Positions 1 through 64,000 of a stretch of 64,000 nt of DNA are shown here, in pieces. Within the stretch, counting starts at the first letter, position 1, and each line of letters begins with the position of its first letter. The stretch is from Blasia pusilla (taxonomy: Eukaryota), in assembly GCA_050084515.1 (NCBI GenBank), contig CM114271.1, forward strand, positions 3,472,001 through 3,536,000. The letters run 5' to 3'. The notes below the pieces were generated by a model that had not been told where the DNA came from, searched no databases, and was given only the letters and a program-made list of their open reading frames with translations. The position numbers and the translations under genes are program-made.

Positions 1-329
1 TCCAACGGCCCAAAATGAGAAAGATGGCTTCAGAAAGCCATCTCTCTCCTATGTGGAAAGAGCCAAAAGGCTCCTCCCCTAAAGATAGCAACCCTCATGG
101 TAACTTGCGTGCACATGTTACTAAGGGCGGATGACTTGTTGAACAAGTCACCCGGCTATGAAAGACTCCGAAAGGAAATTTGTCGTAAAACAACGTTCCT
201 GATACAACGGAACTATTCTCAACTCCATCTGACACCTCAAGACGAAGTTATACTCACGATAGTCCACTGGCTCTCTATGCCGTCGCCGTGATAGATCCCT
301 ACCTAACGGCTACTCATATGTGACAGGTG

Positions 330-1310
330 CAATATGTCTTGGATCTACGGGAGAACTTGATTTCTCATGGTGCGCTTGTCGATAATGGCTGCAAATGGGC
401 ATCGGAGAATGGAGGTCTAAGAGTTTCAAAAGGAGCCTTGATCTTGATGAAGGGCAAGTAGGTTGGAATCTTGTATTGGCTTGAAGGTGAAACCATTGTA
501 GGTGAAGTTGCAGTAGCATCCACAACAAACGGAGACGTAATAAATATTATATAATTGTGGCACCTACAATTGGGTCATTTGAGCGAACGTGGACCAAGGG
601 AGCTGTCAAAACATGAGTTGCTCAAAGGAATGAAGTCTTGTAAGTTGGTGTGAGCATTGACTATTTGCAAGACAATGTAGAGTGAGCTTCAATATTAGTG
701 TACACTGGACAAAGGGAGCTCTAGATTATATACATGTAGATGTCTGGGGTTATGCATCTGTTGCTTCTCAGTCAGGAACCCTATATTATGTCACCTTTGT
801 GGATGATTATTCTAGAAGGGTGTGGATTTACTTCTTGCAAAATAAATCAGAGGTATTCTCTATCTTCTCATAATGGAAGACAATGGTAGAGAAGCAAAAC
901 GGTCGAAAGATCAAGCGCATACGATCTAACAATGGTGGAAAGTATTGGTCTAGGTAATTTGAATAATTTTGTAAGAAGGAAGGCATCATCTGTTATTTCA
1001 CCACTCCTGGCACATATCAACAAAATGGAGTGGAAAGGCTGATGAATCATACACTATTGGAGAGAGCACGTAGTATGTTGAGCGCTGCAGGAATCAAGAA
1101 AATCTTATGGGCAAGAGCTGTAAATACATCTTGTTATCTGATAAATCTATCTCCTACTAGTACTATTGGATGTAAAATACCTATAGAGTTGTGGCATGGT
1201 ACTCTTGCAAATTACTCTTTACTTAGAGTGTTTTGATACCTTGCATATGTTCATGTTCAGGAAGATAAGAGGTATAAGTAAGATCCAAAGACTAGAAAGT
1301 GCAGCTTTCT
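330..1310 (+). mobile_element. Ty1/Copia pol remnant (GAG-pre-integrase and integrase core), cut at 1310 by a Gypsy LTR insertion
   Basis: Translates to NLISHGAL..ENGGLRVSKGALILMKG, LWHLQLGHLSERG (~557-590), LDYIHVDVWG, YYVTFVDDYSRRVWIYFL, IKRIRSNNGG, QQNGVE..NHTLLERARSML, WARAVNTSCYLINLSP. It ends at DPKTRKCSF, exactly where the LTR starts. Several stops. Confidence 0.9.
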
Positions 1311-2323
1311 TGTCGTGCGCCTACTCTCCTTGAACGTTAATCTTGTTTGTTGCGGAAGCGTGCGTTCAGTAGGTCACGCTCTCAACGCTGATCTGCATCC
1401 AAACACACACTTTGGTTAGTCGGGTCTTGGATCAATCAGCGGGGTTACTTTGCGAGTTCTCGTCTCGGACTCTCATCAAGCTGAACCTTCCTAGTTTCGC
1501 GGTTTACAACACGGGAAAATCTCGAAAGACTTGGGACAGACTTTCTGGTCGGTTCAAGACGCCTAGCGGTTCCAACTGTCCGATGGACATCCAAAGAGTT
1601 CCTCACCAAGACTCGCACGAAGTGAATCTCGGGTTGGGATCCAAGTGTGGCGTACAAAGTCCACTCCCTTGGATCAGGTTTGGGTTTCGGGTTTCCGCGC
1701 CAAACTCCCGTTCCATCCCGTGCCTCTGAAACGCCGTTTGGCGCCCAAAGTGGGGTTTCGTTTCCCGAGACATCTCGGAGAAGGTCCTCCCTTACTAGTA
1801 CTTCTGGGGATCTCCGAGGTCCCCCTACATTTAGGGAAAGACACCCGGGCCTCTCCAATTGGCCCTCAACCCGATTGCTCTCTCAATCGTTTTCGGCCAA
1901 TATCTCAGCCTGTACTTATGCGTTTGCTGAGATCTTTGATGCGTTGGAAGCGTCTCAAGATCAGCTTTCCAATGCGCCCTTACTTGTCTCAAATGCATCT
2001 TGGAGCTTAACGTTATGGTCCTAAACACAGTCAGATTCTCCCAAACGCTAGTCGTGTTCCAAACTGGTTCTCACCTCTTTGGCAACCAACCTCCCAAGAC
2101 TCAACTCATCTCAAGTCTCGGCTCGCGTTTGGTCTAGGTTTCCTGGTCGCGACCACTAACGCATGAAACACACAACTCTATTCCGCGTTTCGTCTCTTAG
2201 ACTTTTCCAAGAGACTCTTCCAAACGCCTCTTCAAAGCGCAAACCTCGCAACGTGAGTTCCTTTGAGTTCTGATGTTTCGCTTGGCGCCTATTTGGTGTT
2301 TTTTGGTTATGAGGGTCGCGACA
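1311..2323 (-). repeat. 3' LTR of a minus-strand Ty3/Gypsy (chromovirus-type) element
   Basis: TG..CA ends (tgtcgtgcg...tcgcgaca). Reverse-complement homology along its length to the LTR at 22092-23014. A PPT lies on the internal side. Confidence 0.9.
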
Positions 2324-2336
2324 CTTACCCCTCCTT
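2324..2336 (-). promoter_or_regulatory. Polypurine tract of the minus-strand Gypsy element
   Basis: Minus strand reads AAGGAGGGGTAAG directly before the TG of the LTR. Confidence 0.8.
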
Positions 2337-3016
2337 AGATGGTTGATGTCCTCATCAACGCAAACTTTATGAATGTTAAGTTTTGGGAAGCCGACCCCTT
2401 AACACTGAATCGCGTTCTGGTAGCTAACCCGCAATTCCTCTTTTGGCTTAAGTCTTAGGTTGTCGCTTGCAGCACTTAGACTTATTAGCTTCTTCTTTCC
2501 GATGAGCCTAGACTAGTTCTGCTGAACTAATCTAACTATCAAAATATGCTCACTGAGTCTGCAACCTAACACTTCACTCACTATTTGTAAACAACCGCCT
2601 GTCTACCTAGCCAACTCGTACTATTTTTGGGTCACTTGTACTCCATCTAGGCGCGTCACTAAGTTCAGTCATGCAACATGAATGAGATCACCACAAACCC
2701 CAAGACAGACTCATCTGCCCCGCCGACGTTAGGGCGAGCTCAAATGCTAGTACTTCAACACTTGGTCCTGATCTAGATGCCTTATCTGAATACAAGCTCT
2801 CACCTTAAATACTCATTGTTTGGTCTCCTTGACTTACATCCTAAGCATATGAAGAACTACCCATTGCCTTGCACAAACCAAACTCAAAATTACAATACAA
2901 GCATCGAATCTCCAAATCCATGTCTTCTTTATTGCAACAACTAAACATTTCTAGTTATAACGGGTTATCGGCCCAAGCTTTCCGGTCACAAGTTATGTCC
3001 ATTGCTTCACCATGTA

Positions 3017-3120
3017 CTAACGCACGTGCCTTTCTTGCATCCATCTGAAGTCACGCAATGCTTCTTGCGCATGTTCTAGATCCGCCTCCGCAATCCAAGT
3101 CGCCTCTTTCACATGATAGC
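3017..3120 (-). pseudogene. C-terminal half of the integrase chromodomain, truncated by the element starting at 3121
   Basis: (G)YHVKEATWIAEADLEHAQEALRDF matches the chromodomain pattern GY...ExTW.pE..L..a.e.l..F. It sits at the pol 3' end, upstream of the PPT and LTR. Confidence 0.75.
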
Positions 3121-3465
3121 TGTCATGACCATACGGATTATGTCGTAGAGTATGGTGTGCTGGTAGAGGCCATTCCTTATGTAGGACCGTAGTGGCTTGG
3201 TAGAGATGCGGTTCCATCCATAGGGTTGGGGGTTACTCACTTGGGGGTGACTTTCCCAGTAGGGCCCGCTCTTAGGTTGGAGGATATAAGGTGGCTTGCC
3301 CTCAAAGAACAGTCAGTTCTTTGAGTTGAGCTATGCGTTGGGAGTTAGCCTTGGTAGTGAGTAGAGCTCTTGGCTATGGTGTTTCCCGCAAGCTTTGACC
3401 TAGATTCTCCCATCGTGGAGTGGATTTGGCTCGATTGTATGTGATTGTAAACGTGTTTTATGACA
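3121..3465 (+). repeat. Putative 5' LTR (345 bp) of the DNMT-Gypsy element
   Basis: Begins tgtcatga exactly at the break in the chromodomain and ends ttatgaca (imperfect terminal inverted repeat, TG..CA). Contains TATAA at 3285-3289 and Inr-like TCAGTT at 3313-3318. No second copy in the window to confirm the bounds. Confidence 0.65.
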
Positions 3466-5088
3466 GTAGGTCTTTCACGGATTTCACTCAAAGAACTGGA
3501 GTAGATCGATGGTAGCTTCGATTGTAGATCAGTAGGATCTGGTTAGGGCTGATTGTGTACTCAGCCGTGGATGTTCGTGGCTTGTGGCCTATGTTGGAGG
3601 TGTGAATCTGATGAGCGGTTGGTTGGGAAAGAAGCGCCTTGCTGAGAGCTTTCCAACGCGCTGTAGATCGCCGGATTTCGTCAAGGGAGTTGGAAGTTAT
3701 CAAGCATTGAAGATTCTGGTCGTGTTCGACAGTTTTCTGATGTGGAGAGCTTGGAGTGCGGAAGCTCTGTTGAAGTTCATCCAGATCGGGTGAGAGGTTC
3801 CTATTGCTACTTGTATTGTGATCTCATGTAAAGCTATCTGCTCGATTCCGTGGAGCGTTGCGGATTTCTGCGTGCATGAAACTTGGCGGAAGCGCTGTCG
3901 GATTTGCGCTTCTAGAGGTGTATGGACAGCAAGTTTGTCTGATTTTTAGCTCGGAGTACGGAGCTTGGTTGTAGCTGAGTTTTTGTGGGGAGATAGCTAT
4001 GGTGGTCAGTTGAATTCTGATCGAAATAGATTTGATTTCGGTCACGTATTTGTGAAGTAATTTCTGATCGAAATTTCGCGGACTAGCTCAAGGTCTGGCT
4101 ATGGTGGACAGCGGATCGGAGGGGCTGGTTGGTTGGTGACTCGTTCAAATTTGGAGACGCCTATCCCGTTGGGGGCGCCTTGGTTGGACCTCTCTCCATA
4201 GCGAAGCATGGCGAAGCGTGGCGAACGGGGCATGTCTCGAGCATTTCTCGGCGTTTCGAGGCAACTCGAGGCAACTCGTGGTAGCTCGGGGCAAGTGGGC
4301 GTGAGAGGCGGAGTAAGGAGCAAGGAGCAAGCAAGCAAGCTTGCTTGCTTGCTTGGGCGTGAGGCAATTTTTGCAGGATTTAGGATTTGAGTTTTGCATA
4401 AGTGGTCACCCATCTTTGGGCTATTCTGCCTGGAGGACGCTTAACTGCTGAGTTCTTAACTATGCCCGGTGTCTGTTGTTGTAGCTCATTTGGTGCTGTT
4501 CGGAGAGGTGTTAGGCACTTTATGCATCTTAGGTTTTTGGTTGATGTACCTCTAGCGCATAGTACGGTGTAGCCTCTCCATGCAGGTGATATTTTCAGGT
4601 GGTGCGTTCGACTAGCACGTCATCGACCCGCGGCGGAGTAGCTATTGCATTAGAATTATGTGGTGGGTTTTGTGGATTCAGAGGGCACCACGTTTGGTGG
4701 ATTGTGTTACCTTGATTTCCATTTGCGATTGGAGGGTTGTCGTTGGATTTCCTGTGTTTGGATCCCCTCCATTGTGCTTCTTGCTTGCGCGCCCATTGTT
4801 AGGGTTGACGCTGATTTCCAGAGTAGTGTTACTCCTGTGTGCTACCGGTAGTGAGGCTGGAGGGATGACGAGTAGATTGTGGGAGACTTCTTGTGGTGAT
4901 GACAAGTTAGGTTGCCTACACCCATAGCTAGTAGAGCTAGAATAGTATAGCAACATCGACGTCACTTGGTAATTTGGTGGTGGTGCAGCATCGGCGTTGG
5001 TCATCACGGAGTTGTCGGGTGGTCTGGTTGGGGACCGTGGTGCAGACAGTGGTGGTTTCACACAAAGTGGATTTAGGTATCGCTACCT

Positions 5089-6437
5089 TTGCCACTTCCG
5101 ACGGTTGATGAAGAGGAGGACGAGGGTGTTCCAAACACCGAGTCTTCTACGTTGTTATCGAGTGTTGCAGCTCCATTGATTTGGGATATGGACGGTGGAT
5201 ATGGGGCCATGAAGGGCCCACGACGATACTCGGGTGCAGTGGGTACCATTGAGTTGGAGGACTTCATGCAGGAGTTTGATACGTGGTGTGATATGCGATG
5301 ATGTATGAACGCCACGTTGTTTACACCCTTCTTGGCTTGGAAGGGTTGTTTCAAAGACTTGGAAGGACCACCCATGGATGATTACCATGAGTTTAGGAAG
5401 GACCATGTTCTTTGAGATTGAGGCATGGAGACAATATTGGTCTCCAGGCTATGTGTCTATCACCCATGGTGGTATTGGTAGTAGTGCTCCTACTATGCGA
5501 GCCAGCCCGACGTTGAGTGGTACGAGTACGAGCCGGAGTGGGGGTACCAGTGGAGGTACTAGTGCCCCACCATCGTTTCGCCCGGTTGCAGAGTTCTTCA
5601 AGAGGTTGAAGAAGAACTATCAAGGAGTGAAGACAGAGAAGTTGAGGAATCTTCAGGACTTTGAGCGAAAGACTGGTGAGAGTCTTTGTGAGGCATACAC
5701 GCAGCGTATCGACGATTGATTTCAGATTACCAGGGTGTGAGTGAGGATCGGCGAGTCCGTTTTGGTACGGGATCTTGGGGCAGAGATTTGCGCCGAGGGT
5801 ACGTGATGCTACTCTTATGAGTGATGATTCACCCACATTGACCCATGTGTTTGCTTTATCTGAGAAGATTGAGCTTAACATGGTGAAGGAGAGAGTGGTG
5901 ACATCCGCATTCAGTAGGGATACAACTACTTCTTCTCGTGTTCAGCCGCCCACCTCACAGTCTCGTAGTAGTGGTGGTGGTAGTAGTAGTGGGAGTCGTG
6001 GGGGGTACACGCGACCTCAGTCAAGTCCTAGAGGGACATTTGTGCAGAGACCATTGCCTTCATTTGCTGCCCCGCAGCAAGGAGAGTTATGTTGGACATG
6101 TGGAGGTGATCATGTTAGGAAGTTTTGTCCCCAAGAGGATGGGAGACGGACTTTGGAGGATGGGCCTCAGTCGGCCCCAACTCAGTGTGATCATTGTGGG
6201 AGACTAGGTCATCCTCCAGAGCGTTGCTTTGATCTTCATCCACAGTTGAGATCAGGCCGTGGCCGTGGTGGAGTAGCTCCGAGAGGCCGAGGTGGTAGAG
6301 GTGGTAGGGGTGGTAGAGGTGGACCAGTGGTTGGAGAGCCTACGGTGGCTACCCCCACCTCTACGACAAGTCGCCTATGGCTGCCGAGATTGAGCAGTTG
6401 GAGCAGAGTTGGCTACTATGGTGGTATCCAAAGATAG
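5089..6437 (+). pseudogene. gag: gag of the DNMT-Gypsy element (frameshifted)
   Basis: Capsid-like segments (PRRYSG..ELEDFMQEFDTWCD; KLRNLQDFERKTGESLCEAY), zinc knuckles CWTCGGDHVRKFC and CDHCGRLGHPPERC, and an RGG-rich tail. Confidence 0.8.
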
Positions 6438-7104
6438 ATCAGGTTCGGGAGCAGGGCTTCCACCTCTTATGGAGGGGATGATCTCTCTTATATGGCGAAA
6501 GTGCAAAGACAAAAGTTGAGGCATCACTGCGATTTGAGAGGAGCCACTGAGCGTCGAGCCACGTGGTGCTCTTGTGGAGTTGGACCCACAGAGGGGTGAG
6601 GTGGGGAGGCGAGCTAGGCTTCCCGATTATTCTTGTTGTCCGAGGTGCTTAGGACTCCATCCATGGTTCCCACGCAGCCTATTGAGCCAAAGTGGGGATC
6701 GAGGCATCTACATCGCGTGTAGTAGACACGGATGCAAAGATCAATGCAGATTGTGCGGATGGCAACTTCAAAGTGTTGGGATCCCCATTGTTTTCGCCAC
6801 GGAGTCGATGGCTTTAGGAGTTGACTTAGCTCTCAGATTTGATTAGCGACCACATTGTGTGAACGTGGGGTATTCTTGCTATACGTGTTGAGGTGGATGA
6901 GGGTGTTGCGGTGGAGCGACCCTCTATGTCGAGTAGCATTGAGTACCGGTGCTACTTGGCGGCAAAGAAAGCGGCGAAGATGGATGCATTACCGGCCCGC
7001 CAGCCATTGATCGTGAGAGGCTTACACCTGGTGTATGTATGTTGGACAACCGAGTGGGATCTTCTGATTGGTGAGTCCTACTGGGGGAGGTGTATAGACC
7101 GGAT

Positions 7105-7365
7105 AGAGTCTTGTTAGACTTTGGTGCCCAACCTTTGATGTTGGGAAAGCGGCATGTATTGGTTTGGGTATTCGGAGGTCGAGCTTGAGCCTTGCCCATT
7201 CGATTCAAACATCACTTGGAGGAGCCAATGATAGGTCTCAATTCATGACACGGGAGAAGTTTTTCTGCAGTTGAGACTAGATCATGCGGCCCGATAGCTC
7301 CCGGTTGGGAGTATCTCATGTAGTCACATCAGCCGAGTCGTATGATGTACTAGTTGGAGGAGCAA
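7105..7365 (+). pseudogene. Aspartic protease remnant
   Basis: RVLLDFGAQPLMLG (D-S/T-G motif, plausibly TCT>TTT) and a downstream SYDVLVGG motif, in the expected position after gag. Confidence 0.65.
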
Positions 7366-7826
7366 AGATTGTACCCGATGGGGTTTCAGATGGATTCTTT
7401 GGGTGAGACAGCGTCTTATAGACCAGGTTGGCATCCGAGGATGGACGTATGAGCCAAGTTCTGTGAGATTTATTTCGGGGCTCAACCAGAGGGTCTTCCC
7501 CAAATGGTGTTAGCATCTGTGGCTGGTTTTAGTGGAGTAGTCACTTGGCCAGGAGACTTTTTGGAGGGTAATGTTTCTGCTATGGATTCTCCTGCGCATG
7601 AGGAGGAAGAGGAGGTCCCTATTTTTGCAGCAGTGGCATCCTCATCGTTGGATGTGCCACTTTGGAGTTCACGCGATGCACTACGGCAGGAGGCTGATCG
7701 CCTAGTGCAGGAGGCTTGGTGTGGTTATACCTCACGAGGAAGAGGAGGCCCCAGGCGGACTCTATTTCTGGCCGATTGTTATCCCCTTTGGATACTACAC
7801 CTATTGTATGGCAGTATCCGCCGGAG

Positions 7827-8775
7827 GGCATTTGTGTGTTAGATCTCTTTGGTGGGATTAGCACTGGTTTGGCTGCAGTGTTGCAGGCCGGTATTCCTGT
7901 GCGGAGATACGTGTATGTAGAGCGAGATGAGACGGCCCAGAGAGTCTCATCCCGACATATTGGTCAGTTGATGCGGAGATATCCTGAGTTGTTGCCGCCA
8001 TCAGCTATTCGTGGGTACCAGCGTGCTTTACCATCACACATTGCATTGTTGGGGGCGCAGGACCTTGAGAGAATTGGTCTTGTGGATTTGGTGATTGCTG
8101 GATGGCCATGTTAGGGTCATACACGTGCTGGTCGTGGTGAGGGATTACATGACCCTAGGTCTCGATTGTTTTGGGAGATGTTACGGGTGTTACGACATCT
8201 TCAGGTTCATCAAGCACGTGCTCTAGCTAACATTCTGGAGAATGTTCCATTGTTGGGTGACACTCGGACCCGGATGATGGCGAGTGTTCATGAGGTGCGC
8301 TCTTGGATTGGACCAGCGGTGTTGTTGGATGCAGCACGAGTTGGCTCGCGTGCACATCGTCCACGCTTGTGGTGGACAAACTTGTTGCCTAGGGAGGTTC
8401 TACGTCGAGCATATGATGCAGTGCAGCGGGATCCTCGCCTTACAGTGGATAGTATCTTGGATACTGGGCGACTTTCTCAAGTGGTGAGGATTATTGATCG
8501 GTCACCCATGGCAGTGGTGAACCGTGTGGGCCAGCCTAGGATGGCACTACCCACATTTGTGAGTTTTCCCGCGTCACATGCCTACGAGGAAGGTGGTCGG
8601 GGCTTGTATGGGATTCTCATGTGCGGCGATTGGTGGAGCCTAACGCTGATGAGAGAGAGCGTGCGATGGGATTTACTATTTGGCGTGTGGCGGTTGCTTC
8701 TATTTTCGAGGCTTCACGACGTCATGTGTTGGGTCAGGCCATGGACCTGAATTGTTTGACTTGGATTTTGAGTCT
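7827..8775 (+). pseudogene. DNMT3-like C5 cytosine DNA methyltransferase domain within pol (one stop, one frameshift)
   Basis: Motif I GICVLDLFGGISTGLAAVLQAGIPV; motif II YVYVERD; motif IV DLVIAGWPC*GHTRAG (catalytic PC at 8106-8111); LHDPRSRLFWEMLRVL; motif VI ILENVP; motif VIII RAHRPRLWWTNL; motifs IX/X ERERAMGF..SRRHVLGQAMD. Confidence 0.92.
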
Positions 8776-9149
8776 TGGTATGGCCGAGCAGCGTCGACTT
8801 CGGACTATGTCTGTGGGTCTTCCACCCCTTGTAATGAGCTCGATGGCTACCGGGACGGTAGAGGCATCGGCTGGGGGCGAGGAGAGTAGTATTTTGCATC
8901 CTTGGAGTAAATGGGATGTAATGGCTGGGCATGTGGAGTTGGTTGCTCATCTTTGGTGGAGGAGTTATTTGCTCAGATGATGATGTAGCTAAGGGTGTAT
9001 CATCTTGTGAGGGGGTTGCGTAGCAGCCAATGGCATCGTCCTCTCCCTCTAGTATGCCAGTGGAGGAGACTTGGGAGCCATTACTTGGGCCCAAGCTTAC
9101 GGGAGGTGAGAAACGACGCTTGACATAGTTCCTACGTGCTTATAGGAGT

Positions 9150-10500
9150 TGTTTTGCCTTTAGCATGAAGGAGTTGGGTTCTCTGGTTGGACCCGGTATA
9201 CGGATTGATTTGGCTAGTGATACGCCAATCTTCCGTCGTCCCTACCGATATAGTGATATGGAGAGGGATCTGATTCAGAGTAGGACGTTGGACCTTTTGG
9301 AGGCTGGATTAGTGGAGTTGTCGCATGGAGAGTATGCATCACCACATGTCATGCTGCTAAAAGGATATGCATGGCAACTACACGGATAGGCGGATGTGTG
9401 GAGATTACCGCCCTATCAATTGGCAAACCAAGGCCGATAGGTATGCCATGCCTACACTGATGAGATCTTTGATGTGATGGGACAGCAAAGATTTTCAGTA
9501 CTTTGGATCTTGAGGAGGATACCATCAATTGCCGATTCGGGAGAGTGACAAGGCCAAGACAAAGCATTTTGGGGTGTCAACTCTCATGGCAAGGATTGTT
9601 TGTACGGTGGAAATTCTTACCCTTTGGGTTGAAGAATGCACCTGCCGAGTTTCAAAGAGTGATGGACAGGATCCTAGCAGGGTTGGATTTTGTTCGGTGT
9701 TACATTGATGATATCTTGGTGTTCAGTAACACGGTGGAGGAGCATCAGATACATTTGCAGATGGTGTTTGAGGGGTTGAAAGCTCATGGTCTACGTTTGC
9801 ATCCGGAAAGTGTAAGTTCTTCCATGAGGATGTTGAGTACTTGGGTCATGTGATCTATCCAGGTGGTTTGGGAGTTCAGCAAGCAAAGGTGGAGGCTATT
9901 GCACTTATTCCGCGTCCGGTAGATGTGAGTAGAGTTCGAGCATTCATGGGATTGGCGAACTACTATCGGAGGTATGTGAAGGATTTAGTGCTATGGCAAA
10001 GCCTTTGAACCAATTGCTGAAATCAGATCAAGAGTGGCACCTGGGGAGATGATCGGAGAGAGAGCTTTTGTGGAGCTTAAGGCCAGTTGGTGGCGGCGCC
10101 TATCTTGAGGAGACCTATCAAAGGCGCCCATTTCAGATTACACACGATTGGAGTAGGTTGGGACTTGGAGCGGTGTTGACACAACATGATGATGAGCACA
10201 TGGAGTTTGTGGTGGCCTATGCAAGTCGTTCGAGTAATGCAAATGGAGTCGCTATAGTTCATATGAGGGAGAGTGCTTGGCAAGTAGTGTGGGTTGTGGC
10301 ACACTTTAGGTGTTACTTGTTTGGCACACAATTTACCCTTGTTCTTGCGATCACCGGCCGCTCAAGTGGTTGATGGAATCGGACAAGCTTACAGGAAGCT
10401 TGCACGATGGGCTCTTATCTTACAGGAGTATGACTTCCAGGTGGTACATAGACCTGGAGTTGCCAACCTTGATGCTGATGGGTTGAGTAGGAATCCATGT
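9150..10500 (+). pseudogene. pol: Reverse transcriptase and RNase H of the DNMT-Gypsy element
   Basis: PIFRRPYRYS, RMCGDYRPIN, LPFGLKNAPAEFQRVMD, RCYIDDILVFS, HDWSRLGLGAVL, VVAYASRS, ARWALILQEYDFQVVHRPGVANLDADGLSR. Confidence 0.93.
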
Positions 10501-10859
10501 ACTAGCCAAGAGGATACAACTGGGGCTAGATGGCATAGCGAGGTTGATGAGGAGATGGTGCCAGGTTGGCATGCATCCGCCTTTTTATGTTGGTTAGGGG
10601 TGGACTCTAGTATGGAGGACCACATGATATCTTACTCTAGTCAGAGGGTAGATGGCCAGCCTTCAGATTCTAAGGTTGGAGATGGTGGTACGGATCAGCG
10701 TGATATTCATGATGATGCGTTGGTGTTGGAGTTTCTACGGACCAGTAGGGTGCCACGCATAGTGAGTGCCAAGGAGCGAGACCGTGTTCTTCAACGTGCT
10801 AAGAGGTATCGATTGGAGGGAACACATATTCTCCACATGTGGGAGGATGGTAGAGTACG

Positions 10860-11940
10860 AGTAGTGCCACATTTGGCTCAGAGAGAGCGCATTGTGCGAC
10901 ATGCCCATGAGGAGTTGGGACATTTTGGGGTAAAGCATACGTATAGCTTACTCCTTGGCCAGTATTAATGGCGTGGCATGCATACTCAGGTGCAGCAGTT
11001 GGTGTCACGTTGTATGGTTTGTGACCGGGTGAGGGCATCATTTAATGCCCCTACACCACAATTACACCCCTTGCCTATTATGGGGTTGGGTTACCGTTGG
11101 AGTGTGGACTTTGCAGGACCTTTACCATTGATGCGTCATAATCGATATGTGTTGGTGATGGTTGAGCATTTTTCCAAGTGGATTGAGTTGGTGGCATTAC
11201 CTGACAAAGCTAGTGAGGAACGGCGTATGCGTTTGGATAGAGTGCTTAGTCATTTTGGTGCACCGGTGAAGTTGACCGACCAGTCTGAGTTTGTGGTGAG
11301 TTTCAGGTCTTGTGTGACAAGGCGTTGATTGATCATCGGACCACGTCTCGAGATCATCCGAGGCGGATGGTTTGGTGGCGTGTGGTTCAGGCGGTGAAGA
11401 GGGCATTGCGCAAGTATGGCCTCTGAAGGGCATCTTGAGACTAGGATATTCAGTTGCCATGGTTAGCCATGGGGTATAGGTTCGATCGCCAAGCATCCTT
11501 GGCATCTTTCTCACCTTATTTTTACATTATACGGCCGAGATCCGGACTTGCCAAAGACAAGAATTCGGGAGTCTAGTGAGGTGGTGGACCTTGATGACCC
11601 AGAGATGTGGATGAGGGTGTGTTCTCAGCGGGCGGAGCTCTTTCAGAGAGTTATGCCAACAACCTTTGAGAATCTTGCCATTGCTCAACACAGGGATACG
11701 TTGCGGTATGCAACCATTCGGGATGGAGGTTATCGACCATCGATTCGTAGGTTCCATGTGGGGGACTATGTCTATTTGCAGCAGATTGCCCCGACAACGT
11801 TGGATGTGACGGCATGCCGCACTATTTTACGAGTGCGTGAGGTGTTAGCTTCTGGAGTTCTCATGTTGGAGGGTCGTGATGGAGTTGTTTGGAAAGATCA
11901 TGTGCGTAATTGTGCGCCATGTCATCTTCCAAATGTGGAT
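10860..11940 (+). pseudogene. Integrase of the DNMT-Gypsy element
   Basis: HHCC zinc finger (HAHEELGHFG...CMVCDR), WSVDFAGPLP, YVLVMVEHFSKWIE, LTD core, and RFHVGDYVYL. Confidence 0.9.
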
Positions 11941-11979
11941 GGTACTGTTGACCCAAGCTTAGCCATGATACGTGCTAGC

Positions 11980-12126
11980 TTGAGGTGCATGTTGTGTGGG
12001 TCTGCTAGTAACGCATCCCGTATGTTGGTGTGTGATCGGTGTTCTAGGGGTTGGCACATGATGTGTTTGACTCCACGTTTGGATGTTGTTCCTACTGGAA
12101 GGTGGGTTTGTCCTCGATGTACTTAG
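11980..12126 (+). CDS. PHD finger (C4HC3) at the integrase C-terminus, intact
   Basis: RCMLCGSASNASRMLVCDRCSRGWHMMCLTPRLDVVPTGRWVCPRCT*, in frame with the integrase tail (ORF 11548-12126). Confidence 0.92.
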   Translation: MRCMLCGSASNASRMLVCDRCSRGWHMMCLTPRLDVVPTGRWVCPRCT

Positions 12127-13731
12127 GAGAGGTAGATGACTTGATTTTTGCATGATATGGATTACTGATGTGCGACTAACGATGGGGCAACCTAGCACCC
12201 GGCCTTCTGATTCGGGCACCCAAGAAGGTGTATAGCATGTAGTAGATGTATAGGGCTACCTGGGAGTTAGAGATGACACTGCTGCTACTGCCGCACCGGT
12301 CGTGACATGCCGCTGCCCACACTCGCCGTTGCTCCTCTGCTTGTCCTGGTTTCGGAGCACTGTGGATCTTCGCTTTTGATGGCGAGCAGGAAGGAAGATT
12401 CCCCAGCATGTGCGCTGTCCCCAACATGCGCTGCTGCTGGTGGGAGGAAGCGAGGAAGCACACAGGACGACGATCAATGTATCTCTCTCTCGGTCTGCCG
12501 ACTCTGTTCGTTTGTGTCGAGGTTGACTACCGTGACAACAGAGCGTTGTGACAACACGTGAAAGACCACTGTTGTGGCGTTACTGCGGCAGAGCGAAGAG
12601 AGAAAGAAAGAAAGAAAGAATTAAAACGCTCTACACGAGAGCGGGGAGATGTTAGTGGGGATGGATTCGAGGAGGACGGGGCCGTAGGAGTCATCACTTG
12701 CTCGCTCCGCATTCCTTCCTTCCTTCCTTCCTTCGCTCGCTCGCTCCGGCGTCCGCTAGATCTCCGGAGGATGGAGGAATGGAATGGAAGTAAAGTTGTT
12801 GTTTTTTCCTCTCTGGAATCCGGATCTCTCGCGGGTTACGGTGTACTCCTTGGACCTGGGAATCTCCCACGCGCGCAGTGACAAGAGGATGAGGGTCAGT
12901 TTACTGAGGCACTGGAAGTCCCACGCACGTCCAAGAGGCGAGCAGCGAATTCATCCGGAGAACTACGGGGGCGAATCATGGGGCAGCCAGGTGCCAGACA
13001 CGACATGGTGGTTCCGTTCCGAGAGCTCTCGAGAGTCGAGTGACATGAGGCGCAGGGTCAAATGCAAATGAATGGGAGAGCGTGGATTCATTCTAGAGAG
13101 AAGCAGAGATCACGCTGACGAGATTAGGTGGATCGATGGTGCAAGTCAAGAACCTGACTGTAGCAGCTACAGTCCGGATGGTTTTTTCAGGACTCCGCTA
13201 CAGTCAGGTCCATGACTTGCTCGAACACAGACAGGGCATACGATATCATGCGGGAAAACTCACGGCTTGGAGTGTCAACAATCGCTCCTGAGTAGTAGTA
13301 GTAGTAGTAGTAGTAAATAATAATAATAACCACCCGCCTGAGGAGGTTGATCAGTTCAGTTTTACTCTACTCTCTGGCTGGCTCTAGCACTGACAGACAG
13401 TCTTAGCTTTTCTCAAGTGAAAGCCGAAGAAGCCTTCTTCGGCGTCTCCATTCCGTTCCGGTCATCTTCGCTTCGCTTCTTCTTGGAGCGTCGGAGCGGG
13501 ACTCGCCGACATGTCTGCAGCACAGAAGAGGAAGGGGTCGTCGTTTATTTATTTATTCATTCATTATCGGAAGCTCCTCTCTGAGAGTCTGAGGGCGTAT
13601 CATACGCAAGAGACATTGCAAGTCCAGTCCAGTCCAGTGACTGGAGTCACTGCGATTGGCGACTAGCCCGCCAAGTCTTGAGTCTTGAGTCGTGACTCGT
13701 GAGTCGGGGGCATGGAATTTGTACGAATCCG

Positions 13732-13817
13732 GGTGTTGCGCCATTCAATAATGGTGTTTTGTCTCCTCTCATCAGGTGTTGCGCCATTCAATAATGGTGT
13801 TTTGTCTCCTCTCATCA
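13732..13817. repeat. Perfect 43-bp tandem duplication
   Basis: ggtgttgcgccattcaataatggtgttttgtctcctctcatca x2. Confidence 0.95.
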
Positions 13818-15552
13818 GAACCTCTTGTCGATGGCAGACGAGTCCCATGCGCCCAAGTAGCCTGTACCGCATTCACGTATGTTCGGGTATGCTGCGAGTA
13901 TACTAGTTGCCCATGAGATGGGGAGGTGGCTGCTGCTGCTAATGCCCCAGCTGGAGTCAGCAGTGATTCCTCCCTCCTGTTCACCATAGCCACCTTAGCT
14001 TCCGCTCTTTTCTTTTCCACTCTCTCAGGATAACTTCGAGAGTTCCGTCCCATTCTAGGCCTACACTGCAGTACTGCTCTGGATAACCCTAGAAATATGG
14101 GATGTTCGATGAATCAAAACATGAAAATAAAAAGCTAGCCACGTTTTCGAGTAGCTTAAGACCTAGTGCGGCAGATAGGACAATCATAGCCAGGCTTTCT
14201 TGCATTCTTCCATATCCATGACCGAGAGAGTTCCGTCTAAATCGAGACCTACTGCAGAGAGTCAGTCAGACAGTCAGTCAGTGCACTAGAGAACTCGCGA
14301 GACGCAGAATGTTCAACAAGTCCAAACACATTAGCCAGACCTCATTATCGAGTGCCTTCCGAGACGTCCGATTCATGTTCGGCTGCACCGCGAACGACGA
14401 GGACTCCTCTCTTCCTCGCGTCATTTCACTCTCTTATCGCAACTGCGAGCGTTCCCCGGTTCAAGGCGTGATGTAGCGTGCAAATGCAGGAAGCTGAAAT
14501 AAGCCGAAGTCTCGAGCACCGACACTTCCAATTCGAAGCATTTTTCCTACGGACTTGCATCGGAAGGAAACCCTAGGGAAGCACGATGTTCTCATCTGTC
14601 GCGTAAGTACCTGATTATTACTCCAGAAGTTGCTGCTCTCTGGGAAAACTGAAGTGTGTCAGATCAGCGCCACTGCAGCAAGTCCAGACAAGCATGTTCG
14701 TTCCGGCCTCGCTCCCTCGCTCGCTTTTACGGAGCTATTTCGTGCGCTGCACTGTGCTCGTCGTACTTGTCACATGTGTGTGTCACTCGATTCACATATT
14801 CATTCCAAATTCACGCGCAAAAGTTACTCACCCGCTCTCCTCCTGCTCCTCCTCCTCCTTACCATCTCCTCCATCTCTTTCTACCTGGCTCCTCCGCTCG
14901 CTCGTACATCGCATGACATCCGACGATGCTTTAGATTCGTCACCGTCTGACAACAAGTGCCCGTACGACCTTCATCTTTTACATGGCTTCCCTGTTGCAC
15001 GCACGACATGCTCGATTGATTCCCTGTCTAATCTACACAGACGGCGCATGCGTCTTTGCCCGTAGTTGCTTAGACAATGTTGTCATCACCGTGTGGTCAA
15101 AACAGAAAGGGAGTCAATTTTGACTCGGGGCTTAGAAATGCTCCTCCAATGCCGAGAAACACCAAGGGAATCTAAAAGTCCACTGGAGCATCCATCCCAC
15201 ATCTTTTGCATGTTCCATGGAAGCAGCCAGTGAGTGGTTTTCTCTTTCGGTCAGTTTGTTTGTTTGTTTGTTGCTGTGTTGTTTTGTTTTGGGCGTTTGG
15301 TTGCTTTCAATCCGTCTGATCGATCGCGTTTGGGTCGCTTCGAATGTGTTTGCGATGACCTGATGCGATGGGGCTTTAGGATCGTGTTCTTGTGACGGGA
15401 AAGCCCTTCGCAAGCTTTAAAATCGTCCGTGGTCAAAACGTGTCACTCCTGCTCTCAGAAGCCATTGTGATGATGCTGAGAGGTGTCATGTTGTTGGAGC
15501 CGCCCCCCAAACACGAGAACATCTCGCTCGCTCGCCCCCGAACTCTTTCTTC

Positions 15553-15654
15553 CTCTCTCTCTCTCTCTATCTATCCAGCCTCTCCACGTGTCCTACCCTT
15601 CTCTCTCTCTCTCGCTCTCTATCTATCCAGCCTCTCCACGTGTCCTACCCTTCT
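15553..15654. repeat. ~50-bp tandem duplication of a (CT)n plus CACGTG unit
   Basis: ctctctatctatccagcctctccacgtgtcctacccttctc occurs twice in tandem. Confidence 0.85.
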
Positions 15655-15884
15655 CAAAGTATCGCACAGTGGTTTCCTTTCCCGTATAGATCGCGGGGAG
15701 TCTTGCGAGTTCCGAGTCGTGACTGGGCGTATGGTTCGCGCACCGTAGGCCCGCTCAGAAACCGGTGCGGCCCCTTTGAGAGGGGAAGAAAGTTTCACAC
15801 ATACTAGAAGAAGATTGGGTGAGTACACGTGGGTAGCAAGTATGAACCGAAAACTGCAGTTGTATATGTAGAGGAGGAAATGAA

Positions 15885-18760
15885 TATAAACTTTAATAGA
15901 AGCTTGGATGGAAAACCCGTCGGGATACAAACGAGGGGGGCATAGAGAGCCAAAAAACCCATCGGGCCAAAACCGGCCTTGAAGAGAGAGGAGGGGGCCT
16001 CCCCCCCACCGACCAAAATCACTAAGAACAGAGACAATATCAACAACACCTAGAGAACTATGGCTACTACTAAGTGGGCCTCTAGCATTGGCGTCTCCAA
16101 TTGCATGAGCCCGTCGCAAAAGCCCATTTGTTTGGGCACGCTGCAAAGCTATGGAGACCCGTTGCCTACAAGAAAGTATCGCAGTGGCTAAGGCAACCCA
16201 TTTCTCGACTAGAGATGATGGGGGAAATCCGTAAGGAACGAGTCAAACCTCTCCCCCATAGCCCCGTACATCTCAATGACTAGGGGGATAAATCCATGTC
16301 CGTCTAGAAGTCGACTATAAATGTGGGTCTTCTTTACCGCCGCCGCCGCTCCTTGTAGCAATCTCCCTTGTGCCACCACTTGGGCTCGCATCGCCTCACG
16401 TGTAGGATCCGTCACTACAACATCCACTACCACCACCTCAGACTCTCGTGTCATGTAGAGATCAACACGGATAAGTGAATCCTGCATGGAGTTGTGCCTC
16501 TCTGTGCACATGGAAGCCACTCTCCCGAGAAATAGGGAACATAATATCCCCCACTGCATCGTGAATGGCTATCCTAATTGGACACTGTGCCAAGTGCACA
16601 CCAAGTGGATCTAGACTCCGGCGACACTCGCAATGTTTCAAACCAATAACCGATGGTTGGGGGAGACCCAGTCAGAACCGCAACGCTGTAGAGTAGGTAA
16701 GTGGTGCGATGCGAAAAGCCACGATGAGGGGATGAGCCCCTATCCATGAGCCTTCCCCCTTTCCGGAGCAAGAGCGAATACGCGCCCTAATCTCCATGGG
16801 GATATTCCCATCCGACATAGTAGCTCTGAACAATGCATCAAAGTGGGCTTCCATCAAAGAAGATTGGAGCCCAGACTGTCCGGAGCTAACTAGGGAAGAG
16901 AAAGTGGGAAGAACTGCCCTAGCCTCAACAAGAAGGGAGTCTCTACAAGCTCTGAGTGAAGACTGAAGTGGGAAAAGACCACCCTCGACCTGGGAAACGT
17001 ATTATAAAAGTAGAGGTCTATCCCTAACCAAAAATTGGGAGCAAAGGAGGGATGCTACACTGGCCCAACTCCCTAAAAAAGCCAAAGATGCCACTAACTG
17101 AGTCGCTATAAGACCTACTTCACCAAAGGCAATCGGCCAAGAAGCCTGTCTACGAGCTAACTCCCCCGCGGGGCACTCTAAGGAGTCGGGTCCTAGAAGA
17201 TCCCCAAATGCCTGCATGATCTTTCTATCAAAGGATCTATACAAGGAAGAAATATGGCTAGACGCGCACACGATTATACACAGATAACCAGGTCTACGAG
17301 CGAAACATGACGAGAGGATGCCGTAGGCTACTTGAGGGTCACCAATCCTCGTGAGATCGTGGATGTGGAAAAGATCCTCGGTCAGAGACGCCGCCACAAA
17401 ACTCGATACAAAGTCTTGGCTCTCGAGTGGGACTCCCAAGATGCGAAGCCCTCCAATAGGTGTCAAAAAACTGTTGGGTAAATGAATATCAGCCGGCAAG
17501 CTTGATGGAGACCAAGCCTTGCACTTTCCCACCTTCATTGCGAGGCCGACACATGCCAAATATGTTGAAAAGTGCTGAAATGCAGAATAACCAAGTCTCC
17601 AGGGCCAACAATATGAGTATCATCTGCCAACAAAGGGAAAATGCAACCTAGGAAAGGCTCCACCGTAGAAAGAACCGCTCGATAATGAGCCAAAGCAAAC
17701 AATGCACCACCCAAGGGATCACCTTGACAAGTCCCGGTAGCAGACTCCAAAACCGTGACCTCCTCCTCGAACCCACCGTGGCAAAAATAGAGGGCCAAAG
17801 GGGCCCCATAGAAAGCCTGCACGAAGGGAATCAGGCTCACAATAGGATCCCTACATCTCTCAACTCCAAGAAGATAGCTACCCGAGACACTGAGTTGAAG
17901 GCGTTCTCCACATCAACTTGGAGAACCACCCACTCAAGATGTATATCCAGACAAGCCCTCAAACCTAAGGCTACAGTCTCACAACCAGCTAGTGTGGCAA
18001 CTCTGAACTGGTGCAGACTTAGATGTGACTGGAAAGCCTCACGGAATTGCAAAGCGATAGTGCGACTCACCAACCGCAAGAGCGCCTCACCTATGGCGAT
18101 TGGACGGATCCCTCCACCCTCCTTCGACAACGCCAAAAGTTGCCCCGCCCCCAATACTTGGGCCACTATTGTTGGCAATCTCCCTTGAGCTAGGTGAGAG
18201 GTAACCTAAAGCAACTCGGAAAAGCCGCTAGCAGAGTCCTGGGGGGGAAAGAAATCACGAAGGTGTTCGTACATCATACCGGACAAGCCTCCGGCTGCTA
18301 TCCTAGGGGAACGCCCGAGTGCCCGTGCAAAGAGGGACAGGTCTAGGCATAAAGCCATGCTAGGATGGAAGTCACGTACAAAAGTTGGAATGTCAACTGC
18401 TGGATGAGGATGTAGCCTCCGGAGGGCGTCGATGGTAAGAGCGGAAGGAGGAGCCATGTCCATAGGGCGGAGCGCACGAGTCGCTCGCAAGTGCTCCCCA
18501 CCTCGTCCAAGTGTCCTACATCGTTGCAACGTGATTGCTACAAGATCATCCGCTGGGAAACCAAGTGAAGTTCTACCTCTACCATATGCCACGAACTCGC
18601 TCTGCAGAGACTCCCAATCGCCTCCTTGAAAGCGCCGCAATCGGGCCACAACCTCTCTATGGCCAGCCTTCCCTCCCCGGGTATAACGAAGACACCATTG
18701 TGGAAGGAGAAGTAGTAGATACCATGAGAGCTCATCGAGGATCAAGTGCGATCCGAGAAG
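15885..18760 (-). mobile_element. CRE-like non-LTR retrotransposon (RT plus restriction-like endonuclease), 5'-truncated and decayed; copy 1
   Basis: GIRPIAIGEALLRLV, VLQVDVENAFNSVSR, QGDPLGGALFAL, LADDTHIVG, LRILGVPL, and C-terminal RVDLY..VVVDVVVTDP..K...Y..FIPLVIEMYGAMG. The ~200-bp 3' UTR is shared with 35390-35590. Confidence 0.85.
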
Positions 18761-18947
18761 GAGAGAAACTCAATGGAGGGTGGAGTACACGTGGATATGC
18801 TATATGAACCGCAGTTAAATGTAGAGGCCGTAATGAAATGGACTCGAGAGAGGCATGAATCCACGTGCGGAAAGGAATCCCCTCCATGTAAGGGCTCTTC
18901 AGAATCGCATGCAAAGCAGGAGACGAGTTTCACATGCCCTTCCAAGG

Positions 18948-19180
18948 AGGCGGACTCAGGCGGTTGGAGATGACAATGATAGAGGCCCACTTAGTAGTAG
19001 CCATAGTTCTCTGGGTGTTGTTGATATTGTCTCCACTGTTGATGAGTTTGGTTGATAGGGGGGTAAAGGCCCCCTTCTTTCTTTTCAGGGCCGGTTTTGG
19101 CCCGCGGGTTTTTGGTTCTCTACCCCCCCTTTTGTATTCTAATGGGTTTTCCATCAAACTTTTTTTATTGAAGTTTATCA
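18948..19180 (+). mobile_element. Short 3'-end fragment of the same CRE-like family, inverted relative to copy 1
   Basis: tagaggcccacttagtagtagccatagttctct...gggttttccatc...aagtttat matches the reverse complement of 15885-16110 and matches 35390-35590. Confidence 0.85.
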
Positions 19181-22091
19181 TTCAAATCTGGGGAAAAGTG
19201 TTGTGAACATCTCCTAATGCACATGGCGAGAGGAAGTGCACTCCTCTCTCTCGAAGGAGGAGATGATGCGGTGGACAATAGAATACTCGAGAATGGATTC
19301 ACACCCTGTACATTGTAAGAGATGCGAAACATCATCTCTTTTGAAGTTGGATCTTGATTTTAGATAGAGTTGCTTGAAACAAATTGTAAGAACCTTTATG
19401 GGTCGATTATCTAAGATCGAGACTTCTATTTCCATAGACATTGCATAATACTTGGGGTTGCTATAGCATTCAAAATGCTAGAGTCCAGGTAGTCGTTACG
19501 GAAACCTCCAAGAGTGCTTGTACATAGGAAATGCTCGTGACTAGAGTTACAAAATAAAACTAGAGCAAGTGTAGAGAGGGCATAAAGAAGAATCCAAAAG
19601 TTGGGTAAAACCCAATCTATATTATTATGGGAGAGTGTCCTTATAGGGGTGTTATGTCTCCTGATGACATGGCACCCCCATTCTTTTTGACATGTAGGTA
19701 ATTGATATGTGTCTTTCCTATAAGTTCCTCTCCATCGCATGAGCTTGGTCTTCTTGAGCTCTCTTTCACCTGTGTTGAGCACATGTGAAAGAGAGCACCG
19801 GCACCAGCTAGTAATTAACAACACGGAAACTTTGGAGATGAGATAGCAGCACCTAAAGGTGGGCAAAACCCATGCAATTTACTCATAAATCTATCTAGGC
19901 TTACTTCGCCATGTTGGATTGATCTTTAAGACATTTGTGAATCTATCTTTTTTAGATTGGTGGGATGTGAATGACTAAGGCTACAATTCTTTTATTTTTT
20001 GCATGATTATTTAGAAAATTTATCCATCTCTTTTATGATTTAATGCGTAGGGATGATTATAGTAAAGATTTCTATCACCGTCCACAAGGGAAGCCAAAAA
20101 TTGGGAGGTATGTAACAACATATTATGGGGGTAGTGAAGTCTAATTAAGCTTTTCATTCCCGCCTAGAATATTTTGAGGAGGCATGGAACTATCTTCATA
20201 GTATTAGTGGAATTTTCTTCTAATGGTCGTTATTTAAATCCTTTCTTGGAATAAAATTTTGGAGATGGATAAGTCTAATTTTTCATTGCTAGGTAGAATA
20301 TTTTGACACATGAAACTTGTAGATTTAGGTGATAAAACTTAGAAATGTATTTGATGAGGCAAAAATGAGGCGGAGTTTGTATTATCATGACATAACAACT
20401 TCTTGATTTACAAACATACGTTTGATTCAAGACTTGTAAATTTAATCATGATCTATTCTATTCACGGCATGCACTATACATTAGTATTTATGGATGAAAG
20501 AGGGGGCAATATATAGTCTTAATATAGGTGAGATTCTAATGCTACGAGCAAAGAAAAACATTTGACTCTACATCTATGAAATTAGAGGCAGATATATCAT
20601 GGTGTGTCCCATTAGAGAGCAATTTGCGAACATCATATGCTATATTGAATACATCCATAAAAATATGTGTCTTTGTAGTCAGTTTGTTTTTAAAAAATAT
20701 GCATTTATCTCTTTTGTACATATTTTTGGCCTCCAACATAACTTCTTTGTTGAATCATAATGCACCAATAACATGTGCACAGAAGTCACCTAAACCTAAA
20801 TATGTCATTCTTTGACATATCATTATACTTAAAAATGTTGTGCAAAAATGGGTGCCCCCGGATATGTCTGCAGATGTGACATCCAACTCCTACACAAGAG
20901 TCTTTATGGAACCCAAGTCACTCTGAGGACTTAGTGGGTGGCGGAGGGGGCGGGGTAGACGTGGATCGAAAGGAAGGCGTGGAGGGCAAAGGGGAGGGAA
21001 TGCACAGAGGGGCGGGTGATAGTGGGAAGGGTACGGGGAGAGCCGGGGAGTGAGAGGGCAAGAGGAATGGAAGGAAAAGGAGAGATTAGGGTGGTTGTAT
21101 TAAAAGATAATATCAATGTTGCTTGCTTATCGAGGTTAGCATATTGATCTTCCTTGTTCCTAGTGAGCTTCCAAGGTTGCTATTGGAAAATTAATTGAAA
21201 ATATATGTTGTTATTTGCATTTATTTTATGGATCCATAAATATGATTATCGTGTCCATTGAATCATTATGAATTACCCCAATATTTCTTGGGTGGAATTT
21301 GTATTTCATTTTAGTGATGACCAAAGCCAAAGAACTCTAATAAATTGTGATGGAGTATTAGGAACAGGTACATGTGGATAATGAAACATCAAGCATAAGG
21401 CACCACAAGTATTAGTCCTAGGCATTGACAACGTATCATAACGAGAGAGGCAAAAGAAAAGAGATGGGAATGTGGATATCCATCATGCAAACCTGTATGT
21501 GAAGCTAAGGTCTCTCCTAAATTGAAACCTAGCTTTAAATCATACTTAGAGTTTAGTGGTTTTCCATGTCTAAGGTAATGACAGATAGATCCAAGACGTA
21601 TTTGTGATGAATAAAGTGGAGATCAAAAGCTTGTGATAATGAGAACATGGTGTATAGGTAGTAACAATACAGAAAAAAAAAAGAAAAAATTCTTTAAATT
21701 GTAGAAATAATAGTTTGGATTGAGGGTCACAAGGACCAGCCCAAGAGGGATTCTTTTGTAGAAGGAGATGCCCCATATGTTTAGAACCTTAATAGGGGAA
21801 GATTTTATGAGAGAGCTTAAAGCCTAAACCCCAAATTGGGATTCATGTGGCTTGAATCGAGGACATACGTGACAAGAAGGACTGTAGGATTCGCGTTCAA
21901 GTTTTGACACCAAATTTTGGATCCTAGATTTGGACTCTAACCAAGGGCACATATATTTGAGTACGAGTTAGAGAGTCGTTCAACATCCATGGAACAAGCA
22001 CTCGCACCTCAATCATTTTAAGTCTCTACATTATCAAGGAAATTTGTCCTCATTTTTGAATAACTTGCTTATGGTGGGAAAATGGGGATTG

Positions 22092-23014
22092 TGTTACGAC
22101 CCTCAAAACCAAACGAACACCAAATAGGCGCCAAGCGGAACATCAAAACTCAAGTGGACTCATGCTGCGATGATTTCCGTTTGGAGAGGCTTTTGGAGGT
22201 CTCTTGGAAAAGGCCAAGAAATAAAACGCAGAACAGAGTTGTGCGTTTCATGCGTTAGTGGTTGCGACGAGGAAACCTAAACCAAACGCGAACCAAGACT
22301 TGAGATGAGTTGAGTCTTGGAAGGTTGGTTGCCAAAGAGGTGAGAACCAGTTTTGGAACACGGCTAGCGTTTGGGGAAGTTGATTGTGTTTTGGATCATA
22401 ACGTTTAACCCCAAGATGAATTTGGAATAAATAAGGGCACATTGGAAATTTTATCTTCAGACGCTTCCAACGCACTAAAGATATTAGAAAATGGATGAGT
22501 ACAAGCTAAGATATGGCCAAAAACAATTGTGCGAGCAATCGGGTTGAGGGCCAATTTGAGGGCCCGACCATCTTTCCCTAAAGTTAGGGGGACCCCGGAG
22601 ATCCCCAGAAGTACTAGTAAGGGGGATTCTCTCCAAGATGTCTTGGAACACGAATCCCACTTTTAGCACCAAACGGCGTCTCAAGGGCACGGGATGGAAC
22701 GAGAGTTTGGCGTTCGAACTCGAAACCCAAACCTAAACCGCTAGGCGTGAAACGCCGTTTGAGGTTCCTAAACCGACTAGAAAATCTGTCCCAAGTCTTT
22801 CAAGACTTGCTTGTGTTGTTAACCGCAAAACTCGGAAGGTTGAGCTTGATGATAGGCTGAGTCGAGGACTCGGCAAGTTAGAACCGCTGATTGATCCAGG
22901 CCTGACTAACGTGAGTGCGTGTTTGGATGCACATCAGCGTTGAGAGCGTGACCTACTGAATGCATGCTTTCGCAATAACAAAGATTAACGTTCAAGGAGA
23001 GTAGGCGCACGACA
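22092..23014 (+). repeat. 5' LTR
   Basis: tgttacgac...gcacgaca. Homologous to the reverse complement of 1311-2323, with an internal ~90-bp indel. Confidence 0.9.
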
Positions 23015-23016
23015 CG

Positions 23017-23028
23017 TGGTATCAGAGC
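23017..23028 (+). promoter_or_regulatory. Primer-binding site, tRNA-iMet
   Basis: TGGTATCAGAGC 2 nt after the LTR end. Confidence 0.95.
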
Positions 23029-26000
23029 AAATCCTTGGTGAGCGTAAACTTGGGGTCGTGTAAGATCTGGACGTTTGAGAAGGAACTCAAGAGACGAGGA
23101 GGAGATCTGAGAAAGCAAGGACTTGCAAATGGTGTCAAAGGGCAAAGAACCAAGGAAGCCGTGAGTCAAATCAAAAAATCCGAGAGACGAATCAATGACC
23201 GATCGTGAGCCAGAGGAGGAGATAACGACTCCCAAAGTGCCGAGTCCCAAACGTGAGGATGTCCCAAACGCAAATCTTTCCACGGGGCCTTTGGCTTCAA
23301 AGTCAAAGGACGCGGCCTTTTATATCCAAATGATGGATTTGATGAAGGTGACAGCGGACTAGATGGCCCAACAGAGCAAGACAAGGTGACTGTAGCGGTC
23401 ACTTTTTTAGAACTCAAGTCGAATGGAGCCTCTAGTTCCGACAAGAAGCTTTGTAAGGCAAATTTTCCAACGCCATTCACAAGAATGGGGCGTTCTAAAA
23501 AAGTGAGCGAGTTTCTAACGGAACTCAAACTTTACTTCGAAGCGCAAAGGGCAGAGGACCAAGACAAAGTGACTGTAGCGGTCACGTTTATGAAAGATCA
23601 CGCTCTCCACTGGTGGACGGCTCACCACAAAGAATATCTGGGCCATGTAAGAACTTGGAGTTGGGAAGAGTTCAAGGGGATGATTGGTTATTGATTCACT
23701 CTAGAATATCAGGAGTATCACGATGGCATGGAGTTTGTGAGGTTGCGCCAAAGCGGATCCCTTCGCGCTTATGTGCGAGAGTTCAATGCACAAATGAGCT
23801 CACTTTCCACATATGAGTTTACAAAGAAGGTGATCTTCTTAAGTGGACTCAAGCTGAGTGCCAAAAAGGCCATCTTTTGTATGCCTCACATTCCAGAGTC
23901 GTGCGTGGAGCTTCTGAGGCTAGCAAAGCGGATAGGGGACGATGAAGTCCAAAACCAAAAACCCTCTGAGCCAATTTTTTTTTCTTAGTTACCAAAAAGC
24001 AAAGGGGCATCCGAGAGCGTTTGGAATGGGGGTGAGCACGACCACGGATGGTCTCTTGCCCTAGCAGCGAAACGAGTGGAAGTCAACGCGAAGCCAAGAG
24101 GGTCGTCGTTCCCGAAGTCAAAAAACGCCAAAGTGATTTGCTACGATTATGGTGAACCCACGCATATGGCTAAGGAATGTGTGAGGCCCAAGGTGAGTAA
24201 ACTGAGTATGATTGTGTTTGCTGCTAAGCACTTATCAGCAGGAGATCTAGATACATCTCTCCAAGTCACCAAGAGAACTCCCATTTTTTTTTACCTAGGA
24301 TCCAAGATTGCTGATTGCAATGCGATGTTGCTCGTTGATACAGGTGCTTCGCACTCATTCTTGAGCCCGAGAATCGTGAAGACGTTGGGATTGCCAACCA
24401 CTAAGAAGGATGAACCCAATAGGGTAGGATTCGCCGGAGGAAAATCCCACCAGACCTGAGAATTGGTTTTAGGACTAGTTGTGGGATACGGAGTATTCGA
24501 GTTGAAGGAGAATTTCTCAGTTTGCGACATGGATGGAATCGATGGAGTCTTGGTGAACACATTCTTGGATGCGTATGAGATGGAACTAAGGCAAAGACCT
24601 TTGAGGTTGAGCATCTTGGTTAACAGCTAACGGACGGACGTCAGATTGGTTCATGAGGTTCCTAGAAAGACAGAGTTGGTGAACGCCATCATGAGGATGA
24701 GTTTGACCGAGTTAGAGGAAGGATTCCTTTGCTTGATGAGACAAGTAGAGGATGATGCAAGCCCAAGATGCAAAGATCAAAACTCAATTTCAAGGGGAAT
24801 CCCTTAAATACTCAAGAGAGTTGTGAAAGAATTTGGAGATGTGTTGACTAAGGAGCTTCCGACTAAGTTGCCACCACATAGGGCGGTTGATCATAAGATA
24901 GAGGTGATACCTGGATCTCAACCACCTTCAAAGGCGCCATATAGGTTGAATCAAGAAGAACTTGTTGAGTTGAAGAAATAGTTGGGTGAACTCCTAGAAA
25001 GAGGTTACATCCAAACTAACAAGTCACCTTATGGAGAGCCCATTCTCTTTGTGAAGAAGAAGGATGGAAAGTTGAGACTCCGTGTTGATTAGGGGGCGCT
25101 AAATAAAGTGATGTTAAGGAACAACTATCTTCTTTCGAGGATGGATGACCTCTTTGATCAATTTTTAGGTGCCAAATATTTCAGCCGGATTGATATGAAA
25201 TCAAGATATTATCAGATTTGGATTGCCGAAGCGGATGTAGAGAAAACTGTGTGTAGGATGAGATACGGTTCGTTCGAGTTTGTAGTAATGCCTTTCGGTC
25301 TTTGTAATGCCCCTCCGACGTTCACCACTTTGATGAACTCCATCTTTCATAAGGAGACGGATGATTTTGTGATCATCTACATAGATGACATACTCATCTA
25401 TTCGAAAAAAATAGAGGAGCACGCTAGACATTTGAAGACGGTGTTTGAGAAACTCAAGGCGAACAAAATGTATGCCAATGCGGACAAGAGTGAGTTCGGT
25501 TTGACGAAGATCAAGTTCTTGGGGCATGTGGTTAGTGCAGATGGAGTGAGTCCAGATATGGAGAAGGTAAGCCTGATTGTCGAATGGGAACCGCCTTCCA
25601 CCGTGAAGGGGATGAGGAGGTTCATCGGAGCGCTCCTGTTTTACCGGACATACGTGAGGAACTTTTCGAGAATAGTGAAACCTCTCATAGATTGGACCAC
25701 CAAGTTTGCAACACAAAATGGACCAAGGAATTGGATAAAGCGTTCAATCGAGTCAAGGAGATCCTCTCGCAGGAACTAGTTTTGAAGCTACCGGAGTTCG
25801 ACCAACCATTCGAGGTGCACATTGATGCTAGTGATTTCGCAATTGCAAGAATGTTGGTGCAAAAAGGGAAACCTGTAGCATACAAGAGCAAGAAGCTTAA
25901 CGACACCGAAAGGAGATGGTCCACTTATGAGAAAGAGTTGTTCACGGTGGTTCATTGCTTGAGGAAGTGACGCCACTATTTGGGACTTCACAAGACTCGA

Positions 26001-26632
26001 GTATTCATCGATAACATATTTCTCAAGTATTTTGAGATCCACAATCACGTAACACCAAAGCAATTGCAATGGCATGATACCTTGGTGTTGACGAATGTGG
26101 AGCTAATCCATAAGTCGGGGAAAGACAATGTCATTCTAGATGGGTTAAGTCGCAGGGATGAGCATATGCCATCGACGACACAAGTATCGAGAGCAATGTT
26201 CCCTAATGAAACTAACCTGGAAAGAAGGATTCGTGAAGGATACATGAAGGATACGCAGGCAAGTGAGTACCTTGGGAAGTTGAAACGGGGTGAGAAGGTG
26301 GCCAATCTAAGTTTGAGGCACGGCTTGCTAAGGTTTAAGCAGAGCAGGATCTATGTGGGCCAAGGCAAACTACGGACCAAAGTGTTTGTGGAATGTCATG
26401 ATGGACCTTTGGCATGAAACAAAGGGGAGAAATCCACTCTTAATATTTTGGCCAAGAGGTTCTTCTGGCCCAACATGAAGGAAGATGTTGCTCAATATGT
26501 GAAGACCTGCGTGACCTGTCAGGCGAACAGAGTTTCTTATGCGAAGAAGCAAGGCTTCCTTCGTCCTTTTCCGATCCGAGAGGGACCCTTGCAAAGCATT
26601 AGCATGGATTTCATTATGAGTCTTCTGGAATC

Positions 26633-27467
26633 TGAAGGATACAACGCTATACTTGTGATAGTTGATCGGTTTAGCAAGTTGGGGAGGTTTGTGCCAACGA
26701 GAGATTCTGCGATGGCCTACACGACTTCCCGACTATTCGTGGATGGTTAGTGGCGAGCTCATGGATTGCCTAGAAGCATTGTGTCCGATTGAGATCCAAA
26801 TTTTACCAGTGCCTTTTTGAAACATCTATTCAATTAAAATTTGAAGGATACAACCCTATACTTGTGATAGTTGATTGGTTTAGCAAGTTGGGGAGGTTTG
26901 TGCGGACAAGAGATTCTACGACGGCCTACACGACTTGTCGACTGTTCTTGGATGGTTGGTGGCAAGCTCATGGATTGCCTAGAAGCATTGTGTTTGATCG
27001 AGATCCAAATTTTACTAGTGCCTTTTGGAAAAATCTATTCAGTTAAAATTTGAGGGATACGACGCCATACTTGTGATAGTTGATCGGTTTAGCACGTTGG
27101 GGAGGTTTGTGCCAACGAGAGATCCTACGACGGCCTATACAACTTCTCGACTGTTCTTGGATGGTTGGTGGCAAGCTCATAGATTTCCTAGAAGCATTGT
27201 GTCCGATCGAGATCCAAATTTTACCACTGCCTTTTGGAAAAATCTATTCAGTTAAAATTTGAGGGATACAACGCTATACTTGTGATAGATGATCGGTTTA
27301 GCAAGTTGGGGAGGTTTGTGCCAACGAGAGATTCTGCGACGGCCTACACGACTTCTTGACTATTCTTGGATGGTTGGTGGCGAGCTCATGGATTGCCTAG
27401 AAGCATTATGTCTGATCAATATCCGAAGTTTACGAGTGCCTTTTGGAAACATCTATTCAGTTAAAAT
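26633..27467 (+). repeat. 4 x 209-bp tandem array derived from the integrase core
   Basis: Units start at 26633, 26842, 27051 and 27260. Each encodes EGYNAILVIVDRFSK...IVSDRDPNFTSAFWK. Confidence 0.95.
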
Positions 27468-28612
27468 CCAAAAAGGAGGAGGAGGACTACCCGACGCCGC
27501 TCCATGCCGGCCTTGTGGCTGTCCTACCTTACTAGCTATCGTCGACGACTTGGCCCCATGAGTCTACCTTATTTCTGCAACGCACCTACCACGTTGTTGG
27601 GGCCGCCGTGTTCCGTGATGTCGGGGCCCTGTCTTGGCCAAATTCTCTGCTTGTTGCCCCTTGGCCATCGGGCTAGCCTAATGTTTGTCCATCTATTATA
27701 TTTCCTGCCTACTTCCTGACCGGCTTGACATTGCAGTGCAATCGTGTGCAACTTGACCCGCCTACTACCGTTCAGCTGTTGTCGCTCTGTGGACTTGCGG
27801 GCGAGTGCGTTGCTTGTTGCCGTCCATGGGCTTGGCGCCGGACTTTCTTGGCACGGCCAGTCGACTGTATTGCCACACTTTTCCATTGCTGCCGCGGTTT
27901 TTTCCGCCAACCTTTGCCATGCAACCTTCTGATTATGGTTGTAGCTTTCGACCCTATCCTTTCCCATGCGTGACCTACCAACATGGCTATTGGAGATATT
28001 TTGGTACTTCTTTTCTCGTTGTGTTTATTCCATGAGTTAGCATGGGATCGTGCATGGTTGTGTGTATGTTTGGTTATAGCGATGTATGTTGTGTAGCAAT
28101 GTGTATGCACACAACACTTTTCTATTTGTGAAGTGGAAAAATGACTAGTCAATTTACAATTTTTTTGAGGTCGTAAACTTTCTCCACTCGTAAGTTGATA
28201 CCAATCTTGGAAATCGCTCGCGAGAAAGTCATTAAATATTTTAACATAATGACCTAAAAAACTAAAAAAATATAGATGTGAAGCATTGGATTTTTTATGC
28301 AAAAGTAATACCAAGAGGAGAGATAAGTCATTTTGATAAGTAATTGAAAATCTTGGGTAGTCTATAATAAGAAATTTGATTCTTGAATAGACGAGGGGAC
28401 AACAGGTGTATACAAGTTTTCTAACCCGAGGTTGGGTTCGTTAACCCTGATTCCTCTCCAAAATTCTCATGTAAAATAAGAATAAATTCATCACATTTTC
28501 ATATCTGATCCACGGGAGACTACAATGTAAAGCACAACTCCTCCCCATAAAAACAGCAGATGATGTATTCGATCAGGGTGGATTAACTACTGGACTCTCA
28601 CCCTCCATGGCC

Positions 28613-28800
28613 AAACCCTAGGTTGAATAGTAGGAAAGAATTAAAACCCTGCCATGAGAAATGAAAAAAATACATGACCAAACCCTAGCATGAATAGTAG
28701 GAAAGAGTTTTAACCCTGCCATGAGAAGTGAAAAAAAATATATGACCAAACCCCTTGATGAATAGTAGGAAAGAATTTTAACCTGCCATGAGAAATGAAA
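28613..28800. repeat. ~3 x 68-bp degenerate minisatellite
   Basis: aaaccct..tgaatagtaggaaaga..ttaaccctgccatgagaa.tgaaa repeated three times. Confidence 0.85.
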
Positions 28801-29048
28801 TGAAATGAAACAAATATGACATGGAAGCGCCACGAAACTGCAGAAAACTAATTACCGCAAAGCTCGCCTGAAAGTATCCGGTAACTTAACGTGGAGCCGG
28901 TCCCCTCCGCTGCAGGCGGTCGGGGGACAAGAAAGCCGGCCCCCTCCAAACTGGGGGCCCATCGCGAGCGAAAGAAGAAGTTGGGTAGGGTGCCAATCAG
29001 TCTAAAACATAACAGTACAATAGTTAATGTTCTTCCCACGCTACTCCA

Positions 29049-29200
29049 GTCTAGCCTAGCCTAGTCTAGCCTAGCCTAGTCTAGCCTAGCCTAGCCTAGT
29101 CTAGTCTAGTCTAGTCTAGTCTAGTCTAGTCTAGTCTAGTCTAGTCTAGTCTAGCAGGACCCAAACTATCCTAGCCTAGCTTAGCTTAGTCTAGTCTAGT
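29049..29200. repeat. (CTAGT/CTAGC)n pentanucleotide microsatellite
   Basis: Seen directly in the sequence. Confidence 0.95.
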
Positions 29201-29941
29201 ATCCGGTAGCCAGAGTAGGATAGTCGTCTAGTCTACGGCGAGTTTATTATTAATGGACAGACTCTGGACTGGACGGGAGTGGACGGAAGCGGACCGGACT
29301 AGGATAGGTTGAGTTGAGTGGGGATAGGATAGGATAGGATGAGTTGTGTAATGGAAATCATTGTCAAGTGTTTATGTGTAGGAGGAAGGAGTAGGGCGCT
29401 ACAGATCGTAAGTCACTGGGTGGAATGGAAAGTGGACGGTTCAACGGTTGGCAGGAGGAGGAGGAGACACAAGCATTTGAACTGCTCCACGAGCGATGAA
29501 TCATCAGAGCTCGTTCGTTTCCGCGCGCGCGCGATGCCTTTACGGCCGACGCGCAACATCGACAGTCCGGACAGCCTTGCAAATTCGCGGACTCTGAAAA
29601 GAAAGGTGATGGATTTGTAGTAGTAGGCCGCAACGATGGTAGGTGGCATTCGGTCGCGCGCTTGGGAGCAGTGTGGTGGTGGCGGTGCTGCTGCTGCTGC
29701 TGGCTGAAAGTCAACATTATATTTTTTTCCTGGCTTTGTTTGTCGCTCGATTGGTATTACCTGAGCACTGTTGCCCCAGTTCTACTCTCTTTCCAGCCAC
29801 CAAAAGCAGAGATTGATTGTTGTGCTTGAAACGGACGAGAAGTTGAGAACTCCAGATATCGATAGAGAGATGATCTACGACTGTGAAGCGCGACGGACAC
29901 GGGCAGGTAGGGGCTGATTTGAGCGCGTGCGTGTGGAGGAA

Positions 29942-30048
29942 CGAATGAGTGATGGATTCGCGGAATCGATCCATCACTCATGTCTCTCGATGCTCGAGCA
30001 GAAGCAAAGCGTGTGGTCAACTTGTTCCACGAATCCATCACTCATTCG
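29942..30048 (-). ncRNA. Candidate miRNA-like hairpin
   Basis: 24-bp inverted repeat 29942-29965 / 30025-30048 with one mismatch, which becomes a G:U pair on the minus strand. No match to a miRNA I recognise. Confidence 0.3.
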
Positions 30049-32413
30049 GTTCGATGATCGATCGGTTTAGGGCGGAGTGCGCGGCATGGGGAGCGTATGA
30101 AACCCAAGCGCAACGTCTCATGAAATGAATGAATAAACATTAACGGGATCCGCTGACAGATTCCTCCGCGCATATATTTTTGTCCATGCGCGGACCATTA
30201 TTCCACGCTGCGTGGCTCCCATGTCAACTCCTGATTCCCTCGTACGTTCTCTCCCTCAAGGACAGAGGATCCGGAGTTTGCCTGCCAGCCAGCGCACGAG
30301 ACGCGTAACAAGGTCTTCCTCTCCTCTCCTCTCCTCTCCTTCTCAATCCGTCCGTCCTCGCCCGACTTTCGTTCGTTGGAGGATCTGTTGCGGGGAGTTT
30401 CTCCGAAGAAACTCCCCGCAACAGATCCTGCAACCCTAAACTGCCACCGCTCGCCGTCCTGGCTGGAGGCCATGCTTCCGGATGCCAGAAAAACGCGCGT
30501 TCCTTAGGACAGCAATCCAATCCCGCGGCCCATAACTGGAATCCATGGGAAAGGCAAGGAAAGGGAAATAATTTCCCAGCGGAATGGAGGACCTTTTTGA
30601 CCACTTTCGGGGTTTGTGATTTGTGCACCTCAGCTCCTCGGCCCATGATTCGACGGATGGATGGAAGGAAGGAATGGTAGGATCATTGACCTGCTCGCGA
30701 ATCGATCCTATCCGGATGCCGATGGTTGTCGCCAGCTCGGTGGAAATCAATGAAACTTTGCTAGCGAGGGCATTCTTTTTGACTTGGGTGCTACTTGCTT
30801 GCTTGGAAGTGGCAGGAGCGAGAATCAAGCGAGCGAGGCGAGGCAAGAATCGCTCAAATCAATTCAAGTAGGAGCTGCTGCTACTGTCGTCGCCGCTGGT
30901 GGTGGCTTTCACGGCTGGATTGTTTTCATTGATTAATTCATTCATCAACTCCGAGTCACCTACTACCGTATATTGCGAAGTGCGCGCCCACTCATCATCC
31001 GTCGCGACGGATTCGGGCGTCGAAGGGCTGTCGGGTTCTGCGCTCCCCGTCTTTTTCTTCCTTCGTTCGCAATCCATGACGTCTTCGTGATGTCCGGACA
31101 CGGGGCTCGAGACGCAAGACAATCGACTGAATGTTTGGACGAAGAGAGAACAACAGCGAGAGAGTCGAGAGAGAGTGCGAGCGGAAGGGGGGGACTAACT
31201 AACTGCCACTTCGTCGGACACCTTCGACCTTTGGACATGCTCTTACTTCCCCTTTACAGGCTGTGGGAACTTCCGGTCACCAAACGGTAGTGTTAACCCT
31301 GGTCGCATGACCCCATGTAGGCTCAGCTCACCATGCATCCATGGGCACGTGCCGGGAATAAGAACGGGGAGATCGCTAAATATGTCGCTAAAACCGGACA
31401 TTTCCGATTCATTTAAAACTCGTCGGCAAAAAACGGGCAAGGTATCTTTGTAAAATTATTTGATAAACCAGTTGGAAATCATAATTTACCGACCCAATCT
31501 ATGAAACGCCGGCAGTTTATCGATTCTTGTGAAAAAACTCCCAAATTATGGCAGGACCCATTTTCGTAAAAAAATTGATCTTGCCGTTCGCCACGTAAAG
31601 ATCATCGGGTCTCATTTATTTACTTGCAGTTTTCTGTTAAACGTGTCGCAAAGACGTTGGGTCCATTCTGCACCCAAAAGTTTTGGGCGCGGAAGAATCG
31701 GCAACGTTCTTTTGTCGCCACGCGGAATGCGCGGAATGGAACGGAGCAGCGATTTTGGGCGGGGACGGCGAGAGGCATGGATTGGGACGGCGGGAGGAAG
31801 GACGGAGGGCGTAGGGGACGAAAAGAGACGTGCTACATGTCGAAACGGAGAGCGTGACGAGAGCTTCGTTTTGATCCGGACCTTGCTGCATGGCGTGAAG
31901 TATTTTTATTTTTATTCATCTTTTTAGAATTCGGTTCATATTAGGGTTCCAAATGTGAATATTAGGATTTAGCTTATTGTCATTTGGAGAAATTTCCTAA
32001 GGTAACGTCCTCTATTCACCCACCCTTCCCCTCCTTTCCCAAGTCCTTTCTTGTTTGTCGTATTTGTCGTATGTGCTTCTCATTTTGGTTCGATTCTCGT
32101 TTGTATTTGTTACCCTTCCGCATACATACACTTTTCTTCTCATCTATTTTATCTTGAAGGGCCCATGATCTTTTCACACTCTTAGCAACTCTAACGTATT
32201 CATGAGTTTATTTTTGGGAGGGGTTGGGACTAGAAGTCCTAGGTGATGTTGGTAGGTGAGAGTTTATGTTAGAGGGAGCATTACCGTGGACGGGAAGAGA
32301 GTGGTTTGCCACGACCGCTCGTTCGAATGGGGATGACAGGATCAAGTATTGACGGGGATTGTCGCACGATTTTATTGGAGGGGGCCATATCCTCTTCTTG
32401 GTGAGTTGCATCC

Positions 32414-35400
32414 ATGCCTCGACCCGCATTGGCTCCCCGTGTGGGGACCCGTGGGTCGTCTAGTCGGGATACTAAATGCCCATGTTGTCCCGAATTCTTC
32501 ACTCGTTCAGGAATTCGGAACCACTTAGCGGCTAAACATCCTGACTTTGATAGATTTGGATGGGTGGTCCCTCCTGTCGACCATGGATGCTCTCCGGTGC
32601 TTCCCGCATCATCGCCCCCTCCTGAGGCATGGGAGTGGTTGAGGTCCCACCAGGGCAGCATTATAGGTCTCTTCGAGACCCGTTTTCCCTGCCCGAGGTT
32701 GTTTCATAGGATCCCCCATGCTATTCGGGACGACCTCCGCCACGCATTCCTCCTTCCCCTCGCTAGGATCGCCCTTGATCCTATGGATGAGCTCGTGGTA
32801 CCTACTACTTCTCCTTCCACGATGGTGTCTTCGTTACACTTGGGGAGGGAAGGCCGGTCATAGAGAGGTTATAGCACGCCCGAGACGCTTTCGAGGAGGT
32901 GATTGGGAGTCTGCAGAGTGAGTTTGTGGCATTCGCAGAGGAAGTAGTTCACCTGGTTTCCGGCAGACGATCCTGGAGCAGCCAGTTGCGACGATGTAGG
33001 ACATCGGGCGAGCCGTGAGTACTCGCGAGCCGACGTGTTTCTTCGCCGATGGACATGGCTCTCGCTTCACCGTTACCATCGATGCCCTCCGGAGGCTACA
33101 TCCTCGCCCATCGGTTGACATTCCAGCTTTTGCACGTGACTTCCACCCCGACACGGCTATATGCCTTGACCCGTCCCTCTTTGCACGGGCACTGGACGTT
33201 CTCCGAGGATTGCGGCCGGAGGTTTGTCTGCGGTATGATGTACGAACACCTTCGTGATTGCTTTCCTTCCGAGGACACCGCTAGCGGCTTCCCGAAGTTG
33301 CTTCAGGTTGCCTCTCACCTAGCTTCGGGAGAGTGCCAACAAGAAGGGCCCAAGTATTAGGGGCGGGGCGACTTTGGCGTTGTCAAGGGGGAGGTGGTAT
33401 CCGTCCGATTGCCATAGGTGAGGTGCTCTTGCGGTTGGTGAGTCGTACTCTCGCTTTGCAATTCCGTGAGGCTTTCAGCCACATCCGAGTCCGCACCGTT
33501 TGAGTTGCCACGCCACCGGATGTGAGACGGTTGCCTTAGGTTTGAGGGCTTGTCTAGATGTACATCCAGAGTGGGTGGTTCTCCAAGTGGACGTGGAGAA
33601 CGCCTTCAACTCAAGATCTCGGCTACTATATTCACAGAGTTGAGGGACGCTGGGTGGCCCCATGGCGAGCCTCATTCCCTTTGTGCAGGCTTTTTATGGG
33701 GCCCTTCGGCCCTCTATTTCCACCATGGTCGATTCGAGCAGGAGGTCACGGTCTTGGAGTCTGCCAGGGACTCGCTCAGGGTGACCTCTGGGTGGCGCGT
33801 TGTTTGTCGTGGGCTCATTACCGAGCGGTTCTTTCACGGTGGAGGCTTTCCCGGTTGCATGTTCCTTCACGCAGATGATACTCATATTGTTGGTCCCGAG
33901 ATCTGGTTGTCCCTGCATTCGAGCACTTTTCAAAGACGCTTGGCACGTGTCGGCCTGGCGGTGAAGGTGGGGAAGTGCAAGGCTTGGTCTCCATTAGGCC
34001 TACGTGATGATCTACATTTACCCGACGGCTTCTTGCGACTGTCGGAGGGCTTCGAGTCTTGGGAGTACCGCCGGGAGCCAGGACTTTGTATCGACTTTCG
34101 TGGGGCAGCGGCTCTACCGAGGATCTTCTCCACGTTGATGATCTTACGAGGATTGGTGACCCTCAAGTCGCCGGCATTTCTCTTCTTGTTTTGCTCGAGA
34201 CCTGGTTACCTCACTAGAACATCCGGACATCTAGTCACCTTTCTTCCCTCAGTATAGATCCTTTGATAGGAAGCTCATGCAGGTGTTTGGGGATCTTCTA
34301 GGACCCGGCTCCTTAGAGTGCCCCATGGGGAGTTAGCTCAGAGACAGGCCTCTTGGCCGATTTCTTTTGGTGGAGTAGGTCTTCTCTCGACCGAGTTAGT
34401 GGCGCCTCCTTTTTTTTTAGGAGTTGGGCCATAGTGGCACCCCTCCTTTGCTCCCGATTTTTGGTTAGAGATAGACCGCTCCTTCTACACTACGTCTCCC
34501 GTGTCGAGGATGGCTCTTTCCCACTTCAGTCTTCACTCACGCCTTGTAGAGATTCCCTTCGAGTTGAGGCCGAGCCGTTCTCCCCACTTTCTCCTCCTTA
34601 GTTACCTCCGGTCGGCCTGGCTCCAATCTTCCTTGATGGAAGCCCACTTTGAGGCAGTTTTTAGAGGCACTATGTCCGACGGGAATATCCCCATGGAGGT
34701 TAGGGCCCGTGATTCGCTCTTGCCCGGAAAGGGGCAGGCTCATGGGTAGGGGCGCCCCTTCTCCAGCTTTCCGATCGCACCACTTACCTATACCACAGCG
34801 ATGCGGTTCCGCTTTGGGCCTCCCCAACCATCGTGGTTGGTTCGACACACCGCGAGTGTCGCCGAGCCTGGATCCACTTGGTGTGCATTTGGCACGCTGT
34901 CCGATTGGGGGTGAGAGGATAGCCACCACGATGCAAAGGCGGGATATCATGTTCAAGATTGCTCGGGAGAGTGGCTTCCATGTGCGAGAGAGAGGCACTA
35001 CTCCATGCGGGATTCCCTCATTCGTGCCGATCTCTACATGACACGTGAGGTGAGGTGGTTGTGGCGGACGTGGTAGTCACAGATCCTACGCTGGAGGGGC
35101 GAGCCCAAGTGGTGGTGGGGCGAATGCTACAAGGAGCGAGCGGCGGCGAAGAAGACACATATCTACAAATCGACTACACGAGGGACACATCTTCATCCCC
35201 CGGCCATAGAGATGTATGGGGCTATGGGGGAGAGGTTCGACTCGTTCTCACGGATCGCGCCCATCATCTCCACTCGAGAAATGGGTTGTCCTTAGCTACT
35301 GCGATTCTCAGACAGGCAGCTGGTCTCCATAGCGTTGCGGCGTGCCAGGCTAATGGGATTTTGCGGCGGCTCAGTCGTGGGAGACGCCGGCGCTAGAGGC

Positions 35401-35590
35401 CCACTTAGTAGTAGTCATAGCTCTCTTGTTGTTGCTGATATTGTCTCGCTGTTGGTGAGTTTAAATCGTTAGGGGGAATGCCCCCTTCTTCCTTTTCTGG
35501 TCGTGTTGTGGCCTTCAGGTTTTGACTCTTTGAGTCCCCCTCTTTTGTACTTCCGATGGGTTTTCCATCACTCGTTTTTATCGAAGTGCA
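32414..35590 (+). mobile_element. CRE-like non-LTR retrotransposon, near full length, heavily frameshifted; copy 2
   Basis: N-terminal C2H2 finger CPCCPEFFTRSGIRNHLAAKH, SWYLLLLLPRWCLRYT, IRPIAIGE, QVDVENAFNS, ADDTHIVG, DPLGVHLARCPIGGERI, VVADVVVTDP, IEMYGAMG, and the shared 3' UTR. Confidence 0.85.
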
Positions 35591-36538
35591 TCTTTGTACC
35601 ACGACCGTGTGCGCATGGAATTGACCCCTTGAACGGAACATATATCATTTGCTAAACCGATTTGAGGAGGAATAATAGGGTTCCCTCCTCAACCGATTTC
35701 GGAAAATGGAAACACGTAGTTAAATCTATTACTAGTCAGCTCTTAGTTCCTCTTGTTAGTTCTTTTCTTAAAGAGTACATGTGTCAATATGGAAGGAGTG
35801 CAGAAAACATACGTGTCGACACGTTCTTTAAATCCCATATTTTTTTAATAATATAGATATCTTCTCCTTAAAGAGGAATTTGGATTAAATAATTTTAAAT
35901 TTATTTTTGTACATTTTAATATCATCCTAAGAAGAAAAAATATATTTTTACAGTCACTCCCAATTAGTCGTTTGGAGAAACGGCATACCTTAGAGAAACC
36001 CATTTCTCCTAGGGGTGTTATTGCGTTTGGCAACAAATGAGTAAGTAGCCTTAGTTAGGCTACTCAAATCCGAGTTACGGCCAAATTATGGTGAATTCCA
36101 GTTAGAAGAAATGGATACGTGTTTTGGTGTATCATTTCTGCAAATGGCATTTTTATAGAGACATCTGGAAGAAGCTTTTTTTTCTTTAAAATTCTATTCA
36201 TTTTTTTCATTTTTACAGAAATAATTAGTATTAAAGAAGATCCACTCATGTGGATTGAACGATGATTTATTCCCTCCCCGAACTTCTCAACCATGGAGGA
36301 GAATGAAGTAGTCCTAACAATGGTGGTTGTTCTAATGCCCATGGTTGGGATGTGAAATATTAGGGAGTTTCAATTAGTCTTTAGGGCCTCTTCCTTTCCT
36401 TCTCTTCTACAATCATTTAATCATATTTTTCAAAGAATAATCAGAAATGAAAATTTAACATTTGGAAAGAGGAAATGTGAAGGCCTTCACTCTTACAATT
36501 GAGATAAGAACATGGTATCTAAAAAGATACCCCATGGG

Positions 36539-36796
36539 CAAGGTTGCACGGAAACAACCAAGTCTTGACATGTCGTTCAAGTACCCGCGGCCAGCATCCA
36601 AGCCCGCTTTTGAGTCCACCATGTAGAGTCGGGCGGGCCCAGCCTGCCATGCGGGCCACAAAACGGGTGCAGGCTCTTCGTGCTTAGGTACAGGCTCGGA
36701 TACGAGCCGCTGCGGATACCTGAGCCCGCACAAACATGTCTAACCCTAGGACAAACATAAGTCCACGGACACAAACTTTTTCCGTGTGCAACCGTG
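36539..36796. mobile_element. hAT-type MITE
   Basis: TIRs caaggttgcac / gtgcaaccgtg. Perfect 8-bp TSD cccatggg (36531-36538 and 36797-36804). Confidence 0.85.
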
Positions 36797-38457
36797 CCCA
36801 TGGGGCTATGTCAATTATTATAAGTCAGGATTATGACCTCAGACATAGGGGTTTATAAGGATGCCTTTATAGGAATTTATAGGAAGGGGGTTCCTTTGGA
36901 ATTTGTTCCCAAAGTTATAGATTTCCAAATACACTATATTTGAAATGTTATGAATCCTATAGGTTCATCAAACGGTTCCTTGTTGGGAAACAAGTAAACG
37001 TTATCCACAACTACTCTTAGCGGGTGCCAAGTTCAATGGATAACACCCAACTTGCCCTCATCTTCTCTTAAGCTCTATCACCATTCCCCAACCAAAAAAA
37101 ATAGTAGTATGCTTTGTTGTGTTCTAGCTACTATAGCTTTTTGTGTTTAATTATCCCTAGGTTGATGGGATTTTGAAGTTTGCTCAAGTTGGGGGAGATG
37201 TTGCTTTAAGAGGTCCTTTTCTCAAATGTGCATGCTCTTAGCTCTAGTTGATAATTTTTAGTGAGGTTAGTTTGTAAGGGGGTTTCACTTTTTCTTTATG
37301 TTCCAGCTAATTATTATGATAGGTCTAGTTGATGGTGGGAGTTCACCTTCTCTCTTGCTTGTTGTGCTCTCATATTGTCTTTTATATATCATGCCTTTCT
37401 TAGATAAAAAGAACCTAAAAAGACTCAACTTATCTAAAAAGAACCACTTCATAAAATTTTATCAAGTGGTTAAAATATTTTCTTCCAAAATTTATTGAAA
37501 TAAATGCAGCTTGCACAGAGTTGCAATAGTAAGTTCAATAAGTATTGTCCCTTATGGATACTCTTTTTAAACTCACATTCATAATAAAATATTTTGAAAA
37601 TGAGTAAATTTATTTATCTTTATGGATAGACTAAAATTATGTGGAATGATCTTTTAATGAAAGGAAACTAAACATCCAAAATAAAAAAAATATAATATAT
37701 GGAATTTCGAAAAAAAATTACTTTTTTGAAAATATGAATAGTAAAAATCAATTAAAGTATCTTTCATAAAATATCTGAAGTTTGAAGATTATTCAATCGT
37801 TAGAAAAAAATCCCTCTCTGCAAAGGTTATCAAAGCAAGTTACACCTTTCACTTAATTGATAAAAGGAGTTGAACTATAGTATTTGTAATGAAATTTCCT
37901 TCTTACAATAGCTCTTTACAAACATTTTATGGTACTCCCTTATGCTAGAAGAGATCTACAATGAATAATTTACCTATTTTCTTCAAGTCATATTTTATAT
38001 ATAGTATTTAATGAAATATCTAATATTTTATGACTTATGTCATATATATCATTATAATTACTTTACAAGTGATGAGGATATAACTATATTGGTTTTGGTA
38101 AGTCAAAAAATATAGATTTAAACCAATCAAGCCAAATGTGGAGTGATTTTGTACAAAAGTCATCCATTGTCAAATCATAAGAACCCTACTTTTCTTAGTG
38201 TCAATAATTGATTGAAAAACGTCTAAGGGATTCCTACATCATGAATTTTTCTAAGCAAATTATCAATAAAATTCAACTGTCAAATCATGAAGGATGTGGA
38301 TTAGATAGATATACTTCTATCAAATTCTCAACCATAGGGAATTACTTGACACTTATGACTTTACTTCAACTTGAAAGAATATATATGAGTCTAAGTTTAT
38401 GATATGATTGCAAATGGAGGATTTCACGACTCCTCATAGTTGCAACATAGTCAAATG

Positions 38458-38774
38458 CAAGGTTCGATGTGGACAAATTTCGTGTCTGCAGACATGTCCA
38501 TGTGCGTGGACTTACGTCTGCCTAATAGAAGGACTTGTCAATGCGGGCCCCACCTTCTCCTTCTCCTCATCCCCCTTACTTGCCTCCATGTTCCACACTT
38601 TTTCGTTTCTTCCTTCCTCTACCTCCTTATTGCCTCGTCCACCCCTGCGTTGAGTTCCACCATAAGCTATAAAGTGTGGGCCCCACCTCTTAGAATCCAT
38701 ATCCGTAAATATGTCCACACTTGTCTCTCCATGTCCGCCCTACGGATGGACTTGTCTATTCTTTTGCAACCATG
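38458..38774. mobile_element. hAT-type MITE (second internal subtype)
   Basis: Ends caaggtt.../tgcaaccatg. Perfect 8-bp TSD gtcaaatg. Internally homologous to 60202-60513. Confidence 0.85.
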
Positions 38775-39172
38775 GTCAAATGGTGAGATAAGAACAACAA
38801 AGTGTTGCTGAATTTTTTCTACTTGTTTGTAAATATCATATCATATAGTCTCTTTGTTCATCATTTTTCTCCTTTAAGTCCTGTCTCAACTTTCTCCATT
38901 TGTGGTGCTATTAATTTTCAGGGGAAAGATTTGCAAATTTTTTTTCTCTTGAAGATAATTTTATATACTACAATCAAGTGCATATGGGCAGAAGGAGCTA
39001 ATGCATCCTCAATGGCATTTATTGCTACACTTTCTGTGGCAATAGGTAGCCATCAATTTTATTGGGGGTAGAGTAATTCTAGGATCCAATAATCCATTGA
39101 AGTAAGATACAATGTATCCCATTGTTACAAATGAGAGACTATATATAACTAATTAGTAATTAGAACTTGTTG

Positions 39173-39303
<131 letters not shown>

Positions 39304-39319
39304 CCCCTCGATAACTTGT

Positions 39320-39568
39320 GGGGGCTCGTGACATGGGAATAGACGGATGTGCAAGCTACGAGCCCTCGCCAAGACCACACGTGGAAAGCACATGCCTATG
39401 GTTGGTAGGTCTAGTGCCCATGCACTAGACTAGGTGCGGGTCGGATGAGCCCCCATATCTACAGTATAGAAGGGGTGGGCCGCAAAAACTCGGACTCGCA
39501 CCAATATGTCTATCTTAGGGACGAACATAAGCTTGCAAACACAAACTTTTGTTCGTATGCAATGTTGA
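39320..39568. mobile_element. Left-truncated MITE of the same hAT-type family
   Basis: Right end acataag..acacaaacttttgttcgtatgcaatgttg resembles 36755-36796 and 41080-41124. No left TIR or TSD. Confidence 0.6.
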
Positions 39569-40172
39569 TGTAAGCTCTACTTTACCTACCCAAACTTTCT
39601 CACTGATGAAACAATAATACAACTCAATATACTTTCTTGTTGAATGAAAAAGTGAGTTGTTTGCCAAAGAAATTCTCATAGATTACTTGCATATTTGCTA
39701 TTTGGATCTAAATATTTCAGGCTATATCTACAAGAAGATTGCTTTAAAAATCTAATTATGATGCCTCCATGCATAGTAGCTCCTATATGTTGACAAAAAG
39801 GAAATGGTTGTTTGTTTCTTCCAAACCCAACGTGGTGTAAAGCTCCTAAAACTAAACACAAACCCAAATGTGAATCTTTTGTCCAAGGTACTTCCTACCT
39901 AATCTATATAAAATACATGTGTAACTCCAAAGACTTGGATGATAAGTAGTGAAGTCTGAACTTAATTGCAACTTCATTAGAAAGCTTATCACAAGCATAA
40001 TCGTATTGAAAAAGTCATATACCAATTCCATCCTTGATAAACTCTTCACCAAGAAAATACTCAACCTCTCCTAAGTCTTTCAACTCACAATTTTCTTGCA
40101 ACCATTTTTTTTATCTTCCTTATCAATTATTCAATAATACCATCATTATAATAGCATCAATCTAAACATGAT

Positions 40173-41124
40173 CATGGTTGCATGGAAATAGAATTGTGTG
40201 TCCATGGGACAGATATGTCCAAAGAATTCCAATTATATCATCAAACATACCCAATAGATTCCAACCCAAGTTTTTTCGATATCCTGATGGCTTGTGCAAG
40301 CTCCAGACTCAAGAGCGGGTACAAGCTTTGAATAAGGGAAGTGCGCATGGATCAAATGAGTGTGCAGGCTATGAGCCTTCACCTGGATGGTATCAAGCCC
40401 ATGTATGGCCCCCACTGGGAGAGATTAGGGCTCCAAGGGGCATGTGTGGGCCCTATGGCCTCATGCGGGTCTTCCATGGACTTAGGGCGGGCTAGTGTAG
40501 GCCACGTTGGCTTAGTACACACCTCTACGAGCGAGGTGCGGGTCATGCCCACTCTTGACGTGGGCCTCCACGAGCAAGGCGCGGGCTAGGTGTGGGCCAA
40601 GGTTGCATGGAAACGAAGAAGTCTTTCCATGGGATGGACATGCCATCACGGATCCCCCACCCAGGTTTTTTTCACACCCTAGTGGCCCACACATACTTGG
40701 GATGCGAGAATGGGTGCAGGCTTGCACAGCAAGGATCAAACGGGTGTGGAGACTATGAGCCCTTGCCGAGCCCGCATAGGTCCGCCTTCCCGTGGGCTTA
40801 GGGCGGGCTCATGCGAGCTAAAAAATGGGTGCAGGTTGCCAAGCCCGAGATTAGGTTACATACAAGGCATGCTCGATGGCGGAATGCAATTACCCAATCC
40901 CGAATAGATATGTGTGTCAGAGGGATGTACATAATTTTTCCGACATGGACATGTTTGCAGACTAACAAATTGGTGGCAAGAATGAGTGATAGTTCATTGG
41001 ATTGTGTGTGGGCAGACTAAGCCTAGGTCTACGTTGTGGCTGGGAAACTCAATCCGCATGGACATATCCGTCCCAAGAACGGACATAAGTCCGTAGACAG
41101 AGACTTTTTCCGTGTACAACCTTG
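40173..41124. mobile_element. Longer non-autonomous hAT-type element with an internal second left-end copy
   Basis: Ends catggttgcatgg / gtacaaccttg. Perfect 8-bp TSD aacatgat (40165-40172 and 41125-41132). Internal caaggttgcatggaaac at ~40598. Confidence 0.8.
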
Positions 41125-42123
41125 AACATGATCAAGGTTTTCATGACATGATTTTATTCATGAAACGTCACGTGTCTATTGGCGCAAAATTTCTAGGTGC
41201 AAATATTATAACATTGATTACCCTTAGAATCTATAACATAGACCAAAAGACTCTTTTTTTTAACCTAAACTTCATCTTCTTCTCACTTGGAATGTAAATA
41301 GGATAAATACAACAAAAGACATCATGCGGAATGTGAGATCGTTCGGAATGTGAGATCATGTTATTTTCTGACCACTGTGGGTATCTTTCTATACAATACT
41401 ATTTTGGACTAGTACTACTGTACTATGTTTCCTTTTTCATACTCTAAGCACCTAGTAGTACCACGGGGATAATTTTTATGTCTTTTTTATCACATTTTTT
41501 CCTTATAGCCTTTAATAAGCATATTGGAATGCCTACCATGTTAAGTCTGCACAAAAATGTTAAAAGGAAAGTTTCTTCTATTGAATAGGAAGAGGACACC
41601 TATGTCACTAAAGGATATATGGCGGAAATTCAAAGGTTAAGAAAAAGAAGAGCTTACCCAAATATTTGCATAGATATTTGATGAATCAAATTTCTTTGAT
41701 ATGCAACTACTAGTGCCCAATATACATTAGGCATTATTTTGAAGCATCCTTATCAACACTTCTAGTCTAAAAGAATCAAATGATTCGTCCAAATAATGAT
41801 TAGGGTTCCAAAACTTCATACCACCACAAATTGAGATTATAGGTATCTTCCCTCATGGTCAATTTATGTAAGTATGAGCAAATGTTTTTGAAAAAATATT
41901 GCCTTTATGAATCATACATGAACTCATGACAAAACTTGGGGTCTTAAAAAATGCATCCCCATTATGAATCTATTTTGAGTCTAATAAGTAAATGTGTTTT
42001 ACCAACGTGTAATAAAGCACTTGTAGAGTGCTTTTTAATTGAGTGACCATTCAAGGACTTTACATCATGATTGTGTAGTGCAAAATCGTTGTTACGCCTA
42101 TACTTAATTGTTAAAGGAAGATG

Positions 42124-42522
42124 TGTAAGAAAACAGAATTTGAACAAATCCTTGAATTTATTACCAAATTGAATCTTAAAAGTACAAAATGGCCCAGTAC
42201 GTTCGTGCACTCACAATAAAAATTTTATGGAACCTAAACATGGACACATACGAGAACATGCTACATATGTTGTTCTCGACCATTTGACTACTTTGGAAAT
42301 TAGTTTATTTGACCTATTTTCCTAACTTATCTTTATAGCAAAAAATTAATTAAAAAAAAGGTTTGATCATCCTAATGACTCTCTATTTCATAAACGACCA
42401 ATATTATGTAATTATGATTCCTTTGATGTCTAATTCTAGACCATCAATTTAGGCTTCTACTCAAACAAGGGGGTCGCTCATACTAATGGTGCTAAACCAT
42501 AAGAGAATATTGAATATACAAA
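42124..42522 (-). repeat. Degenerate solo LTR related to the Copia LTRs at 43832 and 48326
   Basis: Begins tgtaagaaaacagaa and shares ..acgttcgtgcactcaca.., accatcaatttaggcttctactcaaacaaggggg and taatggtgct. Right end is approximate. Confidence 0.7.
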
Positions 42523-43831
42523 AATTTATGTTCATTCTTCTCAAACTCATAATAGTAGGAAAAAAATTCATATCTCCATCAATGACAATATTAGTTTCTT
42601 TTATTTTACAGAAAAAAATCGAGTAAGTAAATCCACAAGTTTTCTACTTGATACAATAATAACAAGGCCTAAGCACTATTAGACCTATTCAAGATTTTTT
42701 TTTCGTAATACATCCATTTTCAAATTTCCATCATTCATTAATAAGGTTGTCAAGGATATTATCCTTAACTACTTGCTTGATACCACCAAGATTAAGACAA
42801 ATATACTCTAAGATAATTTCAAGGATCAAAATTATTAAAAATAACTTTACTTCCCAAATATTCAAGAGTGAAAGAATTAATTTTTGGTTTGAGGCTACAT
42901 TGAGGTATGTAAAGGAAGGTTCTAGAGTTCGATAGTGGTTGTGGAAAGGTCGCCAAAGTTGGGGGTTGAATGTCTAGAAAATATGATGGACACTATCATA
43001 GCATCAGAATAGGACTCCCAATGTTTAGAGGTCTCCAAGGCTTAGTGGAAGCTTGTAAGGAGAGTGTTGAGAAGGCACCAAGTCTGTCATAGGGTGTGGA
43101 GATATCATTGAGGCTAGGTTTTGAATGTTGGGATTTTCACCAAGGTTGGGAATTGGAAATGGTTGGAAGATCTTAGTCAATTTAAGGCAAGTTTTTTTCT
43201 CACTTGGATTTTGAAAAACTATATTCTATAATAGGAGTTAGAAGGAGTTACTACTTTCTAGATCTCATGTACCAAAGAATTGAAATCATTTTTAACATGG
43301 AAGGTGTGTCCACATACTTACTTCTTTACGTATCTTGTATGGTTGGTCCTTAGATTGTAATTTTTTTGGTACTCTTACTCCAGTTTTCCACTTTATTCCC
43401 AAAGATTGGGCGGTATACACATTCCACATAATCTACCCTTAAATGTTAAGGAGATGGGTTTTCTTTCAATATGGTGTTAAGTATTGCATCCTTATGTCAA
43501 AGTCTATATTATTTCCTATTAGATATGAAGCCATTGCTTGGCATGGATATCCTTAGTAGATTCCTTTCATGTATCTTGAAGTTGATAAGAAAGAGTGAAG
43601 GAGAAGAAGAGCATAATGCACATCTTCTTGATGTTTAATGTAAGTATTAATAAGCTTTGGACCCTTGAACGAAAATATCAAAAGAGATAACCTCTCCCAA
43701 TGTATGGCACTCATTAAATAGTTTCAAAACCTAAAATTTAGTTAGTTATGAATTGTGTGATAAAGTTTGATGATGGAGGGAAGGTTGTAAAGAAATTATG
43801 TAACTTGTCAAAAAAAAAAAAAAAAAGGATG

Positions 43832-46800
43832 TGTGAGAAAACAGAAAGTGACGAAATCACTGAAATCTTTTACAAAACTTGGAGATACAAAGTGGCCTAG
43901 TCCGTTCGTACGCTCACATAAGAGCTTCGATGAAACCCGAACATGAAGATAACTCGACATACGAGAATGCACTACCGCCGCGGCTCTTGACTATTTATTT
44001 ACACGCGAAACTAGGGTTTTTTACCTTTTTCTTCATTTCTATATATAGAAATAAAGAAATATAGGGTTAGATATATCCTAGTAACGCTACTCCACCACCT
44101 ACGTCATATTACTATCACTCCTTCGACGTCTAAGTCGAAACCATCAATCTAAGCTCCTCCTCATACAAGGGGGCCGATCAGATTAATGGTGCTCAAAGAA
44201 GTGGATGTTGAGAATCCAACACCCCTCCTCAATATCCATTCTCATGTGGACTACTGTCTTGGACCAATGCCAAGACCCTCTAGATATCGATGAAGCTGAT
44301 CTCCGCTCAAAGCTTTCGTGAAGAGGTCTGCACGATTATCCTCTATTGGACAATAGAGTAACTTCAAAACCTCTCTCTCAATCAACTCACAAACAAAATG
44401 ATACTTGATCTCTATATGCTTCGTACGAGCATGAAATACGAGATTATGTGCTATGGCAATACAACTCTGGTTGTCACACCATATTACAGTAGCACTTTCT
44501 GGTGCTTCTCCTATGTCCTCCAATATCCATCTCAACTATACTGCTTCACAAGAGGCATAACAAGGCGCCTTGTACTCTCCCTCGGTAGAAGAAAGAGCCA
44601 TGGTAGGTTGCTTCTTGCTGATCCATGACACCACACTTGATCCTATCAAGAAGCAATAACCCGAAACTGATCTCCAAGAATCTGAATCTCCTACCCAATC
44701 CGAGTCACAAAAGGCTTTCATTTCCTTCCTTGCTCCATAGGTGATGCCATACTCGATAGTACCCTTGATGAACTTCAACATACGCATCCCTTCCTTCCAA
44801 TGGTTGTCAGGAGGCTTAGTTAAGAACGTTCTCAACACTCCCACAACAAAGCCAATGTCTGGTCTAGTATTGCACAAAAATATCAAACCGTCCACAAGCT
44901 TTCTGTACAAATTTTCATCTACCAATGGTGAAACATCCTCCATTGAGAGTTTCAACTCTAACTCCATTGGCGAGACCACTACCTTACAATGGGTCATCCC
45001 GAATGCCTTCAAGATTTCTCTAGCATATTTTTTATGAGAGAGAAAAATAGAATTTGACTGTTGCCAAATCTCCAACCCTATAAAGTAATGCAAAAGATCT
45101 AAATCTGACATTTCAAACTCAGATTTCAACACTTCCTTCATTTCCTCTATTTTCTTACTGTGGTCTCCTGTGATGATCAAATCATCCACATATAGGACTA
45201 TCAACATATACATCCCATCTTTGCAAAACACATACAAATTTGCTTCTAACGAACTCTTGATGAGATCCTTCTCTCGGAAGAATGTATCTATTCGTTGATA
45301 CCATATCCTTGGGGCTTACTTCAATCCATACAATGCTCGATGAAGCAAACACACTTTCTCTTCTGATGTAGGTGGTTGAGATACATATACCTCCTCCTTG
45401 AGACTCTTGTTCAGAAAGGCAAACTTCACATCGTATTGGTATACAGGCCAACGTCTTGTTCCTGTCACAACTAGAACAATTCAAATGGTTGTCATCCTTG
45501 GAGTAGGAGCAAAAGTCTCATAATAATCAAAACCTTCAATTTACGAATATCTTTGTGCAACCAACCTCGCTTTGAATTTATCCAATGTACCGTTCGACTT
45601 GAACTTGGTCTTGTACACCCCCTTGGTGCGTATTATCTTCATGTCCTTTGGCTTCTCAACCAAAGTCAAATTTTTATTTCTTTGAATAACGTCCATCTCC
45701 ATTTGCATGCCCTTTCTCCATTGAGGATAAGCAAGGGCCTCATCCAAGCATGATGGCTCTTCCACATTCAAGACCTCTGTCATCAAGGCCATGTTGACGA
45801 GATGTGCGGAAGCTCTATTCTTCTCCTCTAATCTCTTGGATCTCCTTGGATGTGTAACAACTTCATCAGTTGTTGGTGGATCCTTACCATCCAAGAGCTG
45901 CTTTATCCACTTAGGGTATGACGATCATAGTGGAAGAGCAGGCTGCTCTTTGTTATCATCACCAAATTCTTCTTCTTGATGATCTGGTATAAACATTGAT
46001 GGTGTGCTCTGGTGGGTTATCTTTTCGTTTGATGATAATATAGAAGGACCATTGATATCCGCCACTTGACGAGGTTGTTCCTAGAACATCACATCATAAC
46101 TCACAAGCATCTTTTTTGCCTCAAGACACCATAGGCGATAAGCTTTAGACTCATCATTGTATCCCATAAAGATGCACTTCCTACTCTTGGACTCCAGGTT
46201 GGTCCTGGATGCTTCAAGAATCTGTACAAAGCACTCACTACCAAAAGTCCTGAAGTATTGGACTGATGGTACCTTACCAAAGTATGAATGATGAGGAATC
46301 ATGCCTTGCACTGACTTGGTAGCACTTTTATTTAGAATGTAAACGGGAGTGTTAACAGCTTCAACCCAAAATCCTTCTGTCAAACCTTTTGATTTCATCA
46401 TACATCTTGCCCTCTCCACCATTGTACGGTTTTGATGCTCAACAACTCCATTTTTTGTGGTGTATGTGTTGTGGTTAACTTTCGCTTGATTCCATGCTTC
46501 CCCAAATATTCGTTGAATTCTGTTGATAAGAATTATTCTCCTCGATCGATGCGAAGCTTATGTACCTTCTTTCTTATCTCATTCTCAACTAGCTTCTGTC
46601 ATACTTTAAATTTTCCAAAAGCACTTGCCTTATCACGAAGGAAATACACCCACATGTTCTTACTATAATCGTCGACAACTAAAAGAAGTAGGAAGAACCA
46701 CCTTATGCCATTCTTCTCATTTTATCACATAGATAAGCATGTATCAGCTCTAGAGGAGCCTTTGCTCTATTGCTGGACTCTTGTGGAAATGGTTGTCGGT

Positions 46801-48773
46801 GTTGCTTGCCCATCATATAAGCTTCACATGTATCCGACACTCCAAAAATTGTTGGTAAATCAGCAACCATGTGAGATTTCTGCATCTAACTTAGTAAGGG
46901 AAAGCTAAGGTGACCAAATCTTTCATGCCATAACTTACAGCTACTAAGATCTGTACCTACACTTGTCGTGTAAGCATACCACTCGTAGATATTTCCACGT
47001 CGTATACCTTCACCCACTACTTTCCCATTGGCATTCTCAATGACTGCTCCAGTTTTCTTGAAACAAACTTCTAAGTCACGATCCATAATACTGCTATTGA
47101 AAGAAAATTGCGCTTCAACTCTGGTAAGTACAATACATCAATTAACCTCTTTTCATCTCCTTTTTTGAGACTAAAAAAATTATGTCTTTCCCTTCTACAT
47201 GGCACTTTGTATTATTCCCAACAGTAACAACGATGGGCTCTTGTAGAGGTTGTAAGGAGCTATACCAATCCTTATGATTGGTCATATGCCTAGATGCTCC
47301 ACTATTGAGCACTAATGCATCTTCACTCTTTGACTTAGGGGAATGTTCTACCTGTGTGCTAAACTCTTCGATTGCTACCCAAATATCTACCTCATGTTCT
47401 CATAGTTCTACATAATTTCTAGACTCTTTCTTAGGTCTTAAACAAGCGTTCTTCTCATCGATACTCCTCTTTCTAAAATCTTTGATAAGATGACCTATCT
47501 TATCACAATAAAACCATTTAAAGCCTTTCCTTGGAAACTTCTTCTTGATATTTGAAGTGTAATCCTAATTTCTACCTATCTGTACGTTGGTAGTAAATGC
47601 TGCATCACTTCTGTCTCTTGGTTTGAAGTGCATTTCCTCTTCTACCAACATTACACTAAATTTTTCAAAAGTAAGCGGCATGGATCTTTCTTGAGTATTC
47701 AATGCAGTGACCAAACTGTCATTCCTAGGAGGAAAAATCCTTATGCACCGACGTGCCAAATCTTCGCTAGACTTTGAATTCCTACGAACGCCATATGATC
47801 TTGAAGGTTCTTGATCCTTGTCAAAAATTACTCCGCGCTTTCTCCTCTTGAAAATTTATCTTACGTAATTTGATTCTCTAGATTCTGAATCCGAGTCTCA
47901 TTCCTCGTTTCATACTGATTCGTCAAAATGTTCCACGCCTCATCACCCATGGTCGTATGTTGAATGAGAGTCATGAAAGAATCTGTTACATTCGTGACAA
48001 TCACATATAGAGCATCAGAATTTCTACGTTTTCATGCCAACAATACAACATGATCGATATCACGAGATGAAGATGAACATGCAGAACTCAAAGTAGCTTG
48101 TGGATTCGAATCAACCCCTATCGCCGTTTCCCAGATCTCAAATAATTCAAGGACAGTTCTTATTTTGAACTTCCACAATGTATAGTTCGTCCCATTTAAC
48201 TTCTCTTCACCTAGCGGAGGAGGGCCAGCACGAACTGACAAATAAGTAGCCATCTCTCAAGATTTTGTGCAAACATACTAGATCGCCAGATACAAAATAC
48301 TCGAAAACCTACTGCTCTGATACCATGTAAGAAAACAGAAAGTGACGAAATCACTGAAATATTTTATAAAAATTGGAGATACAAAGTGACCTTGTCCGTC
48401 CGTGCGCTCACAGAAGAGCTTCAATGGAACCTAAATATGGAGATAACTTGGCATACGATAATGCGTTACGGCTACGGCTCTCGACTATTTCACTATACGG
48501 GAAACTAGGGTTTTATACCTATTTTTTTGTTTCTATTAGTAGAAAAATTTCTATTACTAGGATTATCTAACCCTATATTGCATTAGGGTGTCCCCCACCT
48601 TGACGCAATATAGGGTTAGATAATCCTAGTAACGCTACTCCATAAATCACCTACATCATATTAGTTTGACTCCTTCGAAGTCTAAGTCGGAACCATCAAT
48701 CTAGGCTTCTCATCATACAAGACGGCCGATCAGATTAATAATGCCCAGAGAAGTGGATGTTGAGAATCCAACA
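43832..48773 (-). mobile_element. Full-length decayed Ty1/Copia LTR retrotransposon
   Basis: LTRs 48326-48773 (5') and 43832-44221 (3') with TG..CA ends. PBS-iMet (rc gctctgatacca, 48314-48325), PPT 44222-44230, TSD ggatg/tgatg. Gag KLNGTNYTLWKFKI, LWHERFGHL, integrase, RT KARLVAQ and LYVDDLII, RNase H FCDSDW and HARTKHIEIKYHF. Confidence 0.96.
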
Positions 48774-50389
48774 TGATGAATGTTATATTATCTCATATAC
48801 AAGGGTATGTGAGTCATTAAGCCACATGTGAGTTTAAAGTATTGGAATAGTTAGTAGTTTGATCCACTAAATCAAAATTTAGTAGAGGCAGGTTACTTGA
48901 TATGGAGAGAATATTCTAAAAAATTGAAACTAAGAAATATAATTTGAGGGATCTCTTGGCGTCTATATAATTGGATATTTTTGAAAGAATATTTAAATTT
49001 TATCATATTTATGAGAAGAAAATTGCATATTTTTATGAAAATAAAGAGTTTCCTAACGAATTGAATTTGTATTAATGGCATGAAAGCATATGCATATGAT
49101 TTCTTATAATAAGAAATTCTTGCACTTGTACTAATTGCATATGAATTCTTATTTATACAAGATAGATAGATCCAACTTGATGCTTCTCATCTCAAAAATA
49201 ATCTAGTACTTCTAATTATATAATTGCAAAATTTGACGAGATCTACATATGAAAGATAGTGTTTTCCAAAGAATACGTTGGCTACACCTCACAAGATGTT
49301 GTGATTATGCGTCCATAAGGACCATTATCTCCAAGCACTAGTTGAGTTTGTCATGTGAAGCTTAGAGAAACAATTAAACTATGTGGGAATATTTTTTGGA
49401 TATAAATATCTTCCTTAAAAAAATAACTTGAAATTTTTTTATTATAAGAAAACGAATTTTTTCCAATGATAGAGAAAAAGATATGCGACCCAAATTCAAC
49501 ATTGTATATAAGGATAGATAGTGCAAAGTATTATAAAATAATCCACGCTAAGAACTAGACATAAAAATCCCTACACTTGGTTAATGCATAACTAGGGGTT
49601 GAATAGGGTTAATACATCTCTTGAATACAACCATAGGGTCATAGCACTAGCATCTAGAATTATTTCATGTGCCATAAGATATTTCTCCAAAAATAATTGT
49701 ATGGATAAGCCTTTAGATAGGTGACACTTTTTCGAGGCATTCTCATCTTTTAGGCCCACTCTACAATAATAATACACAAAAAGTGAATGTTTAAAGAGTT
49801 TGCATTCTATTTTCCCATTAGGAAAGAATATTGGAAGGAATATGAACTTATGACAGAAAATATCTTTAGCCAAAAGCCACTAATTGGTTTGACATGCAAT
49901 TTACAAGGGCCGTGCATTACCAAAATTTATCTCAATGTAAAACTCCCTTAATAGATATTTACATTTATAGACAAAAAAGACATGTCCTCATATAATAGGC
50001 TATTCAATTTGGACTTAGGCACTTTGTACCCACCTTGAGTCATGAAAATATAGGCACAAATTTTCATTTGTAGTTTAAAAACAAAGGATGATGGTTTTCT
50101 ATGGTGAGTTAAAGATAAAATAAAGTCAAAAAATATTTTACACACCTTGAAAAGATAATTTTGTCAATATTATAGATACGTATTTAATTTCAATGATAAT
50201 ATGCCTAAATTACTATGATCCTACTCTTGCGATGAACAAAGCAATGTCATTTTTAACCATGTTAGTATTTGCAATATTTGAGGTTCTCTCTACTCTATAG
50301 AAGTTCTCATTACATTTTTTTATTTTTCCTGTTGTGGGGGTCGCGAGACTATAAGGAGAGGTGTATAACACTTTGGGAATACCACCACT

Positions 50390-50563
50390 TTGAACATCAA
50401 AAAAAATTGGAGTGGGGATAGAAGAAATGGGAAAGTGTGGAACATTAAGACAAGTGGGGAAAATGAGAAATAGGGAAAATATGGGGCCCACATAGACAAG
50501 TCCTCCCATAAGATTGATGTAAGTTTGCGGATATGACACGAACTTTGTCCACATTCAATCTTG
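50390..50563 (-). mobile_element. Partial copy of the 38458/60202-type MITE
   Basis: Reverse complement reads caagattgaatgtggacaaagttcgtgtc...ggacttgtctatgtgggccccat..ctcatt..acttg..atgttccacac. Confidence 0.65.
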
Positions 50564-52678
50564 GGTTTTTTTCTACAAAACCATCCTAATACATTGTAGG
50601 TGTGGAAAATCTAGTATACATCTAATATCATGTCATGCTGATTTTGCCAAAATTTAGATCCTAAACCTTGAAACTTGCATTTCAACTTCCATATGGGAGT
50701 CGAAGAGTTTGATTTTTACTAAAAGTCATCTTGAACCTAAGTTATGAGAGGCTAAATTGGTTGCTTTTACATTTTATGGTTATACTCCTTCTATTTTAGT
50801 TAAGTTGTCTTATCTACTTGAAAGTCATGTGTTAAGCATTGGAGGTGTTAGACAAATCAAAATGATATCCTTTAATATAAATCTCATACTACAATTCGTG
50901 CCCTACACTAGACTAATCATGTTACACACAAACTCATAAGCATTTCTTTTTGTTGCCTCTCCAAAATATTTTCTTGTTGTATGCAATATATATGAAAATA
51001 TTTTCTTACTAGCTTGTTGCCTTGTATCAAGCTACCTCAAGCTTGAGGATGTTTGCAAATCAAGAAGTCATTCTCTAATCATGATATCAATAATAATAAT
51101 AACTTCAAATAAATCTAATTCTTTGTTATAGATTTTTTCTCTACCATAAAATGGATATTAGAATAAAGGTTATATGTTGGTAAAATTGATCTAGTAAAAA
51201 AAATTTCTAGTGAAGGTTTTATCCTAACAAGAAAAAAATCATATAAATGTTCAATCATTTTAAGTAGCCAACATTAACTCATCCGAATCAGAAGTTGAAA
51301 ATTTATTGTTTAATGTTATCCCAAATATAATTAAAATAAATATATGATTTTAAATATAGATTATATGAAAATGTCCGTATTAAAAGCTATAGGTTACCAA
51401 AACAAAATCCTCACATAGTTACAACATCCCAATAATTTTGACAAGAAATATGCAATGAAGGATTTGCCTTACTACCAACTCAAAGTTCAACTTTTTGGAG
51501 AACTACGAGTACAAACTCTTGGTACAAAGCCATAATCACTATTAACTTTGAGGCATGAAATGGTTCAATAGAATTTAATAAGAAGACGATAATTTATATT
51601 ATAGAAACTATAAGGCCTTCCGCACTCATTTTAAAAATGAGAAGGCTATTTAATGTGGTTTTCTATGAATCGAAGTGTTTAGAAGATGTTTCCAGTAAAG
51701 TTCATGGCATTGGTGGGAATTGGAAAAAAATTACTTGCTCCATAGGGATCAAATGGAGAAAAAATCGGTTGTTGGTGTCTTACATATCGAAAATATTTCT
51801 AGATTTAGAAATATTTTCTAGTGGTAATTGTTGTGCTTGGGCCCTAGTAGTGAACATAATTACCCTTTGGGCTTTATCCAATATTTGGCATCTACCAAAC
51901 ATCTAGGACCTTCTCTTCGAATTTATTTTCTTGACAATTCAACCTTGTATTTGGCATTTGGTGCCTACATGGTATTTTTGCACCATGGAAGATGCCAATC
52001 CTAGAAACATTCCCACACTCTTTTGGCCACCTCCCATCTTCTAACATTCATTTTTGGTGATCTCCCCATCCCAACAACCTTGCCTTGGTAATCTTCTCGT
52101 GTCCAATGCCTAGTCTTGACGGCATTCCAACATTTAGTGCATAGTGTTGAGCCTTGGCGACCTCTAGATCCCGACACCCAACCCTCAAAATCTTCCTATA
52201 GCCGAAACTCAATCTTAATGATCTAGTATTTTCATGTTTGCACAATTCCAATAATTTTCGCCAAATTTTACTCAACCCGGTAAACCATTGCAACATTCCT
52301 CAAATGTTGTTCCCACTTCGTTAAACTAGCATGAGTTGGCAAGGTTAACAAGCCAAGCACGCACTTTTCTAATCACAATTTCCTTTCTACCTGTCGGCAT
52401 GCCCATTTCTGGACTCTCTTTAATAAATTAAAGAATTTTATATTGAGTAAAAAATGCACAATAAAACTCTCTTTTACTATTATTTGTTCCTTAGAAATTC
52501 AAAACTAAACTTTACCATTGTAAGTGTCCCGCACCCATTCATCCTTGGGTTAGGTCAAGGTTACTGTAAGTGCCTTGTGCCTCTTCATCCTTGGGTTAGA
52601 TCAAGGAGGGAAGGTAAGTGGGAAGGGAGACAAGGAAAAAATGAAATGCACACATCCGGATTCAAACCCACAACGACA

Positions 52679-53973
52679 TCTATCCTATAATTTGAGGAGT
52701 TCTTCTAACATGACGACACCTGCACAACATGACACATATCACCCTAAACCGATGCTTATATATCTTAAACCGGCACATAATTCAAGAAGGTGCATATATG
52801 CATGAGGCGCACATACATTCCGATAAGGGCCGCTTATGCATGACGAACACATCACCCTCCCTAACCAGTGCTCAATAGGAGAGGAGTACATAACGATTTC
52901 ATTTATTTTGACAAGTTTTTCTTATTATTATTAAAAAACTTAAAAATAAACATTAGAAAACCCAAAGATAAATAAGCCCAAGGTCACGAATGTAAGTGCA
53001 TAGTATCCCAAATAGCCTTACAATAATAAAAGTGGAGAATCATTATGGAAATGCGAGCCTTCTAAATTTGGAAGTTGCATTGAGTTTCGTTTGGGTTTTG
53101 GGGGAGTTTATACGAATTTGGAAGTCCCGTGAAATAAGCGGACAAGTGACCATTTAATGGTCGGCTAACGGCCCCGCGGTCGGGGGTGGGCCCGGCGCGG
53201 GCGCGTGGGAGTCACATGGCCACGCGCGTGAGTTGCTTGGGAATGTGCTGGACAATGGCAAGAGGGCGTGAGCTCCAGCTGGGGGGTTGTGGCTGGCTGT
53301 AGCGCCAGTCTGACTCCATAATACAAAACAAGCCATGGAAAAGTACAAAATTATGATTCTCGGCTATTTTAGAACATTTAATACAGCCTTTTCCTGATTG
53401 GTGCGTTCGCTGGCAGCCGTCTTGGATTTGAATCTTTGACCCGTTTTCAAGCAAAAGTGGTCGGTATCCCATTGGTCATGTCTTAGTTTTTATATTATTT
53501 ATTTTTTAATAATAAAATCCATTCCCTAACTTTTGACTTTTAACTTTTTGAAATCTTAATTATTTAATTACATAAAAACATTTTTCAATGATGATTTCGG
53601 ATTTACCGTCCCATATGCTTTGTATGGGCTAGTGGTATGTGAGAGGATAAACTTGCATTATATAAAGGAAAAAATGGCCCTTGTGTAGTGGAAGTTTATG
53701 CCTAATGCGTTGAAATGTCATTTAGGCCGGTTGGTTAGAAATTTGTTGAGTATTATATCTATATTTTTAAGAGAGGATGGGGTCGGAGAAATCCTACTCT
53801 CCTGTTGATACGTGTTCTTTCAAATTTTCATTGTTGTTGACACGCATCATATTCGAATAAGAATTAAATCAAGAAGATCAAATGCGTAAGGGATGAAAGG
53901 GGTGAGGGATGAAAGGGGTAAGGGATGAAAAAAATTCGCTCTTCACCCGTGCGTGGCAGAGGCATCATACTAG
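52679..53973 (+). mobile_element. Probable non-autonomous Helitron
   Basis: 3' end: degenerate hairpin cccgtgcgtggcagagg followed by CTAG|T (53970-53974). Candidate 5' end A|TCTATCCTATAAT at 52679. No TSD, as expected for Helitrons. The 5' boundary is uncertain. Confidence 0.45.
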
Positions 53974-53990
53974 TCTTTATATAGGATACT

Positions 53991-53993
<3 letters not shown>

Positions 53994-54046
<53 letters not shown>
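53994..54046. repeat. (TA)n microsatellite
   Basis: Seen directly in the sequence. Confidence 0.98.
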
Positions 54047-54047
<1 letters not shown>

Positions 54048-56699
54048 CATATTTCAAATACCACATGCAGCTCAAATGGAGAGAAACAATTGGGAGGGGA
54101 TCCGAGGAATGGAAGAATGAAACAACAATCACACTAAATGAGGAAGTGAGGCATCGTACGTATGATATGTGCACCAACCTAGTTCAAGAAAATGAACATC
54201 AAACATTGAATATATTTTGAGGTTTACTCATTGAGAAAATTTTCTCAATGGAAGAACGAAACAAAAATCACACCATTAAGGTTTACTCATTGAGAAAATT
54301 AATTTAGGATTCTTCAAAACCAAATATAATAGAAAATGTACTTTGCATGGATTTCGGTCTATGAACAATGGGCTTGTTATGCCATATGACTCATATCATC
54401 GAGAATCTATGGTAATAGGGAAATTTATTGTCTAAGCTCTTCCTTATCTTGCTATGTAAGTATTTTATTTCCATCAACTTTAATACCTCATGTCAACTTT
54501 AATTGTTGACATGGACTAAGTTTAATTAAATTTAATGTAAGGATCCGGTCTCTATTTTCTAACCATGATTTTAGTCCAACCATGAACCTATCTCAAATTT
54601 TTATTATAATCATAGCCTTTACACCTCCTAAATACTCTTTCAACTTCTTATTATAATCATGGCGTCATATATCCTATGAAAATATCAAATCATATTGTCT
54701 TGGAGCCATTTTAACTTCATAATGTCCATATTCCTATCATGGAAGAATCTATACTATTATTCAAGGAGCGTTCTTCAAATGGCGACAAGTGAGTGTTCAT
54801 CACATGTCATTTTAAGCTCAAGAATGTATGATGCGTGGCATTACTTGGCGTTGAGGGCGGCATAATCTGGCGTTTGGGGTTACAAGAATCAAGCATCGCA
54901 TGATCCTTCACAAGCCCTAACTAGTAACAATTAAAGAGGAATTCCTTTTGAGAGGAAATTCCTTTTTTAGCTACTTTTTAATCATATTCTTTGGAAACTC
55001 TAAGAAAATGAGATTCCATATTTTTTAGAAATTAGAAATTATAGTTTATTTGAATGTCATCTCTATACTCTTGAACCCTCCATCAAAGAAAATCTCCTTA
55101 TGTAAGTAATGATGATAAGTTGCTCCTCCGTCCATTCATGTTTCATATAGCCCTTGTTTATTGTAAATTTATTTTTATTTTTTTCATTGATAGCCAATGA
55201 TGATACATTTATTGTTCCTAAGGAGCTTAGGAACATTGCACTTTTAACTTCCAAACATGTGGAGAAAATGTTCCTTTCTGAAAGGTCAAGATCATTTTCT
55301 AATTATTTTTTTCTAATAAGAGTGGATTCACTCTATATTGACTTAAGTGTGAAATATTAAGTTGCTAAGTTGCGTTCTTCCATCAACTCTTCATGTTTAA
55401 GCATCCATGATATATGTTTATGTGACCTATTTCAAAGGAAAAAATTTATAAAATTCCATCTCTTTTGTGGATAGATGTGACTAATATTCTCAATCCTTGA
55501 TTCAAAGCATATAATCCACAATGAATCGTGTTCATAAAATCTTGAGGCTTCAATATTTATACAAAAATGGCCAATTTTTAAAACATAATTGCATCACATG
55601 AGATTAAAAGTTAAACCTTTCCCGTTGCAGATGAATGCTCATGAAGAGTTTCCATATGAGAACCTTGTGATTTGATTGTAGTTTTGATCAATCTAATAGA
55701 CATGACGTTACAAGAGAAATCTTTTAGAGTATTTTCAATCAAAATATAAATACACCTTTAAATATTTTTATCTATATAATTAAAAAAGGAGAGGGTTTGA
55801 GAAAACCCTCCTTGGGTGCTCACACCAATCCTCTCAGCACTCCTATGATGTCCCTTTGAGAGATTGAGTTGATTTAAAGAGAGATAGCAAAAAAGTTAAA
55901 TATCACTCTGCAACGACTAGTATTTCTTTTTTGCAAAGAAGTTATTCTTAATCTAAGAGAGAAAAGAAACAAATAACTTTCAATACGAAAATATGTGGCA
56001 CTTGAATTTGGAGGAGAACTATAAACGATCGGAAAATATGGATCCCACTTAATAGTAAAGCGTCAGAAAATATTTTCGACTTATTAGGTTATTTGAGAAA
56101 AGAATCTGCCGAAACTCGGAATATTTTGACATATTTTATTATCCGAGAAAATGGTATTCGTGAGAAATAACGGAAAATCGCTATGTAAAAGGTTTTATTC
56201 TTACTAACGGGAATTAGACTGTATAGGGCATACGGACTACTTCCATAATACACACGAGCGAAATTATCATATACACGTGCGGGACCAAACCACGTAGCGG
56301 ACAGGTGGTAGCCCATGTGGCGGCCATGTGGATCGGAGTCGTTCAACGGATTCCGTCGTTCTTTTCCGACCTCGCAACTTTCACGCGTTTTCGCTTTCTC
56401 TGTATGCCTTTGGTGATCTTCTTTCTACTTCATCCCTTAAATGTTGGCGCGGACGATTTAGTGATATTTCTTTTTCTTTTTTGGGATTGTTATTGCGTTT
56501 TGAGGTCCGCTAGGGGGGAATAAGAGGACTTATAATAGTGTTTTTCTTTGGGAATATGATAATTCACATGTGTTATTTTTTGGGAATATGATCATTCACA
56601 TGTGTTATTTTTTGGATCTAAGATAGGATAGGGTATGTGGTGGGAGAGTTGAATAGAGGGAGAATCTTTTTTTGAGGTTTGGAGGGTTGGTATCTTTGG

Positions 56700-57540
56700 G
56701 TTTCTACTTTCCATCTTTGATTCATCCATTCCAAGAGAGGAGGAATCACACTCAAAACTTGTTAGCGAATTCGTCTCACTTTTCCAATCTAGGATTATGT
56801 CAATGGTGTTATTGATGTGAGGGGTGCACGATGTCAAACTTTCTTGGGTGGGGAAAACCTTTACGGCAAGGGAAGATTTGGTTCACTCCCTTCTAGCTTT
56901 GCTTTATGGATTTCATATTGAAAGGATTCTCACTCAAAATGTGATAGCATATCGGTGCAACTTTATTTTCTTTTTCCTTCTTTTTTATCTAAGATCTAGT
57001 CAACGATGAGGGGATTGTATAATGTCAAATTTTCTACTATGGGAAAAATCTTTGTGACACGCAGAGGCTTCCAACTTTGCTTCATGGATTCCATCCTTCA
57101 AGGATTCCCACTCAAATTTGAAAGTGTAGTGTTGTAACTTTTCCAATCTAAGATTGAGTCAATGATGTAGGAGTTGCACGCAATATCATTGCCTAGAAAC
57201 AACAAAACCTTTATGACACACGGAGATTTTGTTTGCTACCTTCCAAATGTGCTTCATTGATTCCAACCTCTAAGGATTCCCACTCAAAGGTTTATAGCAT
57301 ATGTATGTAGCTTTTCCAATTCAAGACTCAATCAATTCAAAGGAAGTAGCATAATGTCGAAGTATCTACATCTCGGAAAACTATTATGGCATTCAAAGGT
57401 TGGGGTTGGTCTTTATGCTTTGCTTCATTGATTCCGTCTATCAATTTTCCATATTTCCACTCAAGGTTTGACAATGCATCTCTAAACCTTTTCCAACTTA
57501 AAATAGTATCAATCATGTATGAAAAGTATTGCATATTAAG
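56700..57540 (-). repeat. ~5 x ~175-180-bp degenerate tandem repeat with coding-like character
   Basis: ggattcccactcaaa...ttttccaatctaagat..gtcaat recurs near 56742, 56923, 57102, 57274 and 57453. Confidence 0.7.
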
Positions 57541-59616
57541 CTTATTTATGATCTGTAATGTATAAAGGATCTCAAATGAAATCAAGTTTGGATTTGTGGC
57601 TTTCCATTTGCAACCGCTAGACTTTTTATTAAGGTTGTAATTTAGTGCCAAAATTTAAAACTTATTTTTTCACTTTAAAAAAAAATTGAAAGTGATACAG
57701 GAGAACTTGGAAAAACAAGGATTGCAAGATGTATACCATTATTGATGCTAACCAAGGAAATTACCAAAAAAGGGGAAATATTGTAAATGTATCATACCAA
57801 CAAGCTTTCTTGGAGAAAATGATAAGGAATGGAAGTTGTTAAATAAATCATTACCGATTGTGAACACCACCAAAATATATGATAAGAAGGAACCATTTCA
57901 TGAACACTGGTTACATATAATTGAGTTCTAACTACCAAATGAGATATCTTTGGGAAAATTCATACAAATAATCCATCTTATCACAATGAAGTGTTACCTT
58001 CTTTGCATTGACATCGGCTACAGGAGCAGGTGGTACTTGAAGATGGACTAATAAGCTTATTTCACACTCTTCTCTCCAAGTTTTCAACTCTATTGGAGAG
58101 CATCATTGTTGAGAAATGACACATTATTTGTATTGAGTATCACACAATTCGTATCCCATGAAATTTTAAGAACTTGGGGAAAGAAATTTTCAAAGATGTG
58201 CTTTAAAAAGTCCATGAATTATTTGGCTCAAGATTTACAATTTTTTTCATTTCATTCACAAGGAATGAAAAGATTGGCTTTGCTTAGGAGAAACATGAAT
58301 CTTATTATATGATATGAATGCAATTCTTACTATTTATGAGCTGTACTATTCTTGTGGCCAATAACTTTCAATCCCAAATTTTTTTACCTCTTATGAGAAA
58401 TTGGAATTCCTATCACAAATCTAAAGCAAGAATTAAGAGATTATGTAAAACATAAATCATTAGACTTGTGAGTCAACATATCATTCTTAATCATGAATTA
58501 AGAAGTTAAGATCATAGTGTTTAGGCATTGGTGAATGGTGAAACTCTTGGAAGAAAAAATAGGAATCTAGGATGGTTATATTATAAAGAAAATTTTTGCA
58601 TCACCATTCCCAAAAATATTAACATAACTATTCATATTTAATTTTTTAGTTTTACTTAGGTAACTTAGAGCATTTATTTTCTTGCAACACTTCACTAATA
58701 TAATAATATTGATAAAAAATTTTACATTTTCTATGATTAAAATTTTATTTCTTAAAAATAATATATGTTAATGAAGCGAGAGAATAAGAATACTTTCTTT
58801 TTCTAGATGAAGTCATAATTGCAAAATCCTTAGAAATTCACTAAATGCAAGATAAGGTGCAAACTTTCCTTGTACCTATTCATCCTCATATTAGTATGAG
58901 ACAAGTTAGAGGTGAGTTATAGTCAAAGAGGGACTTCAAGTCTTAAAAAAAAACCAAGTGTCTACCATAAGATTTGAACTCCGGATTTGCTTATCTACAT
59001 GGAACACATTATCTACTATACTAGAGTCTCATTTATGTAATAGGTAGTAACAATAAAACGATTAATTTTTTATCCAAACATAACATATGGTCCTATGGCT
59101 AAACCAAACCAACCTTGGGTAGAAAACCCAAAGATGAATAAGTTTGAGGCAAAATTTTCGGCAATACTAGAATGTGAAAAATGTTCCTCTCATTGAAGAA
59201 TGCTTACTAGGGGTCAGGTTTGAAAATTTTCACAATGCCTATTATAGTATGTGCTTGAGCTTCCACTATTCCAAAAAATTTCACCACAAATGCTCTCAGA
59301 TTTATAATCCAAAACAGGTTAAGGTGAACTTTCATTCAATGATCAAATTTACTCTTTAATGTAAAAATGGAATCTATAATTTTGCACATAAGCTTTTTTC
59401 ACACATTGAAGATGAAAGTTCATGAGATCTCCACTTTTATAGATCTAAACTTCCCAAGTTTCATATCAATTGATGATACCTTCCAAAACTAGAAAATCAT
59501 ATGGTGATCACTTTGAAATCAAAGTTTTTCATGAAAAAGCACTCAACCATATTCAACATATTTTTTTTTGGTTGATTAAGGCTTAAAATTTGTTTATGGG
59601 TCCTTGGGGGTTTGGA

Positions 59617-60153
59617 AAAAGTTGCATGGAAATAGACGTGCCCAATAGATTCCCTGCCTGGATTTTTCAAGTACCCCAATGGCCTACGTAGGCTCAAAAT
59701 GTGGGAAAATATGCAGCTCAGATTAAGAGAGGTGGATAGGGATCAAATGGGTGTGCAAGCCATGAGCCCGCCTTGGTTTGCTCTAGGCTTGCACTAAAGT
59801 GAAGGAGGCCCACACAGGGCGCGCGGCCAAGCCCGCCCAAAGCCCATAGGACGGGCTGTTGTAGACTACCAAACGGGTGGCAGGAATGGGCAATGGGTTC
59901 CGAAATTTTTTACAAGGGTCTTTGGTTGGGAGTAGACTATGAAAGAGAGACTTTTGGGATCCTCGCCTACGTGACACGTCTCGATCTAGACTGGGTGTGG
60001 GCTACCAAGCTGGCGGAGCCAAGGTCTATGTCACGGGTGGAGGGGGTGCTAGGCTCGCACGCGGGCCGCGGGTATTTGAGTCCGCACGGACATGATTATA
60101 AGTCCAAGGTCATGGACATGTACGAGGAGAGGGGCTTTGTCTGTGCAACCTGG
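59617..60153. mobile_element. Older hAT-type non-autonomous element related to 40173-41124
   Basis: Ends aaaagttgcatggaaataga / tgtgcaacctgg. Degenerate TSD ggtttgga/ggtcggga. Shared internal ggatcaaatgggtgtgcaagccatgagcc. Confidence 0.65.
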
Positions 60154-60201
60154 GGTCGGGAGAGAGGACTTGGTTTATAAGGGAATTTTGGGGCTAGAGG
60201 G

Positions 60202-60513
60202 CAAGGTTGTATGCGTACAAAGTCCGTGTTCGTGGACTTATGTCCGTTCTATGGAAGGACTTGTCCGTATGGGCCCCACCTTTCCCTTCTTTCTCATTCC
60301 CCTTACTTGCTTTCGTATTCCATACTCCCCCATTTCTTCCTCCCTCCACCTCCACTCCTTCCCCCCTCATTGCTCCTCTCATCCTTGCCTTGCCTTCCAT
60401 CATGGACTAAAAGTGTGGGTCCCACCTCTTGGAATTCATGTCCGTGGACATGTCCAGACTTGTCCGTCCATGTCCATCCTAAGGAAGGACTTGTCCGTTT
60501 TTGTGCAACGATG
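60202..60513. mobile_element. hAT-type MITE (38458 subtype)
   Basis: Ends caaggttgta / tgcaacgatg. TSD ctagaggg/ctagtggg (7 of 8). Confidence 0.8.
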
Positions 60514-61915
60514 CTAGTGGGATAGGTTGGGGTCAGCACAAGCGGGGCCGGGGCACGGCTTCACCCTGGTGAAGGCAGCAAGGAACCAATATCTTTCTAA
60601 TCTATATACTGATTGGAGGATGCAATTCTCTGAAGTCGCTCCTCTGCTCTCTCTTTGACACGTGTCACTAAACTTCTCTCAAAAATATTTTAGTCACCTT
60701 GACAAGGTTTGAAAATTGGTAAAGAGAGTTTAAGTTATTAATCATGCGTGCATCCCTTTATCAAATTTTCCCTTGCGGGTCCTAACTATTTTCTTGATTT
60801 ATCTTTTTATTTCCTTCATGGGATTTTTCCTTCTCTTTAATCACCGTCAACCTTCTCTTAGAATGTCACCAAAAAAAGTTCATAAATCATACTCTTAATA
60901 TTCCAATGGCATAAAACAAGTCCCCCCAAATATTTGAACAAATGGGAAATTTTCGCCATTAAATTCCATTCTTCTCACTTAGCCAACCGAATACGAAGAG
61001 ATAAATTTTTTCGCAAATTGTTTTTCCTTTTTTTTCTCTTAATTTATCTAAAATCAATGAAGAAGATGAGTGAGTGAAAGCGAATAAGAACCCATTGGGC
61101 CCACAGTCACGACGTCGCAATGCATGCATGCGGCGTGCCTCGTCAGCATTGGTACCATCGCGACGCGTGCGCCGTCAGGAATGTTTTTGCCACGTGGATT
61201 TAGAACTGTTGTTGGTTTCATGGGGTTCCGTATCCTCTGCTTTAATTGGGGGGGGGGGGGTTCACGACTTTTGGAGCCGCTACATTCTCTCTTCCTTTAC
61301 CAAACAAACGAGAAATTATAAACGAATATAAATAAAAAAATATAAAAAAGTTTCATTAGAGGAGAAGGAATGTTGTGAGCTCGAACTTCGAAAAATTGGG
61401 AGCATTCATGGAAATGATGTTTGCTATGAGGGGACGAAGAAAAGATGGAATGAATGGAGATATATTATACAAATTTAGTCCTCTAGGCATGAGCCCGTGT
61501 ATGTGAATAAGTAATTAAATTTAAATGACACCATTAATGTGAACAATGGGGTGAAAAAAATATTAAGTTATCTCATTTTGATAAAAGTTTCGTGCATGTT
61601 AGACGTTAGTATCATATGAAAAACTTAGGTTTCAGTATTCACGACCATAGAAGTTGGATTTTATTTTTTTGTCATTTTATAGTTATAGCAAGCCTGGGAA
61701 ATAGGTATCCTTAGTTTTTTTTTTTTAATTCTTAATTTCTTTTTACACGTGTCAATAAGGGAAGGCTGCAAAAAGCCTACATATTAATAAAGGATGCGGT
61801 TCCCTAAATCCCATCTTCTATTAATAATAGATAGTAATTTAATTTTTATTTTTTCTTATTATTAAAATAATTTTCTTATTTTATCAAAATATCTTATATC
61901 TTTGAAATTTCCCTC

Positions 61916-63720
61916 TCAACCAAGTTTGAAAGTGCAACGAAGTGCGAAGAAGAGGATAAGTGCGAAGAAGGTAAGAAGGATGTCATAGAAAATATTGGGA
62001 GAGAATCCATAAGCCACTGGGGGATCCCCTAAATGAGGTAAGAAATGAAGCCATTCCATGTCTTTCAAAAAGGGCCTCATCCAAGAACTTTGAGACAAGT
62101 CGATGAAGTAAATTGGAACCCAAAACCCTTCAATATAAATGTGAAAATCAGGAGTAGGCAGGGTGAATGTTGAGGGAAGCCATGAAAGAGACCATACTCC
62201 ACATTTACTAGGTTGGAATTTTAGGTGTAAGAAAGAGAGTTGCTCCACAAAATGAATATAAGTAGGAACCACTTCAGAAGGAGGACTTATAATGTGAGTG
62301 TCATCACTAATAGAAGGGAGAAGACAAGGAGGAAGGGAAAAGACAAGATGGAAATGCTTGCGCTAATGCTCGAAGGGTACGAAAATGGGCAATGGCAAAG
62401 AGTGGGCCATCAATGGGATCACCTTGACGCATGCCACAAGCCGATTGGAGAATACTATATTCCCCAAAAGTAGCATGCTGAGAATAGATAATGGGTGTAT
62501 TATAGGCATCGGAATGAGACTCGCAAGTTGTCCTCCTATACAACGTAACTCCTCAACTTTAAGATGACTGCACAAGAAACCGAATTGACTGCGTTAGCCA
62601 CATAGACTTGAATTGCTATCCACTCTGGATGAATATGAAGAGTGGAACGAATCGTATGCATCATAACTTCACAACCACCAGGAGTTTCCATTCCAAATTG
62701 ATGAGGAAATAAGCGAGCACTAAAGTGAGGAAAAAATTGTAAGCACATGGATCGACTAACCAAGCAATATAAAACCTCTACAATAGCCACAGCAAGACAC
62801 CTGACGGAGGCTTATCCATAGCCAACAAATGACAAGCCCCTAAAAGCCTAGAGAAAGAGAATGAGAGACCACCTGCCAAAAAATGTGCACACACCTTATA
62901 TATAGAGACAAAACCGATTGCTAAATCTCCCATGATAAAGCAGTCACGGAGATGCTAAAATACTATCCTTGATAAGCAAGGAGTATGAAGAAAATTCCTT
63001 GTGAAAACCTCCAAGTCAAGCTCCAATTCAAGATCGGTTGTATAGTCTTCCACAAAAGGTAGTGCATCACCACTTGAAGGAGAGTGAGGAACTTCTAAGA
63101 GAGCCACCGTATACGTACTTGGAATCGTTGGAGAGAGAGGATCCAATGCTCAAGCCGCACGTAAAAACTCACCAACTTGCTCCAAAAGTAGACTTTGTTG
63201 AAGGCGTTGTTGTATTGAAGGCCTCCCATGATTGGCATGTTGAGTGGGATGAGCCTTAGCTAAGTCCTCTGCTTGAAGTACATGCTCATTTTGAAGCAAT
63301 CCCTAGACATAAAGCGTTGAATACGTGTGGAGGTTTCACGATGACCCGTCGCACCACTCCTTGGAGGGAGGACTAAAATATTAATCCATTGTCGGAAGAG
63401 TAATAGGAGATACCAAACATTAATATCTGTGGGATCACACACTAACCTTTCTAATGGAAAAAGCAGAGCTTATTGGATGATGGGGCAAAGAGTAATAGGA
63501 ATGCGAATGTAGAGTCTAGGACGAGGGAGATCTTGATGGAAAGAGAAAAGGAGATCAATTTGGCTTAATTAGGTCCAAGTAAATGTTATGGGGAGTATAG
63601 TAGGAGGTATCTAGTTAAGGATTGAAGGCCCATGCATGGATCAACAGTACCGCTGATGTCTTTTGATTCCATTAGAAGCACACTCCTTATCACAAGATGT
63701 GCAACAAACTTTTGGCACAA
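61916..63720 (-). mobile_element. Diverged CRE-like non-LTR retrotransposon, 3'-truncated; copy 3
   Basis: Zinc-finger-like CTSCDKECASNGIKRHQRYC, DPTDINVWYLLLLF, HQFGMETPGGCEVMMH, QVYVANAVNSVS, GMRQGDPIDGPLFAIAH, LPHLGDPPVAYG. Confidence 0.8.
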
Positions 63721-64000
63721 TTGTAGAAGTAAAAGGGTTATAAGGAGAGGAGGTGGGAGGTAGAAGAGGTGGTGATGGATGACGATGAGGGGTGAGTAGG
63801 TTGGGGAATGAGGAGGAGGAAGACGGGAGATAAGATTAGAAGAGATAGAAGCTGGAAGCAAGGGCACAAATGAGATATGTGAGGATGGAAAAGTAGTAGG
63901 ATTTGGTTATAATGGATCAAGATTTGGCTCAACACGATGAGACGAAAAGGGAAAAGAGGAAAATCTGAAAGAAATGTAGTAATTGTAATGGGGGTTAATA

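Follow-up and report, generated by a model that had tools for sequence, protein, structure and literature searches.

The Element in the Window

The window, a stretch of 64,000 nucleotides from Blasia pusilla (GenBank assembly GCA_050084515.1, contig CM114271.1, positions 3,472,001 to 3,536,000 of the forward strand), holds at 3108–12272 (+) what is very probably a decayed, 3′-truncated copy of a Ty3/Gypsy retrotransposon, belonging to a family that carries a DNMT3-type cytosine methyltransferase (DNMT) module, maintained by selection, ahead of a conserved stop codon. The coding part runs from 5188 to 12120 in the order gag (with CCHC knuckles), protease (PR), DNMT, stop, reverse transcriptase (RT), RNase H, integrase (INT) and PHD finger (Table 1). 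It is the CCHC-bearing gag upstream, followed by PR, RT, RNase H and integrase in that order, that assigns the copy to Ty3/Gypsy.

Table 1. Features of the Ty3/Gypsy copy, in window coordinates.
Feature	Position	Strand	Basis or remark
5′ LTR remnant	3108–3497	+	start well supported, end approximate
Long leader, LTR to gag start	3498–5187	+	alignable with relatives from 4999 only
gag-like region, frameshifted	5188–6700	+	residue 1 of Marchantia P0001 at 5188 (tblastn)
Two CX2CX4HX4C zinc knuckles	6090–6128, 6186–6227	+	from translation
Aspartic protease region, degraded	6988–7431	+	aligns with P0022 residues 648–797; LLDFGA at 7111–7128
C5 cytosine methyltransferase domain, DNMT3-type	7803–8790	+	PF00145; tblastn with P0004 domain over 7803–8606 and 8600–8788
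Motif I, LDLFGGISTG	7839–7868	+	
Motif II, YVERD	7914–7928	+	
Motif IV, GWPC	8100–8111	+	TAG 8112–8114 directly 3′
Motif VI, ENV	8238–8246	+	
Motif VIII, HRPRLWWTNL	8355–8384	+	
Motif IX, ..ERERAMGF	8636–8674	+	
Motif X, RHVLGQAMD	8720–8746	+	
Conserved in-frame stop, TAG CAG CCA, candidate leaky stop	9021–9029	+	between DNMT and RT parts
RT and RNase H, several frames	9066–10402	+	YIDD at 9701–9712
Integrase, H2C2 zinc finger and rve core	10396–11519	+	tblastn with L029 ORF2
PHD finger, C-terminus of integrase part	11986–12120	+	PF00628, E 4.6e-11, 43 bits, cut-off 24
Last base common to family	12272	+	nucleotide alignments with 8 relatives stop at 12271 or 12272

The domains of the copy are recognizable to different degrees. 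The RT (9066–9853) matches PF00078 with an E-value of 1.9e-18, and RT_RNaseH_2 is matched over 9948–10343 at 4.2e-14. Both integrase signatures of the window, Integrase_H2C2 (E 1.2e-4) and rve (8.8e-6), fall below their curated cut-offs and are clear in relatives, while the PHD finger recurs at the same position in ORF2 of the relative L029 and in the database proteins P0033 and P0034. Toward the 5′ end, the zinc knuckles have their counterpart in a zf-CCHC match (1.2e-7) in ORF1 of the relative L014. Pfam searches of five window stretches covering the protease, the gag N-terminus and part of RNase H (with X at stops) gave no match for three and an uninformative result for one; the protease stretch had no match of its own, and at the protease position in P0022 and L029 ORF1 the Asp_protease_2 match is weak (E 2e-4, below cut-off). 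An earlier note on this DNA, made from the sequence alone, had placed a methyltransferase between protease and RT: the RT side of this placement is borne out by the Pfam match, whereas the protease side is identified through homology to relatives only.

The limits of the element are likewise drawn with the help of its relatives. Positions 3108–3133 and 3301–3497 match direct repeats that flank L038 (1676–2017 versus 10350–10691, 92% identical) and L006 (5886–6192 versus 14633–14939, at least 307 bp, 94%); with repeats as short as those of the relatives (342 bp in L038), the LTR can be delimited only approximately. RNA reads from paralogues stop matching before 3108, and some of them connect 12252 to 3108; coverage by RNA-seq is unbroken over the leader, within which nucleotide alignment with L006, L026, L038 and others begins at 4999. 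At the opposite end, RNA and DNA read coverage is zero past 12351, and there are loose ends at 12272. The 5′ LTR piece is recognizable through relatives only: a second copy of it was found nowhere in the window, and window-internal searches for terminal repeats (repeat seed 12, minimum 60; blastn with word size 9, 2500–5300 against 12000–17000) returned none.

The copy is a dead, long-decayed, 3′-truncated relic, since it has a TAG in methyltransferase motif IV, at least 14 frame changes and no 3′ LTR. Taken alone the locus is ordinary, since it holds one dead and truncated copy among many repeats. Nor are most of its close relatives intact: a stop-free single HSP extending from residue 3 or earlier to residue 325 or later of the P0004 methyltransferase domain was obtained for 2 of 80 loci (L006 and L014), by a criterion under which L029, L030 and L036, intact yet more distant, are lost as well.

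The Methyltransferase Domain

All of the C5-methyltransferase motifs that the earlier note had listed are found on the plus strand, in order and where it had put them. As it had also claimed, motifs I–VIII share one reading frame (7698–8750) with a single stop; motifs IX and X lie in another frame (8540–8980), the frameshift falling near 8597–8606, between motifs VIII and IX. The TAG at 8112–8114 sits inside motif IV, straight after the catalytic Cys, and interrupts the domain of this copy at that point. When the stretch 7698–8750 is read with X at the stop, the proposed check against PF00145 after frame repair gives 33.4 bits (E 4.2e-8) against a cut-off of 22, and because the match clears the cut-off, the resemblance to a C5-methyltransferase is more than chance. 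The unjoined pieces of the window alone reach 15.8 bits, below the same cut-off, and the domains of relatives score 35–51 bits. In an alignment with 23 relatives the motif order is linear from I to X in the window and the relatives alike, with no circular permutation.

Kinship with DNMT3

Judged by the ranking of profile scores and by fold, rather than by a rooted tree, the domain is best described as DNMT3-like, which is what had been proposed for it from its motifs. A family profile built from 10 element DNMT domains was scored against the chains of solved structures, where it ranked DNMT3A (1.1e-24, 90 bits), DNMT3C (2.8e-22) and DNMT3B (4.1e-22) ahead of chain 4onj (1.5e-11, 47 bits), which we take to be tobacco DRM, of DRM2 (5.7e-8, 35 bits), of the bacterial enzymes HaeIII and HhaI (~1e-7, 35 bits) and of DNMT2 (~2e-5, 26 bits), the last being outscored by DNMT3A/B/C by 55–64 bits; no DNMT1 chain was among the 55 sequences listed for this profile. 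The DRM chains align to profile positions 7–138 only, with their C-terminal part, and DRM enzymes are circularly permuted in motif order. An AlphaFold model of a relative's domain (pLDDT 86.5, pTM 0.89) retrieved DNMT3A, DNMT3B or DNMT3C in every Foldseek match listed (best E 1.8e-18, TM by target 0.80), and in an Atlas structure search with the domain, DNMT3A clusters rank first.

The cellular enzymes DNMT3A/B/C (for example 6w89, 7v0e and 8tci) are thus the best matches in both sequence and fold, with the same motif order I–X and with alignable residues in motifs I, IV, VI, VIII, IX and X. However, identity is only 22–24%, the element has a longer stretch between motifs VIII and IX, and its domain, unlike its cellular counterparts, belongs to a Gag-PR polyprotein. 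Animal DNMT3A and DNMT3B carry PWWP and/or ADD reader domains N-terminal of the catalytic domain, and Pfam found neither PWWP nor ADD in the window or its relatives. Since some DNMT3s are without identifiable companion domains, according to the parts of PMC12344493 consulted, the missing readers do not exclude kinship with DNMT3.

Relatives, Selection and Transcription

The window's own domain matched 38 proteins and the family profile 167. At E<=1e-30 an exhaustive search finds 535 cluster representatives, and relatives are also encoded on 93 stretches of metagenome sequence. The best 150 matches of the exhaustive search and the best 120 of the 167 profile matches are all element-borne. Marchantia, Calypogeia and Sphagnum have relatives at 65–78% identity, which carry the annotation of hypothetical proteins, and Closterium has more distant ones; the gag-PR-DNMT-RT arrangement over 4999–12272 is found in at least eight independent metagenome contigs at ~77% nucleotide identity. 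The methyltransferase is a regular module of a Ty3/Gypsy family and not a single capture. The earlier note had placed such elements outside the standard land-plant Gypsy lineages known to it, which needs correcting, given that the annotated proteins of these three bryophyte genera carry the DNMT family.

Homologous DNMT domains (35–40% identity, E <1e-90 to the profile) are also present in algal Gypsy elements, for example in the pol of Scenedesmus sp. PABB004, in Haematococcus lacustris proteins and in many metagenome contigs, and these elements share the integrase PHD finger of the window lineage. Their order is RT-RNaseH-DNMT-INT-PHD, whereas the window lineage has DNMT before RT; the literature searched yielded no published description of algal Gypsy elements with this order. 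In an unrooted tree of 199 DNMT domains (FastTree, local supports), the 10 rows in which DNMT precedes RT all belong to one group of 36 rows (support 99), and no row of the other order lies inside it.

[quoted passage not shown] The earlier note had called for dN/dS below 1, and the values obtained are 0.07–0.20 (9 of 11 pairs with computable dS), with 0.12 at a dS of 0.26 for the least saturated pair, L029/L030; for L029/L036 the corresponding figures are 0.056 for ORF2 and 0.124 for gag-PR. Most of the 199 domains keep the catalytic Cys (motif IV), EN (motif VI) and HR.R (motif VIII), and the window lineage retains the SAM motif FGG, PCQ, ENV, the motif VIII RxR and both motif IX and motif X.

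Three RNA runs under the same species label cover 3000–12351 at a depth of ~8–200, with the first mate nearly always on the minus strand (strand sense being assigned by the usual library convention). Because only ~3% of the aligned RNA reads (165/5033, 137/4791 and 180/5395) are at least 99% alike to the window, the transcripts come mainly from other copies; members of the family are transcribed under this species label.

A Conserved Stop between Methyltransferase and Reverse Transcriptase

The layout of the coding region is seen best in L029, where a single frame contains an ORF1 of 1369 aa (PR, DNMT), a TAG and an ORF2 of 1047 aa (RT, RNase H, INT, PHD); long open frames flank the stop on both sides in L036 and L014 as well. 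Thirty-six of the 40 related loci that have the junction show a stop (TAG in 28, TAA in 8) with CAA or CAG as the next codon and YYN after it, and the database proteins P0001, P0003, P0008 and P0022-26 terminate at this junction. DNMT therefore closes ORF1 (gag-PR-DNMT), just upstream of a conserved in-frame stop. It had previously been described as built into Pol, which is right insofar as it lies between PR and RT on the same strand; but it forms the C-terminal part of the gag-PR-DNMT ORF, and since RT-RNaseH-INT-PHD sits behind the conserved stop that ends this ORF, the domain is not simply “in Pol”.

The context of the stop resembles the tobamovirus-type (type I) leaky-stop motif UAG_CAR_YYA, known from plant RNA viruses, as given in the consulted sections of Firth and Brierley (2012, PMC3542737). 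The window junction matches the motif in full, and the 36 relatives retain its stop, CAR and YY; the complete fit, UAG-CAR-YYA, is found in 5 of the 40 loci in addition to the window, whereas most related junctions read CAA CCC, so that the hexamer ends in C and lacks the final A. On the strength of this context, the retrotransposon family may make use of the same motif.

Possible Roles of the Methyltransferase

These observations can be assembled into a working model. Intact members have one long ORF for Gag (CCHC), protease and DNMT that ends at UAG or UAA in a CAR-YYN context; RT, RNase H, integrase and the C-terminal PHD finger, encoded downstream in the same frame, would be made by readthrough of a putatively leaky stop. 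Such readthrough would yield more DNMT and Gag-PR than RT and integrase. Perhaps DNMT then rides with the particle or the pre-integration complex and methylates the new cDNA or the landing site, with the PHD finger recognizing histone tails and so directing integration; we consider this last part possible, though open to real doubt.

Another reading has the enzyme, brought in with the integrase-PHD complex, act on host chromatin once integration is complete, so that de novo methylation arises at and around the insertion. This could limit the element's own copy number or make the insert resemble ordinary heterochromatin, as in the earlier note's “mobile epigenetic writer”. In its favour, enzymes of the DNMT3 type, to which this one belongs, methylate DNA de novo; DNMT moreover co-occurs with the PHD finger in both domain orders, and the idea is discussed for such elements in the main text of de Mendoza et al. 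(2018, PMC5890265). We nevertheless judge it unlikely. In the window lineage DNMT belongs to the gag-PR ORF upstream of the stop and is unfused to integrase, which means that co-delivery with integrase is not built in, and the same text describes the methylome of Klebsormidium, the host of a comparable element, as not unusual.

A DNMT2-like activity on RNA, either the genomic RNA of the element or its tRNA primer, would make the domain part of RNA handling on the Gag side. Its position in the Gag-PR ORF suits this idea, RNA methylation was raised by the authors of PMC5890265 for the DNMT of a Symbiodinium LINE ORF1, and in their yeast assay on DNA, the sole one in print for it, the Klebsormidium Gypsy DNMT gave no methylation, a result that the main text calls inconclusive. 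Yet the margin by which the family profile prefers DNMT3A/B/C to DNMT2 argues against it, as do the fold matches, which are DNA-bound DNMT3 structures in which the region between motifs VIII and IX is aligned, and RNA methylation appears quite improbable. Still less probable, to the point of being hardly credible, is that the fold persists in the manner of a pseudo-enzyme, without catalysis, for instance to bind DNA or to form multimers. About half of the wider family (66 of 137 RT..DNMT..INT rows) does have Glu in place of the Pro before the catalytic Cys (GWECQD), but the window lineage keeps the motif residues listed above, and purifying selection on DNMT is as strong as on gag-PR. The notion of a one-off capture, a host DNMT3 gene fragment or an assembly chimera unlinked to element biology, which the earlier note had named as grounds for refutation, has nothing further in its favour than the broken state of this copy and is ruled out for practical purposes by the recurrence of the domain in at least eight metagenome contigs and in proteins of three bryophyte genera, and by its dN/dS below 0.2.

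Returning to the model of a DNMT made with Gag-PR ahead of a leaky stop, the evidence can be read jointly across the green lineage. There may be a single old Gypsy lineage bearing DNMT3 and an integrase PHD finger in chlorophytes (Scenedesmus, Haematococcus), Zygnematophyceae (Closterium), liverworts and mosses, which would not be specific to Klebsormidium; in its streptophyte branch DNMT would have left its place between RNase H and integrase and come to close the Gag-PR ORF, before a tobamovirus-type leaky stop, making the enzyme as abundant as Gag, and its members would be transcribed in a living land plant. We put this forward as a plausible but tentative synthesis. If it is true, bryophyte genomes hold a source of de novo cytosine methylation that is carried by a transposon.

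Comparison with Known Elements

Retrotransposons equipped with the enzyme that normally silences them are, to our knowledge, a recent and little-studied discovery, and we know of only one plant-lineage case in print, that of a charophyte alga. A related family is now seen in bryophyte-type genomes, including that of the genetically tractable model Marchantia, which could serve as a system for asking what a transposon gains from a DNMT3 of its own. The family is transcribed, its methyltransferase lies on the high-abundance side of a candidate leaky stop, and the placement of the stop together with the constant PHD finger leads to concrete hypotheses on dosage and targeting.

Reports of DNMT-carrying retrotransposons, which the earlier note had mentioned with due caution, do exist with the content it gave (de Mendoza et al. 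2018, PMC5890265). According to the main text of that article, SymbioDIRS-Dnmt3 of Symbiodinium also has a DNMT3-type domain in a retrotransposon polyprotein, and de novo CG methylation by it was demonstrated in yeast; what sets it apart from the window family is that it belongs to the DIRS type, has a tyrosine recombinase and lives in a dinoflagellate, and in the authors' view it represents a separate acquisition. Two later papers, PMC12344493 in the parts consulted being one of them, mention the streptophyte retrotransposon DNMT3 only by citing de Mendoza et al. Within the literature searched (main texts of openly accessible papers), no report of a bryophyte Gypsy-DNMT element was found; Marchantia, liverwort and moss have 0 occurrences in the main text of PMC5890265, as does PHD, and a stop between DNMT and RT is likewise unmentioned there.

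The closest published counterpart is KnitGypsy-Dnmt3 of Klebsormidium nitens, a Ty3/Gypsy element with a DNMT3. No Klebsormidium protein is among the matches listed in three protein searches, among them those with the window's own domain and with the family profile (best 120 of 167). As described in the main text of PMC5890265, it is an intronless Ty3/Gypsy element whose polyprotein includes a non-rearranged DNMT3-type domain, just as here, and shares with the window family its many copies and a streptophyte host; its Ka/Ks of <0.2 is alike to the dN/dS range of the window family. The two differ in that its host is an alga, whereas the hosts of the window family are land plants of bryophyte grade (Marchantia, Calypogeia, Sphagnum). 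They may also differ in their repeats, which are described as DIRS-like (A-coding-B-A-B) for KnitGypsy-Dnmt3, while L038 and L006 show one simple direct-repeat pair (on contigs that are short or cut). The streptophyte Gypsy-DNMT3 kind of element is thus already published, and the bryophyte-type family adds to it.

The Methyltransferase Domain and Its Element

An ordered set of C5 methyltransferase motifs had been noted between the protease and reverse transcriptase (RT) of a Ty3/Gypsy retrotransposon, and it is real: every motif can be located on the + strand, with motifs I–VIII, as claimed, in one frame (7698-8750) whose single interruption is a TAG at 8112-8114. The later motifs lie in a second frame, and comparison with relatives by tblastn places the frame switch at about 8597-8606. 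When the frame is repaired as the earlier note proposed, with X at the stop and the stretch read through, PF00145 scores 33.4 bits (E 4.2e-8) against a cut-off of 22; the unjoined pieces give 15.8 bits, which is under the Pfam cut-off.

Features of the methyltransferase-bearing element in the window
Feature	Position	Strand	Frame or evidence
gag start	5188	+	residue 1 of the Marchantia protein P0001 (tblastn)
Two CCHC knuckles	6090-6227	+	gag region
Decayed protease region	~6988-7431	+	tblastn
DNMT domain	7803-8790	+	Pfam, tblastn
Motif LDLFGGISTG	7839-7868	+	frame 7698-8750
Motif YVERD	7914-7928	+	frame 7698-8750
Motif GWPC	8100-8111	+	frame 7698-8750
Motif ENV	8238-8246	+	frame 7698-8750
Motif HRPRLWWTNL	8355-8384	+	frame 7698-8750
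Motif stretch EPNADERERAMGF	8636-8674	+	second frame 8540-8980
Motif RHVLGQAMD	8720-8746	+	second frame 8540-8980
Junction stop TAG CAG CCA	9021-9029	+
RT and RNase H	9066-10402	+	PF00078 1.9e-18; RT_RNaseH_2 4.2e-14
Integrase	10396-11519	+	Pfam, tblastn
PHD finger	11986-12120	+	PF00628 4.6e-11

The DNMT3 reading of the motifs was right, in that the domain classifies as DNMT3-type on the ranking of profile scores and on its predicted fold. A profile, A1, built from ten family domains taken from stored proteins, ranks solved chains in the order DNMT3A (E 1.1e-24, 90 bits), DNMT3C (2.8e-22, 82 bits), DNMT3B (4.1e-22, 82 bits), 4onj, a tobacco DRM (1.5e-11, 47 bits), DRM2 (5.7e-8, 35 bits), HaeIII and HhaI (about 1e-7, about 35 bits) and DNMT2 (about 2e-5, about 26 bits), with no DNMT1 chain among the 55 solved-structure matches listed. 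The DRM chains align, through their own C-terminal end, to the N-terminal third of the profile only, in keeping with the permuted DRM order, the order in the window being linear. A Calypogeia relative, P0004, matches DNMT3A at 8.4e-11 among solved structures; with the AlphaFold model of its domain (pLDDT 86.5, pTM 0.89), all Foldseek matches listed are DNMT3A, DNMT3B or DNMT3C (best E 1.8e-18, TM by target 0.80, identity 22-24%), and chordate DNMT3A clusters rank first in the ESM Atlas. Pfam found neither PWWP nor ADD beside the domain, in the window or in the relatives' proteins.

The domains of the copy follow the Ty3/Gypsy order, and the copy itself is dead and truncated. It is dead because the reading frame switches at least 14 times over 5188-12120 when the best guide proteins are followed, and many tblastn matches to the element hold stops. 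Repeat search and self comparison found no terminal repeats within the window. Positions 4999-12272 share about 77% nucleotide identity with related contigs, and a separate conserved piece (3108-3133 plus 3301-3497) belongs in relatives to a direct repeat flanking the element (1676-2017 and 10350-10691, 92%, in the metagenome locus L038; 5886-6192 and 14633-14939, 94%, in L006). Since this piece occurs in the window upstream only, homology stopping at 12272, the copy lacks its 3′ LTR.

GCAA/TTGC repeats form a perfect palindrome of 28 bases in the element leader (4326-4355), and past the truncation point 44 bases are duplicated exactly in tandem (13732-13818). The coding strand is enriched in G and T and depleted in C (GC skew +0.25, AT skew −0.12 over 5188-12126), and comparison with L006, L029 and L036 indicates a family trait and not decay of this copy, because relatives with open frames show it too. 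CpG observed/expected is 0.55-0.70 here and in relatives, and 0.28 in L014. Elsewhere the window is repeat-rich, with G+C falling to 31-41% past about 36 kb. Another Gypsy-type element, for which there is no DNMT match, lies at 24937-26825 (+), with an RT at 25093-25779 (PF00078, E 5.3e-26) and tblastn coverage of 24937-26789 by the RT, RNase H and integrase of the database protein P0034; a Copia-type element lies at 44536-46557 (−), with RVT_2 at 44536-45315 (1.1e-26) and a retroviral SH3-like domain at 46081-46557 (3.9e-24).

Transcription

Reads from three RNA-seq runs whose species label is that of the best-matching DNA run were placed on 3000-13000 with a minimum likeness of 85%. Coverage is unbroken over 3000-12351, at depths of about 8-200 reads, and then zero. 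The first mate falls on the − strand in more than 90% of reads, so the transcripts are sense, given usual stranded chemistry. Most of this RNA comes from sister copies, because only about 3% of placed reads are at least 99% alike. The LTR-to-internal borders of the family show in loose read ends at 3108 and 12272 and in reads that run from 12252 to 3108, and these confirm the missing 3′ LTR of the window copy.

Other reads skip 990 bases within 10663-11654, with an identical 9 letters between (16, 27 and 40 reads in the three runs), which suggests transcribed, internally deleted derivative copies; a joint from 5273 to 11735 (6461 skipped) has 4-6 reads per run.

Family and Distribution

A one-off capture is rejected, as the domain has homologues in 38 longer proteins: closest, at 78% identity, are hypothetical proteins of Marchantia polymorpha (P0001 represents 18 member sequences), then Calypogeia fissa, Sphagnum troendelagicum and S. 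fallax, with Closterium more distant. The A1 profile retrieved 167 proteins by word index, and against every library protein, searched without that index and counted as 50%-identity cluster representatives, 16,513 at E≤1e-3, 2,922 at E≤1e-10 and 535 at E≤1e-30, many of them polyproteins of 1,500-3,456 residues. Named algal carriers include Scenedesmus sp. PABB004 pol, Closterium NIES-53/-54/-68 and Haematococcus lacustris; no Klebsormidium name is among the matches listed for the window-domain, A1 and further homologue searches.

Among 288 proteins carrying the domain, the order is RT-DNMT-INT in 105, DNMT-INT in 38, RT-DNMT in 26, DNMT-RT in 12, DNMT-RT-INT in 7 and RT-INT-DNMT in one, and 99 have the domain alone. 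In a FastTree of 199 domains (198 left once near-duplicates among 243 near-full-length rows were thinned out, plus the window), which is unrooted and carries local supports only, the window joins Marchantia (92) and then Calypogeia (94, 100), and all 10 DNMT-before-RT rows fall in one 36-row group (99) that contains no RT-before-DNMT row. A transcribed family of DNMT-bearing Gypsy elements occurs in bryophyte-grade land plants, with an integrase PHD finger as a constant feature, and a large algal sister group has a different domain order. P0034, a 1974-residue RT-RNaseH-DNMT-INT-PHD polyprotein, is filed as a bacterial MAG (Minisyncoccia); its source is most likely a wrongly binned eukaryotic (algal) contig.

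Selection and Catalytic Residues

The dN/dS below 1 that the earlier note had asked about is found, the Nei-Gojobori ratio for the domain being 0.07-0.196 in computable pairs. Values are 0.07-0.16 between the window and five close loci (dS 0.81-0.91 for four, and a saturated 3.96 against L014), 0.196 between the window and L036 (dS 2.38, near saturation), 0.170 for L006 and L014 (dS 1.73), 0.120 for L029 and L030 (dS 0.26) and 0.112 for L029 and L036, a pair that for comparison gives 0.124 in gag-PR and 0.056 in the RT-INT ORF; three saturated pairs, two for the domain and one for the downstream ORF, yield no ratio. The catalytic Cys, motifs IX and X, and the EN and HR.R of motifs VI and VIII, respectively, are conserved in most of the 199 domains.

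Across much of the family, though not in the window's own lineage, Glu replaces the Pro of the motif IV Pro-Cys (GWECQD in 66 of 137 RT..DNMT..INT rows, GWECQG in 6 of 10 DNMT-before-RT rows). Such a change beside the catalytic Cys is unusual among C5 methyltransferases and might alter activity.

A Conserved Stop between Methyltransferase and RT

The domain had been described as built into Pol. It does belong to the same element and precede RT, but in relatives it ends an ORF shared with Gag and protease, and a conserved stop precedes RT. DNA of 80 relatives was taken from metagenome contigs: in L029, TAG separates two ORFs of one frame, the first of 1369 aa with the Asp protease and DNMT and the second of 1047 aa with RT, RNase H, integrase and PHD, a layout repeated in L036 and L014. 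The junction was located in 40 loci, and 36 have TAG (28) or TAA (8), then CAA/CAG, then a YYN codon; database proteins of about 1250-1376 residues terminate exactly at this stop. L014, otherwise open, has a second in-frame TAG (3192-3194) directly before the domain. Its context, TAG AGT GGT, differs from that of the junction, and this TAG could be a recent mutation or another regulated stop.

Comparison with Known Systems

The tobamovirus readthrough signal is UAG_CAR_YYA (Firth and Brierley 2012, PMC3542737). The window and 5 of the 40 loci fit it fully, and the majority hexamer, CAA CCC, fits save for the last base. By this likeness the junction is a candidate leaky stop for programmed readthrough, which would yield much Gag-PR-DNMT and little RT-RNaseH-INT-PHD, and would put the methyltransferase of the window's lineage on the Gag side of the proposed expression switch. 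As for what the enzyme does, methylation of the element's new cDNA is a tentative suggestion, and methylation of the landing site is rather unlikely.

The paper named in the earlier note does exist and reports DNMT-carrying retrotransposons in both Klebsormidium and Symbiodinium (de Mendoza et al. 2018, PMC5890265). KnitGypsy-Dnmt3 of Klebsormidium nitens carries a non-rearranged DNMT3 in a Gypsy Pol, with Ka/Ks below 0.2 and DIRS-like repeats; its activity in yeast was undetectable, which its authors judged inconclusive. The Symbiodinium carriers are DIRS and LINE elements. The main text of that paper makes no mention of Marchantia, liverworts, mosses or PHD, and two later papers, in the passages concerned, call the class “streptophyte” retrotransposon DNMT3 when citing it and add no new cases. 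A literature search, with subscription journals and supplements outside its scope, found no report of a bryophyte Gypsy-DNMT. PHD fingers in retrotransposons were already known. The Gypsy-DNMT3 kind is already published, and the window locus is a dead, truncated copy of it; what is added here is a transcribed bryophyte-grade family with its DNMT before a candidate leaky stop, a constant integrase PHD finger and the domain order of the algal sister group.

Follow-up and report, generated by a model that had tools for sequence, protein, structure and literature searches.

The window, a 64,000-nucleotide stretch of Blasia pusilla DNA, holds a decayed LTR retrotransposon of the Ty3/Gypsy type that belongs to the 'Gypsy-DNMT3' lineage of streptophytes and in which a PHD finger follows directly on the C-terminal domain of the integrase. 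This finger is not a one-off but a fixed C-terminal module of the integrase of this lineage, and it may serve active family members as a tether to the tail of histone H3.

On the plus strand, the domains of the element follow one another in the order gag, DNMT3-like methyltransferase (DNMT), reverse transcriptase (RT), RNase H, integrase and PHD (Table 1), and the succession of RT, RNase H and integrase typical of Ty3/Gypsy pol is present (Pfam and tblastn). An intact metagenomic polyprotein of 2358 aa (P0240) is collinear with the element from its residue 355 to the PHD at residue 2345. In tblastn searches, residues 355-418 of this protein match 6048-6254 in the gag region, for which Pfam returned no match at E ≤ 0.01; the RT region is matched by P0240 as well as by P0182, and the zinc-binding and core parts of the integrase are collinear with the integrases of both. 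The Pfam matches to Integrase_H2C2 (E 1.2e-4) and to rve (E 8.8e-6) remain under the curated cut-offs in the decayed copy.

Table 1. Positions of the retrotransposon domains within the window
Feature	Position	Strand	Basis and state
Gag-like region with two CCHC zinc knuckles, CWTCGGDHVRKFC and CDHCGRLGHPPERC	5309..6437	+	Seen in translations; frames broken
DNMT3-like C5 cytosine methyltransferase domain	7764..8932	+	Translation, solved-structure matches, collinearity with P0240 residues 928-1312
Reverse transcriptase	9069..9805	+	Broken frames; RVT_1 E 1.9e-18 on ORF 9473-9853 (Pfam)
RNase H	9948..10453	+	Broken frames; RT_RNaseH_2 E 2.4e-14 and RT_RNaseH E 2e-13 on ORF 10053-10373 (Pfam)
Integrase zinc-binding (H2C2) domain and catalytic core	10876..11376	+	Broken by a stop and a frame change
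Integrase C-terminal region	11521..11985	+	Long helix, SH3-like beta domain, conserved APCHLP linker motif
C4HC3 PHD finger	11986..12123	+	Last ligand one residue ahead of stop 12124-12126

From 7764 to 12123, translation and tblastn reveal no fewer than 10 changes of reading frame in addition to in-frame stops, and because pol is broken in this way the copy must be considered a dead, functionless fossil. Neither an LTR pair nor a target-site duplication was found around the element (3000-15000; repeat search with two settings and blastn self-comparison with word size 9), and a second search for LTRs with word size 7 and a C-to-T-collapsed alphabet yielded only low-complexity matches. Since the copy is decayed and possibly truncated, the absence of LTRs says nothing on the family. 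Ten flanking ORFs (1445-19878) gave zero Pfam matches. The original prediction had this copy inside two nested older TEs, for which the flanking ORFs and the repeat searches furnished neither support nor contradiction. G exceeds C on the plus strand across roughly 3500-13000 (skew about +0.25), and two further retroelement RTs are situated in the element's neighbourhood.

The finger resides at the end of an open frame of 219 aa (11467-12126). The original prediction had flagged 11548-12126, the plus-strand translation of which ends ...CMLCGSASNASRMLVCDRCSRGWHMMCLTPRLDVVPTGRWVCPRCT*; the flagged part ahead of the finger proper, 11548-11985, is the integrase C-terminal domain. The claim of an intact C4HC3 PHD holds: the quoted string was reproduced exactly, and Pfam assigns the last 46 residues of the open frame to PF00628 (E 4.6e-11, 43 bits versus a curated cut-off of 24). 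All zinc ligands (C174, C177, C189, C192, H197, C200, C215 and C218) are present in the window copy and a cross-brace PHD fold is predicted by AF2 with a pLDDT of 93-96 over residues 173-219. A chance motif or a prokaryotic reading was ruled out by the Pfam score and by ligand conservation in relatives. That the finger 'terminates pol' is correct by homology, the window being collinear with P0240 up to the PHD, but pol is not a single ORF here. In the first loop of the finger (ORF residues 181-183) the window copy has S/N/A where the family majority has D/D/E, and due to this change of the acidic loop the window copy is unusable for a binding assay.

The finger had further been proposed to occupy the position that the chromodomain has in chromoviruses, and AF2, Foldseek and a profile match agree in placing it directly after an SH3-like integrase C-terminal domain. 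The AF2 model of the 219-aa ORF (alignment of 37 sequences, mean pLDDT 80) consists of a long helix (residues 45-85), an SH3-like beta domain with strands between residues 101 and 151, a low-confidence linker and then the PHD. Ahead of the finger, the family profile aligns with 7q5b, a structure of Ty3 Gag-Pol (E 1.1e-12). With the whole model, the best Foldseek matches are the Tudor-PHD cassettes of PHF1, MTF2 and UHRF1, at high rmsd. Within the linker, C152 is kept in 199/199 and H153 in 184/199 relatives. Chromoviruses likewise carry a small histone-reader domain right behind the integrase C-terminal domain, with a presumed role in integration targeting; for the chromodomain at the integrase C-terminus of Ty3/Gypsy chromoviruses, PMC6673714 and a bioRxiv paper on chromatin evolution refer to Gao et al. 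2008. There, the domain is a chromo barrel, whereas the window element bears a zinc-binding PHD and Pfam finds no chromodomain in it. The ligands probably differ as well, the unmodified N-terminus of H3 being the likely one for the PHD, to judge from its sequence, as opposed to H3K9me for the chromovirus chromodomain. In the window's clade the PHD is 2-15 residues away from the end of the protein. More than 100 further residues trail it in 211/309 relatives, and the term 'terminal reader' is therefore valid for the window's clade only; an intact metagenomic element (L008) continues for about 400 residues beyond the PHD, in which there is no Pfam family.

Searched exhaustively with HMMER, the 219-aa ORF matches 5627 cluster representatives at E ≤ 1e-3, of which 277 reached E ≤ 1e-30. 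The closest named relatives are two gene models of Marchantia polymorpha (84% and 81% identity) and a protein of Calypogeia fissa (78%), which by themselves point to a liverwort host, and the lineage comprises hundreds of 50%-identity clusters across chlorophytes, one charophyte and liverworts. In 199 of the 232 fetched proteins the alignment spans query residues ≤ 60 to ≥ 215, and among these 199 the ligands are almost invariant (C174, C177 and C189 in 198 each, C192 in 197, H197 in 199, C200 in 198, C215 in 199, C218 in 194). The strict C4HC3 pattern occurs in 297/309 full-length modules among all proteins fetched. As the presence of a PHD among the matches of PHD-seeded searches is given by construction, only a PHD-free control is unbiased. 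This was performed with residues 1290-1575 of the Klebsormidium protein discussed below and collected 275 proteins at E ≤ 1e-20, of which 120 were listed; PF00628 is part of the precomputed Pfam annotation in 112 of those 120. Out of the eight listed proteins without it, four end before or within the finger, three diverge ahead of it and one has a variant finger. Conservation of the PHD among relatives, the lack of which had been named as a possible refutation of the original prediction, is thus borne out with a seed free of PHD.

The second component of the original prediction, a DNMT3-like writer in the same element, was also recovered. Motif I (VLDLFGG), the P-C dipeptide, ENV and a C-terminal RERAMGF...LGQAMD are discernible, and with the stop read as X the best solved match is DNMT3A (E 7.6e-11), followed by DNMT3B, DNMT3C and plant DRM2. 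The domain is damaged by an in-frame stop right after the catalytic P-C dipeptide and by at least one frameshift (translation and tblastn). With the DNMT of KFL_009030040 from Klebsormidium nitens, which likewise lies upstream of the RT, it shares 43% identity (E 4e-41), and on these grounds the window element is a relative of a published family: excerpts of de Mendoza et al. 2018 (PMC5890265) describe a protein of the KFL_009030040 type as KnitGypsy-Dnmt3, a Gypsy pol with a DNMT3-like domain upstream of the RT just as in the window. In the Klebsormidium copies intact catalytic motifs and purifying selection are reported, whereas the DNMT motifs of the window are not intact. The integrase C-terminus of KFL_009030040 is 49% identical to that of the window element. 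Both Klebsormidium proteins retrieved break off ahead of the finger, one stopping 8 residues past the position equivalent to query residue 130, but P0235, a metagenomic relative with 81% identity, has it. The same source, in the parts consulted, gives KnitGypsy-Dnmt3 a DIRS-like repeat layout, which repeat searches did not find around the window element.

Small HMMs, based on the DNMT of the window and on RT, RNase H and integrase sequences taken from an intact relative, served to classify 328 fetched proteins. The DNMT was located between RNase H and integrase with certainty in 93 and probably in 28, while it stands upstream of the RT, as in the window, in 8. No DNMT was found between RNase H and integrase in 44 proteins, in most of which an upstream DNMT is possible because the sequences start only 100-200 residues before the RT; in 5 the DNMT is present in an undecidable position, and 150 were too short for classification. 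Co-occurrence of PHD and DNMT across related Gypsy elements, which the original prediction had put up for examination, hence recurs throughout the lineage, with the DNMT in two positions within pol. A FastTree phylogeny of integrase core, C-terminus and PHD (217 rows; midpoint root, local supports and a caution regarding long branches) contains a clade of 49 rows, with an SH-like support of 100, in which the window element stands together with the liverwort proteins, the Klebsormidium protein and every one of the 7 DNMT-before-RT proteins that the tree includes. A single member of this clade was classified as 'probable' for a DNMT located between RNase H and integrase, namely a Marchantia gene model pieced together from fragments of DNMT and integrase. 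Outside of this clade the RNase H-DNMT-integrase type predominates. Several small subclades have no DNMT between RNase H and integrase, and 6 changes on the tree are needed to account for its presence or absence at this place. A query of metagenome contigs with one of the proteins (P0002) identified 21 loci at 38-55% identity; three of these with long flanks, none of them the protein's own contig, are all of the RNase H-DNMT-integrase type. Direct repeats were not found in the metagenomic loci L004, L007 and L008. The DNMT of the window scores 135-210 bits against four closer DNMT-before-RT relatives and about 63 against two long-branch ones, a median of 145 bits against 88 DNMTs located between RNase H and integrase, and 45 bits against human DNMT3A. 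By sequence, these scores are consistent with a single TE-borne DNMT family that shifted its position within pol.

What would such a finger recognize? Among the best 60 solved matches in the sequence search are CHD4 PHD1/2, MLL3, ATXR5 (E 5e-14 over 50 residues), DPF2/3, KMT2D, KDM5A/B, PHF12 and WSTF and, further on, PHF21A, BAZ2A/B, KAT6A and UHRF1, and the best 60 of a search with the family profile include the same set plus AIRE; neither ING, BPTF or TAF3-type readers nor ADD entries appear among the best 60 of either search. In Foldseek comparisons of the predicted model, the ATXR5 PHD in complex with H3 (5vab) reaches a TM score of 0.86, normalised to the target, with 46% identity, and the BAZ2A PHD superposes with an rmsd of 1.1-1.2 Å. 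Fold matches titled as complexes with unmodified H3 are BAZ2A (4q6f), UHRF1 (3zvy and 3t6r) and ATXR5-H3 (5vab). Taken together, the unmodified-H3 readers ATXR5, BAZ2A, UHRF1, DPF2/3, MOZ, CHD4, KDM5A/B PHD1, PHF21A and AIRE are 32-46% identical to the finger at an rmsd of 0.9-3 Å and have the spacing C-x2-C...C-D-x-C...G-[WYF]-H-x2-C-L...P-x-G-x-W-x-C-P-x-C in common with it, with the difference that they sit on host chromatin proteins and the finger of the window on an integrase. Readers of H3K4me3 possess a cage tryptophan two residues ahead of the zinc histidine; the corresponding residue in the Gypsy finger, G195, is a glycine kept in 184/199 relatives. In unmodified-H3 readers acidic residues contact R2/K4, and D190 is kept in 188/199 relatives. 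AIRE and BHC80 also have acidic residues ahead of the first cysteine. The original guess at an unmodified-H3-reader subtype is accordingly supported as far as the nearest solved PHDs by sequence and by predicted fold are concerned, but not by the residues before the first cysteine, which are non-acidic in the window copy. All in all, the solved PHDs that the finger resembles most are ones in complex with unmodified H3 tails, and the assignment to this subtype fits by way of resemblance. Specificity is not fixed by similarity among PHD fingers.

RNA of the family was found in three runs of raw RNA-seq reads, the species label of which is that of the best-matching DNA reads. Aligned at a likeness of at least 85%, 4270, 4048 and 4613 reads per run were collected. 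Coverage extends from gag to the PHD and climbs towards the 3' end, from 15-50 at 5300-5530 to 151-202 at 11768-11998, with the depth peaking over the PHD. Over 11768-11998 the first mate maps to the minus strand at 151-202 and to the plus strand at 2-17, which makes the RNA sense, provided that the libraries were prepared by the common stranded protocol. Most reads differ from the window copy at many sites, and in RT and RNase H some of these are changes in length by a single letter. Since just 74-122 reads per run (119, 74 and 122) are at least 99% alike, it is sister copies that are transcribed, and the window copy weakly at most. In one form of the RNA 10663-11654 is skipped, so that the integrase C-terminus and the PHD follow directly on sequence from further upstream.

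As the explanation of the whole we lean, if only modestly, towards an integrase-borne PHD that acts as an H3-tail-reading tether in the Gypsy-DNMT3 lineage. In active family members, the PHD would tether the integrase or the pre-integration complex to nucleosomes by way of the unmodified N-terminus of histone H3 (H3K4me0/R2me0), and insertion would be biased away from H3K4-methylated promoters. Histone binding, the mark read and the effects on integration or on the DNMT are what we infer here.

Host DNMT3 reads H3K4me0 through its ADD domain. In line with the coupling of reader and writer in the original prediction, the finger might act as a stand-in for this domain and serve mainly the methyltransferase of the element, which would then be recruited to or released on H3K4-unmethylated nucleosomes; such a role is compatible with tethering and appears to us rather unlikely. 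It would agree with the recurrence of the arrangements RT-RNase H-DNMT-integrase-PHD and DNMT-RT-RNase H-integrase-PHD counted above, with the immediate neighbourhood of DNMT and integrase-PHD in the former, with Pfam scans of polyproteins, which showed no further domain accompanying the DNMT, and with the two Marchantia gene models nearest to the window, both of which combine DNMT fragments and the PHD module. In the window's clade, however, RT and RNase H stand between the DNMT and integrase-PHD, so that ordinary polyprotein processing would yield separate proteins. Furthermore, fusion with the integrase is constant for the PHD, whereas the DNMT changes its place and in several small subclades is missing from between RNase H and integrase, which points to the integrase as the partner of the PHD.

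Tethering through the H3 tail has also to be weighed against binding of the finger to some other target, for which a host protein, a histone mark or variant of a different kind or the DNA ends of the element itself come into question. We judge this to be fairly unlikely. The specificity of PHD fingers is poorly readable from sequence, and ATXR5, the nearest plant match, is an enzyme that discriminates between H3 variants. Moreover, PMC5861402 describes a PHD-like cross-brace finger of a transposase that binds DNA sequence-specifically, namely the cysteine-rich domain with which the piggyBac transposase binds its own DNA ends. On the other hand, the finger of the window is 40-46% identical to canonical histone-reading PHDs, on which its predicted model superposes at 0.9-3 Å, and the 60 best matches of each sequence search are free of DNA-binding fingers.

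A more far-reaching proposal would see in PHD and DNMT3-like domain a reader and a writer that a very large Gypsy lineage of Viridiplantae has inherited together from its ancestor, in which the PHD replaces the ADD domain missing from the captured DNMT3, the DNMT moved at least once while the PHD remained fixed, and the element imposes 'stealth' silencing upon itself. We regard it as decidedly unlikely; if it were true, the element would pick H3K4-unmethylated chromatin and lay down cytosine methylation there itself. Finally, that the 219-aa ORF is a host gene or exon domesticated from the element is very improbable indeed: although it is among the longest open frames remaining in the element, similar stretches are labelled as genes in Marchantia annotations (P0176 and P0177) and the RNA form that skips 10663-11654 joins upstream sequence to it, the ORF is collinear with the remainder of the decayed pol, the Marchantia models are stitched together from pieces of DNMT and integrase, the RNA spans the element from gag on and thus extends beyond the ORF, and the acidic loop has decayed.

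REM1 of Chlamydomonas is, by way of papers citing it, reportedly a PHD-bearing retrotransposon. Passages of PMC6673714 and PMC8557442 describe PHD fingers as widespread or common in retrotransposons, CR1 LINEs being likewise PHD-bearing according to excerpts, and a survey of PHD-TE fusions, as far as excerpted, reports co-occurrence of PHD with RT and integrase domains (bioRxiv 10.1101/2021.11.30.470311). For Gypsy-7a_cRei of Chlamydomonas a figure legend of PMC9940879 lists a PHD ahead of the integrase, in contrast to the window element, where it follows the integrase. Gypsy-DNMT3 elements of streptophytes are treated in passages of PMC5890265 and bioRxiv 10.64898/2026.05.21.726589, the latter of which also mentions LTR elements that pair methyltransferases with chromodomains. 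The term 'PHD' has 0 occurrences in the main text of PMC5890265, as distinct from its figures and supplements, and the excerpts of published accounts of PHD-bearing retrotransposons neither link the PHD to a DNMT nor give it a reader subtype. In the openly searchable literature, as distinct from subscription journals, figures and supplements, neither a PHD-DNMT3 pairing nor a tested ligand of a retrotransposon PHD was found. Retrotransposon PHDs and Gypsy-DNMT3 elements have thus each been published already (PMC6673714, PMC8557442, PMC9940879, PMC5890265). What goes beyond the readable literature is that the integrase-PHD is fixed throughout the lineage, that it resembles unmodified-H3 readers and that the DNMT occurs in two positions within pol.

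Chromoviruses are the textbook retrotransposons that read chromatin in order to choose their landing site. The Gypsy-DNMT3 lineage would represent a second, independent case of a chromatin reader on an integrase, here a PHD that, to judge from its relatives of known structure, is probably one for the unmodified H3 tail. The PHD adds context that is missing from the main-text discussion of published Gypsy-DNMT3 work, and the lineage could be used to test how a transposon joins the decision of 'where to land' with that of 'how to be marked'.

Comparison of protein relatives with the window revealed that the DNMT3-like domain occupies two different sites within one and the same integrase-PHD lineage. 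The order RNase H-DNMT-integrase is found in the majority of relatives (e.g. P0020, P0026 and P0034), among them the named chlorophyte proteins, while the domain resides upstream of the reverse transcriptase (RT) in a clade that comprises sequences from Klebsormidium and liverworts as well as the window itself (examples are P0231, P0077, P0122 and P0240, an intact metagenomic polyprotein of 2358 residues). The DNMTs of the two position types are much more similar to each other than either is to human DNMT3A.

The PHD finger is not the terminal domain in most relatives, as more than 100 residues follow it in 211 of 309 cases. In the related intact metagenomic locus L008 (5631-11756), which has the RNase H-DNMT-integrase order, about 400 residues are present C-terminal to the PHD finger, and a Pfam scan assigned no family to them. 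The upstream open frame of this locus (1908 aa) is likewise devoid of a Pfam match. A conserved C-A-P-C-H-L-P motif (Table) is excluded from the Pfam PHD match. Among 199 relatives, none lacks its cysteine C152, and 184 retain H153 (numbering according to the 219-aa open frame); the motif could provide an extra metal site or a contact site.

All three RNA runs contained a form that lacks 990 bases (window 10663-11654), with nine other letters in their place, such that sequence 5' of the integrase core is joined to the integrase C-terminus and the PHD finger. This form is represented by 16, 27 and 40 reads, respectively, and did not occur in contigs from the single DNA run compared. It could stem from a deletion-derivative copy or be a processed transcript. 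The element is furthermore characterized by a strong compositional bias of the plus strand along its entire length (window ~3500-13000; GC skew about +0.25, T exceeding A), which ends at the element edges and may reflect a native trait of the family or strand-biased decay.

Features of the element and its surroundings (window positions)
Feature	Position	Strand	Remarks
C-A-P-C-H-L-P motif	11911-11931		ORF residues 149-155; between SH3-like domain and PHD
Tandem duplication, 43 bp x2	13732-13817		exact or near-exact; downstream of element
Tandem duplication, 52 bp x2	15547-15650		exact or near-exact; downstream of element
Inverted repeat pair, ~235 bp	15881-16113 and 18951-19184		80% identity; flanks 3-kb stretch
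Second Gypsy-type RT plus integrase remnant	25093-25779, 26466-26735	+, +	unrelated to element; RT: Pfam RVT_1, E 5e-26
209-bp-period repeat	26629-27555		four tandem copies; overlaps preceding feature
(CTAGY)n microsatellite	29021-29220		after the two preceding features
Copia-type RT	44536-45315	-	Pfam RVT_2, E 1e-26; in AT-rich half of window

The stretch bracketed by the inverted repeats may represent a further mobile element; the minus-strand open reading frames inside the bracket matched no Pfam family. Since positions 20000-64000 harbor only six open frames of at least 170 aa, the element resides in a neighborhood that is rich in transposable elements and poor in genes.
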